The notes under the pieces: generated by a model
Databases searched by the model: none
Told to the model about the DNA's origin: nothing
What the model saw: only the letters and a program-made list of their open reading frames with translations
Program-made: the position numbers and the translations under genes
Assembly (NCBI GenBank): GCA_964642015.1
Contig: CAZXLF010000001.1
Span: 254,375 to 318,374, forward strand
DNA length: 64,000 nucleotides
From: an uncultured Planctomycetia bacterium
GTDB lineage: Bacteria > Omnitrophota > Gorgyraeia > 2-02-FULL-51-18
Reading direction: 5' to 3'
In this document: one piece after another, positions 1 through 64,000 of the stretch
Layout: each line of letters opens with the position of its first letter
Numbering within the stretch: position 1 is the first letter of the stretch

Positions 1-300
1 AAGCTGAAGCACCCGATCTTCGGGGTGAATTTTTATGACAACAACGGTTTTATGTACTGTGCGAACAGCGATTATGAAAGCGTGGCTTTTGGCGATGTGC
101 CGTTGAAGCGTTTGAAGATCATAGTGCGGGTTCCGGAATTTCATTTACCGATGAATAACTACCTGTGTTCTGCGGTGATCGCTGACCAGAATCCGGATAA
201 TTTAATGGATTGGCATAATATGACTTACCGCTTGACGGTAGGACGCGCTAAGAACTCGAGGGGGTCGGTTAAGCTGAAGACCCAATGGAGTGTGGAATGA
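1..300 (+). CDS. 3' end of a hypothetical protein; the ORF is open from the window edge
   Basis: The reading frame is open from nt 1 with no upstream stop in the window. Its stop at 298-300 overlaps the next start (ATGA). No recognisable motifs. Confidence 0.4.
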   Translation, partial: KLKHPIFGVNFYDNNGFMYCANSDYESVAFGDVPLKRLKIIVRVPEFHLPMNNYLCSAVIADQNPDNLMDWHNMTYRLTVGRAKNSRGSVKLKTQWSVE

Positions 301-1052
301 TCACGGGTACGGTCAAGAAAGCCGCTAAAAAAATATTGAAACCGTTCTTCCGACGGTTTCAGGATCCAATCCAATACACTTCAGATTCTCGCTGGGTAGA
401 AGTAAATAAGAAATTAAGCCAATCCAAAACGATCGTTGATCTGGGATGCGGCAATAATCCGGTCAAAGGTGCTACGGTTGCCGTCGATCAATATGTGGAG
501 CCCAAGGAAAGGATCTGCGGTTTCGGGCCTACGATCGATCTTAAGAAAATGGAACAGCAAAACATCAGATTTGTGAACACTCGAGTCGATGCGCCGCTGC
601 CGTTCAAGGATAAGGAATTTGATTTCGCGTACAGCCATCATGCGTTCGAGCATTTTGAAAATCTTCGAACGGCGTGTGATGAAATGATGAGGATCGCGAA
701 AGCAGGAGCTATTATTACGCCGTCTATATTTGCTGAATTTATTTTTGGACGTTCTTACCACCGGTGGATGGTCATGCAGCGTGAAGATATGCTGCTTTTC
801 TTTAAAAAAAGAGCTTTTGAGGATCGGCCTTTCGGAGAACATCCCCGATGGGACGAGGATCATAAAAAATGGGTGCTTGAAGAGCAGACTAATCCTTTTG
901 AGATCTTATTGAACGATGAAAATTGGTATCAAGGCAGGGAAGGCATGCCGCGTTTATCGAACACCATCCGCAAGCATTGGTACGGCAGAACGCCGTTGAT
1001 GGAAGTCGTTTTTCTCTGGGAATCCAGTTTTAAATATCAAATTTATGAATAA
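297..1052 (+). CDS. class I SAM-dependent methyltransferase
   Basis: Glycine-rich SAM-binding motif I 'VDLGCGNNP' followed by an acidic residue pattern. Start chosen at ATG 297, which overlaps the upstream stop. Confidence 0.65.
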   Translation: MITGTVKKAAKKILKPFFRRFQDPIQYTSDSRWVEVNKKLSQSKTIVDLGCGNNPVKGATVAVDQYVEPKERICGFGPTIDLKKMEQQNIRFVNTRVDAPLPFKDKEFDFAYSHHAFEHFENLRTACDEMMRIAKAGAIITPSIFAEFIFGRSYHRWMVMQREDMLLFFKKRAFEDRPFGEHPRWDEDHKKWVLEEQTNPFEILLNDENWYQGREGMPRLSNTIRKHWYGRTPLMEVVFLWESSFKYQIYE

Positions 1053-2199
1053 GAAAAAATTAACATTAGCTGTGATCCCTACGGATCCGTTGGAATTTTA
1101 TCTAGCCTCGGGTTATACAGACCCATGGCTTAGGTCTTATTTTAATCCCTGCGGATTTTTTGATAAGGTTTACATTCTTTCATCGCGCGAGAAAAGCAAT
1201 TCAAACCTCTTAGGTTTTGAATCGATTTATACGGAGCCCGCAGAGTTGAAACAGCGTCTCAAAGACCTGAACGTCGACATGGTGCGTGCTTATGGCGGGC
1301 ACTGGGCATGTGCGATGGCCTGTGATTTCAAAGCCGAAGATATTCCGGTCATGGTATCGGTGCATGATATGGATCCCGAACTACTTTGTGATTCTATCAA
1401 GCGGGCCGATTTTGTTCTTTGTGTATCCGAAGCGGTGAGAAACTTCGTGCTTACAAAATTCAAATATCCCGAGCGGGTCTGGGTTCTCCCGAATCGCGTG
1501 AACTTTGATGTTATGCGCCCTTACTCCAAAGAATCCTGCGGCGATCTGAGTGCCAAATATCCGTTCAAATTCAAGATTGTTCATGTCGGCAGAAAAAGAC
1601 CGCAAAAGAACCTTGATAATCTGATCAAGGCCTTGAAGATCCTAGGGCCTGATTATTGTTTGTTGGCTTCCGGCAAAGGCGATACGGAATTTTACGCACA
1701 GATCGCGAAAAGCGAAGGAGTGTCGGACCGTTGTTTTTTGATCGATGCGATTTCCAATGACGAATTGGCCAGATATTATTCCTGGGCTGACTGCATGTGC
1801 AATCCAAGCCGCCATGAAGGCTTTGGGATCGTATTCATTGAAGCGCTGGCATGCGGAGCGGCGGTCGTTACTTCGGACATCGCTCCGATGAACGAATATA
1901 TCACGAATTTGGAAAATGGCATCCTTGTCAAAGATTATGAAAATCCTGAAGCGCTTGCAAAAGCCGTTTCGGCCGCCTGTAATGACGTCAAAATCCGTGA
2001 AAAGATAAAAACCAATGCTAGATCCAGCGTTGGGCGTTTTGAAAAAAGCAAGGTCGATCAATTAGAGGCCGATTATTACCGGAAGGCGCTTGAGATGGGA
2101 CCGAATCACCGGTCTTTTTTTGAAAAGCTGCCCGATTTTGTTTATTACAGGATGCTCGAAACGAAAAACCGTATTTTCAAGAAAGAAGTGTTGAAATGA
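1045..2199 (+). CDS. glycosyltransferase family 4 (GT-B fold)
   Basis: C-terminal 'EGFGIVFIEALACGAAVVTSDI' matches the E-x7-E motif characteristic of GT4 retaining glycosyltransferases. Confidence 0.8.
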   Translation: MNKKKLTLAVIPTDPLEFYLASGYTDPWLRSYFNPCGFFDKVYILSSREKSNSNLLGFESIYTEPAELKQRLKDLNVDMVRAYGGHWACAMACDFKAEDIPVMVSVHDMDPELLCDSIKRADFVLCVSEAVRNFVLTKFKYPERVWVLPNRVNFDVMRPYSKESCGDLSAKYPFKFKIVHVGRKRPQKNLDNLIKALKILGPDYCLLASGKGDTEFYAQIAKSEGVSDRCFLIDAISNDELARYYSWADCMCNPSRHEGFGIVFIEALACGAAVVTSDIAPMNEYITNLENGILVKDYENPEALAKAVSAACNDVKIREKIKTNARSSVGRFEKSKVDQLEADYYRKALEMGPNHRSFFEKLPDFVYYRMLETKNRIFKKEVLK

Positions 2200-4505
2200 A
2201 AAAGACAGATCTTAAGAAAGCGATCAAATCCGCCGGCAAGTCGGGGATCAATTTTATGTTTGAATTCCTGATGCGCCAGTCCAAAACCCATAAAGGCCGG
2301 GTTCTTTACGATGCGTGTGAACTGAAGCTCTTGCGTGAAGCATTGGCGACGCAAAATCTATTTGGCATGGACGGATATATGGTTTCAACATTCGAAAAGG
2401 AATTTGCTGAAAACTACGGAGTACCTTATGGCGTTGCTTCTACATCGGGAACAGCGGCGATCCACACGGCGCTTGGCGCGTTGGACTTGAATGCCGGAGA
2501 TGAGGTGATCACGGCACCGATCACCGATCTGGGCACGATCATTCCTATTCTTTGTCAGAACGCGATCCCTGTATTTGCAGATACCGATGACACTTGCCAG
2601 ATGGACCCCGAAGATATTGAGAGAAAGATCACTTCGCGCACCAAAGCGATCCTGGTGGTGCATCTTTTTGGAAACGCCTGCGACATGGACCGTATTGCAG
2701 CGATCGCGAAGCATCATCAGATCCCTCTGATCGAAGATTGTTCTCAAGCGCATTTGACCGAATACAAGGGAAAATATGTTGGCACGATCGGAGATATTGG
2801 CTGTTTTAGTTTTCAACAATCTAAGCACATGACTACCGGCGACGGCGGAATGACGATCACTTCAAATAAAGACTATTATGAGCGCATGAAACTTTTTGTC
2901 GACAAAGGCTATGCGCGAAAAGGATGGGGAACGCGTGCTTATTTGTTCCACGCGCCGAATTATCGAATGAATGAACTGACTGCCGCGGTCGGCCGCGCTC
3001 AGCTTCAAAAAGTGAAAGCTGTTGTTGAAAAGCGGCACAAGATGGGTTTAGAGATGACACAGCTTTTGAAAGGCATCCAGACGATCACACCGGTTCCGAC
3101 AACAGAAGGCGCGAGTCATTCTTATTGGCTTTATCCGTTCAAAATCGAAGGAGTTGATCTTGAGCTTTTCTGTAAGGAGATGATCAAGCGCGGTGTTTAT
3201 GCGATGGCCGGATACACCGGGAAAGCCATTTATCTTTGCACCGAGTCGCTCAGAGCAAAAAAAACTTATGGTGATTCGCAGCTGCCTTTTAGTTGGAGAA
3301 AGGATAAAAATTTTGAGTATAAGGAAGGGCTTTGCCCGAAAGCGGAAAAGGCTTTGGAGACTCTTGTTTGCGTTCCTTGGAACGAGAGTTGGGGAACTGT
3401 GGGTGTCGAAAAAGCTGCGCGTGTGATCAAAGAATCGCTGGAAAAGGTAAGTGGTAAGACGGTCTTAGTTGCCAAAGAAATTTTTCAGAAGGATTCAAAT
3501 ACTGCTTCTTCGGAAAAATCTCAAGCGCAGAAATTACGTATCGGATTGATCGGTTGCGGTCAGATCGGCCACGCGCATATGGAAGCTTACAGAACCAATC
3601 CAAACGCCAAGATCATTGCGGTTGTGGACACAGACATTGACCGCGCGGAAAAATTCGCCAATGAAATAGGTGCCAAAGCGTACAAGTCTCATCGCGAAAT
3701 GATCCAGAATGAGAAACTGGACGGCGTTAGTCTCTGCACCGTACCGTCATCCCACCGGGATATTACGCTTGATCTCCTGGATGCCGGTATTCATGTTCTT
3801 TGCGAAAAACCGCTGGCATTATCGGTGGTTCAAGCCGAAGAGATGATCAACAAGGCAGCGCAAAAAAACCGCATTCTTTTGACGGCATTTAAACTGAGAT
3901 TTTTTGAGGAAGTGATCAAAGCCAAAGAAATGATCTCGAAAGGGGAGCTCGGCAAGCCCCTTACTTTTCGTCTGATGTTCGGCGGTTACATGGATATGGC
4001 CGGTACTTGGTATTCGAAAAAAGAAATATCCGGCGGCGGCGTGATTATGGATAACGGTCCCCACGCGATAGATCTGATCCATTATTTATTCGGCGAGGTA
4101 GCTAATGTTTCGGTGGATGCTTCGGATGTCAAAAATTTGGGCGTGGAAGATACGGCTAAACTGAATCTCGTTTTAAAAAACGGGACCGTTGGCACGATCG
4201 ATCTCAGCTGGCCGGCTTATGTCACACCGCAATCTTACTTAGAGATCATCGGAGACGAAGGGACGGCATTGCTTGATTTTTCAGGGATCACTTATAAATT
4301 AAAAACATGGGGCAATTGGAAAAGAGTGTTGAACCATTCCGGGCCTGATGAGGCATTCGCCAGACAGATCGAACATTTCCTGAATGCCATTGCCGGAAAG
4401 AAATATCCAGTGATCAATGCGCAGGCCGGTCTTCAGTCACAAAAAGTTTTGGAGGCAGCGTATCAGTCTATCAGCAAAGGAACACGAGTCAACATTGCTA
4501 ATTAA
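2196..4505 (+). CDS. bifunctional fusion: DegT/DnrJ/EryC1-type PLP sugar aminotransferase (N-terminal) and Gfo/Idh/MocA-family NAD(P) sugar dehydrogenase (C-terminal)
   Basis: N-terminal half has an aminotransferase fold with 'ASTSGTAAIHTAL' and a PLP-lysine context 'FSFQQSKHMTTGDGG'. C-terminal half begins with the Rossmann motif 'LRIGLIGCGQIGHAHMEAY' and 'LCEKPLA', typical of Gfo/Idh/MocA. A Ser/Gln-rich linker separates the halves at ~nt 3440-3560. Confidence 0.8.
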   Translation: MKKTDLKKAIKSAGKSGINFMFEFLMRQSKTHKGRVLYDACELKLLREALATQNLFGMDGYMVSTFEKEFAENYGVPYGVASTSGTAAIHTALGALDLNAGDEVITAPITDLGTIIPILCQNAIPVFADTDDTCQMDPEDIERKITSRTKAILVVHLFGNACDMDRIAAIAKHHQIPLIEDCSQAHLTEYKGKYVGTIGDIGCFSFQQSKHMTTGDGGMTITSNKDYYERMKLFVDKGYARKGWGTRAYLFHAPNYRMNELTAAVGRAQLQKVKAVVEKRHKMGLEMTQLLKGIQTITPVPTTEGASHSYWLYPFKIEGVDLELFCKEMIKRGVYAMAGYTGKAIYLCTESLRAKKTYGDSQLPFSWRKDKNFEYKEGLCPKAEKALETLVCVPWNESWGTVGVEKAARVIKESLEKVSGKTVLVAKEIFQKDSNTASSEKSQAQKLRIGLIGCGQIGHAHMEAYRTNPNAKIIAVVDTDIDRAEKFANEIGAKAYKSHREMIQNEKLDGVSLCTVPSSHRDITLDLLDAGIHVLCEKPLALSVVQAEEMINKAAQKNRILLTAFKLRFFEEVIKAKEMISKGELGKPLTFRLMFGGYMDMAGTWYSKKEISGGGVIMDNGPHAIDLIHYLFGEVANVSVDASDVKNLGVEDTAKLNLVLKNGTVGTIDLSWPAYVTPQSYLEIIGDEGTALLDFSGITYKLKTWGNWKRVLNHSGPDEAFARQIEHFLNAIAGKKYPVINAQAGLQSQKVLEAAYQSISKGTRVNIAN

Positions 4506-4514
4506 GGGGGAATA

Positions 4515-5489
4515 ATGAGTTTGTTGAATCTTTTCAGTTTCGAAAAAAAAGTGGATATGAGCAAACCTGTTGATGAAAAGGTGTGTGTGCAAAAAGCTAT
4601 TCAATGGGTGAGAAATAACCGCGTGCCTAACTCCGGCGTCAGACAGAGCCACAATCGAGAACTTATTACGCCGGAAGTAACCGGCTATTTGATCGACAGT
4701 CTGTATCGCATTGGCGAAAAAGAATTGGCTTATGATCTGGCGCGTTGGGAAGTGTCCATTCAGAAACCAAACGGCGCTTTCGGGGCTCCCGATGGTGTTG
4801 CTTACACGTTTGATACGGCTCAGGTGGCTCGGGGGTTCTTGTCGCTATTGGACGGCAAGCCTGAATTTGAAGCGCCGCTTCGCCGCGCCTGTGATTATGT
4901 GGATAAAATGATCGCCGCGGACGGAAATGTGACTCACGAAACCTATGACATGTGGTATCTGCCGGACGGCACGGTATTGTCAGAGTATGGGAATTTATAT
5001 GTGCTGCCACCGATGCTTCAAGCGGGAAAAAAATTGAATGAGCCCCGGTATACCGCTGCCGCCAAAAGAGGCATGGAATATTTCAGGAAAAAACCGGATC
5101 TTGTTGAGTTTAAATCCGAACTCGCGATGTTATCGCATTATTTCGGTTACATGATGGAAGCGCTCGTTGATCTGGGTGAGGTCGAGCTTGCGAAAAAAGG
5201 ACTGAAGCAGGCGCTGGCTGTTCAGCGAAAAGACGGATCGATCCCGGCGTATCCCGGTGTCAACTGGGTGTGCTCGACCGGCATGGCACAGCTGGCGATC
5301 GCGTGGTACAAACTTGGCGATCGTGAACCCGCGGACAAAGCGATGAATTATCTTTTCCGTCTTCAAAACCCAAGCGGTGGTTTTTACGGCGGATACGGCA
5401 AAGGCGCTGCATATTTTCCTGATGCTGAGATCAGTTGGGCAGTTAAATTTTTTCTTGATGCGGTCATGTTGAGGAACAAGGCGAAGTAA
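4515..5489 (+). CDS. hypothetical protein with prenyltransferase/squalene-cyclase-like (alpha/alpha toroid) repeats
   Basis: Three repeats of the Q-x-x-(D/N)G-(G/A/S)-(F/W/I) type: 'QKPNGAFGAPDGVAYTFDTAQ', 'QRKDGSIPAYPGVNWVCSTGMAQ', 'QNPSGGFYGGYG'. Strong RBS GGGGG upstream. Confidence 0.45.
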   Translation: MSLLNLFSFEKKVDMSKPVDEKVCVQKAIQWVRNNRVPNSGVRQSHNRELITPEVTGYLIDSLYRIGEKELAYDLARWEVSIQKPNGAFGAPDGVAYTFDTAQVARGFLSLLDGKPEFEAPLRRACDYVDKMIAADGNVTHETYDMWYLPDGTVLSEYGNLYVLPPMLQAGKKLNEPRYTAAAKRGMEYFRKKPDLVEFKSELAMLSHYFGYMMEALVDLGEVELAKKGLKQALAVQRKDGSIPAYPGVNWVCSTGMAQLAIAWYKLGDREPADKAMNYLFRLQNPSGGFYGGYGKGAAYFPDAEISWAVKFFLDAVMLRNKAK

Positions 5490-5493
5490 CATC

Positions 5494-6411
5494 ATGGAAA
5501 ACGATTCTTCCAAGGTCAGCATCATACTCCCGACTTACAACGGATCAAAACTGATCCGCCGGTCGATCGACAGCTGCCTTGCCCAGACACACAAGAATTT
5601 CGAATTGATCATTATTGACGATTGTTCGACTGATGATACGCCGTCGATCGTGAGATCTTATACGGATCCGCGTATCCATTATTTCCGTAATGAGAAAAAT
5701 CAGCGCTTGCCGCGATCTCTTAACATCGGTTTTGCAAAAGCTACTGGAGAATATCTAACCTGGACTTCAGATGATAATGAATACATGCTGGAGGCGATCG
5801 AAAAAATGCTTCGCATGTTCAGATCTGATCCGGAACTGGGATTTGTTTACGCGGATTTTTGGGCTTATTACGAAGATTCGGGCAAGAAGGAAGTTATCTC
5901 GCTGGGCAGTCTCGACCTGAAAGTAAGGAACCGTATCGGCGGTGCTTTTATGTATACGAGAAAAGTTTATGAAGCTATCGGGGATTACAATCCTTATTAC
6001 GAAATGGTGGAAGATTATGATTACTGGCTTAGGATCTTCAAAAGATTCAAAACAGCCAATCTCGCGGAGCCGGTCTATCTTTACCGTTATCATGCGCAGT
6101 CGCTGACAACGACGCGCCAGAATAACCAAGAACTTTTCGATATGATCTTGAAATACAGGAATGGTTATGTATCTTTGTCTAAACTGGGATGGACCGGTGC
6201 GTATTATCTTGAAAATATCACAAGATCCAACCGGCCGGCGGGAGAGAAAATAAAAATCCTTTTGCATGCTTGTTCGACGCTTTTTGGATTGTCCGTACCA
6301 TTTTTTTTATTGTTCATTTTTTTAACCATTTATTATTCCATTTACAAGAGCATCCGTTCATTTTTTGTCAGTACTTCGATTTTAAAAACACATCATAGGA
6401 GTTTGTTATGA
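5494..6411 (+). CDS. glycosyltransferase family 2 with C-terminal membrane segment
   Basis: 'VSIILPTYNGSKLIRRSIDSCLAQTHKNFELIIIDDCSTDDT' is a canonical GT2 N-terminus with a DxD region. The hydrophobic C-terminus suggests a membrane anchor. Confidence 0.8.
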   Translation: MENDSSKVSIILPTYNGSKLIRRSIDSCLAQTHKNFELIIIDDCSTDDTPSIVRSYTDPRIHYFRNEKNQRLPRSLNIGFAKATGEYLTWTSDDNEYMLEAIEKMLRMFRSDPELGFVYADFWAYYEDSGKKEVISLGSLDLKVRNRIGGAFMYTRKVYEAIGDYNPYYEMVEDYDYWLRIFKRFKTANLAEPVYLYRYHAQSLTTTRQNNQELFDMILKYRNGYVSLSKLGWTGAYYLENITRSNRPAGEKIKILLHACSTLFGLSVPFFLLFIFLTIYYSIYKSIRSFFVSTSILKTHHRSLL

Positions 6412-7385
6412 GGATATTGGTCGTCGGCGGGGCGGGATACATAGGGTCGAACATGGTGCGGATGCTTCTTGAGAAGAGACATAAGGTCGTCGTGTTCGAC
6501 AATTTGAGCACAGGCCACAAGGAATTTGTGCCCAAGGAAGCCGTTTTTTTTAAAGGAGACCTGAGAAGTATCCGGGATGTCGAGTCGATCTTTAAATTGT
6601 ACAAGATCGATGCTGTGATGCACTTTGCAGCCTCGGCGCTCGTCGGAGAATCGGTGGAAAATCCTTTGAAGTATTATGACAACAACGTTTCCGCCTGTAT
6701 CAATCTGCTCAAGGCAATGGTCGCTCACAAGGTCAATTATTTTATCTTTTCATCCACATGCGCGACCTTCGGAGAACCGAAAAAAGTTCCCATGGATGAA
6801 ACCCATGAACAGAATCCGGTAAACCCCTATGGGCGATCAAAGCTGATGATCGAAAAAATCCTGCAGGATCTTTCCCGTGCGGACCAGATGAATTATGTGG
6901 CTTTGCGTTATTTCAACGCTTGCGGAGCGCATCCTTCCGGGGAGATCGGGGAGCGCCATGATCCGGAAACGCATTTGATCCCGAATATTTTGAAAGTGGC
7001 TACCGGAGAAAAAAAAGAGCTGATGATCTTCGGGGACGATTATGATACTCCGGACGGCACCTGCATCCGGGATTATATCCATATCGAAGATCTGGCTACC
7101 GCGCATCTTCTGGCGCTTGAAGCGCTGAATAACGGCATGAAGAGCGATTTTTTTAATCTTGGCAGCGAAAAAGGGTATTCAGTGAAAGAGATCATCCGAG
7201 CCGTCGAGCGTGTCACGGGCAAAAAAATTAAGGCCAAAGTTTCTCCGCGAAGACCGGGCGATCCGGCGCGTTTGGTCGCGAAGTCGGATAAAGCAAAAAA
7301 AGTACTGGGCTGGAAGGCTACCTATGATCTTGAAGGTATTATCGAAACGGCGTGGAGATGGCATCGAAAAGAAGCGCATTCATGA
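6408..7385 (+). CDS. galE: UDP-glucose 4-epimerase
   Basis: 'MRILVVGGAGYIGSNMV' NAD-binding motif, catalytic 'YGRSKLMIEK' (YxxxK) and overall GalE architecture at ~325 aa. Confidence 0.85.
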   Translation: MRILVVGGAGYIGSNMVRMLLEKRHKVVVFDNLSTGHKEFVPKEAVFFKGDLRSIRDVESIFKLYKIDAVMHFAASALVGESVENPLKYYDNNVSACINLLKAMVAHKVNYFIFSSTCATFGEPKKVPMDETHEQNPVNPYGRSKLMIEKILQDLSRADQMNYVALRYFNACGAHPSGEIGERHDPETHLIPNILKVATGEKKELMIFGDDYDTPDGTCIRDYIHIEDLATAHLLALEALNNGMKSDFFNLGSEKGYSVKEIIRAVERVTGKKIKAKVSPRRPGDPARLVAKSDKAKKVLGWKATYDLEGIIETAWRWHRKEAHS

Positions 7386-8593
7386 AAGTAGCTTATCTTT
7401 TAAACATATTTCCCAAGATATCGGAAACGTTCATTTTGAACGAAATGCTCGAGATCCAATCCAAAGGGATCTCGATCGGCGTTTTTGCTTATCATGATTC
7501 AAAAGAAGAAAAGACCCAGCCGCGCGCGAAAGAGATCAAGGATGTTCAATATTTTTTCAAAGCCAATTTATTTCAGATCATTTACGCGCATTTGTTCTGG
7601 CTTTCGAGGAAACCCGTTTGCTATGTGAGAATGGTGTGGTTCATTTTGAGGCATGGCGACAGGGTCCGCAAACTTTTCCTGGTGCATTTGTATGATACGG
7701 TACGCGTCTATCAGTGGAAACCCGATCATCTGCATGCGTATTTCGGCGAAGCGCTGGGAGATGTGGCTTCTGCCAATTTGGCGATGGTGCTCCATCTTTT
7801 GTCGGGCATTCCTTATACGTTCACGACTTACGCGCATGACATCTTCGACATGCCGGCGACGAATTACCCGATCAAATCCAAATTGGCCGTGAAGCATGTC
7901 ACCGTTTCCGACTACAACAAACGGTATCTCATAGAAAAATTGGGAGTCGATGAAAAAGATATCGAAGTGATCTTTAGCGGCATCGATTTCAGGCATATTA
8001 GCGCTTTTGCCAATAAAAAAATTCCGTCGGCAAAAAAGCCGCTTATCCTTTGCATCGCGAGACTTTCGAAGGAAAAAGGGCTCGATATTTTGGTCAAGGC
8101 CTGCAAACGTCTTGCCGATCAGGGAATGGAGTTTGAATGCATCATCGTCGGCGACGGAGCGGAAAGGGAATATCTAGCGCGTCTGATCAAAGAGAACGGT
8201 CTTTCGGAAAAAGTCATTTTGGCTGGTTATCAGACCCAACCGCAGGTTTTTGAATGGTTGAATCAGGCGACACTGATGGCATTGCCAAGTTATTCGGAGG
8301 GCATTCCTTTATCTTTAATGGAAGCGATGGCGTTCCGCGTTCCGGTGGTTTCAACCCGTATCTGCGGGATCCCTGAACTGATCGAAGACGGCGAAAGCGG
8401 TTTTTTGGTAAAGCCCGGAGATCCTGAAGGTCTGTCTGAAAGAATAAAGCAGCTTTTGTCGGATGAGGCGCTGCGTCAGAAATTCACGGAGACAGGTTAT
8501 AAGAAAGTTTACGAAGATTTTAATCTTAAAACAGTGATGGACAAGCTTTTGAACATCTGGCCGGCCGCCGCAACCGGAGCCAATAGCCGATGA
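7382..8593 (+). CDS. glycosyltransferase family 4
   Basis: 'EGIPLSLMEAMAFRVPVVSTRICGIPELIEDGESGFLV' EX7E motif. Start at ATG 7382 overlaps the galE stop (ATGA). Confidence 0.8.
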   Translation: MKVAYLLNIFPKISETFILNEMLEIQSKGISIGVFAYHDSKEEKTQPRAKEIKDVQYFFKANLFQIIYAHLFWLSRKPVCYVRMVWFILRHGDRVRKLFLVHLYDTVRVYQWKPDHLHAYFGEALGDVASANLAMVLHLLSGIPYTFTTYAHDIFDMPATNYPIKSKLAVKHVTVSDYNKRYLIEKLGVDEKDIEVIFSGIDFRHISAFANKKIPSAKKPLILCIARLSKEKGLDILVKACKRLADQGMEFECIIVGDGAEREYLARLIKENGLSEKVILAGYQTQPQVFEWLNQATLMALPSYSEGIPLSLMEAMAFRVPVVSTRICGIPELIEDGESGFLVKPGDPEGLSERIKQLLSDEALRQKFTETGYKKVYEDFNLKTVMDKLLNIWPAAATGANSR

Positions 8594-10164
8594 GAAAACA
8601 GATCTTGAGCAATCTTTCGAGCAATTATCTGCTGAGTTTTTTCGGCATGATTCTCGGTTTTTTTCTCGTGCCGTTCCTGATCGGGAAATTGGGGAAAGGT
8701 GTTTACGGTATCATTGTTCTCACCGAATCAACGATCGCTTTTTTTGAGATATTGACCGTTAGTGTGCGCATGGCATTGTCGCGCCACGCGACGTTTGCGC
8801 TGTCACAGGACAAACTTGATGAGTTTGCGGAATATCTTTCGACCGGGTTCAGGGTACTGTATTTTTCAGCGGCGCTTGTATTGATATCAGGCGTTACTCT
8901 GAGCTTGAATTTCCCGAATATTTTTAAGGTCCCCGAAGGTTATGTTTTTGAAAGTAAAGTGCATTTTTTGTTGATCGCGCTCGCTTTTACGGCCGCGATA
9001 CCGAATATCATTTACTGGTCGGGTCTTTATGCGAAACAGCGTTTTGATTTGATCAATTTTTCGACGTCATTCGGGCTTATCATGCGCGCGATCTGTATTT
9101 TTCTATATTATTCCCTGGCCCCGAAAAGATACGCGACGCTGATGCCTTATGGGTTCATTTACCTTGTGATGACTCTAACGCAAAATAGCATGATCTATTT
9201 TTGGTTCAAGAAGATCATCCCTGGCATCAAGATCAGCATGCGGCGTTTCAATCCCGCGAAGGTCAGAGAGATCCTTTCTTTCAGCGCACATACGTCGCTT
9301 ACGCGTGCCAGCGGACTCCTTTATGAGAACACCGCGAACATCATCATTAACATTTTGTGGGGACCTTCTTATAACGCGATCTATTCGGTGGCCCTGAAGC
9401 TGCCGAACATGCTGAGAAAGATCTTTGTGGAACCGACTTGGACTTTGACACCGACATTCACGGACCTGGCGGCCAAGCACGACACCAAAAAGATCGAGAA
9501 CATGCTGTACATGTTCTCCAAGTCGCTGGCGATATTCACTTATCCTATCCTTCTGGGTCTGATGACATTATCAAGCTCCATCATTACTTTATGGGTTGGG
9601 CCCGATTTTTTGATGGCCGCTAAATTGCTCCGCATGTATATTGTGCCGCTTTTTGTTTTCATCCCATTCGCACTTTCGGGTTGCATCTTCAACGCTTACG
9701 CAAAGATCAAGGTGCCCAGCTTCGTCAGTTTTGGAATGGCGCTTTCCAATGTGGCCTGCTGCCTTATTTTTGGATATTTATTTTCTTGGAAACTCTACGG
9801 CATTGCGTTGTCAGCTGTCCTGTCGACCGCGGTATCGTCCACGGTTTACCCGTGGTATTGCTGCCGTATCGCCAAACTTTCGTTAAAAAAATATTGGCTG
9901 GGTTCGATCCTGGGCCCTTTAGCGCTGCTTGGTGCGGTGGCAATTGTTAATTTCTCCATTTTCGAATTATTTCATATCCCCTGGAAACTCAATCTTTTTG
10001 TTTTTGCCGAATTCTCTTTAACCGCTTTGGCATATTATGCGCTTGCTTATAAATTCCTTTTGACGCCGCATGAAAAGCGCCACATAGGCGATATACGGCA
10101 GGCGGTCATGGGAAGATTGAATCCCAGAGCGCTTAAACCTTCAGCGGTGGTGGTGGAGCCATGA
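8590..10164 (+). CDS. Wzx-like polysaccharide flippase (MOP superfamily), copy 1
   Basis: 524 aa, ~12-14 predicted hydrophobic helices, N-terminus 'LSNLSSNYLLSFFGMILGFFLVPFLIGKLG' typical of the polysaccharide biosynthesis protein/Wzx family. Paralogous to 26579-28141. Confidence 0.75.
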   Translation: MRKQILSNLSSNYLLSFFGMILGFFLVPFLIGKLGKGVYGIIVLTESTIAFFEILTVSVRMALSRHATFALSQDKLDEFAEYLSTGFRVLYFSAALVLISGVTLSLNFPNIFKVPEGYVFESKVHFLLIALAFTAAIPNIIYWSGLYAKQRFDLINFSTSFGLIMRAICIFLYYSLAPKRYATLMPYGFIYLVMTLTQNSMIYFWFKKIIPGIKISMRRFNPAKVREILSFSAHTSLTRASGLLYENTANIIINILWGPSYNAIYSVALKLPNMLRKIFVEPTWTLTPTFTDLAAKHDTKKIENMLYMFSKSLAIFTYPILLGLMTLSSSIITLWVGPDFLMAAKLLRMYIVPLFVFIPFALSGCIFNAYAKIKVPSFVSFGMALSNVACCLIFGYLFSWKLYGIALSAVLSTAVSSTVYPWYCCRIAKLSLKKYWLGSILGPLALLGAVAIVNFSIFELFHIPWKLNLFVFAEFSLTALAYYALAYKFLLTPHEKRHIGDIRQAVMGRLNPRALKPSAVVVEP

Positions 10165-11156
10165 ATCCGAAGATCAGCGTTGTCATCCCGGTTTACAATG
10201 GCGAACGTTTTATCAAAAGGGCCGTTTGCAGCGTGCTGGGACAGGACTATAAAGCGCATGAGATCATTGTGATCGACGACGGTTCAGCCGATGGAACGTC
10301 CGCGATCTTAGAAGGTTTCAAAGACCGGGTCATCACCAAAAGGATCAAGAATGCCGGCGTTTCGAATGCAAGGAACGAAGGCATAAAACTTTCGACTGGA
10401 GATTATATTGCTTTTCTGGATGCGGATGATATCTGGTTCAGGCGTAAACTTAAGGCGCAAGTCGAGATGATGCAGAAATATCCCGAGATCGGGTTTTTTT
10501 GTTGTAATTATGTTCTGAGAGTTAAATACTTCGGCGATAGGCTGGTCAGGCATTTTTCAGGTCTGAAATATCAGAAGGACCTGAATTTCAACACACCGTC
10601 GGAAAAGCACCCTTTTCAGCTGCTTCTTCATGAACATTTTGTAGGCACTCCCTCAACCGTCGTTGTACGGCGAGATGTGATCGATAAGGTCGGGGGTTTT
10701 GATGTGCGGATCACGCATTGTGAAGATTACGATTTTTGGTTGCGATGCGCGACACAGACGAACTTTATTGTGATATCGGATGTCTTGCTTTATAAGAGAA
10801 AGCACGGACAGAATGCATCCAATGACATGATCCGATTGTACACTGCTTATAAAAAAGTGATCGTGGATACGATCGCCAATCACCGGGATTTTATTCAAGA
10901 GCACGTTTTTTGGCCATCCTGCCGTCGAGCGCTGGCCGAGATTACTTATTACTTAGGCGACCTCCATTTAGAAGCCGGGAAATATTCGGAGGCCTTTTCG
11001 TTGTATTTTAAAGGCTTTTTGGAAAAGAAAACGCCGTCCAATTTCTGTTTTTTTGTATGGCTTTCGTTTAAAAGATCGGTTCGAGCTTTGAAAGGAATGT
11101 TGACCAAAAATTCCTTACCTCAAACTTATCCGCTGAAGAATGGAGCGGTTCAATGA
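10161..11156 (+). CDS. glycosyltransferase family 2
   Basis: 'ISVVIPVYNGERFIKRAVCSVLGQDYKAHEIIVIDDGSADGT...FLDADDIW'. Paralog of 11153-12166 and 25488-26474. Confidence 0.8.
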   Translation: MNPKISVVIPVYNGERFIKRAVCSVLGQDYKAHEIIVIDDGSADGTSAILEGFKDRVITKRIKNAGVSNARNEGIKLSTGDYIAFLDADDIWFRRKLKAQVEMMQKYPEIGFFCCNYVLRVKYFGDRLVRHFSGLKYQKDLNFNTPSEKHPFQLLLHEHFVGTPSTVVVRRDVIDKVGGFDVRITHCEDYDFWLRCATQTNFIVISDVLLYKRKHGQNASNDMIRLYTAYKKVIVDTIANHRDFIQEHVFWPSCRRALAEITYYLGDLHLEAGKYSEAFSLYFKGFLEKKTPSNFCFFVWLSFKRSVRALKGMLTKNSLPQTYPLKNGAVQ

Positions 11157-12166
11157 ACAGCGCTTTGATAGATCCCAAGATCAGCGTGGTGATCCCGGTC
11201 TATAACGGCCAGACCTATATTCGGAAGACACTCGAGAGTGTGTTGGCTCAGGAATATCCAGCTCATGAGGTTATCGTGATCAACGACGGCTCTACGGACG
11301 GGACCCAAAGTGAACTTGATAGATTTGGAAGAAGAATAACCGTAAAGACCACGAGGAACGAAGGAGTTGCAGCCGCCAGAAATACCGGCATCGATCTGGC
11401 GACAGGAGAATATATTGCACTTCTGGATGCGGATGATATATGGTTCAAAATAAAATTAAAAAGTATCGTGGAGGCGATCAAGCGAAATCCTCAGGCAGGA
11501 TTTATTTGTTCTGACTATTTTGTGCGTCATCCTGAATTTGGCAACAAGATGCAGCGTCAATTCTGGATCCAACCCGGCATCGACCATTTTAATTTCGATG
11601 CACCTCTCAAGCGAAATCCTTTTGAAATGCTGCTTTTGTACGGCAATTTCGTCGGCACGCCGTCAGCCGTAGTTTTTAAAAAGGCGATCGCCAAAGAGTT
11701 CGGTTATTTTAAATCGCTCTTCAAGATCGTGGAAGATCTCTATTTTTTTCTTGGAATGGCGATGCGGACGTCTTACTTGATCATTGGCGAGCCGTTGTTC
11801 TACAAAAGAACGCATCATATGAACATGTCGAACGACAAGCTGAACACATACCTTGGTCATCGGGGAGTGCTTCAGTCGATCTTTGTCACCGAGAAGGCTT
11901 ATATAGAACGGCATCATCTGCAGCCGTCTTTCGGTGTGGCTTTGGCGAACATCAATTATGCCATTGGGAATATGTATTATGAATTCGGCGATAGGAACAG
12001 AGCTTTTGAGGCGTATCGTGAAGCACTTCGCAGCAGCGCGACACCAAAGAATATCCTGGATTATCTGTGGATCGTCTCCAAAAAATCGCTCAGGTCCGCG
12101 AGTCATAATAAAATAAGCCGAAGAAACTTTGGGTGGGATCGATTGAAAATGAAGCATAAGGCCTGA
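11153..12166 (+). CDS. glycosyltransferase family 2
   Basis: 'ISVVIPVYNGQTYIRKTLESVLAQEYPAHEVIVINDGSTDGT...LLDADDIW'. Confidence 0.8.
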   Translation: MNSALIDPKISVVIPVYNGQTYIRKTLESVLAQEYPAHEVIVINDGSTDGTQSELDRFGRRITVKTTRNEGVAAARNTGIDLATGEYIALLDADDIWFKIKLKSIVEAIKRNPQAGFICSDYFVRHPEFGNKMQRQFWIQPGIDHFNFDAPLKRNPFEMLLLYGNFVGTPSAVVFKKAIAKEFGYFKSLFKIVEDLYFFLGMAMRTSYLIIGEPLFYKRTHHMNMSNDKLNTYLGHRGVLQSIFVTEKAYIERHHLQPSFGVALANINYAIGNMYYEFGDRNRAFEAYREALRSSATPKNILDYLWIVSKKSLRSASHNKISRRNFGWDRLKMKHKA

Positions 12167-12182
12167 CCCGGAAAAGGTATCC

Positions 12183-13436
12183 ATGAAGAACGAGCGTATC
12201 GAGCTGAAAGAGCTTCGTGTAGAAGGAAATAAGATCATTTATGCTTTTGAGTCGACACTTCCTTTTTTTAAAAAGAAGAGCTTTTTTGTGGAATATGAAA
12301 AGGATATTGCGGCGCCCGAATCTATTGCCGTGATACCATTCGCGGCGGTCATGTCTCCGATCTCGTGGGCCACAGGCGCTGATCTTATATTGCCTTCATT
12401 GGACAGAAAGTATGCCGGATCGCTCGAACACGGGGAACAATATTTCAAACGCTGGCTTGCTCAACGATGGCCTTTCGATGGGAAATTGAAGGCTCCGCTT
12501 GCCGATAATCGTGCCGAAACATCCAAAAGCGGAGTGCTTTTTAGCGGAGGCCTGGATTCTTTAACGACTTATGTCCGCTATAAGAATGAAAGGCCGGACC
12601 TCTTCATCATTTTTGGGGCGGATATCCCGATAATGAATGCGCGCTTCATCCAGCTGTGCAAGGATACTTACAGTAAATTTGCCGAGGAACAGAATGTGCG
12701 CATGAATTGTGTATATACAGATGTGAGACAGACGTATCACGATAAAGACCTTAGAAGATATTCGTTCAACTGGTACGGACAGGTCGCTCACGGAATGATG
12801 CTGACATCGATGGTGGCGCCTCTGGCTTATAAGGACCTAAAGACGCTTTATATCGCCAGTTCTCACACGACGGCTGCCGGCATCCAACCATGGGGCAGCG
12901 ATAAGCCGCTTGATGATGGTATTGCCTGGGTGAATACCGGTGTGATCCACGACAATGAAGACAGGAACAGATTCCAGAAGATCGCTTTTGATCTTAAAGG
13001 TCATCACGACGTTTATAAATACCTGCGCGTATGCTGGTCGCAGTTCCAGGAATTCAATTGCAGTCATTGCGAGAAATGCATGCGGACCATATCGGATCTT
13101 TTGCTGAATGACATCGACCCCAGCCTTTGTAATTTCCGAGTCTCCAAAGGCACTTTCGTCAGGCTCAAAGAGATCTTTTCAAAACGTTACAAGTTTTACG
13201 GTTATTTCCAGGGACGAGAAGGGGTCATGGACTACTGGCGCGAAATGCGCAGATCGATCGACGTCAGCAAGATCAATGATCGGTACGGCTCGAAAGAATT
13301 TTTTGAGTGGTTCCGGCATTTTGATGACATAGACCGCAAGCAAAACAAAGTTTTGGTATTCATCTTTCTTCGGCTGGCGAGACTGAAGCAGCGATTTTTC
13401 AAGAGTCAGAACAGCGGAGTATTGGCAAAGCCATGA
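12183..13436 (+). CDS. PP-loop ATP-pyrophosphatase superfamily protein, possibly an N-acetyl-sugar amidotransferase (WbpG/WbuX-like)
   Basis: PP-loop signature 'SGGLDSLTT' (SGGxDS) and a C-terminal Cys cluster 'CSHCEKC'. Its position inside a glycan locus matches the family of LPS N-acetyl sugar amidotransferases. Confidence 0.5.
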   Translation: MKNERIELKELRVEGNKIIYAFESTLPFFKKKSFFVEYEKDIAAPESIAVIPFAAVMSPISWATGADLILPSLDRKYAGSLEHGEQYFKRWLAQRWPFDGKLKAPLADNRAETSKSGVLFSGGLDSLTTYVRYKNERPDLFIIFGADIPIMNARFIQLCKDTYSKFAEEQNVRMNCVYTDVRQTYHDKDLRRYSFNWYGQVAHGMMLTSMVAPLAYKDLKTLYIASSHTTAAGIQPWGSDKPLDDGIAWVNTGVIHDNEDRNRFQKIAFDLKGHHDVYKYLRVCWSQFQEFNCSHCEKCMRTISDLLLNDIDPSLCNFRVSKGTFVRLKEIFSKRYKFYGYFQGREGVMDYWREMRRSIDVSKINDRYGSKEFFEWFRHFDDIDRKQNKVLVFIFLRLARLKQRFFKSQNSGVLAKP

Positions 13437-14734
13437 ACCAAGAACGGCCTTTATTCATTTTAGCGGGCAACGGGCCTTATGAGAATCGGGGATGCGAGGC
13501 GATTATTCGAGGGACCGTAAACGTGATCCGCCGGCAATATAAGGATCCTCAATTTGTCGTTTGCAGTCAGTTTAAGAATAAAGAAGGCCTCGTCAGGCAG
13601 CAGCGCTCCGAAGAAGATACCGCTATCCGCCATGTACGGATGCGTTTATTACCGTCGGCTCCTGCAGGAATCATCTTTGGCAGTTTTCTGAACAAGGTTT
13701 TATGGAAGATCTATTCCCTGGCGCCTGGGCCAAGGAGAGAATATGTTTATCAGGAGATAGCGCCTTTTATGGATCGTGCCGAAGCTGTTTTATCGGTCGG
13801 CGGCGACAATTATACCTCGGATTATAGTACGATCGGTTATTTCATCGACCTGGACGATTATGCCTTGAGCCGAAAAAAGAAATTGATCATCTGGGGGGCC
13901 TCGATCGGGCCGTTCTCAAAAGACTCCGACCGGGAATCGTCGATGGCAGAACATTTAAAGAAGCAAACGGCGTTATTTGTGCGTGAAAGTGTGTCACTCG
14001 AATACTTATCGACAATAGGTGTCAGGCACAATGTTTTTCGATGTATTGATCCTGCTTTCACGATGACCGCCAAAGAACCCAGGGACGCGTTTCAGTACGG
14101 CGAACTCGCGTCTTCTGTCGGGGTCAACTTAAGTCCGCTGATGTCCAGGTTCGTCTGCGCGGGAGATGATGCTCAATGGCTTGCATTGGCCTCAGATACT
14201 GTGCGGTCTATTTACGAAGCGTCTCATCGCCCGATCCTGCTTATCCCTCATGTATTCGAAGAAGGGAACGATGATCTATCGTTTTTGGATCAGATCTGTA
14301 AGCAGGTAAATTTGCCTGACGTTAAAGTTTTGTCCGGAGATCATGATGCTGCGGAGACTAAATGGTTCATTTCAAATTGTTCCGTTTTTGTGGGTGCCAG
14401 GACTCATTCCGCGATCGCGGCGTATTCAACCAATGTTCCCGCACTGACATTGAGTTACAGCGCGAAGGCAAAAGGTCTTAATGAAGATATTTATGGCGAT
14501 CCAAGTTTTTGTATCCCTGCGTCCGAGTATTCGGCGGATAAAGTGACAACCAAGATTATGGAGTTGATCAACAAGCGGCAGCAGATCTGTGATTCTTTAA
14601 AGGATAAGATCAATAGAATGGTGCATCAAGCCTATGAAAGCGGGCGGACCCTTAAGGAGATCTGTGAAGGACAGATAGAAGACCTTAGTATTCAAGATGC
14701 CGGATCCCGAGTTCATAGTGAGGTTTTATCATGA
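13433..14734 (+). CDS. polysaccharide pyruvyl transferase (WcaK/AmsJ/CsaB family)
   Basis: 'LFILAGNGPYENRGCEAIIRG' and 'VGARTHSAIAAYSTNVPALTLSYSAKAKG' closely match the conserved N- and C-terminal blocks of WcaK-type pyruvyl transferases. Confidence 0.8.
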   Translation: MNQERPLFILAGNGPYENRGCEAIIRGTVNVIRRQYKDPQFVVCSQFKNKEGLVRQQRSEEDTAIRHVRMRLLPSAPAGIIFGSFLNKVLWKIYSLAPGPRREYVYQEIAPFMDRAEAVLSVGGDNYTSDYSTIGYFIDLDDYALSRKKKLIIWGASIGPFSKDSDRESSMAEHLKKQTALFVRESVSLEYLSTIGVRHNVFRCIDPAFTMTAKEPRDAFQYGELASSVGVNLSPLMSRFVCAGDDAQWLALASDTVRSIYEASHRPILLIPHVFEEGNDDLSFLDQICKQVNLPDVKVLSGDHDAAETKWFISNCSVFVGARTHSAIAAYSTNVPALTLSYSAKAKGLNEDIYGDPSFCIPASEYSADKVTTKIMELINKRQQICDSLKDKINRMVHQAYESGRTLKEICEGQIEDLSIQDAGSRVHSEVLS

Positions 14735-15660
14735 AGATCAGCGTGATAATCCCGACCATGAATCGGCCACAGGATGTCCACGTCGTGTTGGAATCTATCG
14801 CAAAACAGACGCGCATACCCGAAGAAGTGCTTGTGATCGACCAGAGCATCGATGACAAGACAAAGAGTGAGGTGGATTCGATACAGAAAAGATTTCCCAA
14901 GCTCGCATCGGTCGTGCGTCATTATGTTCAGGAAGAGAAGAGTCTGGTGAAGGCGCGTAACCGCGGTCTTTCACTGGCCAAAGGGGAACTGATCAGTTTT
15001 TTGGACGATGATTCCGAAGTTTTTCCGGATTATTATCAACATATCGAGGCGTTCTTTGAAGCGGAGCCGCTGGTCGGCGGATTAAGCGGCAACACGATCC
15101 CTAAGGAGAAATTCGAGGGATTAGGTTGGCGCTTGAGACAGACGCTGATGCAGTTTTTTTTGTTAAGCGACTGGAACGGTCATATGACGGCATCCGGTTT
15201 TGGCCACCCGATCTATGAAAGGGAGATCGATCGCACAGTTTCCGTGGATCTTTTGCCCGGGTGCAATATGAATTTCCGCTCTGAATGCATTCAAGGCGAG
15301 AAATTCGATGAATGGTTCAGCGGTTATAGTTTTAGAGAAGACGTCGACTTTTGTTATAGAATATCCAGAAAAACGTTTCTTAAGATGATCCCCGATGCGA
15401 AGCTGTACCATCATTATTCGACAGGTAACCGGATGAATATCGGCAAGCTCCGGAAAATGGAGATGCGTAACAATCATTATCTGTTCAAAAAATACAAATA
15501 TAAAAATATGTTCTCCAACCTCCTTTTTTGTTACTCGCTATGCGGCTCTATTAGTATTGACCTGATCGAGTTCTTGACCAGCTGGGATAAGTTAAAATTC
15601 GACAAGCTTTGCGGAGGAGTATCGGCTTCATTTGATATCTTGAGGAAACCGGCATCATGA
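14731..15660 (+). CDS. glycosyltransferase family 2
   Basis: '[26 protein letters not shown]...[10 protein letters not shown]...FLDDDS'. Confidence 0.75.
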
Positions 15661-16196
15661 GAAAAACAGAGCGCATCTTTTCAAGAATGCATTTTAATTT
15701 CTTACGAGCGTTTTGTGGATCGGGCAAAATAAAAACGTCGGGAAAGAATTATCTGTCCTGTGGGAAGGTGTGGATCGCGGGCGGAAGCCAATGGCATCTT
15801 GGTTCGGATAATGTGATCGAACGCGGAGTGGATATTGACTTGTCCGGCGGCAAGCTGATCATGGGATCCCATAATTATTTTAATCAAAACGTGAAGATCG
15901 CATCTTTGGGTGAAGTCAAGATCGGCAATGATTGTCTTCTTGCTGATTCCGTACAGATCTATGATCACAGCCACCGTTTTGATGACAATCAAAAGCTTAT
16001 CCGCGAGCAGGGACATGAAGTGAAGCCTGTGGCGATAGGCGATAACGTTTGGATCGGCGCAAGGTCTATTATCCTTTCGGGTGTTCATATAGGAAGTAAT
16101 TCCGTGATCGGGGCGGGTTCGGTGGTAACCAAAGACATTCCCGCCAATGCCATCGCAGCCGGAGTGCCCGCCAAAGTCATCCGGATGCGGACATAA
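15657..16196 (+). CDS. hexapeptide-repeat (LbH) O-acetyltransferase
   Basis: Left-handed beta-helix hexapeptide repeats '[46 protein letters not shown]'. Confidence 0.8.
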
Positions 16197-16205
16197 GCGA
16201 CCGGT

Positions 16206-17171
16206 ATGTCTGAAAATACGCGCAAACCAACGCCCGTCTCGGTGATCGTCCTGAATTATAACCGGCGCTCAGAATTGAAAGATACTTTGAAAGATATTCT
16301 GGCGCAGGACTATCCGTCGCTCGAAGTGATCGTAGCTGATAACGCTTCGACGGACGGTTCGCGGGAAATGGTCCAAAAAGAATTTCCATCTGTCAAACTC
16401 GTAACATTTGCGGAAAATATAGGCACGCACGCGCGTCGTGTCGCGGCCGAAAGAGCCGCCGGGGATTATGTCGTCATGTACGATGATGACAGCGGCCCTT
16501 CAACGCCCACCACTATCCGCGGCATCGCAGATTTTTTTGACCGAAGATCCGAAGCCTCAGTGGTCTGCACCGCGATCTACCGCACGCGCTCCGGTTATTT
16601 TGAAACGTGGAATTGGGAATCTTTCGCGGTCGGTGGCGACGCCGAAAACGGTTTTGAGGGTCTTTTTCTTCACGGCTCAGGGACTGCATATCGCCGCGAG
16701 CATCTTCTCAAGACCAGCGCTTTTGACAATGACCTTTTCTGGGGTGACGAAGAATTTGACGCGGCGCTCAACCTGATCGCGCACGGATTCCGCATCTTTT
16801 ATTTTCCGCGTGTCGTGACCAATCACCGCGCTTCATTCACCAACCGCAATAAAGCGAGGTTTTACAGGGTGGTGCCAAGGAATCACCTGGTGACTTTTTT
16901 TAAATATTTTGACACGACTCAAGCGCTCGGATTTTTTTTCAAAGAGATCTTTTATATGTCGCTTCTGGCACGTACTTATTTTCCCTATGTGCTTTTAGGA
17001 GTGTTCGATGCTTTACAACGCTTAGCAAGAACAAAAGGCGAGCGTGTGAGGATCCCTGAAGAGTTCAGACCTTATCTGCGCGAAGTCCGTGAACATCGTT
17101 ATCCCGGTTTATTTGCCTGGTATCGTCAGCAGCAGGCGCTTAGAAAATACCGCAAGATGAAAGATTATTAA
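16206..17171 (+). CDS. glycosyltransferase family 2
   Basis: 'VSVIVLNYNRRSELKDTLKDILAQDYPSLEVIVADNASTDGS'. Confidence 0.75.
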   Translation: MSENTRKPTPVSVIVLNYNRRSELKDTLKDILAQDYPSLEVIVADNASTDGSREMVQKEFPSVKLVTFAENIGTHARRVAAERAAGDYVVMYDDDSGPSTPTTIRGIADFFDRRSEASVVCTAIYRTRSGYFETWNWESFAVGGDAENGFEGLFLHGSGTAYRREHLLKTSAFDNDLFWGDEEFDAALNLIAHGFRIFYFPRVVTNHRASFTNRNKARFYRVVPRNHLVTFFKYFDTTQALGFFFKEIFYMSLLARTYFPYVLLGVFDALQRLARTKGERVRIPEEFRPYLREVREHRYPGLFAWYRQQQALRKYRKMKDY

Positions 17172-17172
17172 G

Positions 17173-18321
17173 ATGAAGCAAAAGATACTGCATGTGATCA
17201 AAACTCTTGAGCTTGGCGGCGCGGAAACGAACCTTTGCAATCTGCTTCAGGCGTTCGATCCGGCCAAATTCGAACATCATGTGGCTTATTCATTCGGCGG
17301 TGAGATCGAAGAAAATTTGAAGAAAATTCCGCATGTGAAGCTTTATAAATACAGCCGGGGCAAACACAAGATCGCGAGTCTTCATACTTTATTTATCATC
17401 GCGCGGCTCCGGTCTTATATGAAACGTGAGCATATTTCTGTTGTCCATACGCATAATTTTAACGCACATTTTTGGGCAGTTTATGCCGCTAAGCTTGCCG
17501 GCGTCAAAGTTGTCGAGCATGTGCATGATTTTCGATATTTTGAAATTAAGGAATTAGAAAAACGCCGAGGCGTCGCGAATTTGAACCGGCATATAGGAAA
17601 ATTCAAAGGGTTATCGGATATCGTGGTGGTGCTGACCGAACAGAATAGAGAATTTCTGGTCAAAAACGGATTTTACAAGCAAAATAAGGTGAGAATTATC
17701 CCGAATGGGATCTCTTTGCGAAACAACGTCCGCTCTGACAGGAAAGAAGTAATGTCAGAATTTAAGATAGACGAACATTCTCTTTTGGTTTTGACGGCTT
17801 CCAGGATGGCGCCGACCAAAAATATCGAATTGGTCGTACGCATTGCGCCCGAGGTGCTGCGCCAAGTTCCTGACGCGGTGTTTTTGATCGCCGGAAACGG
17901 GGAACTTCTGGACTCTTTAAAGAAAGAAGCCGCCGAAAAAAATGTGGCTGACCGCGTACGTTTCGTGGGTTTCCACGCGGATATTCATAGACTTCTCGGT
18001 GCATCAGACCTTTTTTTACTGCCGTCCTTCCTCGAGCTTCATTCGATATCGATCCTTGAAGCGATGAGTATGGGTGTTCCGTGCGTAGTCTCGTCCGGCG
18101 TGGGTTGCAATAACGAGACTTTCGATTCTTGGAAGAACGGCGTTCTAGCCGATCCGTACGACGCGCCCTCTTGGTCTAACGCGGTGGTAAAATTGCTGCA
18201 AGATGAAGCGCTGAGGAAGAATATGGGAAAGAGCGGCCTTGAGCTCTGCAAGGCAAGGTTCGATATCCGCAAGACTGCCGCGCAATTCGAAGCCCTTTAC
18301 GAGGAACTTTGCGTTGAATAG
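17173..18321 (+). CDS. glycosyltransferase family 4
   Basis: 'ILHVIKTLELGGAETNLCNLL' N-terminus; C-terminal 'LELHSISILEAMSMGVPCVVSSGVGCNNE'. Paralog of 45374-46513. Confidence 0.8.
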   Translation: MKQKILHVIKTLELGGAETNLCNLLQAFDPAKFEHHVAYSFGGEIEENLKKIPHVKLYKYSRGKHKIASLHTLFIIARLRSYMKREHISVVHTHNFNAHFWAVYAAKLAGVKVVEHVHDFRYFEIKELEKRRGVANLNRHIGKFKGLSDIVVVLTEQNREFLVKNGFYKQNKVRIIPNGISLRNNVRSDRKEVMSEFKIDEHSLLVLTASRMAPTKNIELVVRIAPEVLRQVPDAVFLIAGNGELLDSLKKEAAEKNVADRVRFVGFHADIHRLLGASDLFLLPSFLELHSISILEAMSMGVPCVVSSGVGCNNETFDSWKNGVLADPYDAPSWSNAVVKLLQDEALRKNMGKSGLELCKARFDIRKTAAQFEALYEELCVE

Positions 18322-19723
18322 GTTATTTTTGATCGTGTCATGTTTTGTTCTGGCATTCGGTACGGCGTTGGGGCTGCTTTATTTTTCTCCGATGCTGACA
18401 AAAAATGTGATGTTCGTTGCGCTGATACCGTTCGCGGCGCTGTATGTTTTGGTCATGTTCCTGGACGCCAAATGGATGATGCTGCTCCTGCTTTACACTC
18501 GGTCGCTGCTTGATCCGATCCTGAACATGACAAAGTTCGGCAGCGAGGGAGGCGGCGGCGCGGGAATGGGGGCCGTATTGAATCTTCTCGTCATAGCGCT
18601 TGTGGTCATTTTATTGTGCCGTTTCCCCGGGCAGATCACAGGTCACCGTGTATTCATTAGGACGTGGCTTTTTTTTCTTGGATTCTGTTTCTTGTCAGTG
18701 CTCTTGTCGCCGGACCGTATCAAATCGTTCAAGCTTTGGACCAATCTACTGACCTACCTTTGCATTGTGCTTATTCCGTTCATGATCGTTAAAAAACCGG
18801 AAGACAAAAAATTCTGGATCAAAACACTGCTTTATTCTTCTTATCTGCCGGTGGCCTTGGCTTATGTGGGTGTGGTGACCAAACATCCGTTCTTTTATGC
18901 GTTTGAGCGCCTTAAAGGCACGTTCACGCACTCAAATATTCTGGCTTTTTATCTGGCGCTTGTGATCGCGGTCGTTTTTTACATTCTGAAAACCAAACAA
19001 TTCGGACTATCCTTTGAAAAAAGAGCGCTTCTTTGGATCTATCAGCTGCTTTTACTGGTATTGCTCATCATCACGCAGACCAGAAGCGCCTGGATCTCGT
19101 GTGCGGGACTTTTTGTGATCTATTCGGTATTCAAGGAGCGCAAATATCTCTTCATACTGATGATCATCGGCCCGCTTATATTTTTGATCCCGCAAGTTCA
19201 ATCGCGTCTCAGCGATCTTTCCGAAGGTACGGGGACCAGAACGTATGAAAAGCTGAACTCAATGGCTTGGCGTCTCAAATTGTGGGAAAGCAGTCTTGAT
19301 TCGATCAAGCGCCGGCCTGTCAGCGGATACGGCCTCGGGACTTTCGAGCAGATGTCGGTGGATTTCTTTTCTTTGGAGAAAAAGACAGGCGCTCCGGCTC
19401 ACAATTCTTATTTGGAACTTTTATTCGAAACAGGGGTCATTGGTTTACTGAGTTATTTAGCCATCTACTGGGCGATACTCAAAGAGCTTTTTTCTAAAAT
19501 GAAAAGCAAGGTCCGCCTGCTTTCTGTGGAAGCGACGGTCGTTTTCGCGTATACGATCGGCTACATTCTTGTCGGATTATCGGATAACACGCTGTATTAT
19601 CTGGCGTTCAACTGGTATTTCTGGTTCTTCATCGGGCTCATTCTTCAGTCCTTTCTTCTGTCTGACCGAGAAAAGGAAGGTAATGCAGAGTCAAAAGCTC
19701 TACGTACCGCGAAAAAAGCATGA
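18314..19723 (+). CDS. Wzy-like O-antigen polymerase/ligase family membrane protein, copy 1
   Basis: Polytopic membrane protein with the conserved block 'IITQTRSAWISCAGLF' and 'HSNILAFYLALVIA'. Paralog of 46513-47850. Start uncertain: TTG 18314 in frame, or a downstream ATG. Confidence 0.65.
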   Translation: MNRLFLIVSCFVLAFGTALGLLYFSPMLTKNVMFVALIPFAALYVLVMFLDAKWMMLLLLYTRSLLDPILNMTKFGSEGGGGAGMGAVLNLLVIALVVILLCRFPGQITGHRVFIRTWLFFLGFCFLSVLLSPDRIKSFKLWTNLLTYLCIVLIPFMIVKKPEDKKFWIKTLLYSSYLPVALAYVGVVTKHPFFYAFERLKGTFTHSNILAFYLALVIAVVFYILKTKQFGLSFEKRALLWIYQLLLLVLLIITQTRSAWISCAGLFVIYSVFKERKYLFILMIIGPLIFLIPQVQSRLSDLSEGTGTRTYEKLNSMAWRLKLWESSLDSIKRRPVSGYGLGTFEQMSVDFFSLEKKTGAPAHNSYLELLFETGVIGLLSYLAIYWAILKELFSKMKSKVRLLSVEATVVFAYTIGYILVGLSDNTLYYLAFNWYFWFFIGLILQSFLLSDREKEGNAESKALRTAKKA

Positions 19724-20619
19724 ACAAGATCTCGGTCGTGATCCCTTCATACAATTCATTTCTGACGATACGTTACACCATCGACGCGCTTTTGGGGCAG
19801 GAAAAAGAGCTGTTGGAAGAAATCATTGTGGTTGATTCGTCGGATGACCAGAAGACGCGCGACCTTTTATCGTGTTATGACAACCCAAAGTTGAAAACCA
19901 TTCTTCTGCCAAAAAAAACGGTTCCTGCGATAGGAAGAAATATTGGCGCGGAGAAGGCGAGGGCGCGTGTTATCGCGTTCATTGATTCGGACGCGTATCC
20001 CGCCGATGATTGGCTTAACAAGATATCCGAAGCGGCCGATGAGGGCGTTTTGGTCGGCGGAGGCTCGATCGCGCTTCCGACCTTTCAAAGGTGGTCGCTG
20101 ATAGCGGGTGCGCAGTATCTGCTGCAGTTCAATGAATTCATCGATCATGGTGAAAAAAGGCAGAAATCGTTTGTGCCGTCCTGTAATCTTTTCTGTGAAA
20201 AAGCGCTGTTTCAGAGTATCGGAGGCTTTCCGGATATCCGCGCCTCGGAAGACGTGCTGTTCGGGTTCAAGGCCGGCGAGAAAACCAAATTGTATTTCAT
20301 CCCGGACATAAAGGTGTATCATATATTCCGGAAGGAATTCGGGGGCTATCTCAGGAATCAAGAGTTGCTTGGGCGGTACATCCTGATATACCGCCGTCAG
20401 CGTTCTGATAGCTGGATATATAAAGGTTTGGCCGCGGCGGCCTTTTTACCTGCGTTCTTGGTGATCAAATTTTTGAGGATCAGCCAAAGAGTGTTGACCA
20501 GCTTCAATATGGAACTTTATACGCTTTTTGTTGTTTCGTTGCCGTTATTCCTTTTAGGACTTTGTTCGTGGGCGTGGGGGTTTTTTCAAGGCAGTATTTC
20601 TAAGGAAGAGCCGGTATGA
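19720..20619 (+). CDS. glycosyltransferase family 2 with C-terminal TM segments
   Basis: 'ISVVIPSYNSFLTIRYTIDALLGQ...IIVVDSSDD...FIDSDAY'. Confidence 0.7.
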   Translation: MNKISVVIPSYNSFLTIRYTIDALLGQEKELLEEIIVVDSSDDQKTRDLLSCYDNPKLKTILLPKKTVPAIGRNIGAEKARARVIAFIDSDAYPADDWLNKISEAADEGVLVGGGSIALPTFQRWSLIAGAQYLLQFNEFIDHGEKRQKSFVPSCNLFCEKALFQSIGGFPDIRASEDVLFGFKAGEKTKLYFIPDIKVYHIFRKEFGGYLRNQELLGRYILIYRRQRSDSWIYKGLAAAAFLPAFLVIKFLRISQRVLTSFNMELYTLFVVSLPLFLLGLCSWAWGFFQGSISKEEPV

Positions 20620-21377
20620 GCCCAGATGGCAGAGTGAATATCTGTGGGGTCCAGATCGACAACTTGACGATGCGCGGGTCTTTGGAACGCATCGGCGATC
20701 TGGTGCGTCAGAGAAAGCCGTCATATGTGATCACGCCGAATGCTGATCACATTGTAAAAGTCCAGAATGACGCTCTGTTCAAGAAGATCTATGCGGAGGC
20801 GTCGCTTGTGCTAGCTGACGGCATGCCCTTGATCTGGGCTTCCTATTTTCTTGGGACCCCTCTTAAGGAAAAAGTTTCCGGGTCTGATCTTGTTCCTGAG
20901 CTTTGCCGGGAAGCCGCAAAAAAAGGATACCGCCTTTTTTTTCTCGGAGGCCGTCCGGGAGCGGCGGACCGGGCCAAAGAGTTTCTGGAAAAAGAGTTCC
21001 CTAAGATCAACATCGTGGGAACGGATTGCCCGCCGCTTGGTTTTGAAAAGGATGCCGCTGAAATGCGCAGGATCTCTGAAAAGATCAAGCGGTCCGCACC
21101 GGATATTTTACTGGTGGGCCTCGGAGCTCCTAAACAGGAAAAATGGATCTATGATTCCCACAATGATGTGCAGGTTCCTGTCAGCGTCGGCGTCGGCGTT
21201 ACATTCGAATTTATCGCAAAGATAGTCAAGCGCGCGCCGAAGTGGATGCAAAAAGCCGGATTGGAATGGTCCTGGCGGCTTGTCATGGAACCCAAAAGGT
21301 TGTGGCGAAGATATCTTTTAGACGACCCTGTCTTTTTTGTTCTCGTATTGAAACAAAAGTTCTCAAAGAAAAAATAA
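20616..21377 (+). CDS. WecB/TagA/CpsF-family glycosyltransferase (GT26), copy 1
   Basis: 'NICGVQIDNLTMRGSLERI...VITPNADHIV...LADGMPLIWAS...FFLGGRPG' matches WecG/TagA N-acetylmannosaminyl-transferase blocks. Paralog at 53203-54087. Confidence 0.8.
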   Translation: MSPDGRVNICGVQIDNLTMRGSLERIGDLVRQRKPSYVITPNADHIVKVQNDALFKKIYAEASLVLADGMPLIWASYFLGTPLKEKVSGSDLVPELCREAAKKGYRLFFLGGRPGAADRAKEFLEKEFPKINIVGTDCPPLGFEKDAAEMRRISEKIKRSAPDILLVGLGAPKQEKWIYDSHNDVQVPVSVGVGVTFEFIAKIVKRAPKWMQKAGLEWSWRLVMEPKRLWRRYLLDDPVFFVLVLKQKFSKKK

Positions 21378-21382
21378 ATCCC

Positions 21383-23491
21383 ATGCGCATTCCGTTGTTC
21401 CTCATGAGAAGTGTTTTTCTCCCTATTTTTATTCTTTTTTCATCTTCTATTTTTGCTGAAGAGCCCAAAGCGATAAGGCCTCAGTGGGAATTTGCCGGCT
21501 GGTATGGTGGAGGCTGTTATCCGGACATCCAGTTCGACCCGATGCACAAAAACAGAGTTTATCTGACCTCCGATGTTGCAGGTATATGGCGCAGCGATGA
21601 TCGGGGAGAGAGCTGGCGCTTTATCAATAACGGCATTGAAGATTTTACCGTGGCATTTATTGTTCCGGCTCCGTCAAATTCCGATGTGTTGTACGCAGGC
21701 ACCAAAAGCGGGCTTTTTCGGTCGATAGACGCCGGCGCAAACTGGGAACGCTGCGATCGCTATAGGAATAAGATCGCTTTCAAACGGCCTGAAAATTACA
21801 AAAGCGCGGTGATCTCGCGTTCTAATGCCGCAAAATTAGTTATAGGAACCGCTGACGGCGATGTTTTGTATTCTGAGGATAGCGGAGACCATTGGAAACC
21901 GCTCGGATATATTGAAAGATCATTTTTCAAAGGTTCAGCGATCACGGCGATGGCATGGAGCTCTGATGAAAATTTTCTTTACGCCGCATCTTCCAAAGGG
22001 CTGGCAATGTATTCGTTTGAAAAAAAGCGGTGGAAATTTTTTGCCGATGGTCCTAAAAACATTTCAGATCTTGTGATCTCAAAGAACGATCCCAACGCTT
22101 TTTATGTAGCCGGCGCGAGATCACTTTGGATATCCGATGATTCCGGAAAGTCCTGGAGACAGACATCCCCCATATCACGCGGACTTACTTACCGCATAGC
22201 GCTTTTGAGTCCCGATAGTTCAAATAAAATTCCGATAATGACGGTCGCGTGGAATGACGGTTGGCGCGGAGGGGTCTTGTTCAGTGATGATGAAGGTAAG
22301 TCGTGGCGGAGAGGCGAGCAGAAAATGTTTCCGGATAACCTCTCCGATCCGACTCGACTTTGGGCAGGCACGGAATTCAGGATCAATGCGTTAAAAGCAG
22401 ACCCTTTCAATGATCAGACTTTATTTTTCACCGAATGGTGGGGAATATGGCGTAGTGACGATGGGGGATCGAGTTGGCATGAGAAGATCAAAGGAGCTCC
22501 GAACACGGTGGCTGAAGATATTCTTGCGCAACGGGATGGCACGCTATATGTCGCGACGATGGACAACGGGCTCCTCAAAAGTCTGGACGGAGGAAAAAGT
22601 TTTACACCGATCTATCCCGTAGGCGCGTACGACAACAGGGTCAACGGCCATGTTTGGAGAGTTTGCAACGCCGACGCTTCCAATTCCAAGCTCATCGCGA
22701 CGGCTTCGCCCTGGTTCGATAAATTAAATCAGGTGGTATTGATAGATGCTATCGATGAGCATTTTGAGATCGTGCGTCATGGATTGCCCGGAAAAAGGCC
22801 GGCGGTGAATACGATGTGGGAGGCCGGATATCCGAGAGCATTGGCGGTGGACCCGAAAGATCCGAAAAGGGTCTATCTGGGTATCGACGGCGATGATGGC
22901 GGAGGGCTTTTTATTTCTGATGACGGAGGGAAAAGTTGGGAATATTCAAAAGGTCAGCCGGCTTGCAAGCGTGTGTTTAACGCTTTGGCCGTTGATCCAT
23001 CGGATACGAACAGGATCTATTGGGGCGCGTACAGTGAAAATGGAAACGCCGGAGGCATCTATCTTTCAGAAGATCGGGGCATGACATGGAAACAGGTATT
23101 CGATCAAGTGAACAAAGTTTTTAATCTCGCGATAGCTAAGGATGGGACGGTTTATGTCGCCGGAGATGAAAAAGGGCCTGTTTTGTATGTTTCACAGGAT
23201 CACGGAAAAACTTGGAAGCTCTTGAACCGATTCGGTGACGAGGGTGCAGTCACTGGCATTTGCTTGAATGGAAAAGATGAAAAAAAGATCGCGATAGGCA
23301 CCGCTAAATGGAACGCAAAAAAGAACGCCCATCTGGTCTATATCAGCGAAGACAGCGGTGTTCATTGGGAAGATTATACAAGCGACCTGCCTTTTAGCTC
23401 AGGCATCAATACTATTACTTATAGTTCTAAGGATGGTTACCTGTATGTGGCGGAGTCCGGAAGCTCTATATATAAGGTAAAGTGGCCTTAA
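21383..23491 (+). CDS. secreted BNR/Asp-box repeat protein (probable tandem beta-propellers; glycosidase- or sortilin-like)
   Basis: Signal peptide 'MRIPLFLMRSVFLPIFILFSSSIFAEE'. About ten S-x-D-x-G-x-(T/S)-W Asp-box repeats: SDDRGESW, SEDSGDHW, SDDSGKSW, SDDEGKSW, SDDGGSSW, SLDGGKSF, SDDGGKSW, SEDRGMTW, SQDHGKTW, SEDSGVHW. Confidence 0.75.
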   Translation: MRIPLFLMRSVFLPIFILFSSSIFAEEPKAIRPQWEFAGWYGGGCYPDIQFDPMHKNRVYLTSDVAGIWRSDDRGESWRFINNGIEDFTVAFIVPAPSNSDVLYAGTKSGLFRSIDAGANWERCDRYRNKIAFKRPENYKSAVISRSNAAKLVIGTADGDVLYSEDSGDHWKPLGYIERSFFKGSAITAMAWSSDENFLYAASSKGLAMYSFEKKRWKFFADGPKNISDLVISKNDPNAFYVAGARSLWISDDSGKSWRQTSPISRGLTYRIALLSPDSSNKIPIMTVAWNDGWRGGVLFSDDEGKSWRRGEQKMFPDNLSDPTRLWAGTEFRINALKADPFNDQTLFFTEWWGIWRSDDGGSSWHEKIKGAPNTVAEDILAQRDGTLYVATMDNGLLKSLDGGKSFTPIYPVGAYDNRVNGHVWRVCNADASNSKLIATASPWFDKLNQVVLIDAIDEHFEIVRHGLPGKRPAVNTMWEAGYPRALAVDPKDPKRVYLGIDGDDGGGLFISDDGGKSWEYSKGQPACKRVFNALAVDPSDTNRIYWGAYSENGNAGGIYLSEDRGMTWKQVFDQVNKVFNLAIAKDGTVYVAGDEKGPVLYVSQDHGKTWKLLNRFGDEGAVTGICLNGKDEKKIAIGTAKWNAKKNAHLVYISEDSGVHWEDYTSDLPFSSGINTITYSSKDGYLYVAESGSSIYKVKWP

Positions 23492-23599
23492 ATTCGAGGA
23501 GTTTTAGGGGCTTATTCTAGATATTTTTTCGATTAACAATAGATTTGTAAAACAGATAGGTATTAGGTAAACTATACGGAATAAACCAGGAAAAATGAA

Positions 23600-24403
23600 A
23601 TGACGGATATCGAGTTTTTCAAAGAAAACGGTTATTTATTTCTTCAAAATTTCTTCTCCGAAGAGGAGATGTACACGCTTGAAGCATCGCTCAAAGAAGC
23701 CAAACCGCGTTTTCCGACCACACTCAATAAGAGCGGACTTGTGTTCTGTGAATTTGTCCATTTTCACAGCAAAGCACTTCAATCATTCATTGCAAGCGAA
23801 AAGATGGTGAATTTTTTGAAAGATTATATCGGGGATGATTTCTGGCTCCGCAAAGACCAGACCGTCACGAAATATCCGGGCGGCGAGGAATTTCCGTGGC
23901 ATCAAGACAATGCTTATAACAAATTGAAAGATGCGTATAACCAGTTTTGGGTCGCTTTGACCGACATGAGCCCTGAGAATGGCGGCTTGCGTCTTTTGGC
24001 CGGCACTCATAAAAGCGGCATATTACCTCACAAGCTTGTTGATAATCACTTGGCTTGGCAGGGGGATGATAAAAAAGAGATCATTATCCGGGCCAAGCGC
24101 GGAGATGTGCTCTTTTTTTCGTCGATGCTTCTGCATCGCACGGGCCCGAATCATACGCAGAATAACCGCGTCGCTTACGTGCTCGAATTCATGTCCAGCG
24201 AACATTTCGATCCTTATGTCCATCCGCCTTATTTTCAGGTCGTGAGGAACGGCCGGTCCGATCCAAAATTCATTAATTTCTACAAAGGCAACCTCTCGAT
24301 CAAAAATCAATGGGATTATCTGGGTCCCAGGATCAAACGCAAGAGCTGGCTGATCGAGACGGGTTTGAAGGATCGATTGAAAAAACTGCGGGCTAAGACG
24401 TGA
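23600..24403 (+). CDS. phytanoyl-CoA dioxygenase (PhyH) family Fe(II)/2-oxoglutarate-dependent oxygenase
   Basis: 'FPWHQDNAY' (H-x-D iron ligands) and the downstream 'LLHRTGPN' histidine/arginine region typical of PhyH-family enzymes. Confidence 0.7.
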   Translation: MTDIEFFKENGYLFLQNFFSEEEMYTLEASLKEAKPRFPTTLNKSGLVFCEFVHFHSKALQSFIASEKMVNFLKDYIGDDFWLRKDQTVTKYPGGEEFPWHQDNAYNKLKDAYNQFWVALTDMSPENGGLRLLAGTHKSGILPHKLVDNHLAWQGDDKKEIIIRAKRGDVLFFSSMLLHRTGPNHTQNNRVAYVLEFMSSEHFDPYVHPPYFQVVRNGRSDPKFINFYKGNLSIKNQWDYLGPRIKRKSWLIETGLKDRLKKLRAKT

Positions 24404-25491
24404 AAACATCAGCTGATCTTTTTTTGAGTTTGGAAAATGGTGATGGCGGTTTTCGTTTCTCGCCGGGATCTCCGGCTACGCTGGTGGCCACTTCTTACTG
24501 TGTGCTGGGTCTTGAATTCTCCGGAGCACTTGAGAAAATGGACCATTCAAAAAAGTCAAAGATAGCTTCTTTTATTCTCTCAGGCGCTACAAAGGACGGC
24601 TATTTCCGCGATAAACTTTTTAACCAGAAAGATGTGATGAGTTCCGAGCACGATCCGGCTTATTTCGAAGACGAAACTACCGCGTTTTGTTTACAGGCGC
24701 TCGATGCGCTGAAATCGGGGCCGGTATCTGCACTTGAACTGCCCGCGCGATGGGCAAACGCCGAAGCGCTGGTCTCATATTTAAATTCGCTGCCTTGGAA
24801 GAATCCATGGCTTGATTCCAACCGCGTGATGTTCGCGCTGAGCCGTCTTTGTTATGAAGCCGAAAAAGGCCAAACTCAGCACTTAGCAAGTGTAGATAAA
24901 GCGCTTGATTGGCTGGATACACAGCAGGACAAGATCACAGGATTATGGCGCGGCCGAGAAAACGCGGAACTGAACAATGCGATGGCCGCTACAGTGCACT
25001 TCACTTTTTTTTATGCTTACCGTAAAAGATCAATACAGTTCGCCGATAAGATAATCGACAGCTGTCTTTCTCTGCAGGCTTCGCATGGTTTGTTCGACAA
25101 ATGGACCGTGGGGCATACGTGTTTTGATTACGATGCGGTCCAGCTTCTGGATACGGCAAGCAGGCAGTCTGACCATCGCAAAAAAGAAGTTCATGATGCT
25201 TTGAGCCGGGCCGCCAGAGCGACACGTGCGCTTCAAAATGAGGATGGAGGATTTGCCGATGCCAAAATGAGGGTGCGGCGTTTTCTTGGCAGACCGTTAC
25301 CGCTTTTTTTGTCCCAAAAGATCGTTGATGAGCGTTATAATAATTGCTGGAAACATCTGTCATGCCGGTCAGTTGAAAGCAATGCCTATTCGACGTGGCT
25401 GCGATCGATTATTCTTTTTTTAGCGGATGGCCGACCAAAGAACGGACATTCATTCCGGCGATTACCGTTCTTGGGATATATACCTCCATGA
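24400..25491 (+). CDS. hypothetical protein with prenyltransferase/squalene-cyclase-like repeats
   Basis: 'ENGDGGFRFSPGSPATLVATSYCVLGL', 'QASHGLFDKWTVGHTCFDYDAVQ', 'QNEDGGFADAK': same repeat style as 4515-5489. Confidence 0.4.
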   Translation: MKTSADLFLSLENGDGGFRFSPGSPATLVATSYCVLGLEFSGALEKMDHSKKSKIASFILSGATKDGYFRDKLFNQKDVMSSEHDPAYFEDETTAFCLQALDALKSGPVSALELPARWANAEALVSYLNSLPWKNPWLDSNRVMFALSRLCYEAEKGQTQHLASVDKALDWLDTQQDKITGLWRGRENAELNNAMAATVHFTFFYAYRKRSIQFADKIIDSCLSLQASHGLFDKWTVGHTCFDYDAVQLLDTASRQSDHRKKEVHDALSRAARATRALQNEDGGFADAKMRVRRFLGRPLPLFLSQKIVDERYNNCWKHLSCRSVESNAYSTWLRSIILFLADGRPKNGHSFRRLPFLGYIPP

Positions 25492-26474
25492 GCGAACCTA
25501 AGATCAGTGTTGTGATACCGGTTTATAACAGCGCCGATTTTTTTGCACGTACGCTGGAGTGTGTCCTGAGGCAGACGAGTCCCGCACACGAGATCGTCGT
25601 GATCAACGACGGTTCCACGGACAATACTCAGGAGCTCTTGGACCGATACAAGGGCAGGATCGTCACAAAGACCATTAAAAATTCCGGCTGTGCCGCCGCG
25701 CGCAATGAAGGTGTCCGTATCGCGACGGGGGATGTCATCGCGTTCCTGGATGGCGATGATCTTTGGTTCCGCAAAAAACTGAAAGTGGTCATGAAATATC
25801 TTAAACGCTATCCTGACATCGACTTTTTCTGCAGTAATTACCTGGTTTATTCGGAATATCACGGCCGCATTGTCCGCCATTATGAAAATTTAGCGAATGC
25901 GGATGATTTTAATTTCGATGAACCGCTGCGTAGGTTGCCTTTTAAATTGCTATTAGAAAGTAACTTTGTCGGCACTCCTTCGACCGTCGTGGTGAGGAAG
26001 AGATTTTTTGAAAAGACGGGGGGTTTTGATCCCAGCTGCAAGATCGTGGAGGATCTGGATTATTTTTTCCGAGCCGCCGCCCGGTCGAATTTCGTGCTGA
26101 TCCATGATGTACTGCTCTACAAGCACAACCATGCCGAGAACATGTCCCACAATAAGATCAAATTGTACGAAGGCCACAAGCGTGTTTTTAACCGATGCAT
26201 CACCGGCGAACGTGAATTCATTTCAAACCGTCATCTAAAAAGAGACGTTGATCTGGGCTTGGCGAATATCAATTACATCCTTGGGAGATTGTATTTTGAA
26301 ACAGGACAAAGGAAACACGCTTATAAATTGTTCTGGGAGGCTTTCAAAGCGGCGATCTATCCGTCCAATTTTTTTCAGTTCATTTGGGAGACTTCAAAAA
26401 AAACAGCCCGAGTCCTCACCGGCAACGCGATCAGCAAAAAGAATCTGAAGCGGGCCCTGCATAGCGCCCATTGA
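25488..26474 (+). CDS. glycosyltransferase family 2
   Basis: 'ISVVIPVYNSADFFARTLECVLRQTSPAHEIVVINDGSTDNT...FLDGDDLW'. Third member of the paralog set with 10161 and 11153. Start at ATG 25488. Confidence 0.8.
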   Translation: MSEPKISVVIPVYNSADFFARTLECVLRQTSPAHEIVVINDGSTDNTQELLDRYKGRIVTKTIKNSGCAAARNEGVRIATGDVIAFLDGDDLWFRKKLKVVMKYLKRYPDIDFFCSNYLVYSEYHGRIVRHYENLANADDFNFDEPLRRLPFKLLLESNFVGTPSTVVVRKRFFEKTGGFDPSCKIVEDLDYFFRAAARSNFVLIHDVLLYKHNHAENMSHNKIKLYEGHKRVFNRCITGEREFISNRHLKRDVDLGLANINYILGRLYFETGQRKHAYKLFWEAFKAAIYPSNFFQFIWETSKKTARVLTGNAISKKNLKRALHSAH

Positions 26475-26578
26475 CCGCGTTTTTTGCCGCCAGAAGAAAT
26501 GAATTCACCCCTGCTGTCATAAATCCTGTATCATAAGACAATGATCCTCCGGACGGAATATTTACGGGAGTTATTATT

Positions 26579-28141
26579 TTGAAAAAACAGATCTTATTGA
26601 ATATCTTGAGTAATTACGCCGGCCGCGCGGTCGGCATGGTCTTGGGATTTTTTCTCGTGCCTTTCCTCATTTACAAGCTGGGCGTGGAAGTGTTCGGTCT
26701 GGTGATCGTGTTTGAATCCATGATGAAATTCATGGAAGCGGTCAGTACGAGCGTGCGCGTGGCTTTGTCGAGGTACGCGACTTATTCGTTGTCTCAAGAA
26801 AGGGAAGGCGATTTTGTGTCCTATCTTTCCACGGGACGCGGGCTCTTTCTGATGATTTCCGTGCTGATATTCGCGGTAGGTTTTATGTTAAGTTTTTGGA
26901 TCCCGGGCATCTTCCGCATCCCCGAAGGGCGCTACCATGAATGCCAGCAGTATTTTGCTCTGATCACGGCGGCGTTCGCGGTGACGGTGCCGAATATAGT
27001 TTTCTGGGCCGGCTTATACGCGAAACAGCGTTTCGATCTGATCAATCTGGCGAGCTCCACGGGCATGACGCTGAGGGCGATAGCGATATTCGTGATCTTT
27101 TCGATCGTGCCCAAGCAGTATGTGTCGCTCGTTACTTACGGCTGGATCTATCTGATTATGACCTGGTCGCAGAATTATGCGGTTTACTTCGCGTTCAAGA
27201 AACTGATGCCTCACATCAAGGTGAGTCTCAAATATTTTCAGATGCATAAAGTAAAAGAGATATTGTCTTTCAGCGTCTACACTTTGTCGGGACACATGAG
27301 TTCGATCATCAACGAAAATGCGACGAATTTCATCATCAATTTTTTCTGGGGCCCGGCCGCGAACGCCGTTTACGGCATCGGCACCAAATTTTCTTCTCTG
27401 ATCGAGAATATCGTGCTTGAGCCGACGTGGACGCTGACACCCACATTCACGGACCTTGTGGCGAAAGGGGAGCATCAGAAATTAAAGACGCTGATCTTTG
27501 TGTTCACGAAGGCGATGACGATCCTTTGCTTTCCGGCGTTTTTGGCGCTGATGATATTCGCTAAGCCCATCCTGACCCAGTGGGTCGGCGGGAGGTTCAA
27601 TGACGCGCCATGGATCATGGTTTTAAGCATTCTTCCGCAATGTTTTTACATCCCGATCGCATCAACACATAACCTTCCGAATGCCTACGGCCATGTCAAA
27701 GTGCCCGGTATCGTGAACCCGATCTATGACCTTTTATCGGTGCTGACTTGCTATATTTTTGCGGTGCCTTTGAAGTTCGGTCTTATTGGTATGGCGATGG
27801 GCTCGTGTGTGTGTGCGATCTCGATGGCGTTCCTGTTCGCTGTGCCTTACGGATGCTATTTGGCCGGTTTTTCGGCGACTGAATACTGGCTCCGCGCTTA
27901 CTTCAAACCGGTGGCTTGGGCTGCTGTTCTTTGGATGCCGACGCTTTTATTTCTCGTTAAATGGAAACCTTTTTTATGGATGAGTGTTTCCGGTATGGCT
28001 GTCTTGTCCGGGGTCTCCATTGTCTATATCGTAGGGGTCTACTTTATGGTCTTGAACACCAAAGACAAGGGTTATGTTGACCAATTTTTAAAGGTTATAA
28101 AAACAAAAACCGGCTTTTCCAAGCCTTTGATCGCCGGCTAA
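26579..28141 (+). CDS. Wzx-like polysaccharide flippase, copy 2
   Basis: 'LLNILSNYAGRAVGMVLGFFLVPFLIYKLG' is collinear with 8590-10164, including 'YAKQRFDLIN' and 'EPTWTLTPTFTDL' blocks. TTG start. Confidence 0.75.
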   Translation: MKKQILLNILSNYAGRAVGMVLGFFLVPFLIYKLGVEVFGLVIVFESMMKFMEAVSTSVRVALSRYATYSLSQEREGDFVSYLSTGRGLFLMISVLIFAVGFMLSFWIPGIFRIPEGRYHECQQYFALITAAFAVTVPNIVFWAGLYAKQRFDLINLASSTGMTLRAIAIFVIFSIVPKQYVSLVTYGWIYLIMTWSQNYAVYFAFKKLMPHIKVSLKYFQMHKVKEILSFSVYTLSGHMSSIINENATNFIINFFWGPAANAVYGIGTKFSSLIENIVLEPTWTLTPTFTDLVAKGEHQKLKTLIFVFTKAMTILCFPAFLALMIFAKPILTQWVGGRFNDAPWIMVLSILPQCFYIPIASTHNLPNAYGHVKVPGIVNPIYDLLSVLTCYIFAVPLKFGLIGMAMGSCVCAISMAFLFAVPYGCYLAGFSATEYWLRAYFKPVAWAAVLWMPTLLFLVKWKPFLWMSVSGMAVLSGVSIVYIVGVYFMVLNTKDKGYVDQFLKVIKTKTGFSKPLIAG

Positions 28142-28286
28142 GTTCTGAGAGTTTTCGAATATTTCCGTCAAATCCCAATTATTTGTATTCCTCTATTTTG
28201 CAGTGTACACTATAGGTTCATTATCAATCGGATAGCAGGCTCTATCAGCGCTTATATCGTAAATAGGATCTCTAGGAAGTTGACTT

Positions 28287-29696
28287 ATGCTTAAAGAACA
28301 CAACGCAGTATTTAGACGTATCATGATCATGGCTGACCTCTGCGTGATCGCGGTCTCGTTCGTGTTGGCTTATCCGCTGGCTTGCAAACTGAACCCGAGC
28401 ATGAACCCGTTCAAGATTCACATCGCGTTCTTACCGGTGATCCTGATGCTTTGGGGGTTCCTGCTTTATTTTTCCCGGATGTACCAGTCTTTTCGCGTGA
28501 AACCTCTTTTTGAGATGTTCTATATTGTGTTCAAGACCGCTTTGGCCGGTTTCATCATCTTTGGAAGCATCACTTACATTCTGAAGATCACCTATGTTTC
28601 CCGCGCATTCATCGTTTTTGCTTTCTTGATCTCGTCGGTACTTTTGTGCGCTGAAAAGGCGTTCGTGGTGATGTTTTTCCGCTTCACTCGCAGGAAAGGT
28701 TTTAATTTCAGGAGCGTGCTGATCATCGGCACCAATAAACGCGCCCAGCGTTTCGAGGAACTTCTGTACAACCATAGGGAATGGGGATTCCATGTGCTCG
28801 GCTTTATTGATGAAGATCCCAAAAAGAAAGGCGAGGCGTTCGGCAAATCCAAAGTTCTTGGTTCATTCGACGATCTGCCTGATGTGATCCATAGCAACGT
28901 CGTTGATGAGGTCGTGTTCATCGTGCCGAGGTCGTGGCTCACGAAGATCGAGGAGATCGTTCATTTCTGCGAGACCGAAGGTTTAAAGATCCATCTGGCT
29001 GTCGACCATTTTGAGCTGCAATTCGCCAAAGCAAAACAAACGGATTTCCACGGATTTCCGCTGATCACTTTTGAAAGCGCGCCGGACAAGATCTGGCATC
29101 TTTTATTCAAACGGCTTTTTGACCTTGTCCTATCGGGTGTGGCGCTTGTCGTGCTGTCGCCGTTCTTGCTCATCATCGCGATATGCATCAAAGCAACGTC
29201 CAAAGGACCGATATTTTTCAAGCAAACCCGCTGCGGTTTGAATAGCAGGCGCTTCACGCTGCTCAAGTTCAGAACGATGGTCGTGGATGCGGAGAAAAAA
29301 TTGGCGGAACTTGAGAAGCATAATCAAATGAAAGGACCGGCTTTCAAGATGGATAATGACCCGCGTGTCACGCCGATCGGCCGGTTCTTAAGAAAGCTTA
29401 GTTTGGATGAATTGCCCCAGCTCTGGAATGTTCTCGCCGGCGATATGAGCCTCGTGGGCCCGAGACCTCCGATCCCCAAAGAGGTCGAGCGGTATGATAA
29501 TTGGCATCGCCGCCGCTTAAGCATGCGCCCCGGCCTTACGTGTTTGTGGCAGGTGAACGGCCGCAATAAGATCACGGATTTTGACGATTGGATGAAGCTT
29601 GACCTCGAATATATTGACAACTGGTCCTTGTGGCTTGATCTTAAGATCGTGTTCAAAACAGTCCCTGTGGTCCTGATTGGTCACGGCGCCAAATAA
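28287..29696 (+). CDS. polyprenyl-phosphate hexose-1-phosphate transferase (WbaP/ExoY-type bacterial sugar transferase), the initiating enzyme
   Basis: N-terminal TM helices, then 'KRLFDLVLSGVALVVLSPFLL...KGPIFFKQTRCGLNSRRFTLLKFRTM...DELPQLWNVLAGDMSLVGPRP', the canonical sugar-transferase domain. Confidence 0.85.
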   Translation: MLKEHNAVFRRIMIMADLCVIAVSFVLAYPLACKLNPSMNPFKIHIAFLPVILMLWGFLLYFSRMYQSFRVKPLFEMFYIVFKTALAGFIIFGSITYILKITYVSRAFIVFAFLISSVLLCAEKAFVVMFFRFTRRKGFNFRSVLIIGTNKRAQRFEELLYNHREWGFHVLGFIDEDPKKKGEAFGKSKVLGSFDDLPDVIHSNVVDEVVFIVPRSWLTKIEEIVHFCETEGLKIHLAVDHFELQFAKAKQTDFHGFPLITFESAPDKIWHLLFKRLFDLVLSGVALVVLSPFLLIIAICIKATSKGPIFFKQTRCGLNSRRFTLLKFRTMVVDAEKKLAELEKHNQMKGPAFKMDNDPRVTPIGRFLRKLSLDELPQLWNVLAGDMSLVGPRPPIPKEVERYDNWHRRRLSMRPGLTCLWQVNGRNKITDFDDWMKLDLEYIDNWSLWLDLKIVFKTVPVVLIGHGAK

Positions 29697-30954
29697 TCAT
29701 TTCTCATCAGTGAAGATCGCGATCATCACGCCGCTTTATTATCCTTCGGTCGGCGGCACCCAAACGTCCCTTGGTTTTTTAGGAAAGTTCTTATCGGCAC
29801 AAGGTCACGAGGTCCGTGTCTATACGAGCCAGCTAGGCAGGATGGACGAGCTTAAGATCCCGAGTTCAAAAAGGATCCAAAATTTTCCGGATACCGAGAC
29901 CAAAGACGGCGTGCTGATCAAGCGTTACTCGTGCGGCGGCGTTTTGGATTTTTGCTTGGGATTCGCGTATGCGGTCTCATTCAAACTAAAACTTCCTTTT
30001 ACGGAGGCGCTGTTCGACCTTTACCGGTTAAGGGTAGCGAGAGTTTCACGCTTGCTGAAGGACTTGAGGACCTTTGCGCCTGACGTTGTCTTAGCCGATC
30101 CTTATATTGGATATCAGGCCGAGATCCTGTTCCGCGCACAGAAAACCACCGGCGCAAAGATCATGATGCGTACCGCCCTGCATATCGATTTTCCCGGTTC
30201 CGATTATTCTCCGAAGAAACTCAAGCGGTTGGCAGGCTTGGATGCAGTGATGACTAATACCGAATATGAACGCCGCTTTCTGATCGATTGCGGAGTGAGT
30301 GCGGAGCGGATCCATGTTACGGGTGTCGGGATCGACTCACAAGAATGGAGCGCAGCTTCCGCGGATGATGGCGCTGATATCTCTTTGCAGAAAAAATTGT
30401 CAGGCAAAAAATACGTGCTTTATTTAGGCAGAAAACAGGAAGGCAAGGGGATCGAGACATTGATCGAGGCGATGCAGAAAGTCGCAACGCGTTTTCCGGA
30501 CGCCGTGCTTGTGCTCGCCGGAGAGTCGACGCCTTATTTTGATCAGAAGGTAGCGCCTCTGATCAAGAGGCACAGTTTTATTGAGAATGTGGGCCGGGTG
30601 CAGGGTGCCGTGAAACGATGGCTTTTGCAGAACGCTTATATTTTTTCGATGGTGTCAAATGCCGACAGTTTCGGCATTGTTTATTTGGAGGCATGGTTGT
30701 GTAAAAAACCGGTGATCGGCGCGGACCTTGGCGCGATGCGCTGCGTGATCGATGAAGGGAAGGACGGTTTTCTTGTCCCTTACGGCTCTGCGGATATCCT
30801 TGCGGAAAAGATCAGCGCGCTTCTTCAAGATGCTTCGCTTGCGAAAAGTATGGGCGAGCGGGGATGTGAAAAGGCCGTAGGCCTGTATGATCATCGCGTG
30901 ATTGGAAAAAAGATCGAAGATCTGATGCTGGAAATCTCGCGGAAAAGACCCTGA
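29677..30954 (+). CDS. glycosyltransferase family 4
   Basis: 'IAIITPLYYPSVGGTQT' N-terminus; C-terminal 'VYLEAWLCKKPVIGADLGAMRCVIDEGKDGFLV'. Alternative GTG start at 29710. Confidence 0.7.
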   Translation: MVTAPNNHFSSVKIAIITPLYYPSVGGTQTSLGFLGKFLSAQGHEVRVYTSQLGRMDELKIPSSKRIQNFPDTETKDGVLIKRYSCGGVLDFCLGFAYAVSFKLKLPFTEALFDLYRLRVARVSRLLKDLRTFAPDVVLADPYIGYQAEILFRAQKTTGAKIMMRTALHIDFPGSDYSPKKLKRLAGLDAVMTNTEYERRFLIDCGVSAERIHVTGVGIDSQEWSAASADDGADISLQKKLSGKKYVLYLGRKQEGKGIETLIEAMQKVATRFPDAVLVLAGESTPYFDQKVAPLIKRHSFIENVGRVQGAVKRWLLQNAYIFSMVSNADSFGIVYLEAWLCKKPVIGADLGAMRCVIDEGKDGFLVPYGSADILAEKISALLQDASLAKSMGERGCEKAVGLYDHRVIGKKIEDLMLEISRKRP

Positions 30955-31106
30955 AATAATCTTAATTTTATGTCGTTTTACATCTATTGATTTTACTGAT
31001 TTATTAGGTTATAATATGACTCTTTATGGTTGGTCTGCTCTATGATTTTCCCTTCGATGATCCGTAGACTCGCAAAGTCTTAAGAGTTATTTTTAGGGTG
31101 ATTTAG

Positions 31107-31736
31107 ATGATTTGGGGGCAATTAGTGTCGCAAAAATATTTACGTTCAACAATTTTGTTTATTCTTCTTCTTTTGATCAGCGTCTACTCTTACGCTGCTG
31201 AAAATGGTACGCCAGCGGTTTCGAGCCCTACCTCGGTATCATTGCAATACCAGATCGGCGTGGATGATATTATAGAGATAGACGTTCTTCAGCCTCAGCA
31301 GCTTGCATCAACGCTGACGGTTGCGCCGGATGGCACGATCACTTTTCCGTATATAGGGAGCGTTCAGGTTAAAGGCTGTACGCTTGCAGATGTCCAGCAA
31401 AAGATCCAGGCCGGGCTGATGGATTATATGAAATATCCTGTGGTCAGCGTGTCGTTAACGCAATCGCGCAGCCGTATGTTTTATGTGTACGGTGAGGTGA
31501 ATCATCCCGATTCTTACGTGATCCAGGAAAATATGACGGTAGTGCAGGCGATCTCAGTTGCCGGCGGATTCACAAAGGTAGCTTCGACCAACGACGTCAA
31601 AATACTACGGCACAATCATGACGGATCAGGAAGTAACACGATCACCGTGCGGGTATCCGATGTGATGAGCGGCAAATCGCAGGATGTGAAAGTCGAGCCC
31701 GGTGATGTGATCACGGTGCCGCAGAAATTTTTCTAA
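31107..31736 (+). CDS. Wza/GumB-like periplasmic polysaccharide export protein
   Basis: Signal/TM N-terminus, 'YQIGVDDIIEIDV' polysaccharide-export motif and the SLBB-like block 'ENMTVVQAISVAGGFT'. Confidence 0.8.
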   Translation: MIWGQLVSQKYLRSTILFILLLLISVYSYAAENGTPAVSSPTSVSLQYQIGVDDIIEIDVLQPQQLASTLTVAPDGTITFPYIGSVQVKGCTLADVQQKIQAGLMDYMKYPVVSVSLTQSRSRMFYVYGEVNHPDSYVIQENMTVVQAISVAGGFTKVASTNDVKILRHNHDGSGSNTITVRVSDVMSGKSQDVKVEPGDVITVPQKFF

Positions 31737-31737
31737 A

Positions 31738-33402
31738 ATGAGCCAACAACTGATGAACCAGATGAACGGTGCGAACAACACGACTCCCATTACACCCGTG
31801 ATCGCTGAGCGTCCGATCAAGACGACCCGTGATTACGTGAAGGTGGTTTTTCGTCAAAAAAGATTCATTATCCTGACCGTCATCGTCGTCACATTGATGA
31901 CTTATTTCGGGCTTAAATTTTTTACACCGGTATATGAATCGGAAGTAAAGATGCTTGTCTCAGCCGAAAAGGAAACTGACGCGCCGTACCAGCGTGATTT
32001 TTCTATCTATAGCGGCAATGACTCCGGTCAGACGCTCACTCAAAGCGAGATCGTGACCTCCAAGCCCGTGCTTGAGCGCGCGGTGCTGGCTTTGGGTTTG
32101 AACGAGCGCCCTCTTGATTATGAAAATCACTTCGCGTCGCCTTTGAAGCAAAAATTTGTGAATTGGCAGAACAAGCAAACCGGTGCTCGGCTTGAAACCA
32201 TGGCGCTCCAGCAGAAAGAAGGGCTCAAATTCTACATGGCGATGGAAGACTTGAAAAGTCGCGTGAAAGTGACACCGGTCCGCGACACGCACTTATTTTC
32301 GATCGTCGTGACGGATTTCAGCCCGATCGCCGCGGCGGTGACGGCCAATGCGGTGAGCCGCTCTTACGTGATGTTCGATCTGGAGCAGCAGTATGTCGAT
32401 CTTCAAGCCAAGTATACTGAAAAAAATCCCGTTGTTATCCAGATGAAGGAAAATATCGCGAATATCAGAAAAGGGCTTTCCGGCCAGCCTCTGCCAAGTA
32501 TTGAGGCGATAGGCCCGGCCTCGGTCAAGATCATCGAACAGGCGACGCCGGCTTTAAAACCCGTTGGCCTTCCGCGAAAATTGATTCTTCTGATCGGCTT
32601 CGTGATGAGTATTTTTCTCGGCGCATTTTTGGCATTCAGCTTTGAGTATCTCGACCAAACATTTCACTCCAAGCAGGACCTTGAGGTATTTTTGGGCGCT
32701 CCGGTGATCGCCTGCATCAATAAGAAAAAAGGGTTGGGCGACCGCCAGCTGGTCCATGATGTGTCCGATACCAACAAATCGCCTCGCGCGGTGTCCTATC
32801 GTATCTTGGCCCAGCAGATCCTTTTCATGGTGAAGACGAAGAATCTAAAGCACATGCTTTTTGCATCCGTGAATCCCGCAGATGATTCGGCGACTATTCT
32901 TTCGAATTCAGCTGTTTTTATATCCAGTCGTTTGGGACTGCGCACTCTTGTGATCGATGCGAACTTAAGAAATCCTTCGCTTCATAAATTTTTCAAAGGC
33001 AAGGTCAATCAGGGTCTTGCGGAGATCTTGGAGGGAAGCCTTAAGTCTGAAGAAGCGGTCCGGCCAGTGAATGAAAAGCTTCATTATATTTCCGCCGGCC
33101 ATAGCGTCGCGGATCCCGGCATTCTACTAGGCAAGGAATCTTTTTCTCGTATCCTATTGACCTTAAGCCCATCTTATGACCTGCTTCTGATTAACGGCGC
33201 GAATGTACGTGATTTCCGCGACACACCGCTTATTGCTTCATCCACGGATGGTGTTATCCTGATCATCGGCGAAAGCACCGTACGCCGTCAGGTCGTTCAG
33301 TATTCGATGAAGCACCTGAATGACAACCACTGCCGTATCCTCGGCGCGGTCATGCCCAATCGGGAATACATGATCCCGAAATTCCTCTACGAAAGCGTTT
33401 GA
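31738..33402 (+). CDS. Wzc/GumC-like polysaccharide co-polymerase with a degenerate (probably inactive) BY-kinase-like C-terminal domain
   Basis: N-terminal Wzz-type domain with a TM helix and long periplasmic segment. The C-terminal ~230 aa are collinear with CpsD/Wzc ATPase domains but Walker A is 'SVNPADDSAT' (no GK[ST]), Walker A' is 'VIDANLRNP' (D to N), Walker B is 'LLINGAN' (no Asp), and there is no terminal Tyr cluster. Confidence 0.75.
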   Translation: MSQQLMNQMNGANNTTPITPVIAERPIKTTRDYVKVVFRQKRFIILTVIVVTLMTYFGLKFFTPVYESEVKMLVSAEKETDAPYQRDFSIYSGNDSGQTLTQSEIVTSKPVLERAVLALGLNERPLDYENHFASPLKQKFVNWQNKQTGARLETMALQQKEGLKFYMAMEDLKSRVKVTPVRDTHLFSIVVTDFSPIAAAVTANAVSRSYVMFDLEQQYVDLQAKYTEKNPVVIQMKENIANIRKGLSGQPLPSIEAIGPASVKIIEQATPALKPVGLPRKLILLIGFVMSIFLGAFLAFSFEYLDQTFHSKQDLEVFLGAPVIACINKKKGLGDRQLVHDVSDTNKSPRAVSYRILAQQILFMVKTKNLKHMLFASVNPADDSATILSNSAVFISSRLGLRTLVIDANLRNPSLHKFFKGKVNQGLAEILEGSLKSEEAVRPVNEKLHYISAGHSVADPGILLGKESFSRILLTLSPSYDLLLINGANVRDFRDTPLIASSTDGVILIIGESTVRRQVVQYSMKHLNDNHCRILGAVMPNREYMIPKFLYESV

Positions 33403-33474
33403 TCGCCGTTTGTTATCCCAATCAAGCCTGCTTATTTAAAGAGAGATCTTTAAAAAATTAATCAAGAAAACAAA

Positions 33475-33504
33475 GGGCTAGGCCGAATTTCTTCGACCTA
33501 GCCC
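33475..33504. terminator. bidirectional rho-independent terminator between convergent genes
   Basis: Hairpin 'gggctaggccgaa-tttc-ttcgacctagccc' (8+4 bp stem) between the + strand gene ending at 33402 and the - strand gene ending at 33532, followed by a T-rich tract. Confidence 0.5.
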
Positions 33505-33531
33505 AAGCGTTCTATTTGTTGATCGCCAATA

Positions 33532-33828
33532 TTACTTAAGCACTTTGTGCAATTCAGCCAGAGATTTATCAATATATTGGATTGCTAAATCTCGGTTAGT
33601 GCCACCAAAATTAGAAGAAGTATTCGATAATTCATGTCTGGCTCTTTCCAGAGAAGAGATTGCAATATACCATGCATCTTCTCGCTCTTTATTGGGGTCT
33701 TTATGAGCTGGCTTGCTGGAAACTGCTGCTGGTTTAGTAGGTGTGTTTGTGTCAGCAAAAACATGAATTGATTGGAAGCCAAATAAAATAACAAATATTG
33801 CGCACAACATTAATCTACGACTCTTCAT
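33532..33828 (-). CDS. small secreted hypothetical protein
   Basis: N-terminal signal peptide 'MKSRRLMLCAIFVILFGFQSIHVFA'. No recognisable domain. Confidence 0.45.
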   Translation of the reverse strand: MKSRRLMLCAIFVILFGFQSIHVFADTNTPTKPAAVSSKPAHKDPNKEREDAWYIAISSLERARHELSNTSSNFGGTNRDLAIQYIDKSLAELHKVLK

Positions 33829-34189
33829 TTATTCCCCCTTATTTAACGTTAATCACCTTAAATGTTCTTTCTTTTACCTAAAGATTTATTATACCTCATT
33901 TGAGAAAAATATCGATCTTTTACTGAAGAAAATTATTTAATTTTTCTCAAAATAATCCTAGTGCAACCTAGTTAGAACCATATTTTGCACGAACTTTAAG
34001 CTTCCATAAACCAAAGGGGTTAAGATCTATATTGCAAGACCATCTGCGTACACCATGAAGTATTATTTCCACTTCATACAAGTTCCCTTTTGGGGTTAAA
34101 ACTATAGCTTTAAGCTCTTTTATTGGAGTTGGATTAGAAAGCCGAGTCCTTAGGAGATTACAAGTGAGTGTTATTGATCGGAATAACAG

Positions 34190-36031
34190 CTATTCTGTGT
34201 AATGATAGCCAGCGTCGGGATGAATGTTGACGTCATCCGGAGTGCCGTCTTTTCGGGCGCTGCCGTCGATAGGAACCGGCTTACCGATGGCTTTCTTGAC
34301 CCAATCGGGGAGCGTCGAGTACCAGGATGTCGTTCCCAGATCGATGGCAGGGGAGTCGGGAGACAGATGAGCATCGTAATCGGCGCTTTTGTCATTTGAA
34401 AGAAGCGCATTGGCAGCGACAGAATGTTTGTCCTGGCCTGAGATAGACTGCCATTCAGAAAGACCGATCGATTTATCATGTACTTTGAATAATTTCGTTA
34501 TTTCCGAAGACTTGCTCCAGACGTTATAATCGGAATCCATACGCAGATAATTGTCAGCGCCAATGCTTCCTATTGCGGCTCCCGCATTGGCGTTTTGATT
34601 GAATATGCAATTTTTTATTGTTAGTTTCCCATCAGAAGAAAAATGGTAGACACCAAAGGTCCGGTAGGCATCTTTAATACCTTGCCCAATGTTAAAAGTA
34701 TCGTTGTAAAGATAAACTTTCCCCATTTTATCAGTATTATCGTTGATGCTGATCGTGATTGCATCGCCTTTGTTGCTATAAGAAAGAGTATTGATCACAT
34801 ACAGCTCATCCGGAGTCCTGATGGACGAGTGTTCCGAAGACAGGGAAATTCCTGATGTAATGCTCGAGTTGTTTCTGGTGCCCGCGCCGTGCGTTTTGCA
34901 GGAGTAAATCAGGATATGGTCGGCACCGTCGCTGTAAAAACCGGCATCAAAATTGCCTTTAGCATTCCATTCCTGTGCATTAGTATCCGCTTCGCAGCGT
35001 ATGGCACCCGAATACTGGACCTTAGTATTGGCGTTATAATCCAAAAAATCAAAACCGGCGCGTCCGCCGTATTGCGCGAAACAATCGATCCACCAGGAAT
35101 AAGAGGACTCCATTGTGAAATTCTGCCCGTGCCCGTTGCCTCCGGAGTTACTAAAACGTCCTGTACACCGCACACAGGAATTGTAATCCGCCCCGTTTTC
35201 AGGAGGATTTATTCCGTTTCGGACAAAATAAAAAGATTCTTTACCGTTGTACTCGGCCCAGCAATCGATGAACTGAACATGCTGGCTTTGTGAGCGGAAA
35301 GCTTCGCCGTTCGACCATCTTACATGAAGGTTTTTTGCGACGACCCACGGCGCACTGCCTGTTTTATCGCCGATCTTGATCAGTGCATCGTATTGTTCTT
35401 TGGGATATTGCCCCAACCGTATTGTGTGAGCCGATGGATCAGAGCCATCCAGCAGTTTTAAAAAGACAAGATGACTACTCCATGAAAGCATATAAGCTGA
35501 TGCTACATCAGATGCGGTGGTTACTCCTCCAAATCCATCCAATTGATGCTTAAGATAAGCCACTTCATTGTCATCTACTGAAAGTAGATATAAAAAGTCG
35601 CCCAAATATTTGGCATTTGTTTGATAAGTGTGTCCGCTAGAATCATTAGGATAAACGGTCCAGCCGCCTTTGTAGATCTCGCTCCCTATAAAAAGGGGAT
35701 CGTTATCGTGATATTTAAGTTTCCCAAAAACTACTTTACTTTGGGGTTCGCCATAAGCGTCCAAAACAATAGGGTTATTTTCAGCTCCCGAGGAGTTAAG
35801 CGTCCAATACGCGTCTTTACCGACCCAGGTGTCTCCGCGTTTGAATGACACTTCGTCGCCCGGTTTTAGAAAATTGTGCCCTGTGACGGCTGAGGGAGTT
35901 TTGAAAGCATAGGCGGGATCGGTACCGTTATTGGAATTATTACCATCGGAATTACTGATGTAATAATGAGTAGCCCATGCTTTGGTAGTTAGCAAAAGAA
36001 ATAAAAGTATAAAGTAAGAAGTTTTCTTCAT
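34190..36031 (-). CDS. secreted right-handed parallel beta-helix protein (pectate-lyase-fold; candidate polysaccharide lyase/depolymerase or adhesin)
   Basis: Signal peptide 'MKKTSYFILLFLLLTTKAWA'. Repeated Asn/Gly-rich beta-helix rungs such as 'IKNCIFNQNANAGAAIGSIG' and 'VRCTGRFSNSGGNGHGQNF'. Confidence 0.55.
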   Translation of the reverse strand: MKKTSYFILLFLLLTTKAWATHYYISNSDGNNSNNGTDPAYAFKTPSAVTGHNFLKPGDEVSFKRGDTWVGKDAYWTLNSSGAENNPIVLDAYGEPQSKVVFGKLKYHDNDPLFIGSEIYKGGWTVYPNDSSGHTYQTNAKYLGDFLYLLSVDDNEVAYLKHQLDGFGGVTTASDVASAYMLSWSSHLVFLKLLDGSDPSAHTIRLGQYPKEQYDALIKIGDKTGSAPWVVAKNLHVRWSNGEAFRSQSQHVQFIDCWAEYNGKESFYFVRNGINPPENGADYNSCVRCTGRFSNSGGNGHGQNFTMESSYSWWIDCFAQYGGRAGFDFLDYNANTKVQYSGAIRCEADTNAQEWNAKGNFDAGFYSDGADHILIYSCKTHGAGTRNNSSITSGISLSSEHSSIRTPDELYVINTLSYSNKGDAITISINDNTDKMGKVYLYNDTFNIGQGIKDAYRTFGVYHFSSDGKLTIKNCIFNQNANAGAAIGSIGADNYLRMDSDYNVWSKSSEITKLFKVHDKSIGLSEWQSISGQDKHSVAANALLSNDKSADYDAHLSPDSPAIDLGTTSWYSTLPDWVKKAIGKPVPIDGSARKDGTPDDVNIHPDAGYHYTE

Positions 36032-36156
36032 GGGTTTATTCTAGCATATTGTCGGCCAACTCCCCCAACCCCTCTTTAAGTAGAGAGGGGAGAATTTTAG
36101 ACTAGCTGTTTCCCCCTCTTCATTTGAAGAGGGGGAAAGGGGGAGTTCAGATTGAC

Positions 36157-38679
36157 TCACGCCAGCGCTTGAAGCTTATCCCACGGGAACTGTTTCATGA
36201 CGTCCCAAAGCTGGAGTCCACCGAAATAGGGTGCATAGGCGTCTTCTCCTTTGCCGTACTGCGTTGGGTCCTCAGCAGTGAAGACGACCGAGCTTGCCTG
36301 GTCGCGCACGATCATGCCATAGTCCCGGATCGCGATCACCATCATTTTGACGATGGGGGACCAGTTGGGATCGATCGTGATATTAGCGGGGAAGCGGAAG
36401 CGGGTCCCTTCGGGGATCGCATTGGGGCCTGTGTACCAGCCGTCGCTTCGCTGGGCAGGCCACACATAATTGGTCCAGGTCGCGGGACGTACGATCGCGA
36501 CGGCGAGTTCATGCGGGATCACACCGGCCTGAACTTCTTTAAGAAGCATTGTGCCTCCGATCGTCGGAAGCCCTGTGGCGGTGGCGCCCCATTGCTCATC
36601 ACCTCCGAGAGTATTTTTCACAGTGGGCATGATGCCGCTTGAAGTGCTTGCGTTATCAATGATCCCTCCCCAGCTTGCCTGCCACTGGCCGTTCACTTTC
36701 TTGAACTGCCAGAACTCATACAGTTTATCGGCACTCTTATCATAAATAGTGATCTCGCCATCGAGACCCCCTGATGCGGCCACGTTCGCGGGGATCGGGA
36801 TGCCTTGCTGACAGACCTGGTAAAGCGCGGTCCAGGTCAGCGTCTGTCCGTTTTGGACGATCGAGACAGGAGCTTTTGTGGCGCTTGAGTCCACGATATA
36901 GTACGGTGTGCTGTACTGTGTGATATTGATCCACGGACCGGCAAGCTGAGTATTCGCGACGAATTCATTCACATAATTCGCTGAGTTGGCATTCAGCGCT
37001 TGATTTGCGGACAAGGGCTGATTCCAGAATGAAGTTGGACTGAAAAGCTCCCCTGTTGGCGGAGGCGGGGGAGGCGGCTGCGTCGGCAATGTTGTGAGTG
37101 AATTTAGGAAACTTGCTAAATCAAAGTTCGAAGCGCCGGTTATGACAAAAAGAACGTTGCGATCGTTGGCCGAGGGGGATCCCGATGTTGGTAATTGTGT
37201 GAAATAGCGTGTGTTGAAAACGGAGCATTTGTCCGAATCTGCCAAAAGCGCGTTGTATAGATCCGTGACTTTTTGCAACTTTGTTAAAAAGGTTGTCTGA
37301 TTAAAAGCCGGATCACTCACAACACTTAGGATTTCAGCACGGTCGGTAGAGTTTGGGTAACCTGTTGTGAGTAGAGAAGTTTTATAAATTAGATTAAAGT
37401 TTGATAGGTTGGCGATATTAGCTTGCATAAAATGATAAAAACCAGACGCTTTTAATATGGAAGTCAAAAAATTTGCTTGGGTATAAGCAGGGTCACTAAC
37501 AACGAGCAATAGAGGAGAATAATCGGAAGCGCCCCCAAAAATGTTGTTATAGTACCAAGTGTAGGATGTGTTGCTTTTTATTGCTTTATAAAGATCCGCA
37601 GCTTTCTGGAGTATGGCCAGAAAGCTTGTTTGATTAAAATTAGAGGTGCCTGCAACATTTAAGAGTGTAGCCCTGTCTGTAACGCTCGGATAACCCGTTG
37701 TTGGAAGAGAAGTTTTATAAATCAGATTAAAATTAGATAAATTAACAGAGTTGGACTGCATATATCTATACAAATTTGAAGCGAGTTGCACCGTCTTTAT
37801 GAATGTCGTTTGATTATAAGAGGGATCGCTAGCGGCATTTACCAAAGGGGAATAGTCGGAAGTACTCCCGAAGACATTTCCGTAATACCAGAGATAACCC
37901 CCTGTCTTCATTGTATTGTACGTGTCCGCAGCTTTCTGGAGTATGGCCAGAAAGCTTGTTTGATTAAAATTAGAGGTGCCTGCAACATTTAAGAGTGTAG
38001 CCCTGTCTGTAACGCTCGGATAACCCGTTGTTGGAAGAGAAGTTTTATAAATCAGATTAAAATTAGATAAATTAACAGAGTTGGACTGCATATATCTATA
38101 CAAATTTGAAGCGAGTTGCACCGTCTTTATGAATGTCGTTTGATTATAAGAGGGATCGCTAGCGGCATTTACCAAAGGGGAATAGTCGGAAGTACTCCCG
38201 AAGACATTTCCGTAATACCAGAGATAACCCCCTGTCTTCATTGTATTGTACGTGTCCGCAGCTTTCTGGAGCGACGACAGGAATTTAACCTGATTAAAGC
38301 TAGAAGGGCTTGTAACGTTTAACAGGACCGAACTGTCAGATGCCGTGGGAGCTCCGGAAGTTGTGAGAACAGTCTTATAGATAAGATTGAAATTTGAAAG
38401 TTCTCCGGAATTTGATTGTAATTCACTAAGAAGAAGATTTGCCGCCGTTTGGTTCAAAAGTTGCGCAGGCGTCAGAGGCGCTGTTGACGGAATGGTAATG
38501 ATTGTATTTTTGGAATCGATCAAGTTTTGGCTGGTCTGAGCTGCCTGTTGAGTTTGGGCCGGAGTAAATCCGCTGGGCGTTGTGGTCTGAGTCGTCGGAT
38601 CAGCCGCAAGTAAGACTTTGCCGTCGGTTAAAAAAAAGCTTAAAAGAACTAGGTAAAAAAACACCGCTCTATTTTTCAT
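36157..38679 (-). CDS. secreted tandem-repeat protein: signal peptide, ~7 half-repeats of ~55 aa, poly-proline linker, unassigned ~350-aa C-terminal domain
   Basis: Signal peptide 'MKNRAVFFYLVLLSFFLTDGKVLLA'. Alternating repeats 'SNFNLIYKTSLPTTGYP...FNQTSFL..LQKAAD.Y' and 'YLWYYGNVFGSTSDYSPLVNAASDPSYNQTTFIKTVQLASNLYRYMQSN', then 'PTQPPPPPPPTG', then a C-terminal domain with no motif I recognise. Confidence 0.65.
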   Translation of the reverse strand: MKNRAVFFYLVLLSFFLTDGKVLLAADPTTQTTTPSGFTPAQTQQAAQTSQNLIDSKNTIITIPSTAPLTPAQLLNQTAANLLLSELQSNSGELSNFNLIYKTVLTTSGAPTASDSSVLLNVTSPSSFNQVKFLSSLQKAADTYNTMKTGGYLWYYGNVFGSTSDYSPLVNAASDPSYNQTTFIKTVQLASNLYRYMQSNSVNLSNFNLIYKTSLPTTGYPSVTDRATLLNVAGTSNFNQTSFLAILQKAADTYNTMKTGGYLWYYGNVFGSTSDYSPLVNAASDPSYNQTTFIKTVQLASNLYRYMQSNSVNLSNFNLIYKTSLPTTGYPSVTDRATLLNVAGTSNFNQTSFLAILQKAADLYKAIKSNTSYTWYYNNIFGGASDYSPLLLVVSDPAYTQANFLTSILKASGFYHFMQANIANLSNFNLIYKTSLLTTGYPNSTDRAEILSVVSDPAFNQTTFLTKLQKVTDLYNALLADSDKCSVFNTRYFTQLPTSGSPSANDRNVLFVITGASNFDLASFLNSLTTLPTQPPPPPPPTGELFSPTSFWNQPLSANQALNANSANYVNEFVANTQLAGPWINITQYSTPYYIVDSSATKAPVSIVQNGQTLTWTALYQVCQQGIPIPANVAASGGLDGEITIYDKSADKLYEFWQFKKVNGQWQASWGGIIDNASTSSGIMPTVKNTLGGDEQWGATATGLPTIGGTMLLKEVQAGVIPHELAVAIVRPATWTNYVWPAQRSDGWYTGPNAIPEGTRFRFPANITIDPNWSPIVKMMVIAIRDYGMIVRDQASSVVFTAEDPTQYGKGEDAYAPYFGGLQLWDVMKQFPWDKLQALA
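37597..38272. repeat. perfect direct tandem repeat, 330-bp unit, about 2.05 copies (within CDS 36157-38679)
   Basis: Read by eye, 37597-37926 is identical to 37927-38256, and the first 16 nt of a third copy follow. Older, diverged copies of the same unit extend on both sides (~37200-38400). Confidence 0.85.
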
Positions 38680-38925
38680 TACAAAACCCCCTTGCCCAAA
38701 CTCGCAGTAATCACCTTAGATATTTTTGAATCCTTTTTAAATTAAAATTTGATTAATAAATCTTACAAAACGATCATTAAAATTTGATGAAAATAAGATT
38801 AATTTTTCTTAATGGCCTATTTTATACCATATTCCGCTATGAATTAGCGAATGTTTTCTCTTATAATATTTAAGATCCAAATGAGAGAAAAAAATATTTT
38901 TTTGGAAGATCCGAGTCAAAACTGA

Positions 38926-38992
38926 AAAATCAAAAGTCAAAACCGCAACTTAAAACGCAAAATGTTTTTGTTTGTTTTGACTTTTGATCTTT
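38926..38992. repeat. inverted repeat in the divergent intergenic region
   Basis: 'atcaaaagtcaaaac' (38929-38943) is the reverse complement of 'gttttgacttttgat' (38974-38988), a 15-bp stem with a ~30-nt spacer. The repeated 'gtcaaaac' motif also occurs at 38915. Confidence 0.4.
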
Positions 38993-39135
38993 AACTTTTG
39001 AGTTTTTAGTCACCGTATTATAGTTGTATATACAAAAGTATTATGCTACAATGACCCCTTTCGATTTAATCCCAAACCGGGTTTTCGTAGGGCTATCTGA
39101 TCAGAGAAGTGTTAAAAAACAAAAAGGACCATGAG

Positions 39136-39351
39136 ATGGAAGATAAATTGAAAAAGGAGGCGTTCTTGACAGTCGACCTTAAAGAAGTAGACAGCATCGC
39201 TCAGGACATCGTCTCAAGAAAAAAGGATGCTGTCTTGAACATCCGCATGAATAGCAGGGATCTGCGCAGTATCAAGCAAAAGGCGAGGAAGATGGGCGTT
39301 AAGTATCAGACGTTCATCTCTGAGCTTCTGCATCGCATCGCGCATAGCTGA
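39136..39351 (+). CDS. BrnA/CopG-like ribbon-helix-helix small protein (orphan antitoxin-like)
   Basis: C-terminus 'NIRMNSRDLRSIKQKARKMGVKYQTFISELLHRIA' resembles the BrnA antitoxin family. No BrnT/DUF497-like partner ORF is visible nearby. Start ambiguous among 39109, 39136 and TTG 39162. Confidence 0.45.
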   Translation: MEDKLKKEAFLTVDLKEVDSIAQDIVSRKKDAVLNIRMNSRDLRSIKQKARKMGVKYQTFISELLHRIAHS

Positions 39352-39356
39352 TCTTT

Positions 39357-39884
39357 ATGGAAAAGATCAAGCGCTCATTCCACTGCTTCCTATATTACGG
39401 TTTTGCTAGGCATTTACCTATCTCGTATTTGCCGGGTGGCAAGATTGCTAAAGCGATCCGCGCTTTTATCTGTAGGCGTCTTTTCAAAAAATGCGGTAAG
39501 GACGTGAATGTCGAAGCTAAGGCCTTTTTTAACACCGGTCGCGAGATAGAGCTTGGAGATCATTCGGACATAGGGGTCAATGCCAAGGTATTTGGTCCGG
39601 TCGTGATCGGGAAGGATGTGATGATGGGGCCTGATGTGGTGTTCGTTGGCGGAGCACACGAATTTGGCCGTATTGACATTCCGATGAGGAAACAAGGATT
39701 TAAAACACCTATGCCAACGATTGTATCGGATGATGTTTGGATTGGAACGAGGGCGTTGATTTTGGCAGGGGTCAAGATCGGCCGCGGGGCGATCATCGGG
39801 GCCGGCGCAGTTGTTACCAAAGATATTCCCGATTGGGCGGTTGTTGTGGGAAATCCAGCTCAAGTCATTCGGTTAAGAAAATGA
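39357..39884 (+). CDS. hexapeptide-repeat (LbH) sugar O-acetyltransferase
   Basis: 'VWIGTRALILAGVKIGRGAIIGAGAVVTKDIPDWAVVVGNPAQVIR'. Confidence 0.8.
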   Translation: MEKIKRSFHCFLYYGFARHLPISYLPGGKIAKAIRAFICRRLFKKCGKDVNVEAKAFFNTGREIELGDHSDIGVNAKVFGPVVIGKDVMMGPDVVFVGGAHEFGRIDIPMRKQGFKTPMPTIVSDDVWIGTRALILAGVKIGRGAIIGAGAVVTKDIPDWAVVVGNPAQVIRLRK

Positions 39885-40405
39885 ACCCTAATTTTCAATC
39901 AACCACTTTATGGTTCACCGGTAGACCGTGTTCGGGAAAAAGCACGATAGCAGCTCACCTTGTCAAAGAAATGGAAAAGAGGCAAATTCGTATTGCAAGA
40001 CTTGACGGTGATGATGTACGCGGTCGATTAAATTCGGATTTGGGTTTTACTGACAAAGATCGGCGTGAAAATTTACGCAGAATAGCGCACGTGGCACAGC
40101 TATTTAATGAGAACAATAATTTTGTGATCGCTACGTTTGTATCGCCCACCAATGATATGAGAGCGTTGGTTCGGAGAATCATAAAGAATTTCAAATTATG
40201 TTACATCCGCTGTGCTCCCGAAGTATGCGAAAGCCGGGACGTAAAAGGCATGTATAAAAAAGCCAGAGCGGGTCAGATCAAAGATTTTACCGGTATTTCG
40301 GCACCTTTCGAAGAACCGATCGGGCCTGAGATTATTGTAGACACTGATCACGCTGGTATAGATCAGTGTGTGAATCATATATTGAAAGAGATGGGGATCG
40401 GATAG
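39881..40405 (+). CDS. cysC: adenylyl-sulfate (APS) kinase
   Basis: 'LWFTGRPCSGKSTIA' P-loop in the exact APS-kinase context, and 'ARLDGDDVR' matching the LDGDN(V/I)R APS-binding motif. 174 aa. ATG at 39881 overlaps the upstream stop. Confidence 0.85.
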   Translation: MNPNFQSTTLWFTGRPCSGKSTIAAHLVKEMEKRQIRIARLDGDDVRGRLNSDLGFTDKDRRENLRRIAHVAQLFNENNNFVIATFVSPTNDMRALVRRIIKNFKLCYIRCAPEVCESRDVKGMYKKARAGQIKDFTGISAPFEEPIGPEIIVDTDHAGIDQCVNHILKEMGIG

Positions 40406-41178
40406 TGTCATTGACTGATATTGATAAAGCGATTTTACCTGAAATTATCAACATCGCCGAAGATGCGGGCCGATCGATCTTAAGGATCTATTCGCTTAGC
40501 GATTTTGGTATCGTGATGAAAATCAATGATTCTCCTTTAACTTTGGCAGATACAGCGGCGCATGAAGCGATCGTGAGATCCTTGAACCGGTTGACGCCGG
40601 ATTGGCCGGTGTTGTCGGAAGAATCGAAATCCGTTCCTTATAATATAAGGAAGGAGTGGAAAACTTTTTGGATGGTCGATCCTTTGGACGGAACGAAGGA
40701 ATTCATTAAAAGGAACGGAGAGTTTACCGTAAACATTGCATTGATCAAAGGCAATGTTCCCGTGATGGGGGTCGTGCATGCGCCGGTGAAGCAGCTGACT
40801 TATTTTGCAGAAGATCGCCAAGGCGCTTTTAAAAGTATCGCCGGCGCTAAAGCGGAACGGATACAAACGGATAAAAAGCCTAAAGGGGTTTTGAAAGTCG
40901 TCATTAGTCGTGATCATATCGGCGGCGAAATGGAAGCATTTCTAAAAACTCTCGAACATTATGAAGCGGTGCACGTGGGAAGTTCGTTGAAATTTTGTTT
41001 GGTGGCCGAAGGTCAGGCGCATCTTTATCCTCGTTTTTGGCCCTGCATGGAGTGGGACACCGCAGCGGCGGAGTGTGTGGTGCGCGAAGCTGGAGGTAGC
41101 GTGAAAGATCTTTCGGGAAATAACTTGAAATACAATAAACCTGATCTTCTAAACCCATATTTTATCGTCAAAGCATAA
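40366..41178 (+). CDS. cysQ: 3'(2'),5'-bisphosphate nucleotidase (inositol monophosphatase superfamily)
   Basis: 'WMVDPLDGTKEFI' metal-binding motif (DPxDGT) and 'GSSLKFCLVAEGQA'. Genomic pairing with APS kinase supports a CysQ role. GTG start at 40366 or 40405. Confidence 0.75.
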   Translation: MCESYIERDGDRIVSLTDIDKAILPEIINIAEDAGRSILRIYSLSDFGIVMKINDSPLTLADTAAHEAIVRSLNRLTPDWPVLSEESKSVPYNIRKEWKTFWMVDPLDGTKEFIKRNGEFTVNIALIKGNVPVMGVVHAPVKQLTYFAEDRQGAFKSIAGAKAERIQTDKKPKGVLKVVISRDHIGGEMEAFLKTLEHYEAVHVGSSLKFCLVAEGQAHLYPRFWPCMEWDTAAAECVVREAGGSVKDLSGNNLKYNKPDLLNPYFIVKA

Positions 41179-41193
41179 AAGAAAGGGAGCAAC

Positions 41194-41865
41194 ATGGAAG
41201 AAATTATGGAGCTGGATCTGAACAAGCCGGGAAGTATAGGGGAAAAGTCTTTCAATATTTTATGGGAAAAAATAAAAAGTTTAGCGGCAAAAAATATATT
41301 GGAATTCGGAAGCGGTGTAAGCTCGATCAGAATGGCTAGAGCTTTCCCGGAGACGAACATCGTCTCGATCGACCATGACCTTAAGTATTATAGGAAGACG
41401 CATACCTTGAAACGGAAATATTGTCCCGGTTCCAATTTGAACATCCTGTTTTCACCGCTTCGATATCAATGGTCGAGCGGAAGTCTGTTCTTGAGTTATG
41501 CCAAAAATAAATTTAGCGGGATCTTTGATTGTGTGATCATCGATGGCCCTCAAAGCTGGCTAACCCTTAGGGGCAGGGAAGTTTGTTTGTATAAGGTCTA
41601 CGAAAATTTAAGGATTGGTGCAGTGGTGGTACTGGACGATTATTCAAGAGAGGAAGAAAAGACCGTTCTCAAAAACTGGCTTTTGACCTATCCCGGCAGT
41701 TTTAGAGTGGACGTTGTCGAGGAAGGTCATCATCTGGTTTTTTTGACAAAGGTAAAGCAGGTAAAGCCGCGTTATTTTTGCTGGTCGAAGTTTATCGACA
41801 ACCTGCAGACAAATATACATTTGTTTTTAAGATCATTTAAAAGAAGGTTTATTCCAGCGCATTAA
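41194..41865 (+). CDS. putative class I SAM-dependent (O-)methyltransferase
   Basis: 'NILEFGSGVSSIRMA' glycine-rich motif I followed by 'VVLDDY' acidic motif. The assignment is weak. Confidence 0.4.
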   Translation: MEEIMELDLNKPGSIGEKSFNILWEKIKSLAAKNILEFGSGVSSIRMARAFPETNIVSIDHDLKYYRKTHTLKRKYCPGSNLNILFSPLRYQWSSGSLFLSYAKNKFSGIFDCVIIDGPQSWLTLRGREVCLYKVYENLRIGAVVVLDDYSREEEKTVLKNWLLTYPGSFRVDVVEEGHHLVFLTKVKQVKPRYFCWSKFIDNLQTNIHLFLRSFKRRFIPAH

Positions 41866-41871
41866 CAAACT

Positions 41872-44205
41872 ATGGATCTAAAACAAAAAACGATAAAAGG
41901 CTTGAGCTGGTCATTTGCCTCTCAAGCAGCCAGACAGGTCAGCCAATTTGCGGTGACCGTCATCCTGGCGCGCTTATTGATGCCCGACGATTTTGGACTG
42001 GTGGGAATGGCGACCGTTTTCACCGGATTCATTTCAGCGGTCAATGAGATCGGTGTAAGCGGAGCTCTAATCCAAAGGCAGCAAGTGGACGAAAGCCATT
42101 ATAGTTCGGTTTTTTGGCTGAACATTTTTCTGGGAACGGCATTTACAGCCTTATTCATTGCCGTGTCTCCGGCGATCGCGGCATTTTACAACAAACCCGA
42201 ACTCATCTCTATTTTAAGGATCAGCGCTTTTAATTTTATTTTGGCAGCATTTTCCATCGTGCAAAGAGCTATTTTCCAAAAACATATGGAATTTAAAAAG
42301 CTTGCCGTGATCGAAACTTTGGCGATCGTTATAGGGGGTGTCGTCGGAATCGTCATGGCTTACCGCGGATTTGGTGCATGGAGTTTGGTCTACCAAATGA
42401 TCGCATTCACGCTGGCCAATACGGTTTTGTTGTGGCTGTTTTCCCACTGGAGACCACGGTTTATTTTTTCCATCTCTTCGATCAAAGATATATTCGGTTT
42501 CAGCGCGCATGTGACGGGATTTACTGTCATGAATTACTTCGCCAGGAACGTGGATTATCTTTTGATTGGTAAATTTTTGGGCGCAGAATCGCTAGGTTAT
42601 TACACCTTGGCCTATAAACTAATGCTCTATCCTTTGCAGAACGTTACTTGGACCATACAAAAAGTAATGTTTCCGGCGTTTTCAGTTATCCAAAATGACA
42701 TCGCGAAGGTCAAGAACGCCTATTTAAAGATGATAAAAAGCATATCGATCACAGTGTTTCCGATGATGTTCGGTCTTTTTGCGCTGGCGCCTGAATTGAT
42801 CGACGCCGTTTACGGAGCCAAATGGCTGCCTTCGGTGATCGTTATCAGGATTTTTTGTTTTTGCGGAATGATCCAGTGCCTTTCGAGTACGGCGGGCACT
42901 ATTTATCAATCTCAAGGCCGTTCGGATATCCAATTTAAGATAGGTTTTCTCGGATCTTTGGGGGCTGTTTTATCTATTATTTTAGGACTTCGCTGGGGCA
43001 TTGAAGGAGTAGCGGCCTGTTATACTGCCTATTCCATTCTGTGGGGATTTTATTCACTGTACATCGTAGAAAGATTGATCAGTTTAAAGAAAAAAGATTT
43101 TTATTTATTATTCGCCAAGATATTCCTGATCTCATCGGGCATGTTCCTTTTTACGTTGTATCTCAAGAGTATTTTAAGAATTCATGGCTGGCCGGAATTA
43201 ATGATTGTCATGACAGCGGCAGCCACTGTTTATGTTTTTTTGTTGCTTGTTTTTAAACAAATCGGTTATCAAAATATGGATCATGTTTTGAATGGTAAGA
43301 AACAAAATACCAAAGTTGCGCCCAATTTCTTTTGTGTAGGCACAAAGAAAGGTGGCACGACGACTTTGCAGGATATTTTAGTACAGCACCCAGATATTTA
43401 TTTGCCCAAGGTAAAAGAGACAAAATTTTTTGCAATCGAAGAAAAATACTCCAAAGGAATTGAGTATTACAAAAAAGAGTATTTCTCAAGATGTAATGGT
43501 CAAAAAGCGGTAGGAGAAATTGATCCCGCTTATATGTTCGTCCCTTATGCCCCTTCAAGGATCCACAAAGCTTTAGGAGATGAGATAAAGATTATTTTCC
43601 TTCTGCGAAATCCGGTTGACCGAGCTTATTCTCATTATCTGATGAATTACCGTTGGGGTATCGAGAGTAGATTATTCGAAGAAGCGATAGAAGCTCCCGA
43701 GATCGTGCCAAGCGAAGGATTGTCGTTGGACGATTTTTCAAACAAATATAATTTCTGTTATAGGGAAACTGGTTATTATGCAAAACAGATATCCGCCTAT
43801 TTAAAGTTCCTCAAAAGATCCAATATGATCTTTTTTGTTTTTGAAGAGGATATTAAATCAAATATCCGATCGACTATTGAGTCTATAGAGAAGTTTCTTG
43901 GGATCAGGCACGTTGAATTGAACTTTAATAAAATAAGCAACCCTGCAAGTATGCCTAGATTTAGGATCATCAGGGATTTTACGAGAAAAACAAATATCGT
44001 AAGAAAAATAGGCAAACACTTTTTCCCATCTCAATCCTTACGATATAGGATCCTTATGAGAATAGATGAAATGAATCAAGTTGAAATCAAGCCAAAACCT
44101 TTGGATAGTTCATTCAAAAAATATCTACTAGACAAATATTACAAAGAAGAGGTCAAGGCATTGGAAGTCATTTTGAACAGAAATTTAAGCGTTTGGATGG
44201 AATAA
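41872..44205 (+). CDS. fusion protein: Wzx/MOP-type polysaccharide flippase (aa ~1-460) and PAPS-dependent sulfotransferase domain (aa ~470-777)
   Basis: N-terminus has ~12 hydrophobic helices with a Wzx-like start 'LSWSFASQAARQVSQFAVTVILARLL'. The C-terminal domain has the sulfotransferase 5'-PSB loop 'FCVGTKKGGTTTL' and 3'-PB motif 'LLRNPVDRAYSHY'. Confidence 0.75.
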   Translation: MDLKQKTIKGLSWSFASQAARQVSQFAVTVILARLLMPDDFGLVGMATVFTGFISAVNEIGVSGALIQRQQVDESHYSSVFWLNIFLGTAFTALFIAVSPAIAAFYNKPELISILRISAFNFILAAFSIVQRAIFQKHMEFKKLAVIETLAIVIGGVVGIVMAYRGFGAWSLVYQMIAFTLANTVLLWLFSHWRPRFIFSISSIKDIFGFSAHVTGFTVMNYFARNVDYLLIGKFLGAESLGYYTLAYKLMLYPLQNVTWTIQKVMFPAFSVIQNDIAKVKNAYLKMIKSISITVFPMMFGLFALAPELIDAVYGAKWLPSVIVIRIFCFCGMIQCLSSTAGTIYQSQGRSDIQFKIGFLGSLGAVLSIILGLRWGIEGVAACYTAYSILWGFYSLYIVERLISLKKKDFYLLFAKIFLISSGMFLFTLYLKSILRIHGWPELMIVMTAAATVYVFLLLVFKQIGYQNMDHVLNGKKQNTKVAPNFFCVGTKKGGTTTLQDILVQHPDIYLPKVKETKFFAIEEKYSKGIEYYKKEYFSRCNGQKAVGEIDPAYMFVPYAPSRIHKALGDEIKIIFLLRNPVDRAYSHYLMNYRWGIESRLFEEAIEAPEIVPSEGLSLDDFSNKYNFCYRETGYYAKQISAYLKFLKRSNMIFFVFEEDIKSNIRSTIESIEKFLGIRHVELNFNKISNPASMPRFRIIRDFTRKTNIVRKIGKHFFPSQSLRYRILMRIDEMNQVEIKPKPLDSSFKKYLLDKYYKEEVKALEVILNRNLSVWME

Positions 44206-44225
44206 GAACCCAAGAAATTTAGAAC

Positions 44226-45377
44226 ATGAATATGAATGTGCTGATGCTCACGAGATATTTTCCGCCGGAGTTTGGTGGAGCTGCTATCCAGGCGACGTAT
44301 CTGGCAGACGAATTGAGAAAACAAGGGGCGAATATCGAATTCTATGTGGACAACGGTAGCCGTAAGACAGCTGTTGACTTGTATAATGGCACCAAAGTCT
44401 ATAGGGACAGGACCTATGCGGATAAAGGTTTTTTGCGCAATTGGATTTACTATTTCAAACTGTTTTTATTTATAGCCCGTAATCCAAAATACAAAATATT
44501 GCATTTTCATTCAATGAACGGTATTGAGTCTATCTGGTTCCCATTTTTCAGGCTCATGAAAAGAAAGATTATATTCAAGTTAACGCTTGTAGGCATTGAT
44601 GATCCTCAGAGTTTCAGAAAAAGAAAGATGGGATTTTTTATTTGTTGGGCGCTTGGTTTTGTCGATAAATTCGTGGCTATATCCAAAGCACTTTTTGAAA
44701 AATCTACGTCGGCTGGGATCAAAAAGGACAAAATAGTTTATATTCCAAATGGGGTCAACGTTGAAAAATTCAACCGGATCGAAACCTTAAAAAAGAATGT
44801 GCTGAAGGCGAAACTTGGATTAAGCAGTTTTTCAAAGATCTTTTTTTCTGTCGGAAAAATTGAACTGCGCAAGGGTTATGATTTTTTGTTAAATGCCTGG
44901 ATCAAAATTTGCGACACTTTTCCGGCATCGGTGCTTATCATAGGAGGCCCCGGCAATGTGCCGGAAAATGAGTATTATCTGAAACTTCAAAACATGATAA
45001 AGGAAAATGGATTAAAAAATATCATCTTCCTTGGTCAGATTGATAACGTGGATGAGTATATGAAGATATCGGACGCGTTCTTGTTTTGCTCGCTTCGAGA
45101 AGGTTTTGGGAATGTTCTGATCGAAGCTATGTCCACCGGTGTTCCGGTCGTATCGCGCTATCTTCACGGGATAACCGACGATATTATAATTGATCCTGAA
45201 ATCGGCCGGGTTGTTAAAGAAGATTCATTTGAAAAATACGCTGATGAAGTCATTTCATTTATTCAAAATATCAACCAAGAGAAATCACTAAAGGCGTCAG
45301 AAAAAATAAGATCGAAGTTTGATATTAAAATCATTAGCAGACAATATACAGAGCTTTACCAGGCGCTGAGCATATGA
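44226..45377 (+). CDS. glycosyltransferase family 4
   Basis: 'VLMLTRYFPPEFGGAAIQATYLADEL' and 'EGFGNVLIEAMSTGVPVVS'. Confidence 0.8.
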   Translation: MNMNVLMLTRYFPPEFGGAAIQATYLADELRKQGANIEFYVDNGSRKTAVDLYNGTKVYRDRTYADKGFLRNWIYYFKLFLFIARNPKYKILHFHSMNGIESIWFPFFRLMKRKIIFKLTLVGIDDPQSFRKRKMGFFICWALGFVDKFVAISKALFEKSTSAGIKKDKIVYIPNGVNVEKFNRIETLKKNVLKAKLGLSSFSKIFFSVGKIELRKGYDFLLNAWIKICDTFPASVLIIGGPGNVPENEYYLKLQNMIKENGLKNIIFLGQIDNVDEYMKISDAFLFCSLREGFGNVLIEAMSTGVPVVSRYLHGITDDIIIDPEIGRVVKEDSFEKYADEVISFIQNINQEKSLKASEKIRSKFDIKIISRQYTELYQALSI

Positions 45378-46513
45378 GTCAACATAAAATACTTCATGTC
45401 ATTAAGACATTAAATCTTGGTGGAGCAGAGACAAATCTCTTAAATCTTCTTAGGGAAAGCAAAGACTCAGAAGATTATTATTTGGCTTATTCTTATGGCG
45501 GAAAATTTGAAGAAGAATTTCGGAATCTTGGGATAAGTTTTTATAAATATGCCGGCTGCGAACATAAGGTTAAAAGTTTCGCATCTTTGGCCATTATTCT
45601 TAAATTGGCGCTATTTATCAGACGAAATAAGATTCAGATCGTGCATACTCATAATTACAACAGCCATGTTTGGGGAGCGTTGGCCGGGAAGCTTGCCGGA
45701 GCAAAGGTCGTCGAGCATGTCCACGATTTTCGTTATGAAAAAGCCGATTATCTAAAGGAAAGGGGATTGAATCCGAAACAGTTCAAGACGGCTGTTTTTT
45801 TCAGCAGATTTTCGGACCGCATCCTTGTGCTGACCAAGAATAATCAAAGATACTTGATCGAGAACGGAGTCCCCGCTGAAAAGATCGTTCTTATACCGAA
45901 CGGTGTCCCGCTTGGCTTTGATTTGAACGGCGGCCGTCCAGGTCTTTTGGACTCTTTATCGATCCCAAGCGGCAAAAAGATCTTATTATCAGCGGCAAGG
46001 ATATCCGTTGAAAAAAATATAGGATTTCTTTTGGATATTGCCTCACAGTTGAAGCGCGAAGATATTCTTTTTTTGATCGCGGGAGATGGGTCTCTTAAAA
46101 AAGAGCTGGAAGAGCGCACTATAAAAGAGGGCCTTGAAGAAAAGGTAAAATTCATCGGTTTTTATCCTGATGTCAAAAGATTGCTCGGAGTTTCAACTTT
46201 ATTTCTTCAGCCCACTTTACTTGAACTTCATTCGATCACGATGCTTGAGGCGATGAGCATGGGCGTGCCGGCGCTTGTCTCCAAAGGTGTCGGTTGTAAT
46301 GATGATTTTATCGAAAACGGTAAGAACGGGTTTCTGCTTGATCCTTGCGATGCCAAAGCATGGGCGAAAATAGTAGGGACTCTGCTGGATGACGAGAAGC
46401 TCTCCGCTAAAGTGGCCGGTGAAGGGCAGAGACTGATTGAGAACCAATACGATATTGAAAAGACAGTCAAAGCGATTGAGGGGATTTATAGGGAACTTGT
46501 GAGGGAAGAATAG
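45374..46513 (+). CDS. glycosyltransferase family 4 (paralog of 17173-18321)
   Basis: 'ILHVIKTLNLGGAETNLLNLL' and 'LELHSITMLEAMSMGVPALVSKGVGCNDD' are collinear with the 17173 gene. Confidence 0.8.
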   Translation: MSQHKILHVIKTLNLGGAETNLLNLLRESKDSEDYYLAYSYGGKFEEEFRNLGISFYKYAGCEHKVKSFASLAIILKLALFIRRNKIQIVHTHNYNSHVWGALAGKLAGAKVVEHVHDFRYEKADYLKERGLNPKQFKTAVFFSRFSDRILVLTKNNQRYLIENGVPAEKIVLIPNGVPLGFDLNGGRPGLLDSLSIPSGKKILLSAARISVEKNIGFLLDIASQLKREDILFLIAGDGSLKKELEERTIKEGLEEKVKFIGFYPDVKRLLGVSTLFLQPTLLELHSITMLEAMSMGVPALVSKGVGCNDDFIENGKNGFLLDPCDAKAWAKIVGTLLDDEKLSAKVAGEGQRLIENQYDIEKTVKAIEGIYRELVREE

Positions 46514-47850
46514 TGATAAAAAGTATTTTTGATTATAGGATCTATCTGACCATTGGGGTAGGGTGTCTCCTCTCGTTCGTTCTGGTCAGCGGACTGCCGT
46601 GGTATTACGCCGTAGGATTTATGTTTGTGTGGGTGATTACTCTGATCGCCATCAATAATCCGCTCCATTTTTTATTCGCACTTTTTTTGATAAGACCAGC
46701 TCTTGATTCCGTGCTTTCGGGAATGCGTTTCGGCGATACCGGTGGTTTCGGTTTTGGGGGAGCCGTGTCATTATTTTTGATCGTATTGACAGGTTTTTAT
46801 ATGCTGACCTCTCCGAATAGTCTTAGAGGGTTCAGTCAACCGATCGTGAAAATGTATCTTGTTTTTATCGCAATCAGTGCGTGTTCCTATTTTTTTCCTC
46901 AGGATAAAGTGACTATATCAAAAACCCTTATCAATTATGTGGCAATCTTATCTATTACATTGCTCACTTTCCTTTTATCCAAAACGGAAAAAGAAACACG
47001 CGTGATCATCCGTTCTATCGTGTTGTCCCCGATGCTATGTCTCAGCTTAGGCATTTTTACGAATAAGCGCAGTGTAGACGGAAGATTTGCCGCGACGTTC
47101 GCGCATCCTAATATTCTGGCTTTTTATCTTCTGATCATCATCGGCTGTCTTTTGCTGAATATAGAGAGTTATAAACGAGAAAAGAAATTTTCGACTATAA
47201 AGAAATTTTATTTCCTGATATTGGTCACCGCACTGGCGTTCACTCAAACTAGAAGCGGATGGGGTGCTTTCGTGGTCATGCTGGGAATCTACTCACTTTT
47301 TTTCAACAGAAAGTTCATTTTACCGGGCATTATCATGTTGTTAGTTCTTTTATGCGTACCATTCGTGAAAGAGCATATTGCGAATATTTTTCATTCCCAT
47401 GGAAAATTAATACAGGTCAACGAACAGAGTTCGTTGGGATGGCGTTTTGAGAAATGGAGTTATTTATGGACGCCCATTACCAAAAAACCCTTGACCGGAT
47501 ATGGGATAGGCGCAGCAACCGAATATGGCAAAGATAAGCTGGGCGCGCATAATGATTATCTTCGTTTTCTGATAGAGTCAGGGATATTCGGCCTTATTTC
47601 TTATTTTCTGCCGTTCTGGTACATGCTCTACCGGGCTATTAAAGATAGGAAGGGATTAAATGAACAAAGTATCACTTACCGGCTTGCGCAATTTTTCATC
47701 ATTTTTATTCCCGCGTTTCTTGTCATGAGCATCACTGAGAATCTTGGAAATTATGTCATTATTCAATGGTATATTTGGGCGCTTTTCGGGATCTATTTTG
47801 GCTTGATATCCGCACGCTCTGAACACATTTCCAACCATGCAAAACGCTGA
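46513..47850 (+). CDS. Wzy-like O-antigen polymerase/ligase family membrane protein, copy 2
   Basis: 'HPNILAFYLLIIIGCLL' and 'LAFTQTRSGWGAFVVML' match blocks of 18314-19723. Confidence 0.65.
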   Translation: MIKSIFDYRIYLTIGVGCLLSFVLVSGLPWYYAVGFMFVWVITLIAINNPLHFLFALFLIRPALDSVLSGMRFGDTGGFGFGGAVSLFLIVLTGFYMLTSPNSLRGFSQPIVKMYLVFIAISACSYFFPQDKVTISKTLINYVAILSITLLTFLLSKTEKETRVIIRSIVLSPMLCLSLGIFTNKRSVDGRFAATFAHPNILAFYLLIIIGCLLLNIESYKREKKFSTIKKFYFLILVTALAFTQTRSGWGAFVVMLGIYSLFFNRKFILPGIIMLLVLLCVPFVKEHIANIFHSHGKLIQVNEQSSLGWRFEKWSYLWTPITKKPLTGYGIGAATEYGKDKLGAHNDYLRFLIESGIFGLISYFLPFWYMLYRAIKDRKGLNEQSITYRLAQFFIIFIPAFLVMSITENLGNYVIIQWYIWALFGIYFGLISARSEHISNHAKR

Positions 47851-49030
47851 ATTAGAACTTAAAAACGAGAACATCATTTGCTTTGCCGGTGAAGATTGGT
47901 GGTATCACAATCCGCATTCCAATTTTCACATCATGAAATCCTTCGCCAAAGAGAACCGTGTACTTTTTGTGAATTCGATCGGTGTAAGTGCGCCCAACAT
48001 GAATGATAAGTATGTCTGGAAAAGGATAGGGAATAAGATCAAGAGTCTTGCACGTTATTTAAAAAAAGTCGAAAAAAATATCTATGTGCTTTCGCCGATA
48101 GCCTTGCCTCTTATTAAAGGTCATGAAAAAATAGTCCAGCGGTTCAATAAATTTTTGATTTTGCTTCAAATGAAAGTTATTTTAAAAATAATTCGATTTG
48201 AAAAACCTATTCTTTGGGTATGTGCTCCTTCATTTGCTGATGTTGCCCTGGCTTTAAAAAAACGGGCGAAGTGCTTGATCTATTATTGTGTCGATAACAT
48301 TACTTTTTATAGCGGAGAAATGAATCCATACATTTTGGATCTCGAGATCAAATTGCATTCTAATGCGGATGCCGCTTTGTTTGTCAACCATCGGCTTGTG
48401 GAAGAAAGAAAGAAATTTAACCCTAAAACTTACCATATAGGACATGGAGTGGATTATGACCATTATGCGGTATGCCAAAATGGCCATCTGTCTATACCTT
48501 CTGATATGGAGGAGATAAAGGCTCCGATCGTGGGATATATAGGTGTTATTCGCGGAGTGAACCTTGAGCTGGTAAAGTTTTTGGCGGACAAAAATCAAGA
48601 CGTCTCATTTGTATTCATTGGCGACATTCAACAGGACATTTCAAGTCTTAAAGATATCGGGAATGTCCATTTTTTAGGCCGAAGAGAATACAGGTTATTA
48701 CCGCAATATATGCAAAAAATGTCTTGTTTCGGGATTTTTTATCAGATCAATGATGTATTTAACAATTACAGAAATCCGAAGAAGCTTCTGGAATATTTTG
48801 CATCCGGAAAGCCTATTGTATCAGTTCCGATATTGGAGCTAGAGTATTTTAAAGAACTTGTTTACATCGCTGAGAATTATGAGGCGTTCGACCATTTTAT
48901 AAAAAAAGCATTGTACAACGATAGCCCGGAATTAAGGAAAATGCGCATTCAATTTGCCAAAGAGCATACCTGGGATGTTATTTCGAGCGAGTCCTCACAA
49001 TATATTTTTCAAGCGATAAAGGGGACATGA
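47837..49030 (+). CDS. putative GT-B fold glycosyltransferase (divergent)
   Basis: No strong signature. C-terminal 'YRNPKKLLEYFASGKPIVS' resembles the GT1/GT4 nucleotide-sugar binding helix. Context only. Confidence 0.4.
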   Translation: MQNAELELKNENIICFAGEDWWYHNPHSNFHIMKSFAKENRVLFVNSIGVSAPNMNDKYVWKRIGNKIKSLARYLKKVEKNIYVLSPIALPLIKGHEKIVQRFNKFLILLQMKVILKIIRFEKPILWVCAPSFADVALALKKRAKCLIYYCVDNITFYSGEMNPYILDLEIKLHSNADAALFVNHRLVEERKKFNPKTYHIGHGVDYDHYAVCQNGHLSIPSDMEEIKAPIVGYIGVIRGVNLELVKFLADKNQDVSFVFIGDIQQDISSLKDIGNVHFLGRREYRLLPQYMQKMSCFGIFYQINDVFNNYRNPKKLLEYFASGKPIVSVPILELEYFKELVYIAENYEAFDHFIKKALYNDSPELRKMRIQFAKEHTWDVISSESSQYIFQAIKGT

Positions 49031-49908
49031 TGGAACGGCTGGAGAGCGTCAAGAGTTTTTGGAATTCAAATCCATGTGGGAGTCGGTCATCGGATGACCA
49101 GAACAGATCAAATTATTTCAAGGAGGTCGCTTCTAAGAGATATGACGCAGAATTTCATATTCCTGAAATAGCTAAATTTGAGAATTTTAAGGATCGCGAT
49201 GTTTTAGAAATAGGTTGCGGATTAGGGACTGACGGCCTTCAATTTGCGAAAGCGGGAGCCCGCTATGTAGGCGTGGATCTGACCCCGGCAGCTGTCAGCT
49301 TATCCAAAGAGCATTTCAGTCTTTTTAATATTAACGGAATATTTTTTGAGGTTAATGCTGAAAAGCTGCCTTTTCCAGATAATAATTTTGATCATGTTTA
49401 CAGTTTTGGCGTTATACATCATTCCCCCGATATTGAAGCGATCGTCAGAGAGATATACCGTGTTCTCAAGCCAAACGGGACGTTTTGCATTATGATTTAT
49501 AACAAATCATCTATTAATTATTACCTGGAAATAATGTTCTTTAGAAAGATCTTTAAGCGCCTGCTTTATCCCGCATTTATGCCTTCATTCTTGTCAAAAT
49601 GTTTCGGCTTTAGCAAGGATAAATTGGAAGAACATAGGAAAATTCTGTGGAATGCTAAGAAAATCTCAAAGGAAAAATGGATCAGCATCAATACCGATGG
49701 GCCTAATTGTCCGTTGGCAAGAGTGTACAACAAGGAGGAAGCGTTTGAGCTTTTTAGAAAATTTGAAGACATAAGAAGCGAAGTCCGTTTCTTTGACAAA
49801 TCTCACTGGCCTCTCTTGAGGAACTTGTTGCCAAAATCCGCGGTATCATGGCTCGGAAATCGCTGGGGATGGCACAGAATGGTGTATGGAAAAAAACCTT
49901 CTTATTGA
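49027..49908 (+). CDS. class I SAM-dependent methyltransferase (Methyltransf_11-like)
   Basis: 'DVLEIGCGLGTDGLQFAKAGARYVGVDL' motif I, 'FDHVYSFGVIHH' motif II/III region. Confidence 0.75.
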   Translation: MMERLESVKSFWNSNPCGSRSSDDQNRSNYFKEVASKRYDAEFHIPEIAKFENFKDRDVLEIGCGLGTDGLQFAKAGARYVGVDLTPAAVSLSKEHFSLFNINGIFFEVNAEKLPFPDNNFDHVYSFGVIHHSPDIEAIVREIYRVLKPNGTFCIMIYNKSSINYYLEIMFFRKIFKRLLYPAFMPSFLSKCFGFSKDKLEEHRKILWNAKKISKEKWISINTDGPNCPLARVYNKEEAFELFRKFEDIRSEVRFFDKSHWPLLRNLLPKSAVSWLGNRWGWHRMVYGKKPSY

Positions 49909-51130
49909 TAAAGACTTTAAGGTCGATATAACCGATCAAAGTTATTTACGGCCTATGATCGATTCTTTCTTGGGATGGCTTGATAAAAACGGCTATGCCG
50001 GCTATGACGCGTATGATCTGTGGGCTACGCGATACGGAATTTTTTCAAGGAAGATCTATTACAAGAACAAATTTTTATCCGCGCCTTTTGTTGCGCCGGT
50101 CGTATTGGCGGAGATGCTTTGCCCTGGCTTGAGCCGTTTGTTTTTACGGAGGCACCGCTTTGCGATCGCTGACGCGCATTTTATCTTGGGTTATCTAAAT
50201 CTTTTTTCGGCGACGAAAGAAGAGCGATATCTTAAAGAAGCGACCAAGCTTTCGGATGAATTATTGGGCCAAAGCGTCAGCGGGTATTCCGGCATATGCT
50301 GGGGCTATCCATTTGACTGGCAAAATAACCGCGGGCTCTGGAAAAAGGGAACGCCTTTTGTCACCGTAACGCCTTATGGCATGGAAGCGATGCTTGCGCT
50401 ATATGATGCGACAAAGGATAAAAAATATCTGGATCAAGCGCTTTCAAGCGCACAGTTCATTTTGAAAGATATCCGTGATACCAAAACCTCGGATGACGCG
50501 TCGGCATGCTCTTATTCGCCGCTGGATGAAAGCAAAGTCGTGAACGCGAGCGCTTACCGCGCTTTTGCGCTTACGGAAGCGTTCCATAGATCCCAGCAAA
50601 AAGAATTTCAGGAAAAAGCGCTGAGGAATCTCAATTTTGTGCTTCAAAGTCAAAAACCCGACGGTTCATGGCTTTATGCCGAAGGCAATTCGCAGGATGC
50701 TTTCATAGATAATTTTCATACTTGTTTTGTGCTGAAAAATCTCTGCAAGCTGAACCGGCATCTAAAAAGCGCGGATGTAGAAGGTGCGATCATTAAGGGT
50801 TATGGATATTATAGGAAGCAGCTGTTCGATAAGAGCGGGGAGCCCAAACCTTTTGCTGGAACAAAGAGCGGCCAATTCGTGAGGTATGAGTTGTACGATT
50901 TTGCCGAAGCGATCACATTGGGGACTCTATTAAAAGAAAAAGTATTAGGAGCTTTTGAATTGTCAAAAACGTTAGCAGAAAAGGTGATGAAAAATTACCA
51001 GCTTCGTGACGGACATTTTGTCACGCGTGTTTATAAGTCGGGCACCAAAAACTCCGTACCTTATATCCGCTGGCCTCAAGCGCAGATGTTTTATGCACTG
51101 ACCAGCCTTTTAAAGGAAGTGAGCGGCTGA
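49886..51130 (+). CDS. hypothetical protein, possible alpha/alpha-toroid fold
   Basis: 'QKPDGSWLYAEGNSQDAFIDNFHTCFVL' repeat reminiscent of the 4515 and 24400 proteins, and 'ICWGYPFDWQN'. No confident family assignment. Confidence 0.35.
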   Translation: MEKNLLIDKDFKVDITDQSYLRPMIDSFLGWLDKNGYAGYDAYDLWATRYGIFSRKIYYKNKFLSAPFVAPVVLAEMLCPGLSRLFLRRHRFAIADAHFILGYLNLFSATKEERYLKEATKLSDELLGQSVSGYSGICWGYPFDWQNNRGLWKKGTPFVTVTPYGMEAMLALYDATKDKKYLDQALSSAQFILKDIRDTKTSDDASACSYSPLDESKVVNASAYRAFALTEAFHRSQQKEFQEKALRNLNFVLQSQKPDGSWLYAEGNSQDAFIDNFHTCFVLKNLCKLNRHLKSADVEGAIIKGYGYYRKQLFDKSGEPKPFAGTKSGQFVRYELYDFAEAITLGTLLKEKVLGAFELSKTLAEKVMKNYQLRDGHFVTRVYKSGTKNSVPYIRWPQAQMFYALTSLLKEVSG

Positions 51131-51131
51131 T

Positions 51132-53039
51132 ATGTGCGGCATAGCGGGTGTATTTAATTTCCAAAGTCAAGACACGGTCTCAGAGGAGCTTCTTAAACGG
51201 ATGTGCGACGCGATCAAGCACCGCGGGCCGGATGACGAAGGATTCTTTATCGACCCGGTTTCGCGCGTCGGGTTTGGTCATCGACGGCTCAGCATTATCG
51301 ACCTGTCCGGCGGAAAACAGCCGATGCCGAACGATGCGGAAGATGTCTGGATCGTATTCAACGGTGAGATCTATAATTTTCCGGAACTAAAAAAAGAACT
51401 ATTGGACAAAGGATATGTTTTCAGAAATAGATCCGATACCGAAGTGATCGTGAATCTTTATAAAGAATACGGCGTCGAAGCTTTTGACCGGTTGAATGGC
51501 ATTTTTGCTTTCGCGATCTATGATAAAAAAGATCGCTCAGTGATCCTGGCAAGAGATCGTTTTGGTGTAAAACCGCTTTATTATTGGCTCAATAAAGGGA
51601 AGGTCGTCTTCGCCTCGGAAATGAAGGCAATATTTCAAGATGAGTCTGTCCCGAAAGAGTTGGATACGGAATCGCTGGATAGCTTCCTAACTTTTCGTTA
51701 TAACCCTTCCCCGCAAACGATGTTCAAGGGTGTTAAAAAATTGTACCCGGGACATTATCTGAAGATCGAACTGGACAAAGGATGGGAACTTAAAAGTTTT
51801 ACTCAAGACAGCCCGAGGATCGACGTGCGTATCAGCGAGCAAGATGCTGTCGCGGAATATAGAAGACTTCTCGAAGCGGCGGTCAAGCGTCAAATGATCA
51901 GCGATGTGCCGGTAGGCCTTTTCTTAAGCGGGGGCGTGGACTCGGCGGTGCTTGGAGTGCTGATGCAGAAGCACTATAAGGAAAAAATAAACACGTTCAC
52001 GATCGGCTTTGAAGGGCAGGGTGATTACAACGAGCTGGAAGACGCGAGAGTGTCCGCAAAGCTGATCGGCTCCGATCATCATGAGATGACGCTGTCGCAG
52101 GCGGATTATATGAAATTTTTTTATGAATCATTCACCGTCACGGAGGAACCGATCGCTGAGACGACGATCCCGGCGCTTTACTATGTATCCAAGCTTGCGG
52201 CCAAGCACCTTAAGGTGGTGCTGGCAGGCCAAGGGGCAGATGAGCCGATGGCGGGTTATCACCGGTATCTGGGAGCGCATTTTATAGGGAAGTACGGAAA
52301 TATTTTGAAAGCATTGCCGCTTGGACTTGCGTCAAAATTCATCCCCCGGAATGAGCGCTTCAAAAGAGCTGTCTATGTGAGTCGTTTTTCCGGGGAGCTC
52401 GAAAAGATCCTTGCGATCTATACGATCTTTGATCCCGAACAGAAAAAACTCCTTTATAACGGCCGGGCGCACACGAATGGAAATAATGTTAATGAAACCA
52501 TAACGAACCGGCTGTATGCCGAAGCCAAAGATCTGCCGGATATGCTTTCAAAAATTCTATACATAGATACGCGAATGAGCTTACCGGACGATCTTTTGCT
52601 TTTCAACGACAAGATCACAATGGCCAATTCTCTGGAAATGCGCGTACCTTTTCTGGATATAGAACTTGTAAAATTTCTGGAATCTCTGCCTTCGTCGATG
52701 AAATTGAAGGGCACGCAGCGCAAGTATATCCATAAAAAAGCTGTCGAGGCGTGGCTGCCGAATGAGATCATTTATAGGAAGAAAAGGGGATTTATGACAC
52801 CGATGGATGAATGGCTGCAGAATGATATGGCATTGACGGTAAAAAAGATCGTTAATGATAAAGCATCGGCTTCCAGGAAGTTTTTTGATGTGGGATATAT
52901 CGACAGAATGATCGATCTTCACAGAGCTAGGAAGGAAAATTATCAGCGCCACATTTTCGCGCTTTTGTCATTCGAGCTTTGGTATAAAACTTTTTTTGAA
53001 AATAAAACTTTTGTAGTGCCCCAGCTTATAGGTCAATAA
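51132..53039 (+). CDS. asnB: asparagine synthetase-type glutamine amidotransferase (exosortase/EPS-locus-associated AsnB homolog)
   Basis: N-terminal nucleophile 'MCGIAGVFNF', class-II GATase domain and a PP-loop synthetase domain 'FLSGGVDSAV'. 635 aa. Confidence 0.85.
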   Translation: MCGIAGVFNFQSQDTVSEELLKRMCDAIKHRGPDDEGFFIDPVSRVGFGHRRLSIIDLSGGKQPMPNDAEDVWIVFNGEIYNFPELKKELLDKGYVFRNRSDTEVIVNLYKEYGVEAFDRLNGIFAFAIYDKKDRSVILARDRFGVKPLYYWLNKGKVVFASEMKAIFQDESVPKELDTESLDSFLTFRYNPSPQTMFKGVKKLYPGHYLKIELDKGWELKSFTQDSPRIDVRISEQDAVAEYRRLLEAAVKRQMISDVPVGLFLSGGVDSAVLGVLMQKHYKEKINTFTIGFEGQGDYNELEDARVSAKLIGSDHHEMTLSQADYMKFFYESFTVTEEPIAETTIPALYYVSKLAAKHLKVVLAGQGADEPMAGYHRYLGAHFIGKYGNILKALPLGLASKFIPRNERFKRAVYVSRFSGELEKILAIYTIFDPEQKKLLYNGRAHTNGNNVNETITNRLYAEAKDLPDMLSKILYIDTRMSLPDDLLLFNDKITMANSLEMRVPFLDIELVKFLESLPSSMKLKGTQRKYIHKKAVEAWLPNEIIYRKKRGFMTPMDEWLQNDMALTVKKIVNDKASASRKFFDVGYIDRMIDLHRARKENYQRHIFALLSFELWYKTFFENKTFVVPQLIGQ

Positions 53040-53163
53040 GTTCAATAACTAGTGTCGATATCATCAATAATTAATAAAAATTAATCCTATTTTAATATTT
53101 TTTTAATCATACATTTTATATGATAAGCACGTATTACTTATACGCAAAGATCGTAAAAGTCTG

Positions 53164-53192
53164 TTGCACTTGACCCATTGAATTAGTATAAT
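53164..53192 (+). promoter_or_regulatory. putative sigma70-type promoter (TTGCAC-17-TATAAT)
   Basis: -35 'ttgcac' 53164-53169, 17-nt spacer, perfect -10 'tataat' 53187-53192, inside a 150-bp AT-rich intergenic region after asnB. This implies the downstream gene starts at ATG 53203 rather than 53191. Confidence 0.3.
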
Positions 53193-53202
53193 GCTACCCG
53201 CT

Positions 53203-54087
53203 ATGGAAGCTGTAATGGAAGCCAACAACTTATATCTGGACCACACCGAAAAGAAGAAAAGGGCGCTTATTTTCGGCTCTTTGGTCGATCCCTTGACGAT
53301 GGAAGAGACGCTGCAAAGCGTCGAGCGGATCGTTGACTCCCGCCAGACCGTCCAGCATGTTGTGATCAATGTCGCGAAGCTCGTGTTGATGCAGAAGGAC
53401 GAACATCTCAGGCAGATCGTGAACTCTTGCGGACTTATCAATTGCGACGGGCAGGGCGTGATCATGGGTGCCAAATTTTTGGGCATGCGGATCCCCGAGC
53501 GTGTGACCGGCATCGATCTTTTTTTGAATCTCGTCGAACGTTCCGAGCAGAAGGGCTATAAGCTGTATTTCTTCGGTGCGACAGAGCAAGTTGTTCAAAA
53601 AACGATCCGCGAGCTCCGGTCACAATACCCTGATCTAAAGATCGCCGGTTATCATAATGGTTATTACTCTCGCGAGCAGGAAGCGGAGATCGTTCAGGAC
53701 ATCAAAGCATCCGGTGCCGATATTTTGTTTGTCGCGATGAGCTCGCCTCAGAAAGAAATTTTTTTGAACAAATATATTCATGAAATGAACGTGCCTTTTG
53801 TAATGGGCGTCGGCGGCAGTTTTGATATTGTAGCCGGAGTGACTTTTAGAGCGCCTCTTTGGATGCAGAAAGCAGGGCTTGAATGGTTCCACCGCCTTTT
53901 GAATGAGCCCGCACGTATGTGGAAAAGATATCTTACTTCGAACAGTATCTTTTTGTGGATGCTGATCAAGGCGAAGCTTTTTGGCAAGGAAAGATACGGC
54001 TGTTTCCAGGAAGACCGCCGCCAGAACTGGCAGAGAACAGAGCCGGTTGAGGCCTATTTCACGGGCCAGGCCGCCGAAAATCTTTAG
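53203..54087 (+). CDS. WecB/TagA/CpsF-family glycosyltransferase (GT26), copy 2
   Basis: 'LIFGSLVDPLTMEETLQSVERI...VINVAKLVLM...INCDGQGVIMGAKF...YFFGATEQV' is collinear with 20616-21377. Confidence 0.75.
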   Translation: MEAVMEANNLYLDHTEKKKRALIFGSLVDPLTMEETLQSVERIVDSRQTVQHVVINVAKLVLMQKDEHLRQIVNSCGLINCDGQGVIMGAKFLGMRIPERVTGIDLFLNLVERSEQKGYKLYFFGATEQVVQKTIRELRSQYPDLKIAGYHNGYYSREQEAEIVQDIKASGADILFVAMSSPQKEIFLNKYIHEMNVPFVMGVGGSFDIVAGVTFRAPLWMQKAGLEWFHRLLNEPARMWKRYLTSNSIFLWMLIKAKLFGKERYGCFQEDRRQNWQRTEPVEAYFTGQAAENL

Positions 54088-54124
54088 TCCGAATAATCCC
54101 CCTCTTATAATATAATATTTCCCC

Positions 54125-54973
54125 ATGAAGCAGGTTTTACGCGCTCAACAAAAGAGCTTTGATATTTTCGATATTCTTGTCGCTGTCTCGGCAGGGATCA
54201 TGTTCGGCCCGACATTTTGCCGTCTCGCGACGCTGGGCTGGATCCAGGCCGATTATACGCACGCTTATTTTATATTTCCCATATTCATTTGGCTTGTCGC
54301 CAGAAAAAAGAAACTGCTTGCCAAAAGCGAAGACCTCTCTTTATTTGGGGCGGTGCTTTTTACCGCGGGGCTTACGGTCTACGTCTTTTCTGCGCTGAGC
54401 CGCTTCATGTTCCTTGAAGGCGTATCGCTTGTCGTCGTGGTGTGGGGCTTATTCAAACTTAAGTTTACGCGCGAGTCATACAAAAAAATACTATTTCCTC
54501 TGGCGTATCTGATATTTCTTATCCCGCCGCCGAAGCTTGTTATCGACACTGTTACGTCACCGCTTAAGATCATCAGCACGGACGGGAGCTATTTTCTTTT
54601 GAAACTGGTGCATCTGCCCGTATCAGTCCACGGCGCTATTCTTAAAGTAGGGGAATATGAGCTTTTCGTGGCGGACGCATGCAGCGGGTTCCGTTCGATG
54701 GTGACGCTTCTGGCGCTCGGCGCGTTGTACTCTTATCTTCAGCCGCTTTCTGCGAAAAAGAAATGGACTCTTTTTTTGTCAACGATCCCATTGGGCATTG
54801 CCGGCAATACGCTGAGACTTTTTTTGACCGGATGCATCGCTCATTTTGCCGGCATCCGCTATGCCGAAGGATTCTTTCATGAATTATCGGGCGCCGTGAT
54901 GTTCATATTTACGGTACTCGGCTTGATGTTCATTTCGACAAAACTCACCAGCAAGCCCAGCTTCAAAACGTGA
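54125..54973 (+). CDS. exosortase (EpsH/Xrt family transpeptidase)
   Basis: 282 aa polytopic membrane protein carrying the exosortase catalytic signature 'VADACSGFRSM' (conserved Cys followed by Arg) and the downstream 'AGNTLRLF' (conserved Asn...Arg). Confidence 0.8.
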   Translation: MKQVLRAQQKSFDIFDILVAVSAGIMFGPTFCRLATLGWIQADYTHAYFIFPIFIWLVARKKKLLAKSEDLSLFGAVLFTAGLTVYVFSALSRFMFLEGVSLVVVVWGLFKLKFTRESYKKILFPLAYLIFLIPPPKLVIDTVTSPLKIISTDGSYFLLKLVHLPVSVHGAILKVGEYELFVADACSGFRSMVTLLALGALYSYLQPLSAKKKWTLFLSTIPLGIAGNTLRLFLTGCIAHFAGIRYAEGFFHELSGAVMFIFTVLGLMFISTKLTSKPSFKT

Positions 54974-55695
54974 CGCTGAATCGATCTGCTTTTAGGGATT
55001 TGACACTCGCCGTTTTGATGATCGCCGCTTTCTTTCTGGTGATCAGTCATCCCGCCAAAAAGATCAACACGCAAAAAAAACTTTATATCGCTTCGCAGAT
55101 ACCGGAAAAATTCTCGGCATGGGACAGCCGTACCTATGATACGTCCGACTATTCGGATAAATGGCACTCGATCAATGAGCTTTTGATCAGGAATTATTTC
55201 AAGGCCACGCCATTTTCATTCAGAAGCCCAGCGGTCAATATCGGATTCATCACTGAGTTCAGCAGCGATATCCGGCAGAATTTCAGTTTTCATTTTCCGG
55301 AGAATTGTCACCGCGCGGGCGGAAATGATGTCGAGTTTTTGAAGCCGCTCCAAGTGGATCTGGGCAGCGGAAAGCATTTGCTGGCGAAGCGTATTTTCAT
55401 CAAAGGCCGTCTGGCATCCGAAGAAAAAGATGACAAGATCGTGACTTATTGGATCGTCATGGACGGAAAGCAATATTACAGGACGTTCTTTATCAAACTT
55501 GACCAAATGCTTTCAGGACTTCTCACGCACGCGAAACAGGGTATCTTGGTCAGGATCGATTATCAGCAGGATTTTGAATATTCTCCAGAAGGTATCGAGA
55601 AGGCCTCAAAAGTGACAGGGGATTTTATCAAAGACCTGTACGGTTCTCTGGATACCGAAAAAAGACGATTGATCTTCGGTAAAGAACTCGCTTAA
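54970..55695 (+). CDS. EpsI-family exosortase-associated protein
   Basis: N-terminal TM anchor plus the EpsI hallmark 'HFPENCHRAGGND' (H-x-P-E-x-C...GG). GTGA overlap with the exosortase stop. Confidence 0.7.
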   Translation: MTLNRSAFRDLTLAVLMIAAFFLVISHPAKKINTQKKLYIASQIPEKFSAWDSRTYDTSDYSDKWHSINELLIRNYFKATPFSFRSPAVNIGFITEFSSDIRQNFSFHFPENCHRAGGNDVEFLKPLQVDLGSGKHLLAKRIFIKGRLASEEKDDKIVTYWIVMDGKQYYRTFFIKLDQMLSGLLTHAKQGILVRIDYQQDFEYSPEGIEKASKVTGDFIKDLYGSLDTEKRRLIFGKELA

Positions 55696-55823
55696 GAAGG
55701 CCCGCCGGCTAAATTTGAATTTCATAAATTCATACTGTACACTTTGATTGAAGCCGAAGTGAGGACTGTCGGCTTCCAGTTTTTTTGGATGCATTTGAAA
55801 AACTTTTATAATAAGAGGACACT

Positions 55824-56126
55824 ATGAAGAAGTCACGATATGGAAAAAAGCGCGCATTGCGCATCAAGACATGCCGCGCTGTCAAATTTCTAGCGGCTTA
55901 CACGCTGATCTACATCGTCGCGTCGTTTTGCTTTCATCTGTCCATGGACCTTAGAAGCAGTAATTTCACACTATGGGAATATGGTTGGCTGGCTGTGAAA
56001 ATACCTGTTTTTGGTTTCTGCCTGATGATGCTTTTCCGCCGCGTGATCATTGATTCCGTGATACGCGTCCGCCGGACGAAATCCTACCGCTTTAATCCAA
56101 ACCGCTCTTCGGCGCTTGCCTCGTAA
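55824..56126 (+). CDS. small two-TM membrane protein, hypothetical
   Basis: Basic N-terminus followed by two hydrophobic helices. No motifs. Confidence 0.3.
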   Translation: MKKSRYGKKRALRIKTCRAVKFLAAYTLIYIVASFCFHLSMDLRSSNFTLWEYGWLAVKIPVFGFCLMMLFRRVIIDSVIRVRRTKSYRFNPNRSSALAS

Positions 56127-56167
56127 TCCGAGCTATCGTATACTGACCCCACGATCAAGGAGGGCGT

Positions 56168-56911
56168 ATGCGCATAGCAAGATCTTACGGATGGGTACCG
56201 GATGTTCCCGATCACCGCGATTATCTTTATAAAAATATTCGCCGTAAATTACGTCCGCCGAAAAAAATCGACCTGAGGATTTTTTGTTCACCGGTAGAAG
56301 ATCAGGGGCAGCTGGGAAGCTGCACGGCGAATGCGTTGGCAGGCAATATGGAATTTGTGGATGTAAAAACCCCGCCGAGCGGATATGTCGATGTGAGCCG
56401 ACTTTTCATTTACTACAATGAACGCGTGCTGATCCATACGGTCAAGAACGACTCGGGCGCGATGCTGCGTGACGGCATCAAGACGTTGACGAAGCAGGGT
56501 GTTTGCACAGAAAAGAGCTGGCCTTATCTGATAAGTAAATTTACGGATAAACCTCCCCAGACTTGTTTTGATGAAGCCAAGAAGCGCCGCATAATTTCTT
56601 ATCACCGAATCCTCACCCATGAAGAACGCCTATCATGCCTGACTGAAGGGTATCCGTTCGTTTTCGGGTTCACGGTCTATGAAAGCTTTGAGTCCCAAAC
56701 GGTAGCAAAAACAGGGGTGGTGCCGATGCCGTCAAAAGCAGAGCGTACCGTAGGCGGCCACGCGGTCATGGCGGTCGGATATGATGATAAAAGCAAGCGC
56801 TTTTTGGTGCGGAATTCATGGGGAAACGGATGGGGAATGAGCGGATATTTCACAATACCCTATAAATACCTCGATACACTCGCGGATGATTTCTGGACGA
56901 TCAGAAAATAG
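56168..56911 (+). CDS. papain-like (C1 family) cysteine peptidase, no signal peptide
   Basis: Catalytic Cys block 'QGQLGSCTANALAG', His block 'VGGHAVMAVGYDD', Asn/Trp block 'NSWGNGWGMSGYF': the Q-C-H-N tetrad of the papain fold. Confidence 0.75.
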   Translation: MRIARSYGWVPDVPDHRDYLYKNIRRKLRPPKKIDLRIFCSPVEDQGQLGSCTANALAGNMEFVDVKTPPSGYVDVSRLFIYYNERVLIHTVKNDSGAMLRDGIKTLTKQGVCTEKSWPYLISKFTDKPPQTCFDEAKKRRIISYHRILTHEERLSCLTEGYPFVFGFTVYESFESQTVAKTGVVPMPSKAERTVGGHAVMAVGYDDKSKRFLVRNSWGNGWGMSGYFTIPYKYLDTLADDFWTIRK

Positions 56912-57040
56912 TTTCTAAACCTTGCAAAGATTCAATTTATGTGAAAATTGATTCAATGTAGCATATTCCAATCCTGTTATTTAAGCTTTAACAATCCTAT
57001 TAATTTTTACACATTGGGGCTTTTTTTAGCAAAGTATGGC

Positions 57041-57069
57041 TTGACTGTATTTTTGCCGTTTGGTAAATT
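57041..57069 (+). promoter_or_regulatory. putative sigma70-type promoter (TTGACT-17-TAAATT) upstream of the PEP-CTERM gene
   Basis: -35 'ttgact' 57041-57046, 17-nt spacer, -10 'taaatt' 57064-57069, ~57 nt upstream of ATG 57127. Confidence 0.3.
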
Positions 57070-57126
57070 AACCACAGTCGATTTTTAAAAATTAGTCACA
57101 TTAAAATTTTTTTTGAAGGGAACACA

Positions 57127-57873
57127 ATGAAAAAAACATTCCGCGCGATTTTAGCAGTTACAATTTTATCGATCCTCGTGATGCCGAGCGCATTCGCGCA
57201 ATTCAATGTGAATTGGGGCACAAGCCAGGATGATGGGAATTTTGGATACCAGGATCTCGGTACTTGGTTCAAGAACAACGGCTATGCGCCAGACCAAGCC
57301 TCCGGTGAAAATTTCGCGAAGACCGGTTATATCGGCTTCAACGGCGGCGATGCGGATCCTTATTATTTCGGACCGACGACCTCAGCGACTCTTCAGGTGG
57401 TTCAGCGTATAGCGGGTAATGCGGATCTGACGACGTTGGGTTACTATACGGGTTCCGGTGCGGGCAAGACACTCACTCAGGTGCTAGGCCTCAATCAGAA
57501 TGGCCCAGCAACAGTAAATAATTTATCAAATCCATTTGGCTTGTATTTTAGCTCGCCTGATAACTATAGGAGCAGCACATATAACACTTGGTATACGAAC
57601 AGAGCGGAGAATTCTCAAGCGGGTGTTCCCAATAATGCAGGCGGAGATCCTCAGGCGCTGATCTATTCGTTAGGCAAGGGTCAGTGGCTTATCGCATGGG
57701 ATGATATGGACGTGACCACGGGGCTTTCTGACAGAGATTATAACGATGCTTATGTCAAATTGACCACGACCGTGAACCCCGAGCCTGTCAGCTCGCTTCT
57801 TTTTGCTTTGGGCGGTTTGGTGTTGGCTGCGGGTATCTTCATGCAGCAGAGAAAGGCCGTTGCGGTTAGGTAA
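57127..57873 (+). CDS. PEP-CTERM sorting-domain secreted protein (exosortase substrate)
   Basis: Signal peptide 'MKKTFRAILAVTILSILVMPSAFA'. C-terminus 'VNPEPVSSLLFALGGLVLAAGIFMQQRKAVAVR' is the tripartite PEP motif, hydrophobic helix and basic tail. Confidence 0.8.
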   Translation: MKKTFRAILAVTILSILVMPSAFAQFNVNWGTSQDDGNFGYQDLGTWFKNNGYAPDQASGENFAKTGYIGFNGGDADPYYFGPTTSATLQVVQRIAGNADLTTLGYYTGSGAGKTLTQVLGLNQNGPATVNNLSNPFGLYFSSPDNYRSSTYNTWYTNRAENSQAGVPNNAGGDPQALIYSLGKGQWLIAWDDMDVTTGLSDRDYNDAYVKLTTTVNPEPVSSLLFALGGLVLAAGIFMQQRKAVAVR

Positions 57874-57896
57874 TATTTCATAAATTTATTTTAAAG

Positions 57897-57926
57897 AACG
57901 GGAGTCTTCGGACTCCCGTTTTTTTA
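57897..57926 (+). terminator. rho-independent terminator
   Basis: 'aacgggagtc-ttcg-gactcccgtt' perfect 10-bp stem with a GNRA-like loop, followed by 'ttttttt'. Confidence 0.7.
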
Positions 57927-57976
57927 TGTCTAAAAAATACTGAAAGATTTCTTATGAGTCTGGTATGATGGTGCGC

Positions 57977-59125
57977 ATGAAAAAAAGAAAAGTAGCGATC
58001 GTGTTCGGTACAAGGCCCGAGGCGATCAAAATGGCGCCGATCGTCAAAACGCTTGAAAAAGACCGCGCCCGCATTCAGCCTGTCGTAGTGGTCACTGCCC
58101 AGCACCGCCACATGCTTGATCAAATCCTCCATATATTTCGCATCAAGGCGGACCATGATCTGAACGTGATGTCGAATAATCAGACTCTCGCCGATATCGT
58201 GTCCGTCTCGGTAACGCGTATCAGCCATGTTTTTGCTCAAGAAAAACCGGACCTTGTTCTGGTCCAGGGCGATACCACGACGAGCTTTATCGCGGCGCTC
58301 GCCGCTTACTTTCATAAGATCCCTATCGGGCATGTCGAAGCGGGTCTGAGGACCTATAATAAATACGAACCATTCCCCGAAGAGATGAATCGCCGCCTTG
58401 CCGGAGTTTTGACCGACTTGCATTTTGCGCCTACAAAGACTTCCTATAATCATCTTGTCAGAGAGGGAGTGGATAAGAAAAATATTTTCATCACCGGCAA
58501 TACGGTCATCGATGCGCTTCTGATGACCGTGAAAAAAAAGTTTGATCTCCGCAAGATCCGGGACGCACATCTTGCGGAAAAATTGTCGAAAGTGGATTTT
58601 AAACGGCGCCGCATTATTTTGGTAACCGCGCACCGCAGGGAAAGTTTCGGCAAACCTTTTCTCAGTATCTGCGGGTCCATCAAAGAGATCGTCGAAAAGA
58701 ACAAAGACGTCGAAGTGATATACCCGGTGCATCTGAATCCTAACGTGCAGGAGCCGGTGAACAAGATCCTCGGAGGGCTTGATCGTGTGCATCTGATCCC
58801 GCCGCTGGATTATGAAGTGTTTACTCAGCTGATGAAAAGAAGTTACCTGATCCTCACGGATTCAGGCGGTGTGCAGGAAGAGGCACCGTCGCTGGGTAAG
58901 CCGGTTTTGGTGATGAGAAATGTTACCGAGCGCCCTGAGGCGGTGAAAGCCGGTACCGTACGTCTGGTCGGAACCGACAAGCGCGTGATCCTGCGCGAAG
59001 TCCAACGGCTTCTTGATAGTAAAAAAGCATATCGGGCCATGTCCCGCAGCCATAATCCCTATGGCGACGGCAAGTCCGCGGCCCGCATTCATAAGATTAT
59101 TCTCCGATATCTGTCTAATAAATAA
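57977..59125 (+). CDS. wecB: UDP-N-acetylglucosamine 2-epimerase (non-hydrolysing)
   Basis: 'KVAIVFGTRPEAIKMAPIV' canonical N-terminus, 'VQGDTTTSF', 'HVEAGLRTY' and 'TDSGGVQEEAPSLGKPVLVMR' blocks. Confidence 0.85.
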   Translation: MKKRKVAIVFGTRPEAIKMAPIVKTLEKDRARIQPVVVVTAQHRHMLDQILHIFRIKADHDLNVMSNNQTLADIVSVSVTRISHVFAQEKPDLVLVQGDTTTSFIAALAAYFHKIPIGHVEAGLRTYNKYEPFPEEMNRRLAGVLTDLHFAPTKTSYNHLVREGVDKKNIFITGNTVIDALLMTVKKKFDLRKIRDAHLAEKLSKVDFKRRRIILVTAHRRESFGKPFLSICGSIKEIVEKNKDVEVIYPVHLNPNVQEPVNKILGGLDRVHLIPPLDYEVFTQLMKRSYLILTDSGGVQEEAPSLGKPVLVMRNVTERPEAVKAGTVRLVGTDKRVILREVQRLLDSKKAYRAMSRSHNPYGDGKSAARIHKIILRYLSNK

Positions 59126-59272
59126 TTAGTACATGTCATCCCGAGCGTAGTCGAGGGATCTAAAGAAGTTTTTTGCATGACAAGAAATTCTGTAGATTCC
59201 TCGATTCGCTAAATTGAAAAAATTAGGCTCACTCGGAATGACAATTTAGTCTGTCATGACGAGCCAATCCCA

Positions 59273-59300
59273 TTGACATTAAAATCTAACTGTGGATAAT
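59273..59300 (+). promoter_or_regulatory. putative sigma70-type promoter (TTGACA-16-GATAAT) for the cytochrome oxidase operon
   Basis: Perfect -35 'ttgaca' 59273-59278, 16-nt spacer, -10 'gataat' 59295-59300, ~50 nt upstream of the coxB start. Confidence 0.4.
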
Positions 59301-59352
59301 TGTAAGCTTAAATAAGTACACGAGTTGTTTTCCGTTCATAGAGGACTGATCG

Positions 59353-60108
59353 TTGCAGCCAAAATATTACGGATGGGGGCTTCCCATCGATATTTCAACG
59401 ACCGGAGCGCAGATCGATCAACTGATCAATCTGCTCCATATTTTTATGCTCGTTCTTTTCGTGGGTTGGGGAGCATTTTTCATCTATGTGCTGATCCGCT
59501 TCCGCAAAAGAGACGGTCACAAGGCCGAATATCATATCCAGCATTTCAAAACACCGACCTATCTTGAGGCCGGTGTGGCGGTCACCGAATTCGTGCTTCT
59601 GTTCGTTTTCGCGATCCCTATTTGGCATGCACAGAAGAACGAGATGCCGCCGCGTGACAAATCGCTGGTTTTGCATGTCGTGGCGGAACAATTCGCCTGG
59701 AACATCCACTATCCCGGTAAGGACGGTATCTTTGGCAAAACAGATCCCAAACTTATTTCTTCGACAAATCCGATCGGCGCCGATCCGAATGACCCCAATG
59801 GCAAGGATGATGTCATCACCTTGAATCAACTGCATATTCCGGTCGACACACCGGTCATCGTCGATCTTATGTCAAAGGACGTGATCCACAGCTTTACCTT
59901 GCCGGTGATGCGTGTGAAGCAGGACGTGATCCCCGGTCAGAAGATCCCGATCTGGTTTCAGGCCAAACAGACGGGGAATTTCGAGATCGCTTGTGCTCAG
60001 CTTTGCGGGCTAGGGCATTACCGCATGCGGGGATTTTTTGTCGTGGACTCCAAAGAAGATTTTGCGAAGTGGTTTGCCGAACAGACCGCGGAAAAGGCCA
60101 AACAATGA
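59353..60108 (+). CDS. ctaC: cytochrome c oxidase subunit II (CuA subunit, no fused cytochrome c domain)
   Basis: Two N-terminal TM helices, then the cupredoxin domain with the CuA ligands 'DVIHSF' ... 'CAQLCGLGHYRM' (C-x-Q-x-C-G-x2-H-x2-M). TTG start. Confidence 0.8.
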   Translation: MQPKYYGWGLPIDISTTGAQIDQLINLLHIFMLVLFVGWGAFFIYVLIRFRKRDGHKAEYHIQHFKTPTYLEAGVAVTEFVLLFVFAIPIWHAQKNEMPPRDKSLVLHVVAEQFAWNIHYPGKDGIFGKTDPKLISSTNPIGADPNDPNGKDDVITLNQLHIPVDTPVIVDLMSKDVIHSFTLPVMRVKQDVIPGQKIPIWFQAKQTGNFEIACAQLCGLGHYRMRGFFVVDSKEDFAKWFAEQTAEKAKQ

Positions 60109-61847
60109 GCGATAAACATCATTCTGATCACTCCAAAGAACTGCCATTCTGGCGTAAATATATATTTTCAACGGATCATAAAGTGATCGGCATTCAATAT
60201 GCGGTCACAGGGCTTTTATTTTTGCTGTTTGGATTCTCCCTGATGATGCTGATGAGATGGCAGCTGGCGTATCCCGGAAAACCGCTGCCGTTCTTGGCGA
60301 ATTGGCTGGCTGAAAGTCCGGTGATGCCGGGAGGCATCATGCTGCCTGAGTTTTACAATCAGCTCGGCGCGATGCACGGTACGATCATGGTTTTCTTGGG
60401 TGTCGTGCCTTTAGCTGTCGGCGGGTTCGGTAATTTTGTGCTGCCGCTTCAGATCGGCGCTCCGGATATGGCATTTCCGAAGCTTAACATGCTGAGCTAC
60501 TGGCTTTATTTTACGGGCGGTGTCATTATGATCACAAGCTTCTTCGTGCCGGGAGGTGCCGCGCAATCAGGATGGACTTCTTATCCGCCACTTTCCAATA
60601 TCGCGTCCGTCGGACAGACTTTCTGGCTGATCGGCATGGCGTTTTTGATCAACTCCTCGCTTTTGGGTTCAGTGAATTTTATCGTAACGACGGTCCAGCT
60701 CCGCGCGGACGGGCTGACGTTTTTCCGTTTGCCGTTCTTTGTGTGGGCGCAGTTCGTCACGTCTTTCCTTTTATTATTAGCGTTCCCACCGCTCATGGCG
60801 GCGGCTGTGCTGCAGCTGATGGATCGCATCGCCGGATCGAGTTTCTTTATGCCATCGGGTCTCGTCGTCAACGGCGCCACGACGCAATGGGTGGGAGGCG
60901 GTAGTCCGGTGCTTTGGCAGCATCTTTTCTGGTTTTTGGCGCATCCGGAGGTTTATGTGCTGATCCTTCCGGCAATGGGCATCGTGGCTGAGGTGATCGC
61001 GTGCAATACGAGAAAGCCGCTTTATGGATATAAGGCGCTCGTATATTCAGTGATATTCTTGGGATTTTTATCTTTCATTGTTTGGGCGCATCATATGTTC
61101 CTGACGGGAATGGGCACGCAGATGAACACATTTTTCCAGATAACTACGATGATCATCTCGATCCCATCGGTGGTCGTGCTGACAACAATGATCCTGAGTT
61201 TATGGGGAGGGTCGATACGCTTTACAGTGCCGATGCTTTTCGCGCTGGCTTTTTTACCCATGTTTGGGATAGGCGGATTAACGGGTTTACCTCTTGGCTT
61301 GGCCGCGGCAGACATACATCTGCATGACACCTATTATGTGATCGGGCACTTTCATTATGTGGTAGCTCCGGGCACGATCTTTGCGTTGTTCGCCGGCGTG
61401 TATCACTGGTTCCCCAAAGCCACGGGCCGGAAAATGTCGGATATACTGGGCAAGATCCATTTTTGGCTGTCATTCGTATTTATCAACGGCGTTTTCATGC
61501 CGATGTTTATCATGGGGTTGGCCGGAGTCTCGCGTCGTCTTTATGACCCGATACAATACGCTCACGCGCAGCCCGTGCAGCCGCTGAATGTCTTTATTTC
61601 CATTTGCGCTTGGTGCCTTGGATTGGCGCAGATCCCTTTCATCATCAACTTTTTCGGCAGCATCTTTTTCGGCAAGAAAGTGGATAATAATCCTTGGGAA
61701 GCGACGACGCTTGAATGGACCGCGCCGTCTCCGCCGCCTCATGGTAATTTTGAAAAAGCACCGGTAGTTTATCGCGATCCTTATGAATACAGTGTGCCGG
61801 GATGCAAGAAGGATTTTCTGCCGCAAACCGCATCGGAGGTAAGATAA
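60105..61847 (+). CDS. ctaD: cytochrome c oxidase subunit I
   Basis: Heme-copper oxidase signature blocks 'WFFGHPEVY'-like 'FWFLAHPEVYVLILPAMG', 'HHMF', 'GGLTGLPLG...HDTYYVIGHFHYV'. ATGA overlap with ctaC. Confidence 0.9.
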   Translation: MSDKHHSDHSKELPFWRKYIFSTDHKVIGIQYAVTGLLFLLFGFSLMMLMRWQLAYPGKPLPFLANWLAESPVMPGGIMLPEFYNQLGAMHGTIMVFLGVVPLAVGGFGNFVLPLQIGAPDMAFPKLNMLSYWLYFTGGVIMITSFFVPGGAAQSGWTSYPPLSNIASVGQTFWLIGMAFLINSSLLGSVNFIVTTVQLRADGLTFFRLPFFVWAQFVTSFLLLLAFPPLMAAAVLQLMDRIAGSSFFMPSGLVVNGATTQWVGGGSPVLWQHLFWFLAHPEVYVLILPAMGIVAEVIACNTRKPLYGYKALVYSVIFLGFLSFIVWAHHMFLTGMGTQMNTFFQITTMIISIPSVVVLTTMILSLWGGSIRFTVPMLFALAFLPMFGIGGLTGLPLGLAAADIHLHDTYYVIGHFHYVVAPGTIFALFAGVYHWFPKATGRKMSDILGKIHFWLSFVFINGVFMPMFIMGLAGVSRRLYDPIQYAHAQPVQPLNVFISICAWCLGLAQIPFIINFFGSIFFGKKVDNNPWEATTLEWTAPSPPPHGNFEKAPVVYRDPYEYSVPGCKKDFLPQTASEVR

Positions 61848-62446
61848 TGTCAGAAGCGATGATCCGATACATATCGAAACCTCATCCGATTACTGGCGTA
61901 ACGAACTCAAAGCTCGGTATCTGGTGTTTTTTGGCTTCTGAAGTAATGCTTTTCGGCGGACTTTTTTCGGCCTACATCATGCTGCGGGTGGGTGCAGATA
62001 CATGGCCGCATGGCTGGGAACTTTTGAATGTGCCTCTGGCAACAATGAACACACTTTTTCTTATTACTTCAAGCGTGACAATGGTGATGTCGTGGGCATC
62101 GCTTGCGCTGAAGGACATCAAAAAATACCGGATGTACATGGCCGCGACGATTTTGCTGGGCATCTGTTTTTTGATCGTCAAAGGTTTTGAGTATCATCAC
62201 AAATTCGAGGATCATCATTTTCCGTCAACGAACAATTTTTACGCGATCTATTTCACGCTGACAGGCCTTCACGGTCTGCACGTCCTGGGGGGCATTTTGA
62301 TCAACACGTATTTTCTTTTTCCAGGCAGCGCGCTTTGGAAAAAGGACCCGGATCAATTCATGGGAAGGGTGGAGGCGGCGGGGCTTTATTGGCACTTTGT
62401 CGACTTGGTCTGGATCTTCCTTTTCCCGGTGCTGTATCTATTATAG
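61847..62446 (+). CDS. ctaE: cytochrome c oxidase subunit III
   Basis: 'LGIWCFLASEVMLFGGLFSAY' and C-terminal 'GLYWHFVDLVWIFLFPVLY' typical of subunit III. Confidence 0.8.
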   Translation: MSEAMIRYISKPHPITGVTNSKLGIWCFLASEVMLFGGLFSAYIMLRVGADTWPHGWELLNVPLATMNTLFLITSSVTMVMSWASLALKDIKKYRMYMAATILLGICFLIVKGFEYHHKFEDHHFPSTNNFYAIYFTLTGLHGLHVLGGILINTYFLFPGSALWKKDPDQFMGRVEAAGLYWHFVDLVWIFLFPVLYLL

Positions 62447-62455
62447 GAGAAGCCG

Positions 62456-62746
62456 ATGAGCGATCTTACTCCCGAAGCGGTCAAACATCACGTAAAAATC
62501 TACGTACGTGTGTTCATCGCGCTGGCCGTCATGACCGCGGTGACCGTCGCAGTTTCTTATCTCCATCTGCCTTTGCTGGCCGCTGTGATCGTAGCACTTT
62601 GCATAGCGACTTTTAAATCTTCGCTGGTGGCCGGGTTTTTCATGCATCTGACCTCTGAGAAAAAGATCATTTTTGCAATCCTCATGCTGGCCGCTTTCTT
62701 TTTCTTGGCGCTCCTATTTTTTCCGTTACTTTCGCATCACCACTAA
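62456..62746 (+). CDS. cytochrome c oxidase subunit IV (bacterial caa3/aa3 small subunit)
   Basis: 96 aa, three TM helices, 'HHVKIYVRVFIALAVMTAVTV' resembles the prokaryotic CtaF/CoxD family. Position immediately after subunit III. Confidence 0.55.
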   Translation: MSDLTPEAVKHHVKIYVRVFIALAVMTAVTVAVSYLHLPLLAAVIVALCIATFKSSLVAGFFMHLTSEKKIIFAILMLAAFFFLALLFFPLLSHHH

Positions 62747-62764
62747 TTACGCAGGCGGTGACCC

Positions 62765-62968
62765 ATGTCGCTTAGAGCCATTCATGTGATGGTGATCATA
62801 TTCTCGATAGCACTTCTATTTTTCTTCGGTATTTGGGCTTTCTCCGCATTTCAAGCTCAGGCCGGCAGGCCGTATTTCTATTGGGGCATCGCGTCGGTGT
62901 CGGCGGGAATCCTATTGGTGCCGTATCTGGTTTGGTTTATAATGAAGATGCGGAGGCCAAGTAACTGA
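62765..62968 (+). CDS. small two-TM membrane protein, hypothetical
   Basis: 67 aa, two hydrophobic helices, operonic with the cox genes. Confidence 0.3.
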   Translation: MSLRAIHVMVIIFSIALLFFFGIWAFSAFQAQAGRPYFYWGIASVSAGILLVPYLVWFIMKMRRPSN

Positions 62969-63207
62969 TGAAGTTAAAGCATTTGCTGTTGTTGACAGTT
63001 TGGGCAGCTTTTTTGACTCTATCAAAGAGCGCATTTGCGTGCTCGGTCTGCTTTGGAGACCCGAATTCTAAATCGACCCAAGGGATCTTTGCTGCGGTCT
63101 ATCTTTTGTTGGGGGTCGTGGTCTTTGTGCTGGGCGGCATCGCTTTTACCGCTATGAGCTGGGCGAAGCGGGCCAGAAGCATTGCGGCGCAGAATGGGAG
63201 TTTTTGA
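62968..63207 (+). CDS. small membrane protein with CxxC motif, hypothetical
   Basis: Signal/TM helix, 'CSVCFGD', second TM helix. Possible metal-handling accessory but unsupported. Confidence 0.3.
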   Translation: MKLKHLLLLTVWAAFLTLSKSAFACSVCFGDPNSKSTQGIFAAVYLLLGVVVFVLGGIAFTAMSWAKRARSIAAQNGSF

Positions 63208-63518
63208 TCATGTTGGCGCAGGTCAGTATTTTTCCGATGGACAAAGGCGAAAGTATCGGTAAATTCGTAGCGGATGCCGTCAGCGAGATCGACAAGAGCG
63301 GTCTGGATTATCGCATCACAGCGATGGGAACTATCATAGAAGGCGAATGGGATGCCGTTATGAAAGTTCTCAAGAAAATACGAGAGAAGCTTCTTAAAAA
63401 TTCCAGAAGGGTTTATATGACCATTTCGATTGATGACCGCCAGGGTGATCGACGTCGCCGCATCGAAACAAAAGTCAGATCTGTCGAGGAGATCCTCGGC
63501 AAGACCTTGAGAAAATGA
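63204..63518 (+). CDS. MTH1187/YkoF (UPF0045) family protein
   Basis: 'VSIFPMDKGESIGKFVADAV' N-terminal block is characteristic of the MTH1187/YkoF ferredoxin-like family. Confidence 0.65.
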   Translation: MIMLAQVSIFPMDKGESIGKFVADAVSEIDKSGLDYRITAMGTIIEGEWDAVMKVLKKIREKLLKNSRRVYMTISIDDRQGDRRRRIETKVRSVEEILGKTLRK

Positions 63519-63883
63519 ATGTCGCTGTCGTTGGCGCTTCCGATAATCCAGAAAAATATTCCTACCAAGCCGTGATGCTTTTGAGGGAAAAAGGCCACAC
63601 AGTATTTCCGGTGCACAATTCGATCCGCGAGATAGGGGGAGTAAAAGTTTATCCTTCGGTGAAGGATATCAAGGAACCGCTGGATACGATCTCTCTGTAT
63701 GTGAACCAAGAGATCTCTTCGCGCTTGGCGCAGGAGTTTTTTGATAAAAAACCGCGCAGAATGATATTCAATCCGGGCGCTGAGAATCCGGAACTGGAAT
63801 CGAAGGCGACCGCAAAAGGCATAAAGACTTTGAACGCATGCACGCTGGTGATGCTTCGCACGAACCAGTTCGAGAAAAATTAA
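63515..63883 (+). CDS. CoA-binding domain protein (YccU-like)
   Basis: 'NVAVVGASDNPEKYSYQAVMLLREKGHTVFPVHN' Rossmann-like CoA-binding motif. Confidence 0.7.
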   Translation: MNVAVVGASDNPEKYSYQAVMLLREKGHTVFPVHNSIREIGGVKVYPSVKDIKEPLDTISLYVNQEISSRLAQEFFDKKPRRMIFNPGAENPELESKATAKGIKTLNACTLVMLRTNQFEKN

Positions 63884-63887
63884 ACTT

Positions 63888-64000
63888 ATGAAAATTTTTG
63901 AAGATATCAGAGCCAGAAAGGCGAAGATCGCCGTTGTGGGACTGGGATATGTTGGTTTACCGCTGGCGGTGGAGTTCGGAAAATCTTTTAAGACCATAGG
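63888..64000 (+). CDS. nucleotide-sugar dehydrogenase (UDP-glucose/UDP-ManNAc dehydrogenase family), 5' fragment truncated by the window end
   Basis: 'KIAVVGLGYVGLPLAVEFGK' NAD-binding N-terminus typical of WecC/WbpO/Ugd enzymes. Confidence 0.7.
   Translation, partial: MKIFEDIRARKAKIAVVGLGYVGLPLAVEFGKSFKTI

Follow-up and report, generated by a model that had tools for sequence, protein, structure and literature searches.

The gene for an 840-residue secreted repeat protein carries two adjacent copies of a 330-bp unit that are identical to each other at every base. We consider it probable that these copies reflect a recent and genuine in-frame duplication, from one copy to two, which came about by slippage or unequal exchange and is polymorphic among sister sequencing runs.

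The duplicated unit and the protein that carries it

In the window, i.e. the whole 64-kb stretch of DNA that was analyzed, Tandem Repeats Finder detected a single array, which runs from 37595 to 38271 with a period of 330, 2.1 copies, 100% matches and no indels. This period-330 stretch covers 677 bp at 100% identity, and direct comparison showed that 37597-37926 equals 37927-38256 at every base. At an offset of 330 the exact match extends over 347 nt (37595-37941 against 37925-38271), a self-match that is far beyond chance. The sequence-only reading, which had described two perfectly identical 330-bp tandem copies, was hence borne out by both approaches. Its further statement that a third copy begins held to the extent that the sequence recurs at 37595-37611; this recurrence amounts to only 17 nt and is the microhomology of the duplication itself. 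The unit corresponds to 110 codons and is in frame in the minus-strand ORF (Table 1). On the plus strand the copy-to-copy junction, at window positions 37920-37946, reads ACGTG-TCCGCAGCTTTCTGGAG-TATGG.

Table 1. Coordinates of the features of the repeat-protein locus, in window positions
Feature	Position	Strand	Remarks
Gene of the 840-aa secreted repeat protein	36157..38679	-	ORF list; stop codon 36157-36159
N-terminal signal peptide, ~aa 1-26	38602..38679	-	MKNRAVFFYLVLLSFFLTDGKVLLA, followed by AD; read from the translation, putative cleavage site
All-alpha repeat array, aa ~71-532	37084..38469	-	module list, alignment, AF2
Copy 1 of the 330-bp unit	37942..38271	-	gene nt 409-738, aa 137-246; end of M1, whole of M2, most of M3
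Copy 2 of the 330-bp unit	37612..37941	-	gene nt 739-1068, aa 247-356; identical to copy 1
17-nt microhomology CTCCAGAAAGCTGCGGA, third occurrence	37595..37611	-	encodes LQKAAD
Other occurrences of CTCCAGAAAGCTGCGGA	37925-37941 and 38255-38271	-	duplication breakpoints
Inverted repeat AGCTTTCTGG-7 nt-CCAGAAAGCT	37600..37626	.	straddles the unit junction; from a terminator-like scan
Second copy of the inverted repeat AGCTTTCTGG/CCAGAAAGCT	37930-37956		
Proline-rich linker TQPPPPPPPTGE, aa 533-544	37048..37083	-	translation
Conserved C-terminal domain, 296 aa, aa 545-840	36160..37047	-	function unassigned; related to phage minor tail proteins
Downstream co-directional gene, 613 aa	34190..36031	-	signal peptide; no family match
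Third co-directional gene, 98 aa	33532..33828	-	signal peptide; no family match

Searches of Pfam and NCBIfam returned no family for the 840-aa protein. In the region of the signal peptide its AlphaFold2 (AF2) model has a helix over aa 3-16, after which the confidence is low for a stretch, and the homologs likewise begin with a hydrophobic segment. Inspection of the translation by eye found no lipobox cysteine, LPXTG motif or second hydrophobic or transmembrane segment. The segment TQQAAQTSQNLIDSKN that follows the signal peptide is conserved, being common to P0003, P0004 and P0013, and could be a candidate docking element. It is followed by an array of eight modules, M1 to M8, of 46-60 aa (about 55), each with three helices and with long and short types in alternation. 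In the full-length AF2 model the array consists of helices only with a pLDDT of about 85-94, the overall pTM being 0.47, and the linker region falls below a pLDDT of 50 at aa 531-539. The array had no fold match in the PDB, and a search with the module profile retrieved 50 representative proteins among 1.84 billion; homologs occur in Omnitrophota and Planctomycetia genomes. When only the repeat region served as the query for homologs, the word filter saturated and the sister allele was the sole hit. One further candidate, P0009 (46 aa), the third member of a 90% cluster, was discarded as unrelated noise.

The two genes downstream of the repeat-protein gene in the same direction are listed in Table 1. 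By eye, the N-terminus of the 613-aa product resembles a beta-helix protein, and the locus L014 encodes a single 2170-aa protein that combines a similar N-terminal sequence with the C-terminal domain. Scans of the window for Rfam families and tRNAs gave no hits.

Copy number among the sister runs

The sister runs compared here are samples or replicates of one strain, and the flanks of the repeat are 100% identical among their independent k=31 Logan assemblies. The contig SRR12313480_264131 is 100.000% identical to window positions 27421-45875 over 18,125 aligned bp, except that it holds one copy of the unit, copy 2 being the one that is missing. It passes straight through the repeat, and the 18 kb around this point are gap-free. 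The NCBI contig (510,541 bp), on the other hand, encodes the exact 840-aa protein with two copies. The contigs of SRR12313479 terminate at window positions 37624 and 38242, and that of SRR12313478 at 37624 (known on one side only); all these ends lie 30 nt (k-1) inside the edges of the repeat, as a copy-to-copy junction predicts. By construction all 31-mers of Logan contigs are distinct, and k-mers seen once are discarded (PMC12424806). The one-copy version of the window, obtained by deleting one 330-bp copy, has no repeated 30-mer able to cause such breaks. As the allele states were taken from assembly graphs and not from reads, the copy number in SRR12313478 and SRR12313479 is to be read as two or more. 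It is therefore very probable that members of one near-clonal population differ in copy number, and the new allele appears not to be fixed, with one-copy and two-or-more-copy alleles in an otherwise identical strain. These results support a very recent duplication and a variable copy number, both of which had been proposed from the sequence. JGI metagenomes scanned with a 50-mer of the unit gave no match.

It is highly improbable that the genome has one copy and that the assembler of the deposited sequence wrote two. Assemblers are known to err at tandem repeats (PMC6868369). However, at a spacing of 330 bp the one-copy sequence matches itself exactly over just 17 nt, and it has no repeated 30-mer, so that a de Bruijn assembler has nothing to loop on, and two independent runs break at exactly both places where a break is expected only from a unit-to-unit junction. 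Because these breaks come from the assemblies of other runs, the assembly artefact that had been raised as an alternative is essentially excluded.

The converse error is quite unlikely too, namely that two copies are present in every population and were collapsed into one in the Logan contig, in which case the duplication would be real and not polymorphic. Since the same 31-mer cannot stand twice in Logan contigs, a two-copy gene would never be written in full, and as the contigs of this strain are just 3-43 kb long, coverage may be modest. A one-copy contig also arises if the 13 junction-specific 31-mers are dropped by chance or as a low-coverage connection. Yet a two-copy genome forms a loop in the graph, at which the assembler broke the contigs in SRR12313478 and SRR12313479 without collapsing them. 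A collapse would need the 13 junction k-mers to be missing, or to fall below about 1/4 of the neighboring coverage, in SRR12313480 alone, the very run in which the surrounding 18 kb are gap-free. We put the chance loss of the junction 31-mers at ~1% or less, an estimate of our own that rests on our reading of the heuristics of the assembler.

Breakpoints and the older modules of the array

In the one-copy allele the 17-mer CTCCAGAAAGCTGCGGA is present twice, 330 bp apart, and is joint longest among the exact direct repeats of the gene. One arm of a hairpin with a 10-bp stem falls within this microhomology, and the DNA fold of the hairpin has an energy of -9.6 kcal/mol (z = -2.9). Breakpoints that lie on a 17-bp microhomology beside a hairpin point to slipped or unequal recombination inside the old array. 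Studies on tandem repeats in E. coli describe duplications and deletions that arise between short direct repeats by replication slippage or template switching, and a homologous unequal exchange that then takes place between the long repeats so formed. The present locus resembles these systems both in its breakpoints, which coincide exactly with a 17-nt direct repeat by a hairpin, and in its product of two perfect copies plus the microhomology; here the mechanism is read from the sequence.

By this reading, the ancestral state would be one copy and the derived state two, within a diverged array of eight modules. The event would have been nascent-strand slippage, or an unequal exchange between sister chromosomes, involving the two copies of CTCCAGAAAGCTGCGGA, and the hairpin-forming inverted repeat adjoining one of them may have helped. 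The duplicated unit comprises one long and one short helical module, so that the helices that separate the N-terminus from the C-terminal domain would gain 110 aa, or two modules, without any change of frame or of the C-terminal domain itself. Identical 330-bp copies can recombine homologously, and now that two of them are present, units of 110 aa are expected to be gained or lost much faster than before.

The remainder of the array has a different history. The repeats of about 110 aa are, as had been described, made up of two half-units, which are in turn 56-60 aa and 54 aa long, and the older copies flanking the duplication are indeed diverged, with 61% nucleotide and 57% amino acid identity to the duplicated unit in a codon-aligned comparison (dN 0.33, dS >1.7 or saturated). 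A figure of 77.7% identity for the older copies, from a first blastn search, was rejected since it took in the identical part. Among sixteen relatives and other module-bearing proteins no module pair exceeded 37/50 (74%) identity, in an intragenic comparison by ungapped sliding (self-BLASTP gave the diagonal only), and the four relatives examined at the DNA level had no recent intragenic repeats. There is no sign in these sequences of ongoing homogenization of the array.

These comparisons also bear on gene conversion. Perfect identity would equally be the product of a recent conversion that homogenized two old adjacent units. We regard this as scarcely credible, given that the one-copy allele lacks the unit altogether, as opposed to holding a diverged version of it, in an otherwise identical 18-kb background, that the identical tract stops exactly at the 17-nt microhomology and that the other units are free of conversion tracts. 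Nor did the suggestion of ongoing conversion find support, as the array's remaining modules are diverged to saturation at synonymous sites.

The C-terminal domain and length variation

The C-terminal domain has more than 346 homologs, none of them with a Pfam domain, and its AF2 model has a pLDDT of 97.4. It had no match in the PDB, either by sequence or by Foldseek. In BFVD, however, Foldseek recovered a minor tail protein of a Gordonia phage (E = 3e-18, TM 0.73). The domain is placed in the family phrog_17388 by a significant profile match (E = 2.8e-10), in which its residues 2-258 align with positions 196-429 of the 702 in the profile, and in tblastn searches it matched 48 Gordonia phages at 27-30% identity. 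The likeness to the minor tail proteins of this family (e.g. those of the Gordonia phages Guillaume and Guacamole) extends over both sequence and predicted fold, although the protein in the window is a cellular, Sec-exported one encoded inside a polysaccharide gene cluster. As the phage proteins are likewise without a known biochemical activity, the match assigns the domain to a fold family but does not tell its function.

Residues D640, H723, D746 and E757 of the domain are invariant or nearly so, and elsewhere the domain is fused with FN3 and beta-helix segments. Together with the position in a polysaccharide cluster, these features are suggestive of a putative role in binding or cleaving glycans. 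Searches of Pfam, NCBIfam and the PDB gave no match that would class the domain as a glycoside hydrolase or polysaccharide lyase with the exopolysaccharide of the locus as substrate, and the neighborhoods of L007 and L010, the two relatives checked, are not polysaccharide clusters.

Classical contingency loci, as described by Moxon and colleagues, are hypermutable simple-sequence repeats of 1-8 bp that act as on-off switches of surface genes. The locus shares with them a repeat-mediated, potentially reversible and heritable change in the gene of an exported protein. It differs in that its unit is 330 bp in length, in that size changes and not expression, and in that the repeat is a fresh mutation and is not conserved across the gene family. 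We found no conserved hypermutable tract that switches expression or frame: 330 nt are 110 codons, the frame is kept, and such an in-frame change alters the length of the protein without turning the gene on or off. Moreover, neither the sister allele nor the relatives carry the duplicated tract. The locus is probably an ordinary, real length polymorphism and not a specialised switching locus. The signature of a contingency locus that had been read into the repeat is unsupported, there being neither sustained homogenization nor module pairs above 74% identity in the relatives. As to whether the protein stays on the cell surface, inspection by eye showed a signal peptide, no anchor motif and the candidate docking segment TQQAAQTSQNLIDSKN.

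A closer parallel is offered by the Periscope Proteins, which are bacterial surface proteins of variable length such as SasG, Rib, Sgo_0707 and CdrA (Whelan et al. 2021, PMC8201768). In common with these, the gene has long in-frame tandem repeats (>50 aa) that encode folded modules, a DNA identity between repeats that permits gain or loss of whole units, a length that varies among close relatives, and a functional domain at one end of the array. The high identity between repeats is seen for one pair, the two 110-aa units that are 100% identical, the other pairs being at ~57% or less. Likewise, a repeat number that differs between close strains is seen indirectly, through the assembly graphs, in the one copy of SRR12313480 against the signature of a two-or-more-copy junction in SRR12313478 and SRR12313479. 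There are also clear differences: identity is confined to two units of an otherwise old and diverged array, the contrast is between one copy and two (or more), the modules are three-helix elements without a Pfam family, and the functional domain is C-terminal. Furthermore, no wall or membrane anchor was found, a rod that sets the reach of the functional domain is no more than a possibility at an AF2 pTM of 0.47, and the host is an uncultivated environmental bacterium as opposed to a host-associated pathogen.

It is accordingly unlikely that this is an evolved variable-length locus, of the Periscope or contingency type, in which selection keeps the array recombinogenic and stalk lengths are continually varied. 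The apparent difference in copy number between runs, a repeat unit that forms part of a folded module array preceding a functional domain, the range of 0 to 8 modules among homologs of the C-terminal domain and the published Periscope concept would all fit such a locus. Against it, a single pair of units is alike while the other modules are diverged and synonymous-saturated, which means that the array is not homogenised. The 74% ceiling on module pairs in the relatives takes in the one-copy allele, the relatives checked at the DNA level lack recent repeats, no cell-surface anchor was found by eye, and the states seen were limited to two, one copy as against two or more.

What the recent duplication may represent, and we offer this tentatively as a rather doubtful possibility, is the birth of a variable-length stalk, in which a stable, diverged array has gained its first identical pair, is already polymorphic in the natural population, and could become Periscope-like. 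If true, this would be a length-variable protein carrying an undescribed phage-tail-related domain, with a confidently predicted fold that has no counterpart among solved structures; the helical module and the C-terminal domain are both without a curated family in Pfam or NCBIfam. In practical terms, the copy number in the deposited sequence is to be taken as a minimum, and public protein collections hold collapsed (730 aa) and expanded (840 aa) versions of the gene side by side. The locus provides a clean natural example of the growth of an array, in which a short microhomology within old, diverged modules seeds a perfect duplication that is then free to expand or contract.

The duplicated unit and its allelic states

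Tandem Repeats Finder detected a single array in the 64-kb window, with a period of 330, 2.1 copies, 100% matches and no indels, and this, together with direct comparison, bore out the sequence-only reading of 37597-37926 and 37927-38256 as identical blocks. At an offset of 330 the exact match spans 347 nt (37595-37941 = 37925-38271), and as 330 nt correspond to 110 codons the array lies in frame within the minus-strand ORF of the 840-aa protein. The exact 840-aa protein is found in NCBI on a contig of 510,541 bp. A 730-aa protein (840 minus 110) falls in the same 90% cluster and comes from the Logan assembly of run SRR12313480, in which a contig of 18,125 bp matches window 27421-45875 at 100.000% identity, the one difference being that it has a single copy of the unit. 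The 90% cluster (P0001/P0008, the 730-aa and 840-aa forms) also contains an unrelated 46-aa fragment (P0009), and other window-protein clusters likewise contain unrelated members of 44-54 aa.

Logan contigs are built with Cuttlefish2 and Minia3 from 31-mers, with singleton k-mers being discarded, and by construction no 31-mer occurs twice within the contigs of one run (PMC12424806). A two-copy genome cannot be written in full in such an assembly: it forms a graph loop, with the flanking contigs expected to stop k-1 = 30 nt inside the repeat. The predicted edges are a contig ending at the unit's 30th base and another starting with the unit's last 13 bases and the 17-nt partial copy, i.e. at 38242 and 37624. 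Both edges are seen in SRR12313479, at the end of contig_582822 (38242) and the start of contig_10054 (37624), and contig_148484 of SRR12313478 likewise starts at 37624; all three contigs match the window at 100% identity. The contig of SRR12313477 stops upstream of the gene and has no bearing on copy number. There is no repeated 30-mer anywhere in the one-copy version of the window, and graph branching at this point therefore needs a unit-to-unit junction. A zero-copy deletion allele was rejected as the cause of the breaks, since it would break at another base. At least two independent runs thus have the junction in their reads, and the duplication did not originate as an artefact of assembly, an option that had been entertained from the sequence alone.

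In contrast to these junction-type breaks, the SRR12313480 contig continues through the locus, gap-free over 18 kb, which is possible only if the 13 junction-specific 31-mers are missing or rare. Under Minia heuristics, as we read them, rare would mean below roughly a quarter of the neighbouring coverage, or less than about a third of cells being two-copy. Chance loss of just these 13 k-mers in an otherwise gap-free 18 kb is unlikely (about 1% or less by our estimate). The best explanation is a copy-number polymorphism within a near-clonal population; copy number apparently does vary, as had been predicted, and the deposited value of two is a lower bound.

Protein anatomy and a probable route of duplication

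We delineated the parts of the 840-aa protein from its translation, module analysis and a full-length AlphaFold2 model (mean pLDDT 82). In the model each of the eight modules consists of one long and two short helices. Long-type modules (consensus NFNLIYKT..TTGYPS.TDR..LLNV...NFNQT.FL..LQKA) alternate with short-type modules (consensus Y.WYY.N.FG..SDYSPL....SDP.Y.Q..F). The duplicated 330 bp represent one such long and short pair with an offset register, each copy beginning at the LQKAAD that closes one long module and stopping just before the next LQKAAD.

Features of the 840-aa protein, its gene and the surrounding window
Feature	Residues (aa)	Window coordinates (strand)	Remark
Sec-type signal peptide	~1-26		assigned by eye
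Low-confidence segment			between signal peptide and helical array; includes homolog-conserved motif TQQAAQTSQNLIDSKN
All-alpha array, eight homologous modules M1-M8	~71-532	37084-38469 (-)	46-60 aa each
Linker TQPPPPPPPTGE			between helical array and C-terminal domain
C-terminal domain		36160-37047 (-)	296 aa
ORF of 840-aa protein	1-840	36157-38679 (-)
Exact tandem array		37595-38271	period 330
Inverted repeat AGCTTTCTGG-7-CCAGAAAGCT		37600-37626 and 37930-37956	10-bp stem
Genes for 98, 613 and 840 aa		33532-38679 (-)	three consecutive genes
Two G/C-rich inverted repeats (e.g. CCCCCTCTTCATTTGAAGAGGGGG)		36058-36150	in 125-bp gap between 840-aa and 613-aa genes
80-aa ORF		39109-39351 (+)	just upstream of promoter region of 840-aa gene
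Sulfation module		39357-45377 (+)	within polysaccharide cluster
Polysacc_synt flippase + Sulfotransfer_1 fusion		41872-44205	777 aa
Paralogous Polysacc_synt_3 flippase-like genes		8590-10164 and 26579-28141 (+)
Wzy-like genes		18239-19723 and 46513-47850
BNR/Asp-box and Sortilin-Vps10-type repeat protein		21242-23491 (+)	749 aa; inside polysaccharide cluster

The 17-mer CTCCAGAAAGCTGCGGA, which codes for LQKAAD, occurs twice in the one-copy allele, exactly 330 bp apart, and is the joint-longest exact direct repeat of the gene; its two surroundings are only about 35-57% identical in ungapped comparison. Unequal pairing at these 17-mers would yield unit, unit, 17-mer, which is exactly the two-copy allele. 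This would account for the third copy that had been described as beginning after the pair: a partial copy is indeed present, and is explained as the 17-mer left by the unequal pairing. The inverted repeat spans the unit junction, with one arm within the 17-mer, and as single-stranded DNA it has a folding energy of -9.6 kcal/mol (z = -2.9). Duplications are known to arise by slippage or template switching where short direct repeats lie close to hairpins, and such a process may have had a role at this locus.

Older modules, relatives and the C-terminal domain

In codon-based alignments the older units share 61% nucleotide and 57% amino acid identity with the new unit, with a dN of about 0.33 and a dS that is above 1.7 or not computable through saturation; a blastn figure of 77.7% for the older copies included the identical part. 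By these values the old modules are ancient and under purifying selection, without ongoing homogenisation, which speaks against the ongoing gene conversion that had been offered as another source of the perfect identity. In relatives at loci L007-L010 there is practically no DNA similarity within the gene. Between modules, the highest identity over 50 aa is 13-37/50 in all sixteen proteins compared (the one-copy allele, C-terminal-domain homologs and other module carriers), as against 50/50 in the window allele. Judging by these sequence comparisons, the gene does not appear to be a maintained hypervariable array. Over evolutionary time module number is labile, with none in the homolog P0012, two in P0003, P0004, P0011, P0014, P0016 and P0017, about 4 in locus L008 and about 6-8 in P0002, P0146, P0150 and P0152, which is ordinary domain-array evolution.

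Few proteins carry the three-helix module (about 55 aa), 50 representatives being found among 1.84 billion; it has no Pfam family and occurs beside other domains, including DUF5648 and large unannotated domains. Among the carriers P0143-P0188, proteins as long as 2,812 aa contain arrays of many copies, and one 1,739-aa protein has up to 24 matched stretches.

The C-terminal domain recovered no match in NCBIfam or Pfam, nor in the PDB by sequence; its more than 346 homologs are all unnamed or 'hypothetical', with no Pfam domain among them. AlphaFold2 models the domain with very high confidence (pLDDT 97.4, pTM 0.93), and a Foldseek search with this model against the PDB returned nothing (best match E = 0.55, TM about 0.1). 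Among predicted viral structures, Foldseek matched the minor tail protein of Gordonia phage Guillaume (E = 3e-18, TM 0.73), and a phage 'parallel beta-helix repeat' protein was also matched (E = 3e-13). The domain further matches phrog_17388 'minor tail protein' (E = 2.8e-10), and tblastn found it in 48 Gordonia phages at 27-30% identity; these phage minor tail proteins are its only annotated relatives. Cellular homologs come from Omnitrophota, 'Planctomycetia', Verrucomicrobiota, Patescibacteria and Actinobacteria genomes, and in some of them the domain is joined to FN3-like and beta-helix-like segments. In one 2,170-aa protein from a Patescibacteria MAG (JBBTXU010000042.1; locus L014, 6258-12770), a member of this C-terminal domain family is combined with a beta-helix-like N-terminal region, an FN3-like segment and many cadherin/Ig-like repeats; the N-terminal sequence of this protein is similar to that of the 613-aa neighbour gene product of the window. 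The union of the two in one protein hints that the 613-aa and 840-aa genes act together. Our best guess, held with low confidence, is that the C-terminal domain is an extracellular glycan-binding or glycan-cleaving domain borne on a helical spacer.

Genomic setting and comparison with known systems

The 98-, 613- and 840-aa products are exported, all beginning with a signal-peptide-like sequence, and none has a family match. Their genes form a minus-strand island, with nearly all other large ORFs of the window lying on the plus strand in a polysaccharide locus that spans 60 kb or more. This locus encodes Wzz, Poly_export, several glycosyltransferases, two Wzy-like and three flippase-like proteins, an APS kinase, a CysQ-like phosphatase and a flippase-sulfotransferase fusion. 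Two relatives that were checked lack a polysaccharide cluster around the gene, and the link to the locus is therefore not conserved. The sulfation module comprises a hexapeptide acyltransferase, the APS kinase, the CysQ-like inositol-phosphatase-family protein, a 223-aa protein and the 777-aa fusion, and the product of the cluster is probably a sulfated exopolysaccharide. The paralogous Polysacc_synt_3 genes are 71-83% identical in patches of DNA, which lie a constant 17,989 bp apart; given these genes, the third flippase and the two Wzy-like genes, the region may direct the synthesis of more than one polysaccharide. The 749-aa protein could be a glycosidase or glycan-binding protein. The G/C-rich inverted repeats downstream of the 840-aa gene were not called by a simple terminator scan because they have no T-run. 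The 80-aa ORF has a weak BrnA-antitoxin-like match (E = 0.0026, far below the family cut-off), and its product is probably a small ribbon-helix-helix-type protein.

The closest concept to the window gene is the Periscope Protein, a surface protein with long tandem repeats of high identity, whose variable number determines how far a functional domain reaches (PMC8201768). Like these proteins the window gene has highly identical repeats, for a single unit pair, and apparently varies in copy number; unlike them, the rest of its array is diverged. By this analogy it would work like a nascent member of the class, though it is not filed as one. It also differs from a classical contingency locus, having neither a frame or expression switch nor a conserved hypermutable tract, and the sequence-only reading, which had hold of a real feature and was mostly sound in its inferences, went too far in taking it for one. 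Its suggestion of a very recent duplication stands: a repeat-protein gene has newly undergone a tandem duplication, which is very probably still segregating. Such an event is of a known kind, in an unstudied protein and lineage, and the more unusual by-products are an undescribed C-terminal domain and helical module.

Follow-up and report, generated by a model that had tools for sequence, protein, structure and literature searches.

A Wzx-type flippase joined to a PAPS-dependent sulfotransferase in a single polypeptide of an exopolysaccharide locus

A 777-aa ORF of the window (the whole 64,000-nucleotide stretch that was analysed) encodes a predicted bifunctional protein, a Wzx-type flippase followed by a sulfotransferase, and the two are carried by a real single polypeptide. 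It is the last of five close-set genes between 39357 and 44205, the others encoding an acetyltransferase, CysC, CysQ and a 223-aa O-methyltransferase-like protein; the ORFs that the first-pass annotation had named were all found where it had placed them. We propose, as the probable reading, that the fusion sulfates a lipid-linked unit at the cytoplasmic face and then flips it, that CysC and CysQ serve it locally, and that its gene arose by an end-to-start join. Coordinates and profile matches are given in Table 1.

Table 1. Features of the gene row, with positions in the window and the evidence for each assignment (bit scores are followed by the cut-off where one is given)
Feature	Position	Strand	Evidence
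80-aa ribbon-helix-helix / CopG-like small ORF	39109..39351	+	PF12441 CopG_antitoxin, 24.8 bits, under cut-off 28
WcaF-like (WcaF/maltose-type) hexapeptide-repeat O-acetyltransferase	39357..39884	+	PF00132, 44.6 bits vs 27
APS kinase CysC (APS + ATP -> PAPS)	39881..40405	+	PF01583, 181.8 bits; TIGR00455, 192.5 vs 138.7
CysQ, 3'(2'),5'-bisphosphate nucleotidase (PAP -> AMP + Pi)	40366..41178	+	TIGR01331, 288.2 bits vs 228.8; PF00459, 167.7 bits
223-aa class I SAM-dependent methyltransferase-like protein, cation-dependent O-methyltransferase (COMT/CCoAOMT) fold	41194..41865	+	family profile; AlphaFold2/Foldseek
777-aa flippase::sulfotransferase fusion	41872..44205	+	PF13440, NF007773 and PF00685 in one ORF
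Flippase domain (aa 1-461), complete 14-TM MOP/PST (Wzx-type)	41872..43254	+	PF13440, 336.9 bits (aa 31-322); NF007773 'MOP flippase', 323.6 vs 273 (aa 1-462); AlphaFold2
Tether (aa 462-483), FKQIGYQNMDHVLNGKKQNTKVA	43255..43320	+	alignment of stand-alone ends and starts; AlphaFold2; DNA read
PAPS-dependent sulfotransferase (aa 484-777 plus stop)	43321..44205	+	PF00685, 72.7 bits vs 22 (aa 485-690)
Rest of the row: two GT4, Wzy-like polymerase, GT1-like, Methyltransf_11, 414-aa alpha/alpha-toroid-like, AsnB-like amidotransferase	44226..53039	+	Pfam

Two domains in one reading frame

The first-pass annotation had read both domains in one polypeptide, and profile searches indeed put each of them above its curated cut-off. 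It had also raised the concern of a frameshift-made fusion. An indel error falsely merging two genes might be suspected, as the source is apparently a metagenome-assembled genome and a run of 7 T lies ∼40 nt upstream of an internal methionine, Met470. It is nevertheless extremely improbable: two Logan assemblies, built independently of each other from different runs (SRR12313480 and SRR12313479), give the fused 2334-nt gene with 100% identical DNA, the same 777-aa product is a called NCBI protein, and protein homology stays in frame on both sides. The T run does not interrupt it, and it extends in frame across FKQI..Q, a tail motif of the flippase.

The flippase domain is 50-60% identical, over its full length, to stand-alone flippases of 470-482 aa. 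Its AlphaFold2 model contains 14 helices and best matches MurJ and WzxE (target-normalised TM-scores, TMt, of 0.79 and 0.75). The domain is thus a complete Wzx/MOP flippase, as first annotated, but with 14 TM helices like MurJ, and not 12. Lysines and arginines are more numerous on the side of the N- and C-termini (22) than on the opposite side (10), and the C-terminus of Wzx has been located in the cytoplasm by experimental mapping (PMC2932511). Together with the 14-TM model, these data place the sulfotransferase domain, by topology, in the cytoplasm, on the side of PAPS.

Both PAPS-binding motifs quoted for the sulfotransferase occur in it: aa 492-498 read KKGGTTT and aa 579-587 read RNPVDRAYS. 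The domain also retains the Lys, Arg and Ser residues of PAPS binding, on which the first-pass annotation had made its domain call depend, and the catalytic Glu: K493, K515, E516, R579, R584 and S587 are each 96-100% conserved in 257 stand-alone relatives. Against PDB sequences the best matches were 3rnl (6e-31), 3-OST-5/1/3 (about 1e-14) and NDST1 (about 1e-8), and Foldseek returned 3rnl (TMt 0.76) and 3-OST-1 (TMt 0.72). The alignment to the heparan-sulfate 3-OSTs and NDST1 spans the PSB loop, the KE..FF motif and the R..P..R..S motif. Judged by these alignments, the domain is kin to heparan-sulfate 3-OST and to the N-sulfotransferase domain of NDST. No other sulfotransferase match was found in the window.

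Stand-alone flippases end at positions corresponding to aa 467-482 of the fusion, and stand-alone sulfotransferases start 2-3 residues ahead of the PNFF motif (aa 484-487), i.e. at about aa 481-482. The tether of ∼22 residues is the flippase's own cytoplasmic tail passing directly into the sulfotransferase N-terminus. As far as can be read from these sequences, the end of a complete wzx gene has been joined to the start of a complete sulfotransferase gene, the stop codon and intergenic gap being lost and almost no linker added. In AlphaFold2 pLDDT is below 50 over aa 465-497, and no confident inter-domain packing was seen in the model of the fusion (pTM 0.57; tether pLDDT <50), so that there is no structural support for a direct hand-over between the domains.

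The gene row and its unfused relatives

The fusion gene belongs to a row of 13 genes (about 39.1-53.0 kb), with intergenic gaps of -23 to +20 nt between 39351 and 53039 and then a gap of 151 nt. The host locus is a Wzx/Wzy-dependent, exosortase-associated exopolysaccharide locus, and the genes downstream of the fusion serve to build and polymerise the unit that the fusion would flip. The fusion is the sole flippase of this row, and Wzy and glycosyltransferases are encoded in the row as well.

The module's first enzyme gene encodes the acetyltransferase, whose best NCBIfam match is the WcaF family, under that family's cut-off. It is 45-57% identical to acetyltransferases found directly upstream of the nearest sulfotransferase relatives (loci L006, L007 and L008) and of a stand-alone Wzx relative (L019), and it is part of the module. 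The first-pass annotation had left it unnamed. The 80-aa CopG-like ORF, which stops 5 nt upstream of it, could encode a regulator or be what is left of a toxin-antitoxin system, and is of uncertain membership. The first 4 nt of the CysC ORF are also the last 4 of the acetyltransferase ORF, and CysQ starts either at GTG 40366 (270 aa) or at GTG 40405 (257 aa, the NCBI call, 13 codons shorter). Pfam and TIGR profiles bear out both the CysC and the CysQ assignment.

For the 223-aa protein, Pfam gave a sub-threshold match to Methyltransf_24 (20.1 bits, cut-off 26.3) and no other; the same profile matches 5 of the 9 members of its family. The methyltransferase call nevertheless holds, as O-methyltransferase-like, on the family profile and the predicted fold. 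The profile matched 2gpy (E = 3e-10), YrrM/TrmR (9e-8), 3cvo (3e-7) and COMT in the PDB, and the AlphaFold2 model (pLDDT 87.6, pTM 0.85) gave 50 methyltransferases among the 50 Foldseek matches listed, nearly all of them O-methyltransferases and nearly all of the top ones cation-dependent. The family has an invariant LEFGSG motif, plus D..IDGP, and in L012 a relative lies directly upstream of a stand-alone Wzx.

As first annotated, the window has no ATP sulfurylase: none of 53 candidate ORFs (antisense shadow ORFs and ORFs below 150 aa being set aside) matched the ATP-sulfurylase, CysD or CysN families in a Pfam scan of the whole window. Calling the module self-contained was an overstatement: it depends on imported APS, as the same annotation acknowledged. 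The placement of CysC and CysQ inside a glycan locus is real, but not unusual. L005 carries CysC (67% identical), CysQ (56%) and Wzx (57%) in a row, unfused; L018 has a Wzx (55%) and, further on, CysC, CysQ, an acetyltransferase and a sulfotransferase, also unfused; across these two loci CysC is 65-67% and CysQ 56-58% identical. In L008, Wzx, acetyltransferase (46%) and sulfotransferase (52%) follow each other as separate genes, and L019 pairs an acetyltransferase (57%) with a Wzx (53%). The capsule cluster of Cobetia marina KMM 1449, which makes a sulfated CPS, contains cysNC, cysD, cysQ and a sulfate permease (PMC11766843). Because CysC-CysQ thus occur beside a 55-57% identical stand-alone flippase in related loci, and PAPS genes in a capsule cluster are published, we conclude that the module is no novelty in itself, and that the fusion alone is unusual. 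A second flippase-sulfotransferase fusion was found neither in the best 120 full-length matches, nor in the 150 nearest sulfotransferase representatives, nor in genome and metagenome scans, although these searches could have missed some. Likewise, and in line with the first-pass annotation, our literature search, which could also have missed some, returned no description of such a fusion.

Known systems offer partial parallels. In the Synechocystis synechan xss cluster (PMC8205485), as proposed here, the unit is assembled and modified while attached to a lipid carrier at the cytoplasmic face, flipped by Wzx and polymerised by Wzy, and PAPS-type sulfotransferases lie within the cluster. However, the Wzx (XssH) and the sulfotransferases (XssA, XssE) are separate proteins there, while here they are covalently joined, and the searched text of that report makes no mention of PAPS genes, whereas CysC and CysQ are in the row here. 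The Cobetia cluster (PMC11766843), L005 and L018 share with our row an APS kinase and a CysQ within a polysaccharide locus, feeding the locus sulfotransferase and removing PAP. Cobetia, however, also has ATP sulfurylase (CysD/CysN) and a permease, where CysC and CysQ alone are local here, and it uses an ABC-transporter route instead of Wzx/Wzy with a sulfotransferase-fused flippase. According to PMC6180346 (citing Gee et al. 2012), mycobacterial MurJ/MviN is a 14-TM MOP flippase with an extra intracellular domain after TM14; the added domain there is a regulatory pseudokinase without catalytic activity, carried on a long linker, whereas ours appears to be an active enzyme that modifies the substrate, and its tether has about 22 residues. 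The pneumococcal TacF, a gatekeeper MOP flippase that monitors phosphocholine on teichoic acid precursors (PMC13385700), ties export to completed cytoplasmic decoration, much as the fusion may do, but recognises its substrate inside the transporter, whereas here the decorating enzyme is physically attached. Finally, sulfotransferases of the same structural class are fused to an enzyme of an adjacent step in animal NDST (N-deacetylase::N-sulfotransferase, PDB 8ccy) and in a bacterial GT2::sulfotransferase protein found in this analysis (P0348); in both, the partner is a soluble or lumenal catalytic domain and not a transporter.

Proposed mechanism and alternatives

That the same protein sulfates and flips the repeat unit, as first annotated, can reasonably be inferred. 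APS, presumably drawn from elsewhere in the cell, would be converted to PAPS by the enzyme assigned to the CysC family. Following the general Wzx/Wzy model (PMC8205485), the glycosyltransferases would work at the cytoplasmic face and assemble a repeat unit linked to undecaprenyl diphosphate, probably with decorations added by the acetyltransferase and the O-methyltransferase-like protein. The sulfotransferase, attached to the cytoplasmic end of TM14 by its ∼22-residue tether and with its catalytic residues intact, would use PAPS to sulfate a sugar hydroxyl (or amine), with the lipid-linked unit as the putative acceptor. The flippase domain would carry the sulfated unit to the periplasmic face, for polymerisation by Wzy and export by Wza/Wzz. 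CysQ, by its family assignment and the established biology of CysQ, would clear the product PAP. PAP is an inhibitor of sulfotransferases.

The fusion could instead be an accidental, recent read-through in one population, of no benefit, with one half perhaps impaired or becoming a pseudogene. Simple stop-codon loss would be expected to join the genes end to start in just this way, with hardly any linker added. The fusion forms a singleton cluster at 90% identity, observed in a single lineage, its three records probably sample a single population, and the searches above returned no fused relative. A recent neutral loss of the stop codon is possible. Yet both halves are intact in full, the flippase as judged by its full-length identity to stand-alone relatives and the sulfotransferase by its full set of invariant residues. 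Moreover, the codon at the ancestral sulfotransferase start is now AAA (K481), two changes away from ATG, which argues that the join is not brand new and that the sulfotransferase relies on upstream translation. The cytoplasmic flippase C-terminus also makes the fusion topologically harmless and keeps the sulfotransferase near its substrates. On balance we regard an accident as rather unlikely.

It is also unlikely that the sulfotransferase acts on another acceptor (a nucleotide sugar, another lipid or a protein), the flippase half being mainly a membrane anchor. Two further MOP flippases in the window (8590-10164 and 26579-28141) would make flipping capacity redundant, and some of the nearest sulfotransferase relatives (L006/L007) lie outside obvious glycan loci with the acetyltransferase as sole partner; but among solved homologues of known function the closest sulfate glycans, the unfused enzymes of L008 and L018 sit within Wzx/GT loci, and the flippase domain shows no decay and is the only one in a row endowed with its own Wzy. 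Lastly, an in-frame ATG inside the tether (Met470, 43279-43281, 14 codons ahead of PNFF) could yield a free cytoplasmic sulfotransferase as well, leaving tethering of little functional consequence. We consider this very unlikely, since no Shine-Dalgarno-like sequence was seen upstream of Met470 when the DNA was read directly, and stand-alone relatives begin just 2-3 residues, not 14, ahead of PNFF.

If the fusion does sulfate the unit that it flips, it would keep the last modification made in the cytoplasm right at the exporter's entrance. The two steps may then be mechanistically coupled, by channelling or gatekeeping, or the two domains may merely be co-localised and made in equal amounts.

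The fused protein and its predicted domains

A 777-aa protein of the glycan locus had been read, in the first-pass annotation, as a Wzx flippase joined to a sulfotransferase (ST). Profile searches bore this out, with models of both domains scoring above their thresholds within the same ORF. The N-terminal part matched PF13440 (336.9 bits against a threshold of 23), PF01943 (140.4 against 28.2) and NF007773 (323.6 against 273), the last aligning aa 1-462 with positions 1-466 of the 492 of the profile. It is 50-60% identical, over the full length, to many stand-alone flippases, and its nearest named relatives come from Omnitrophota and Brocadiaceae MAGs. A sequence search of the PDB with this domain gave no match, and solved relatives were found by fold search only: MurJ (6nc6, target-normalised TM-score 0.79), WzxE (9g9p, 0.75) and MATE proteins (0.6-0.7) in Foldseek. 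The AlphaFold2 model of the whole fusion (mean pLDDT 78.3) places 14 transmembrane (TM) helices in aa 3-460, mostly at pLDDT 80-92, instead of the 12 initially announced. On its sequence, the N-terminal domain is predicted to be a PST/Wzx-type lipid-linked oligosaccharide flippase of the MOP superfamily.

The C-terminal part matched PF00685 (Sulfotransfer_1, 72.7 bits against 22, aa 485-690) and PF13469 (35.8 against 27). Its best solved relative is the bacterial sulfotransferase 3rnl (E = 5.6e-31), followed by animal heparan-sulfate 3-O-sulfotransferases (3-OST-5 at 4.7e-15) and the N-sulfotransferase domain of NDST1. The two PAPS-binding motifs noticed earlier were located at aa 492-498 (KKGGTTT) and aa 579-587 (RNPVDRAYS), and alignment with 257 stand-alone relatives, over which residue conservation was counted, confirmed that the Lys, Arg and Ser residues concerned (K493, R579, R584 and S587) are kept. 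The 5′-phosphosulfate-binding loop, G-x-x-K-x-G-T-T, aligns with KGGT of 3-OST-5 and is intact at G490, K493, G495, T496 and T497; Lys occupies position 493 in 247 of the 257 relatives, and Thr position 496 in 254. The 3′-phosphate motif R-x-P-x-x-R-x-x-S has kept P581 together with R579, R584 and S587, these last three being invariant (257/257 each). In 3-OSTs and NDST1, the Glu of the (K/Q)E-x-H-F-F motif is the catalytic base. The corresponding stretch of the fusion reads K515-E516-T-K-F-F, where E516 (Glu in 254/257 relatives) aligns with the Glu of QEIHFF in 3-OST-5, K515, F519 and F520 are also kept, and the motif His is replaced by a Lys that 78/257 relatives share. This domain is thus a predicted PAPS-dependent sulfotransferase, of the heparan-sulfate 3-OST/NDST-NST-like type. 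No second sulfotransferase was found in the window, the fused one being the only one.

The even number of helices, together with a bias of Lys and Arg residues (22 on the side of the N- and C-termini, 10 on the other; positive-inside rule), places the flippase tail and the sulfotransferase on the cytoplasmic face. The membrane side, which the sequence had initially left to be checked, is thereby answered with a prediction: both termini and the sulfotransferase are predicted to lie in the cytoplasm. This agrees with the C-terminus of Wzx having been mapped experimentally to the cytoplasm (PMC2932511). Mycobacterial MurJ similarly carries an intracellular domain after TM14 (PMC6180346). The topology is coherent, as PAPS, CysC and CysQ are all cytoplasmic. 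In the combined AlphaFold2 alignment, nested window fragments served as bridging rows between the two domain groups (MAFFT); docking between the domains was rejected as evidence (pTM 0.57; pLDDT below 50 for aa 465-497).

The gene row and its surroundings

Five same-strand ORFs, with intergenic gaps of -4 to +15 nt, span 39357-44205 and belong to a longer packed row, 39109-53039 (gaps of -23 to +20 nt). Row boundaries were set by gene spacing; scans for promoters and terminators as operon limits gave counts at or below the shuffled expectation.

Features of the sulfation gene row and of the surrounding locus (window positions; scores in bits against the cut-off of each model)
Feature	Position	Strand	Description
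DegT/DnrJ-type PLP aminotransferase::GFO/IDH/MocA oxidoreductase	2196-4505		769 aa; aminotransferase aa 43-346, oxidoreductase aa 447-767
613-aa ORF	34190-36031		613 aa
840-aa ORF	36157-38679	-	840 aa
Tandem duplication inside the 840-aa ORF	37595-38271		330-bp unit, 2.1 copies, 100% match
CopG/ribbon-helix-helix-like ORF	39109-39351		80 aa; sub-threshold in Pfam
Hexapeptide-repeat acetyltransferase	39357-39884	+	PF00132 44.6 against 27; PF14602 35.6 against 27
APS kinase CysC	39881-40405	+	TIGR00455 192.5 against 138.7
CysQ	40366-41178	+	TIGR01331 288.2 against 228.8
O-methyltransferase-like protein	41194-41865	+	223 aa; Methyltransf_24 sub-threshold, 20.1 against 26.3
Flippase-sulfotransferase fusion	41872-44205	+	777 aa; flippase models aa 1-462, Sulfotransfer_1 aa 485-690
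AsnB-like amidotransferase	51132-53039		
Exosortase EpsH and DUF3485/EpsI-like partner	54125-55695		EpsH: PF09721 188.9

ORFs and profiles supported the gene list first proposed (CysC, CysQ, a methyltransferase and the fusion), to which the acetyltransferase, left unnamed at that stage, has to be added. This protein stays below the cut-offs of the NCBIfam equivalogs WcaF, LacA and Maa. The CysC and CysQ assignments both hold above equivalog cut-offs; CysC in addition covers 152/152 positions of PF01583 (181.8 bits), and its translation shows a Walker A motif, GRPCSGKS. CysQ scored 256 with the enterobacterial model NF008182, whose own cut-off is 379, as expected for a distant species, and its start in the NCBI call is a GTG at 40405, 13 codons further downstream. 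The CopG-like ORF stops 5 nt before the acetyltransferase start, and may regulate the row or be what is left of a toxin-antitoxin system. The G+C content is 0.38-0.44 over 38000-50000, which holds the sulfation and glycosyltransferase (GT) genes, against 0.45-0.49 in the flanks, a difference that a serotype-like cassette, swapped in or acquired laterally, could account for.

The methyltransferase call stood at the level of the fold and failed at the Pfam gathering threshold. The 223-aa family is small, 8 relatives having been found, and Methyltransf_24 is matched by 5 of its 9 members at E ≤ 0.01 (best E 3.3e-7). Searched against the PDB, the family profile retrieved 2gpy (3e-10), YrrM/TrmR (9e-8), 3cvo (3e-7) and also COMT. 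With the AlphaFold2 model (pLDDT 87.6, pTM 0.85), all 50 listed Foldseek matches in the PDB are methyltransferases, nearly all of them cation-dependent O-methyltransferases (best E ~5e-11, TM 0.55-0.76), and the glycine-rich SAM motif I is an invariant LEFGSG in the family. These modelled folds support a class I SAM-dependent O-methyltransferase of the COMT/CCoAOMT-like type. Most family members are without Pfam annotation, and four relatives carry a C-terminal extension of ~80 aa. Members of the family lie directly upstream of a Wzx flippase in two loci: the present gene, next to the fusion, and a relative in L012 (7001-7648), where the flippase is stand-alone.

As a whole, the window is a very large glycan locus. 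Three MOP flippases, counting that of the fusion, and two Wzy-like proteins are encoded in it, along with Wza, Wzz, a priming phosphoglycosyl transferase (28287-29696), a pyruvyl transferase, many GTs and further acetyl- and methyltransferases. The row that carries the fusion encodes two GT4s of its own, a Wzy, one more GT, a methyltransferase and the AsnB-like amidotransferase. With Wzy, GTs, Wza/Wzz and a priming transferase at hand, this context supports the predicted translocation of Und-PP-linked repeat units. The amidotransferase precedes the exosortase EpsH pair, which lies directly downstream of the row, and the whole has the appearance of an EPS super-locus of the PEP-CTERM/exosortase-associated kind. 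Searches of the window for rRNA, tRNA and Rfam families gave no match. Another two-enzyme fusion, the second in the locus, joins an aminotransferase to an oxidoreductase, consecutive steps of amino-sugar synthesis. Between the Wza/Wzz genes and the sulfation row stand two large, divergently oriented ORFs of 613 and 840 aa, whose N-termini resemble signal peptides; neither gave a Pfam match, nor did the 613-aa ORF give a PDB sequence match. Their products may be secreted and may bind or process glycans. The repeat-rich 840-aa protein, whose gene contains the perfect tandem duplication, is only 730 aa long in L001, a Logan assembly, the difference being exactly one unit of 110 aa. Either the repeat collapsed in one of the assemblies, or its copy number really varies.

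As stated from the start, the window appears devoid of ATP sulfurylase: a Pfam scan of 53 candidate ORFs distributed over its full length gave no match to the ATP-sulfurylase, CysD or CysN families. Many bacteria assimilate sulfate via APS reductase, and PAPS is then needed only for sulfation. From this general sulfur metabolism, it is plausible that APS is drawn from a housekeeping ATP sulfurylase, and that only the making of PAPS and the disposal of PAP, by CysC and CysQ, are encoded alongside the sulfotransferase.

Similar genes recur in related loci. Locus L005 encodes a methyltransferase, CysC (67% identical), CysQ (56%) and a stand-alone Wzx (57%); the 209-aa gene following this flippase was considered and discarded, being a homologue of neither the 223-aa ORF nor the sulfotransferase. 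L018 has Wzx (55%) and, further along, individual genes for CysC (65%), CysQ (58%), a hexapeptide acetyltransferase and a Sulfotransfer_4 protein; inserted between the flippase and these genes (5142-7692 of that locus) are a Fic protein and a nucleotidyltransferase/HEPN pair. Thermosulfurimonas marina (L008) has Wzx, an acetyltransferase (46%) and a sulfotransferase (52%), L006 and L007 have an acetyltransferase then a sulfotransferase, and L019 an acetyltransferase (57%) then Wzx (53%). Locus-encoded CysC-CysQ was found in three of the six examined loci of the flippase clade of the fusion, and the sulfated capsule cluster of Cobetia marina includes PAPS genes (PMC11766843). We conclude that the module is a reshuffled shared toolkit, and not novel as such.

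The junction and the readings considered

NCBI lists the fusion, with exactly these 777 aa, among the called proteins of a 510-kb contig, and all 2334 nt of its gene are 100% identical in contigs of the independently assembled runs SRR12313480 and SRR12313479. On the N-terminal side, in-frame flippase homology reaches the cytoplasmic tail motif FKQI..Q, and stand-alone sulfotransferase homology resumes in the same frame at PNFF. The frameshift that was feared at the outset is thus very unlikely, and we give an artefactual frame next to no weight, even if the NCBI record and the two Logan assemblies may sample one population. How the halves were joined was seen in an alignment (A3) of 20 stand-alone flippases (470-482 aa) and 20 stand-alone sulfotransferases (~293-314 aa). 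The former end at fusion residues 467-482, and the latter, which begin with M-x-L-P-N-F, start at about residue 481-482, meaning that the end of one complete ORF was joined to the start of another, with hardly any linker added. Between the end of TM14 (~aa 461) and the first sulfotransferase strand (aa 487), the tether is in essence the flippase's own tail.

A recent read-through fusion, neutral or mildly harmful, would produce such a join, and we regard it as unlikely. At the codon where the sulfotransferase ATG is expected, an AAA is now found, which argues against translation of this domain from a start codon of its own, and against a join of very recent date; both halves are moreover well preserved, the flippase along its full length and the sulfotransferase at its key residues. 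It is rather improbable that the sulfotransferase modifies some other acceptor while the flippase half serves to anchor it. Translation from the internal Met470, inside the tether, could yield two products; the DNA upstream of it, read directly, holds no Shine-Dalgarno-like sequence, and such a dual output has in our eyes a very small chance of being correct.

The reading that we favour, and hold to be probable, is a real single-protein Wzx::sulfotransferase, in which a sulfotransferase served by CysC and CysQ sulfates the Und-PP-linked unit that its own flippase domain exports. CysC would convert imported APS to PAPS, the tethered cytoplasmic sulfotransferase would sulfate the Und-PP-linked repeat unit, the flippase domain of the same protein would then export it, and PAP would be cleared by CysQ. 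Further decorations may come from the acetyltransferase and the O-methyltransferase-like protein. Sulfation of the Und-PP-linked unit agrees with the accepted sequence of events, modification first and flipping afterwards (PMC8205485). A more demanding version, which we put forward tentatively and rather doubt, has the sulfotransferase docked where its own flippase opens to the cytoplasm; the unit would be sulfated while held in the inward-open cavity, and export would be restricted to sulfated units, in an obligate sulfate-then-flip.

Apparent rarity and meaning of the fusion

No described flippase-sulfotransferase fusion was known to the first-pass annotation, and literature searches found none; nor was such a protein mentioned in the synechan paper, the Cobetia paper (PMC11766843) and a 2024 review of polysaccharide sulfotransferases. 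A full-length word-index search returned no other fusion among its best 120 matches, the query protein being the only fused one. With the sulfotransferase part alone, 120 stand-alone sulfotransferases were returned and the 777-aa protein itself was missed, meaning that fusions can escape this index. An exhaustive HMMER search with aa 330-777 was run against 1.84 billion representatives (50%-identity library), among which the query's own protein does not figure; in none of its 150 best matches did the flippase part find a counterpart. Just two of these were long, a GT2 glycosyltransferase::sulfotransferase (P0348, 650 aa) and a protein with four sulfotransferase domains (P0296, 1235 aa), both of the same sulfotransferase subfamily, which suggests that this subfamily readily becomes fused to glycan enzymes. 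Genome and metagenome collections were scanned with peptide patterns; these scans, which need near-exact patterns and so reach close relatives only, retrieved distant stand-alone flippases and no relative of the join. Since the 777-aa protein itself was not returned, multi-domain proteins can hide in the word index and the representative library, and these negatives are weakened accordingly. The searches suggest a fusion that is rare and undescribed within their reach, not one that is demonstrably unique.

We conclude that the Wzx::sulfotransferase fusion, so far known from a single uncultured lineage, is real and well preserved, and that the CysC-CysQ sulfation module around it is a recurrent one. 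Through the fusion, the predicted sulfation step is physically attached to the exporter. If sulfate-then-flip is true, it would be the first MOP flippase with a catalytic substrate-modifying domain within reach of our searches, and a natural Rosetta-stone link placing bacterial glycan sulfation on the lipid-linked unit immediately before translocation. We know of few bacterial sulfated polysaccharides with a worked-out biosynthesis, and the timing of sulfate addition relative to flipping and polymerisation is, to our knowledge, usually assumed and rarely demonstrated. The covalent join is genetic evidence that, in this system, the lipid-linked unit receives its sulfate at the inner face and is exported directly afterwards. 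A single protein of this kind also offers an experimental handle on whether a Wzx flippase can tell how its cargo is decorated, as is now being studied in TacF, and together with CysC and CysQ it is a potential portable "sulfate-and-export" part for engineered sulfated glycans.

Follow-up and report, generated by a model that had tools for sequence, protein, structure and literature searches.

Gene Content of the Locus

The genes considered here form the distal part of an exopolysaccharide (EPS) locus of Wzx/Wzy type on the + strand of the window, the whole stretch of 64,000 nucleotides that was analysed, and all positions are counted from its first letter. From about 29.6 to 59.1 kb, the window encodes an XrtA-type export protein, Wzz/tyrosine kinase, Wzx, Wzy, and GT4 transferases, together with an XrtA-type amidotransferase, WecG, and WecB, a gene content that bears out the exosortase-coupled EPS locus proposed in a preliminary description of this DNA. 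Upstream of the exosortase, positions 51,132 to 54,087 (+ strand) hold an AsnB-type amidotransferase resembling that of XrtA/PEP-CTERM systems and a WecG/TagA-family glycosyltransferase, which match TIGR03108 (520.6 bits, below the cut-off of 816.9), TIGR01536 (515 bits), and TIGR00696 (162 bits). The five reading frames named in the preliminary description are all present on the + strand at the positions given below. They had been thought to close the glycan locus, but the true last glycan gene, encoding the non-hydrolysing UDP-GlcNAc 2-epimerase WecB (57,965 to 59,125, + strand; TIGR00236, 495 bits, cut-off 210), comes after them, and cytochrome oxidase genes start beyond wecB. In a related locus, L002, a wecB homologue sits upstream of the exosortase. 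Judging by the record names of homologues, the source bacterium probably groups with the Omnitrophota.

Exosortase and EpsI

The exosortase (54,125 to 54,973, + strand; 282 amino acids) is an XrtA/XrtV-like member of the EpsH family containing the motif VADACSGFRS. It passes the cut-offs of both PF09721 (188.9 bits, cut-off 25.7) and TIGR02602 (159.2 bits, cut-off 105.6), and carries the TIGR04178 signature (67.4 bits, cut-off 23). The conserved Cys and Arg expected from the earlier assignment are retained, with C186 (ACSG), R231 (NxxR), and H252 (FHE) invariant across eight related exosortases. No named Xrt subtype reached its cut-off; XrtV scored 168.9 against 313, XrtA 165.7 against 208, and XrtB 125.8 against 275, with the remaining subtypes lower still. 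The start codon of the EpsI-family exosortase-associated protein (54,970 to 55,695, + strand; 241 amino acids, motif HFPENCHRAGG) overlaps the exosortase stop codon by 4 nucleotides, and the two genes are paired in every related locus examined. EpsI scores over the cut-off of PF11984 (56.4 bits, cut-off 26.1) and under that of TIGR02914 (38.4 bits, cut-off 42.8), and its best subtype profile is EpsI B-type (62 bits, cut-off 220).

The module resembles the XrtA-EpsI system in its EpsH-family exosortase with conserved Cys, Arg, and His, its separate EpsI, the PEP-TM-basic signal on a secreted protein, and its setting in an EPS locus with homologues of the XrtA-type export, chain-length, tyrosine-kinase, and amidotransferase proteins. 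Unlike that system, the exosortase and EpsI of the window fall below all named-subtype cut-offs, among them those for XrtA, XrtV, and the B and V types of EpsI. The part of the window examined showed no regulators of the PrsK/PrsR/PrsT type, and the module contains a C1 peptidase. Full-text literature searches found no description of Omnitrophota-type exosortase modules.

The PEP-CTERM Protein

Following the peptidase gene, positions 57,127 to 57,873 (+ strand) encode a protein of 248 amino acids with a signal-like N-terminus and the C-terminal end NPEPVSSLLFALGGLVLAAGIFMQQRKAVAVR. The earlier identification of this protein as a PEP-CTERM substrate agrees with its architecture, in which a PEP motif, a hydrophobic transmembrane (TM) helix, and a basic C-terminal cluster follow one another. 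In an alignment of 23 homologues, E219 and P220 of the motif are invariant and P218 is nearly so. The window protein was unmatched in TIGR02595 and PF07589 profile searches; among the 22 proteins of its family, 10 match PF07589 (E<=0.01) and 18 match TIGR02595 (E<=1). Members of this family adjoin exosortase-EpsI in 5/5 loci examined (the window, L002, L095, L096, and L097), and the exosortases accompanying them there are of two subtypes sharing only about 30% identity. From this adjacency, we infer that the protein is the dedicated substrate of the exosortase and EpsI pair and would be cleaved and sorted by it.

The protein had been described as lacking any recognisable domain, but a weak match to DUF4114 (PF13448) is present, at 21.1 bits under the Pfam cut-off of 27. 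An Asp-rich SDRDYNDMYVK signature matches DUF4114 in 21 of the 22 family members (E<=0.01; best E 2.4e-6), which makes membership at the family level likely. An AF2 model predicts a beta-sandwich (pLDDT 84.6), whose best matches among solved structures are LecB/PA-IIL-like calcium lectins, including BC2L-A and the C-terminal domain of BC2L-C. As this structural resemblance is weak (E 1.5e-3; TM 0.27 by query and 0.50 by target), sugar or calcium binding is a lead only.

A Xylellain-Type Peptidase

Between EpsI and the PEP-CTERM gene, positions 56,168 to 56,911 (+ strand) encode a papain-family cysteine peptidase of 247 amino acids, with AGGAGG upstream of its ATG. The protein matches PF00112 (64.6 bits, cut-off 20.7) and aligns over residues 5-246 with xylellain of Xylella fastidiosa (PDB 3OIS; E 7.9e-61). 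The full catalytic set reported earlier, Q46/C52/H198/N216, is invariant among 22 homologues and aligns with the tetrads of xylellain and procathepsin H. The N-terminal YGWxPDxPDxRD motif is also invariant in the alignment, corresponding to the G(W/Y)xPDxxDxRD segment of xylellain. The claim that there is no signal peptide likewise stands, as the maximum 19-residue Kyte-Doolittle mean over the first 30 windows is -0.54. Judged by sequence, this is a short C1A cysteine endopeptidase of xylellain type, leaderless and with its catalytic set complete. Like xylellain, it is short, single-domain, and without a classical signal peptide; unlike xylellain, it does not have the approximately 26 extra N-terminal residues, and its gene lies in a glycan/exosortase operon rather than in a phage-proximal or pathogen context (PMC12090721).

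Sequence searches place the peptidase as an ordinary member of a very large and widespread family, with 3,542 clusters (at 50% identity) at E<=1e-30 spread over many bacterial phyla and archaea. Homologues 57-67% identical to it occur in Omnitrophota, Desulfobacterota, Verrucomicrobiota, Bacteroidota, Acidobacteriota, Chloroflexota, and archaea. The function of the xylellain family has been studied in two species only (PMC12090721, PMC10380794), and the substrate of xylellain is reported as unknown (PMC12090721).

Non-classical secretion has been predicted for xylellain-like peptidases (PMC12090721), and extracellular action has been hypothesised for those of plant pathogens. Given also the location of the gene in a cell-surface locus, the peptidase of the window might be exported in this way to act on surface or host/prey proteins outside the cell. 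This is very improbable, as the protein has neither a signal peptide nor a TM segment and no secretion-system genes were found nearby in the window. Furthermore, homologues in Verrucomicrobiota and other groups have a chagasin-type (I42) inhibitor gene immediately downstream, and in the reading frames inspected the Verrucomicrobiota inhibitors have no hydrophobic leader, suggesting a cytoplasmic peptidase/inhibitor pair. In contrast to these pairs, the window contains no I42 gene, and the small reading frame upstream of the peptidase is unrelated.

Genomic Neighbourhoods of the Peptidase

Because the loci were reached by way of homologues and are not independent of one another in phylogeny, the fractions that follow are descriptive and not statistical tests. 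Among 21 distinct Omnitrophota-assigned peptidase loci, 17 lie within glycan loci, and in seven, exosortase, EpsI, or PEP-CTERM genes are found 0-3 genes from the peptidase in differing gene orders; 14/21 have no exosortase within 10 kb, including some that are glycan loci. Close homologues occupy eight distinct contexts, five with exosortase and EpsI nearby and seven with at least two glycan genes; in the eighth (L004), truncated by the end of its contig, one glycan gene is visible. In species-representative loci, an exosortase occurs within 10 kb of the peptidase in 2/80, both Omnitrophota, and at least two glycan genes occur within 10 kb in 10/13 Omnitrophota genome loci versus 0/67 loci from other phyla. 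None of those 67 loci contains an exosortase, their neighbours are heterogeneous, and an independent Pfam control found no enrichment of glycosyltransferases around the non-Omnitrophota homologues.

The reverse test found the peptidase in 0/83 other exosortase loci, made up of three modules that share the PEP-CTERM family yet have no peptidase within 7 kb and 80 further loci likewise without it. This agrees with the preliminary description, in which a C1 peptidase was not a standard component of exosortase loci. The possibility it had raised of an ordinary singleton that does not co-occur with exosortases does not apply within the lineage, where the peptidase co-occurs with them (7/21). The other sampled phyla show no exosortase or glycan linkage. 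Taken together, presence near sorting genes in 7/21 Omnitrophota-assigned loci and absence from 83 exosortase loci indicate a linkage that is real, lineage-limited, and facultative. The earlier interpretation as a whole is supported in part, with EPS coupling and the non-standard peptidase retained. In a neighbour-joining tree, the Omnitrophota-assigned loci form essentially one clade, with L010 the sole exception, and exosortase-linked peptidases are scattered over four places inside it.

Possible Roles of the Peptidase

One explanation makes the peptidase a partner that this lineage has dedicated to the exosortase pathway, working at the cytoplasmic face, for example to degrade the TM-plus-basic-tail remnant, to trim or quality-control precursors, or to turn over a regulator. 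It adjoins exosortase/EpsI or sits between PEP-CTERM genes at the seven distinct loci in four gene orders, with PEP-CTERM genes flanking it in L002 and L027; in L008, adjacency is apparently broken only by an inserted AbiEii pair. PEP-CTERM tails also end in a hydrophobic residue followed by Arg/Lys, as in GFRKKK, and would suit the cathepsin-L-like Phe-Arg preference of xylellain. Such dedication is nonetheless quite unlikely, given the 14 Omnitrophota-assigned loci without a nearby exosortase, the three modules with the same PEP-CTERM family but no peptidase, the 80 further exosortase loci without one, and the 57-67% identical enzymes in unrelated contexts in other phyla. The linkage could instead be a by-product of a shared glycan super-locus.

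It is also unlikely that the peptidase is functionally unrelated to the locus, a general intracellular or defence-type protease residing in a glycan region that tolerates recombination and is exchanged horizontally. The xylellain-type family has a patchy distribution with frequent horizontal transfer (PMC10380794), and outside Omnitrophota its commonest immediate neighbour is the I42 inhibitor, at 5/144 neighbours. Toxin-antitoxin, Fic, ORF6N, integrase, and 23S_rRNA_IVP genes adjoin the peptidase in L006, L008, L010, and L012, so the region may simply tolerate insertions, and GC content in the glycan cassette of the window is lower (0.38-0.44) than elsewhere in it (about 0.47). Against this, glycan-locus residency has been kept across a deep, essentially monophyletic Omnitrophota clade even though neighbours change, and such persistence would not be expected of a neutral passenger. 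In addition, the peptidase shares a strand with the glycan genes of Omnitrophota operons, with gaps mostly under 100 nucleotides (45 in L004) and stop and start codons that sometimes overlap (by 4 nucleotides in L006 and L012); in L012, a single nucleotide separates it from the exosortase.

The explanation we favour, at a probability of roughly 70%, is that a conventional exosortase/EpsI module and the PEP-CTERM protein dedicated to it lie in the distal part of an EPS locus, with the peptidase as a lineage-specific accessory. That it is not a core sorting component follows from the wide distribution of the family and its occurrence in sugar-coat clusters only in this lineage. By analogy with characterised exosortase systems, the secreted beta-sandwich DUF4114-type protein would present its C-terminal PEP-TM-basic signal to the exosortase, which would recognise and cleave it at the membrane, and the cleaved protein would remain at the cell surface or with the EPS. 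The xylellain-type family as a whole has no fixed genomic partner, and in the Omnitrophota clade the gene has become resident in envelope-glycan operons, about one third of these loci placing it directly beside exosortase, EpsI, or PEP-CTERM genes. Going by gene order, the peptidase most likely shares its expression with the glycan and sorting genes, and its most likely role is that of an accessory protease working inside the cell on a protein of the pathway.

A bolder and rather improbable proposal is that the Omnitrophota peptidase was recruited as an EPS/exosortase partner, clearing the membrane-embedded TM/basic-tail remnants of exosortase cleavage or coupling proteolysis of a pathway component to the flux of glycan synthesis, possibly via UDP binding. 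Xylellain reportedly binds this nucleotide. If true, such a role would provide the first physiological substrate for a very large peptidase family of orphan function and would add a new accessory step to PEP-CTERM sorting. As the linkage between peptidase and exosortase is facultative in both directions, it represents a testable lead rather than a new system. Both exosortase systems and short bacterial C1A peptidases occur widely yet are poorly understood. A concrete starting point for finding the physiological target of the peptidase is a lineage that consistently keeps its gene in envelope-glycan operons, often right against the exosortase.

The Orphan Reading Frame and the Gap Before the PEP-CTERM Gene

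The reading frame of 100 amino acids between EpsI and the peptidase (55,824 to 56,126, + strand) had been described as a two-TM protein. Two hydrophobic segments are indeed present (Kyte-Doolittle means near 1.8), with AGAGGA upstream of the ATG, but the frame is an orphan, leaving its status as a gene unproven. No homologue other than the frame itself was found among 5.8 billion proteins, and none in 94 related loci. Its in-frame codon score is 0.083, against 0.15-0.25 for neighbouring genes and 0.115 for a presumed spurious antisense frame. On these comparisons it is not a conserved component, and is either a strain-specific orphan or no gene at all. The AT-rich gap of 215 nucleotides upstream of the PEP-CTERM gene holds a promoter-like site found by consensus scan (57,041 to 57,069, + strand; TTGACT-17-TAAATT with TG), one of 10 such sites in the region, a number not above the shuffled expectation of 6.4 +/- 2.6.

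Exosortase module and predicted substrate

Reading of the window recovered the five plus-strand open reading frames that the preliminary description had assigned to a PEP-CTERM/exosortase module, at the places and with the motifs it had quoted. The exosortase gene (54125-54973, + strand) matches Pfam Exosortase_EpsH at 188.9 bits and TIGR02602 at 159.2 bits (cut-off 105.6), scores below the cut-offs of all named subtypes (XrtV, 168.9 vs 313; XrtA, 165.7 vs 208) and falls outside every one of them. Alignment to seven related exosortases shows no variation at C186 (ACSG), R231 or H252, so the conserved Cys and Arg on which the identification had been made to depend are retained. The EpsI gene (54970-55695, + strand), whose first 4 nt are also the last 4 of the exosortase gene, passes PF11984 (56.4 bits) and falls slightly under TIGR02914 (38.4 vs 42.8). 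Together with a DUF4114 PEP-CTERM protein, these genes form an ordinary sorting module.

The PEP-CTERM protein (57127-57873, + strand) has an N-terminal signal-like hydrophobic helix and the C-terminus NPEPVSS-LLFALGGLVLAAGIF-MQQRKAVAVR; examples of PEP-CTERM tails are ...GIFMQQRKAVAVR and ...GLAGFRKKK. It was the single PEP-CTERM-like frame found by a motif scan of the 64-kb window and is the predicted cognate substrate of the module. Its family is small (22 proteins, 40-62% identity), and the two members that carry source names are both from Omnitrophota/Omnitrophica. In the PEP motif, E219 and P220 do not vary across the family and P218 is nearly invariant; an Asp-rich block, SDRDYNDMYVK, is also kept. 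The substrate had been described as lacking any recognisable domain, which needs correction, as the window protein has a weak DUF4114 match and 21 of the 22 family members match this profile. The Pfam PEP-CTERM profile matches 10 of the 22 and TIGR02595 matches 18, weakly; the window protein matches neither. An AlphaFold model of it (pLDDT 84.6) places a beta-sandwich between the signal helix and a C-terminal transmembrane helix. The best solved-structure matches of this model are LecB-like lectins, a weak likeness (E 1.5e-3; TM 0.27 by query, 0.50 by target). Among the numbered related loci compared with the window, homologues directly adjoin exosortase-EpsI in L095, L096 and L097 and adjoin the peptidase in L002. 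The exosortases of the loci of this family fall into two groups with a mutual identity of only ~30%.

Glycan locus

The glycan locus spans ~29.6-59.1 kb of the window. It encodes a polysaccharide export protein (best match XrtA/PEP-CTERM-system export), a Wzz/tyrosine-kinase protein, a Wzx flippase, GT4 transferases, a Wzy-like protein, a methyltransferase and an AsnB-type amidotransferase whose best match is the XrtA-system amidotransferase (520 bits, under the equivalog cut-off). At its end lie WecG, the exosortase module and then the epimerase gene wecB (57965-59125, 495 bits), followed by cytochrome oxidase genes. Because of this content (export, Wzz, Wzx, Wzy, GT4, amidotransferase, WecG and WecB), "exosortase-coupled EPS locus" is a fair description; the proposal that the module closes the locus does not quite hold, since wecB follows it. 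At the head of the glycan cassette, CysC adenylyl-sulfate kinase (193 bits) and CysQ 3'(2'),5'-bisphosphate nucleotidase (288 bits), at 39737-41178, suggest PAPS supply for a sulfated polysaccharide. The GC content of the central Wzx/GT4/Wzy cassette (38001-50000) is 0.38-0.44, vs about 0.46-0.49 elsewhere in the window, as is typical of horizontally exchanged, serotype-like variable glycan regions.

Several frames in this locus are of separate note. In a 777-residue frame (41872-44205), Wzx/MOP flippase homology is confined to residues 1-466, leaving the C-terminal ~300 residues unassigned. Two large minus-strand frames, 34190-36031 (613 residues) and 36157-38679 (840 residues), separate the export/Wzz genes from the glycan cassette and have no Pfam or NCBIfam match. 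An antisense frame of 304 residues (57878-58792, - strand), almost wholly inside wecB, was treated as spurious, and its positive codon score (0.115) indicates that such scores are weak in window sequence.

The frame of 100 residues between EpsI and the peptidase gene (55824-56126) had been taken for a two-TM protein. Two hydrophobic windows are indeed present, with a plausible ribosome-binding site; its standing as a gene is unsupported. The frame was its own sole match among 5.8 billion proteins, no homologue was present in the 94 related loci compared, and its codon-usage score (0.083 vs 0.15-0.25 for neighbouring genes) is no better than that of the presumed spurious antisense frame. It is not a conserved component. 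A role as an inhibitor or conserved membrane partner was rejected, given the noise-level top family match (YnfA, E 0.02), the lack of homologues and the weak codon signal.

Peptidase family and catalytic residues

The peptidase (56168-56911, + strand; Peptidase_C1, 64.6 bits) retains the complete Q/C/H/N catalytic set that had been claimed for it, with Q46, C52, H198 and N216 invariant in 22 homologues. The claim that it has no signal peptide likewise holds, as hydrophobic segments were found nowhere in the protein; that it is an exported effector is accordingly scarcely credible. An AlphaFold model from the 22-sequence alignment was too poor to use (pLDDT 49.5), and the sequence match to a solved structure was used instead. 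The closest is xylellain of Xylella fastidiosa (3OIS, E 7.9e-61, residues 5-246), and the match includes an N-terminal GWxPDxxDxRD segment that is invariant among Omnitrophota homologues as YGWxPDxPDxRD. The structure study of xylellain reportedly included a bound ribonucleotide and findings on the pro-region. At 50% identity, the family has 23,640 representatives at E<=1e-3 and 3,542 at E<=1e-30, and among species-representative genomes, copies 57-67% identical occur in Omnitrophota, Desulfobacterota, Verrucomicrobiota, Bacteroidota, Acidobacteriota, Nitrospirota, Chloroflexota, Gemmatimonadota and archaea. The peptidase therefore belongs, as an ordinary member, to the very large xylellain-type family; the substrate of xylellain itself has been reported as unknown (PMC12090721).

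Residency of the peptidase in Omnitrophota glycan loci

Close homologues of the peptidase (65-71% identity) were compared in eight distinct contexts, in five of which exosortase and EpsI lie a few genes from the peptidase. Its gene is downstream of EpsI in the window's own context and in L002, and immediately upstream of the exosortase in L004 (45-nt gap) and L012 (1-nt gap); in L008, an inserted AbiEii pair separates the two. In L006, L010 and L014, the peptidase lies in a glycan locus that is free of exosortase genes for 8 kb around it. At least two glycan genes, labelled by a reference set of glycan enzymes with a reach of 10 kb, are present in seven of the eight contexts, and L004, truncated at a contig end, has one.

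Among 80 species-representative loci, at least two glycan genes occur within 10 kb of the peptidase in 10 of 13 from Omnitrophota vs 0 of 67 from other phyla. As a reference-independent control, Pfam scans of 144 immediate neighbours and 149 at offsets 2-4 in the non-Omnitrophota loci gave no glycosyltransferase enrichment and returned heterogeneous housekeeping and regulatory genes. A conserved partner gene across phyla was sought by all-against-all neighbour clustering and rejected, the largest cluster being a generic NAD-epimerase (15 loci). An exosortase HMM match lies within 10 kb of the peptidase in only 2 of the 80 loci (L024 and L027), both from Omnitrophota, and in L027 PEP-CTERM genes flank the peptidase. 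The preliminary description had asked whether the peptidase is a singleton without exosortase co-occurrence: it is not in Omnitrophota, where it touches an exosortase module in 7 of 21 distinct loci, whereas none of the 67 loci from other phyla shows co-occurrence. In a neighbour-joining tree, one clade takes all Omnitrophota-assigned loci except L010, and the exosortase-linked members occupy four separate positions inside it.

Residency in envelope-glycan operons is thus a trait of the Omnitrophota clade alone, maintained as neighbours change. The peptidase gene lies on the same strand as its glycan neighbours, with tight or overlapping junctions. This persistence, shared orientation and close spacing, with the contacts to the exosortase module, argue that the peptidase is co-expressed with the envelope-glycan/sorting programme of Omnitrophota and has some part in it. 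The alternative that the peptidase is an unrelated passenger, carried in a region that tolerates recombination, we consider unlikely given the persistent residency.

A dedicated partner of the exosortase pathway would agree with these contacts and with the position beside EpsI, and is quite improbable when exosortase loci themselves are searched. Of the three loci reached by way of the PEP-CTERM family, none shows a C1 peptidase within 7 kb, and the xylellain-type peptidase is in none of 80 metagenome loci retrieved with an exosortase profile (31 spanned 10 kb or more), including L098, a 55%-identical relative with full flanks. This count of 0 of 83 agrees with the earlier remark that such a peptidase is not standard in exosortase loci. 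Because linkage is facultative in both directions, the peptidase is not a core exosortase component. Full-text literature searches returned no account of C1 peptidases at exosortase loci, of Omnitrophota exosortase systems or of DUF4114 PEP-CTERM proteins. Each component is of a known kind; the recurrent embedding is a variant specific to the lineage. Peptidase action on the PEP-CTERM protein, proposed previously, is possible; as the leader is absent, its reach would be limited to cytoplasmic parts, either the basic tail or the not-yet-exported precursor. The value of the arrangement is as a lead towards the physiological setting of a peptidase family of orphan function, rather than as a new mechanism.

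Other neighbouring genes

Mobile or defence-type genes stand directly beside the peptidase in four Omnitrophota glycan loci (L006, 8832-9512; L008, 8770-9872; L010, 7518-7900; L012, 10254-11813). They comprise HTH and Fic genes, the AbiEii pair, 23S_rRNA_IVP four-helix proteins and ORF6N antirepressor-like genes, and L010 has an integrase ~5 kb downstream of the peptidase. TPR proteins lie 3' of the exosortase/PEP-CTERM block in L004 (7979-9135) and L008 (15825-16741), with a sigma-54 response regulator in L004 and a GAF/PocR protein in L008, reminiscent of PrsR/PrsT-type regulators; the examined part of the window yielded no such genes. In L002, the closest related locus with an exosortase, a giant frame of 7,212 residues (9007-16741, running off the locus) begins 265 nt downstream of the peptidase, and proteins of >1,300 residues adjoin it in L024 and L026.

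Outside Omnitrophota, the commonest immediate neighbour is a chagasin-type I42 inhibitor (5 of 144). In Verrucomicrobiota, its genes lie directly downstream of the peptidase homologue (L044, 10729-11103; L047, 10711-11103; three further loci in the Pfam scan) and overlap the stop-to-stop reading frame that holds the peptidase gene. The two inhibitors read in detail have no hydrophobic leader, which suggests that these are cytoplasmic protease-inhibitor pairs.
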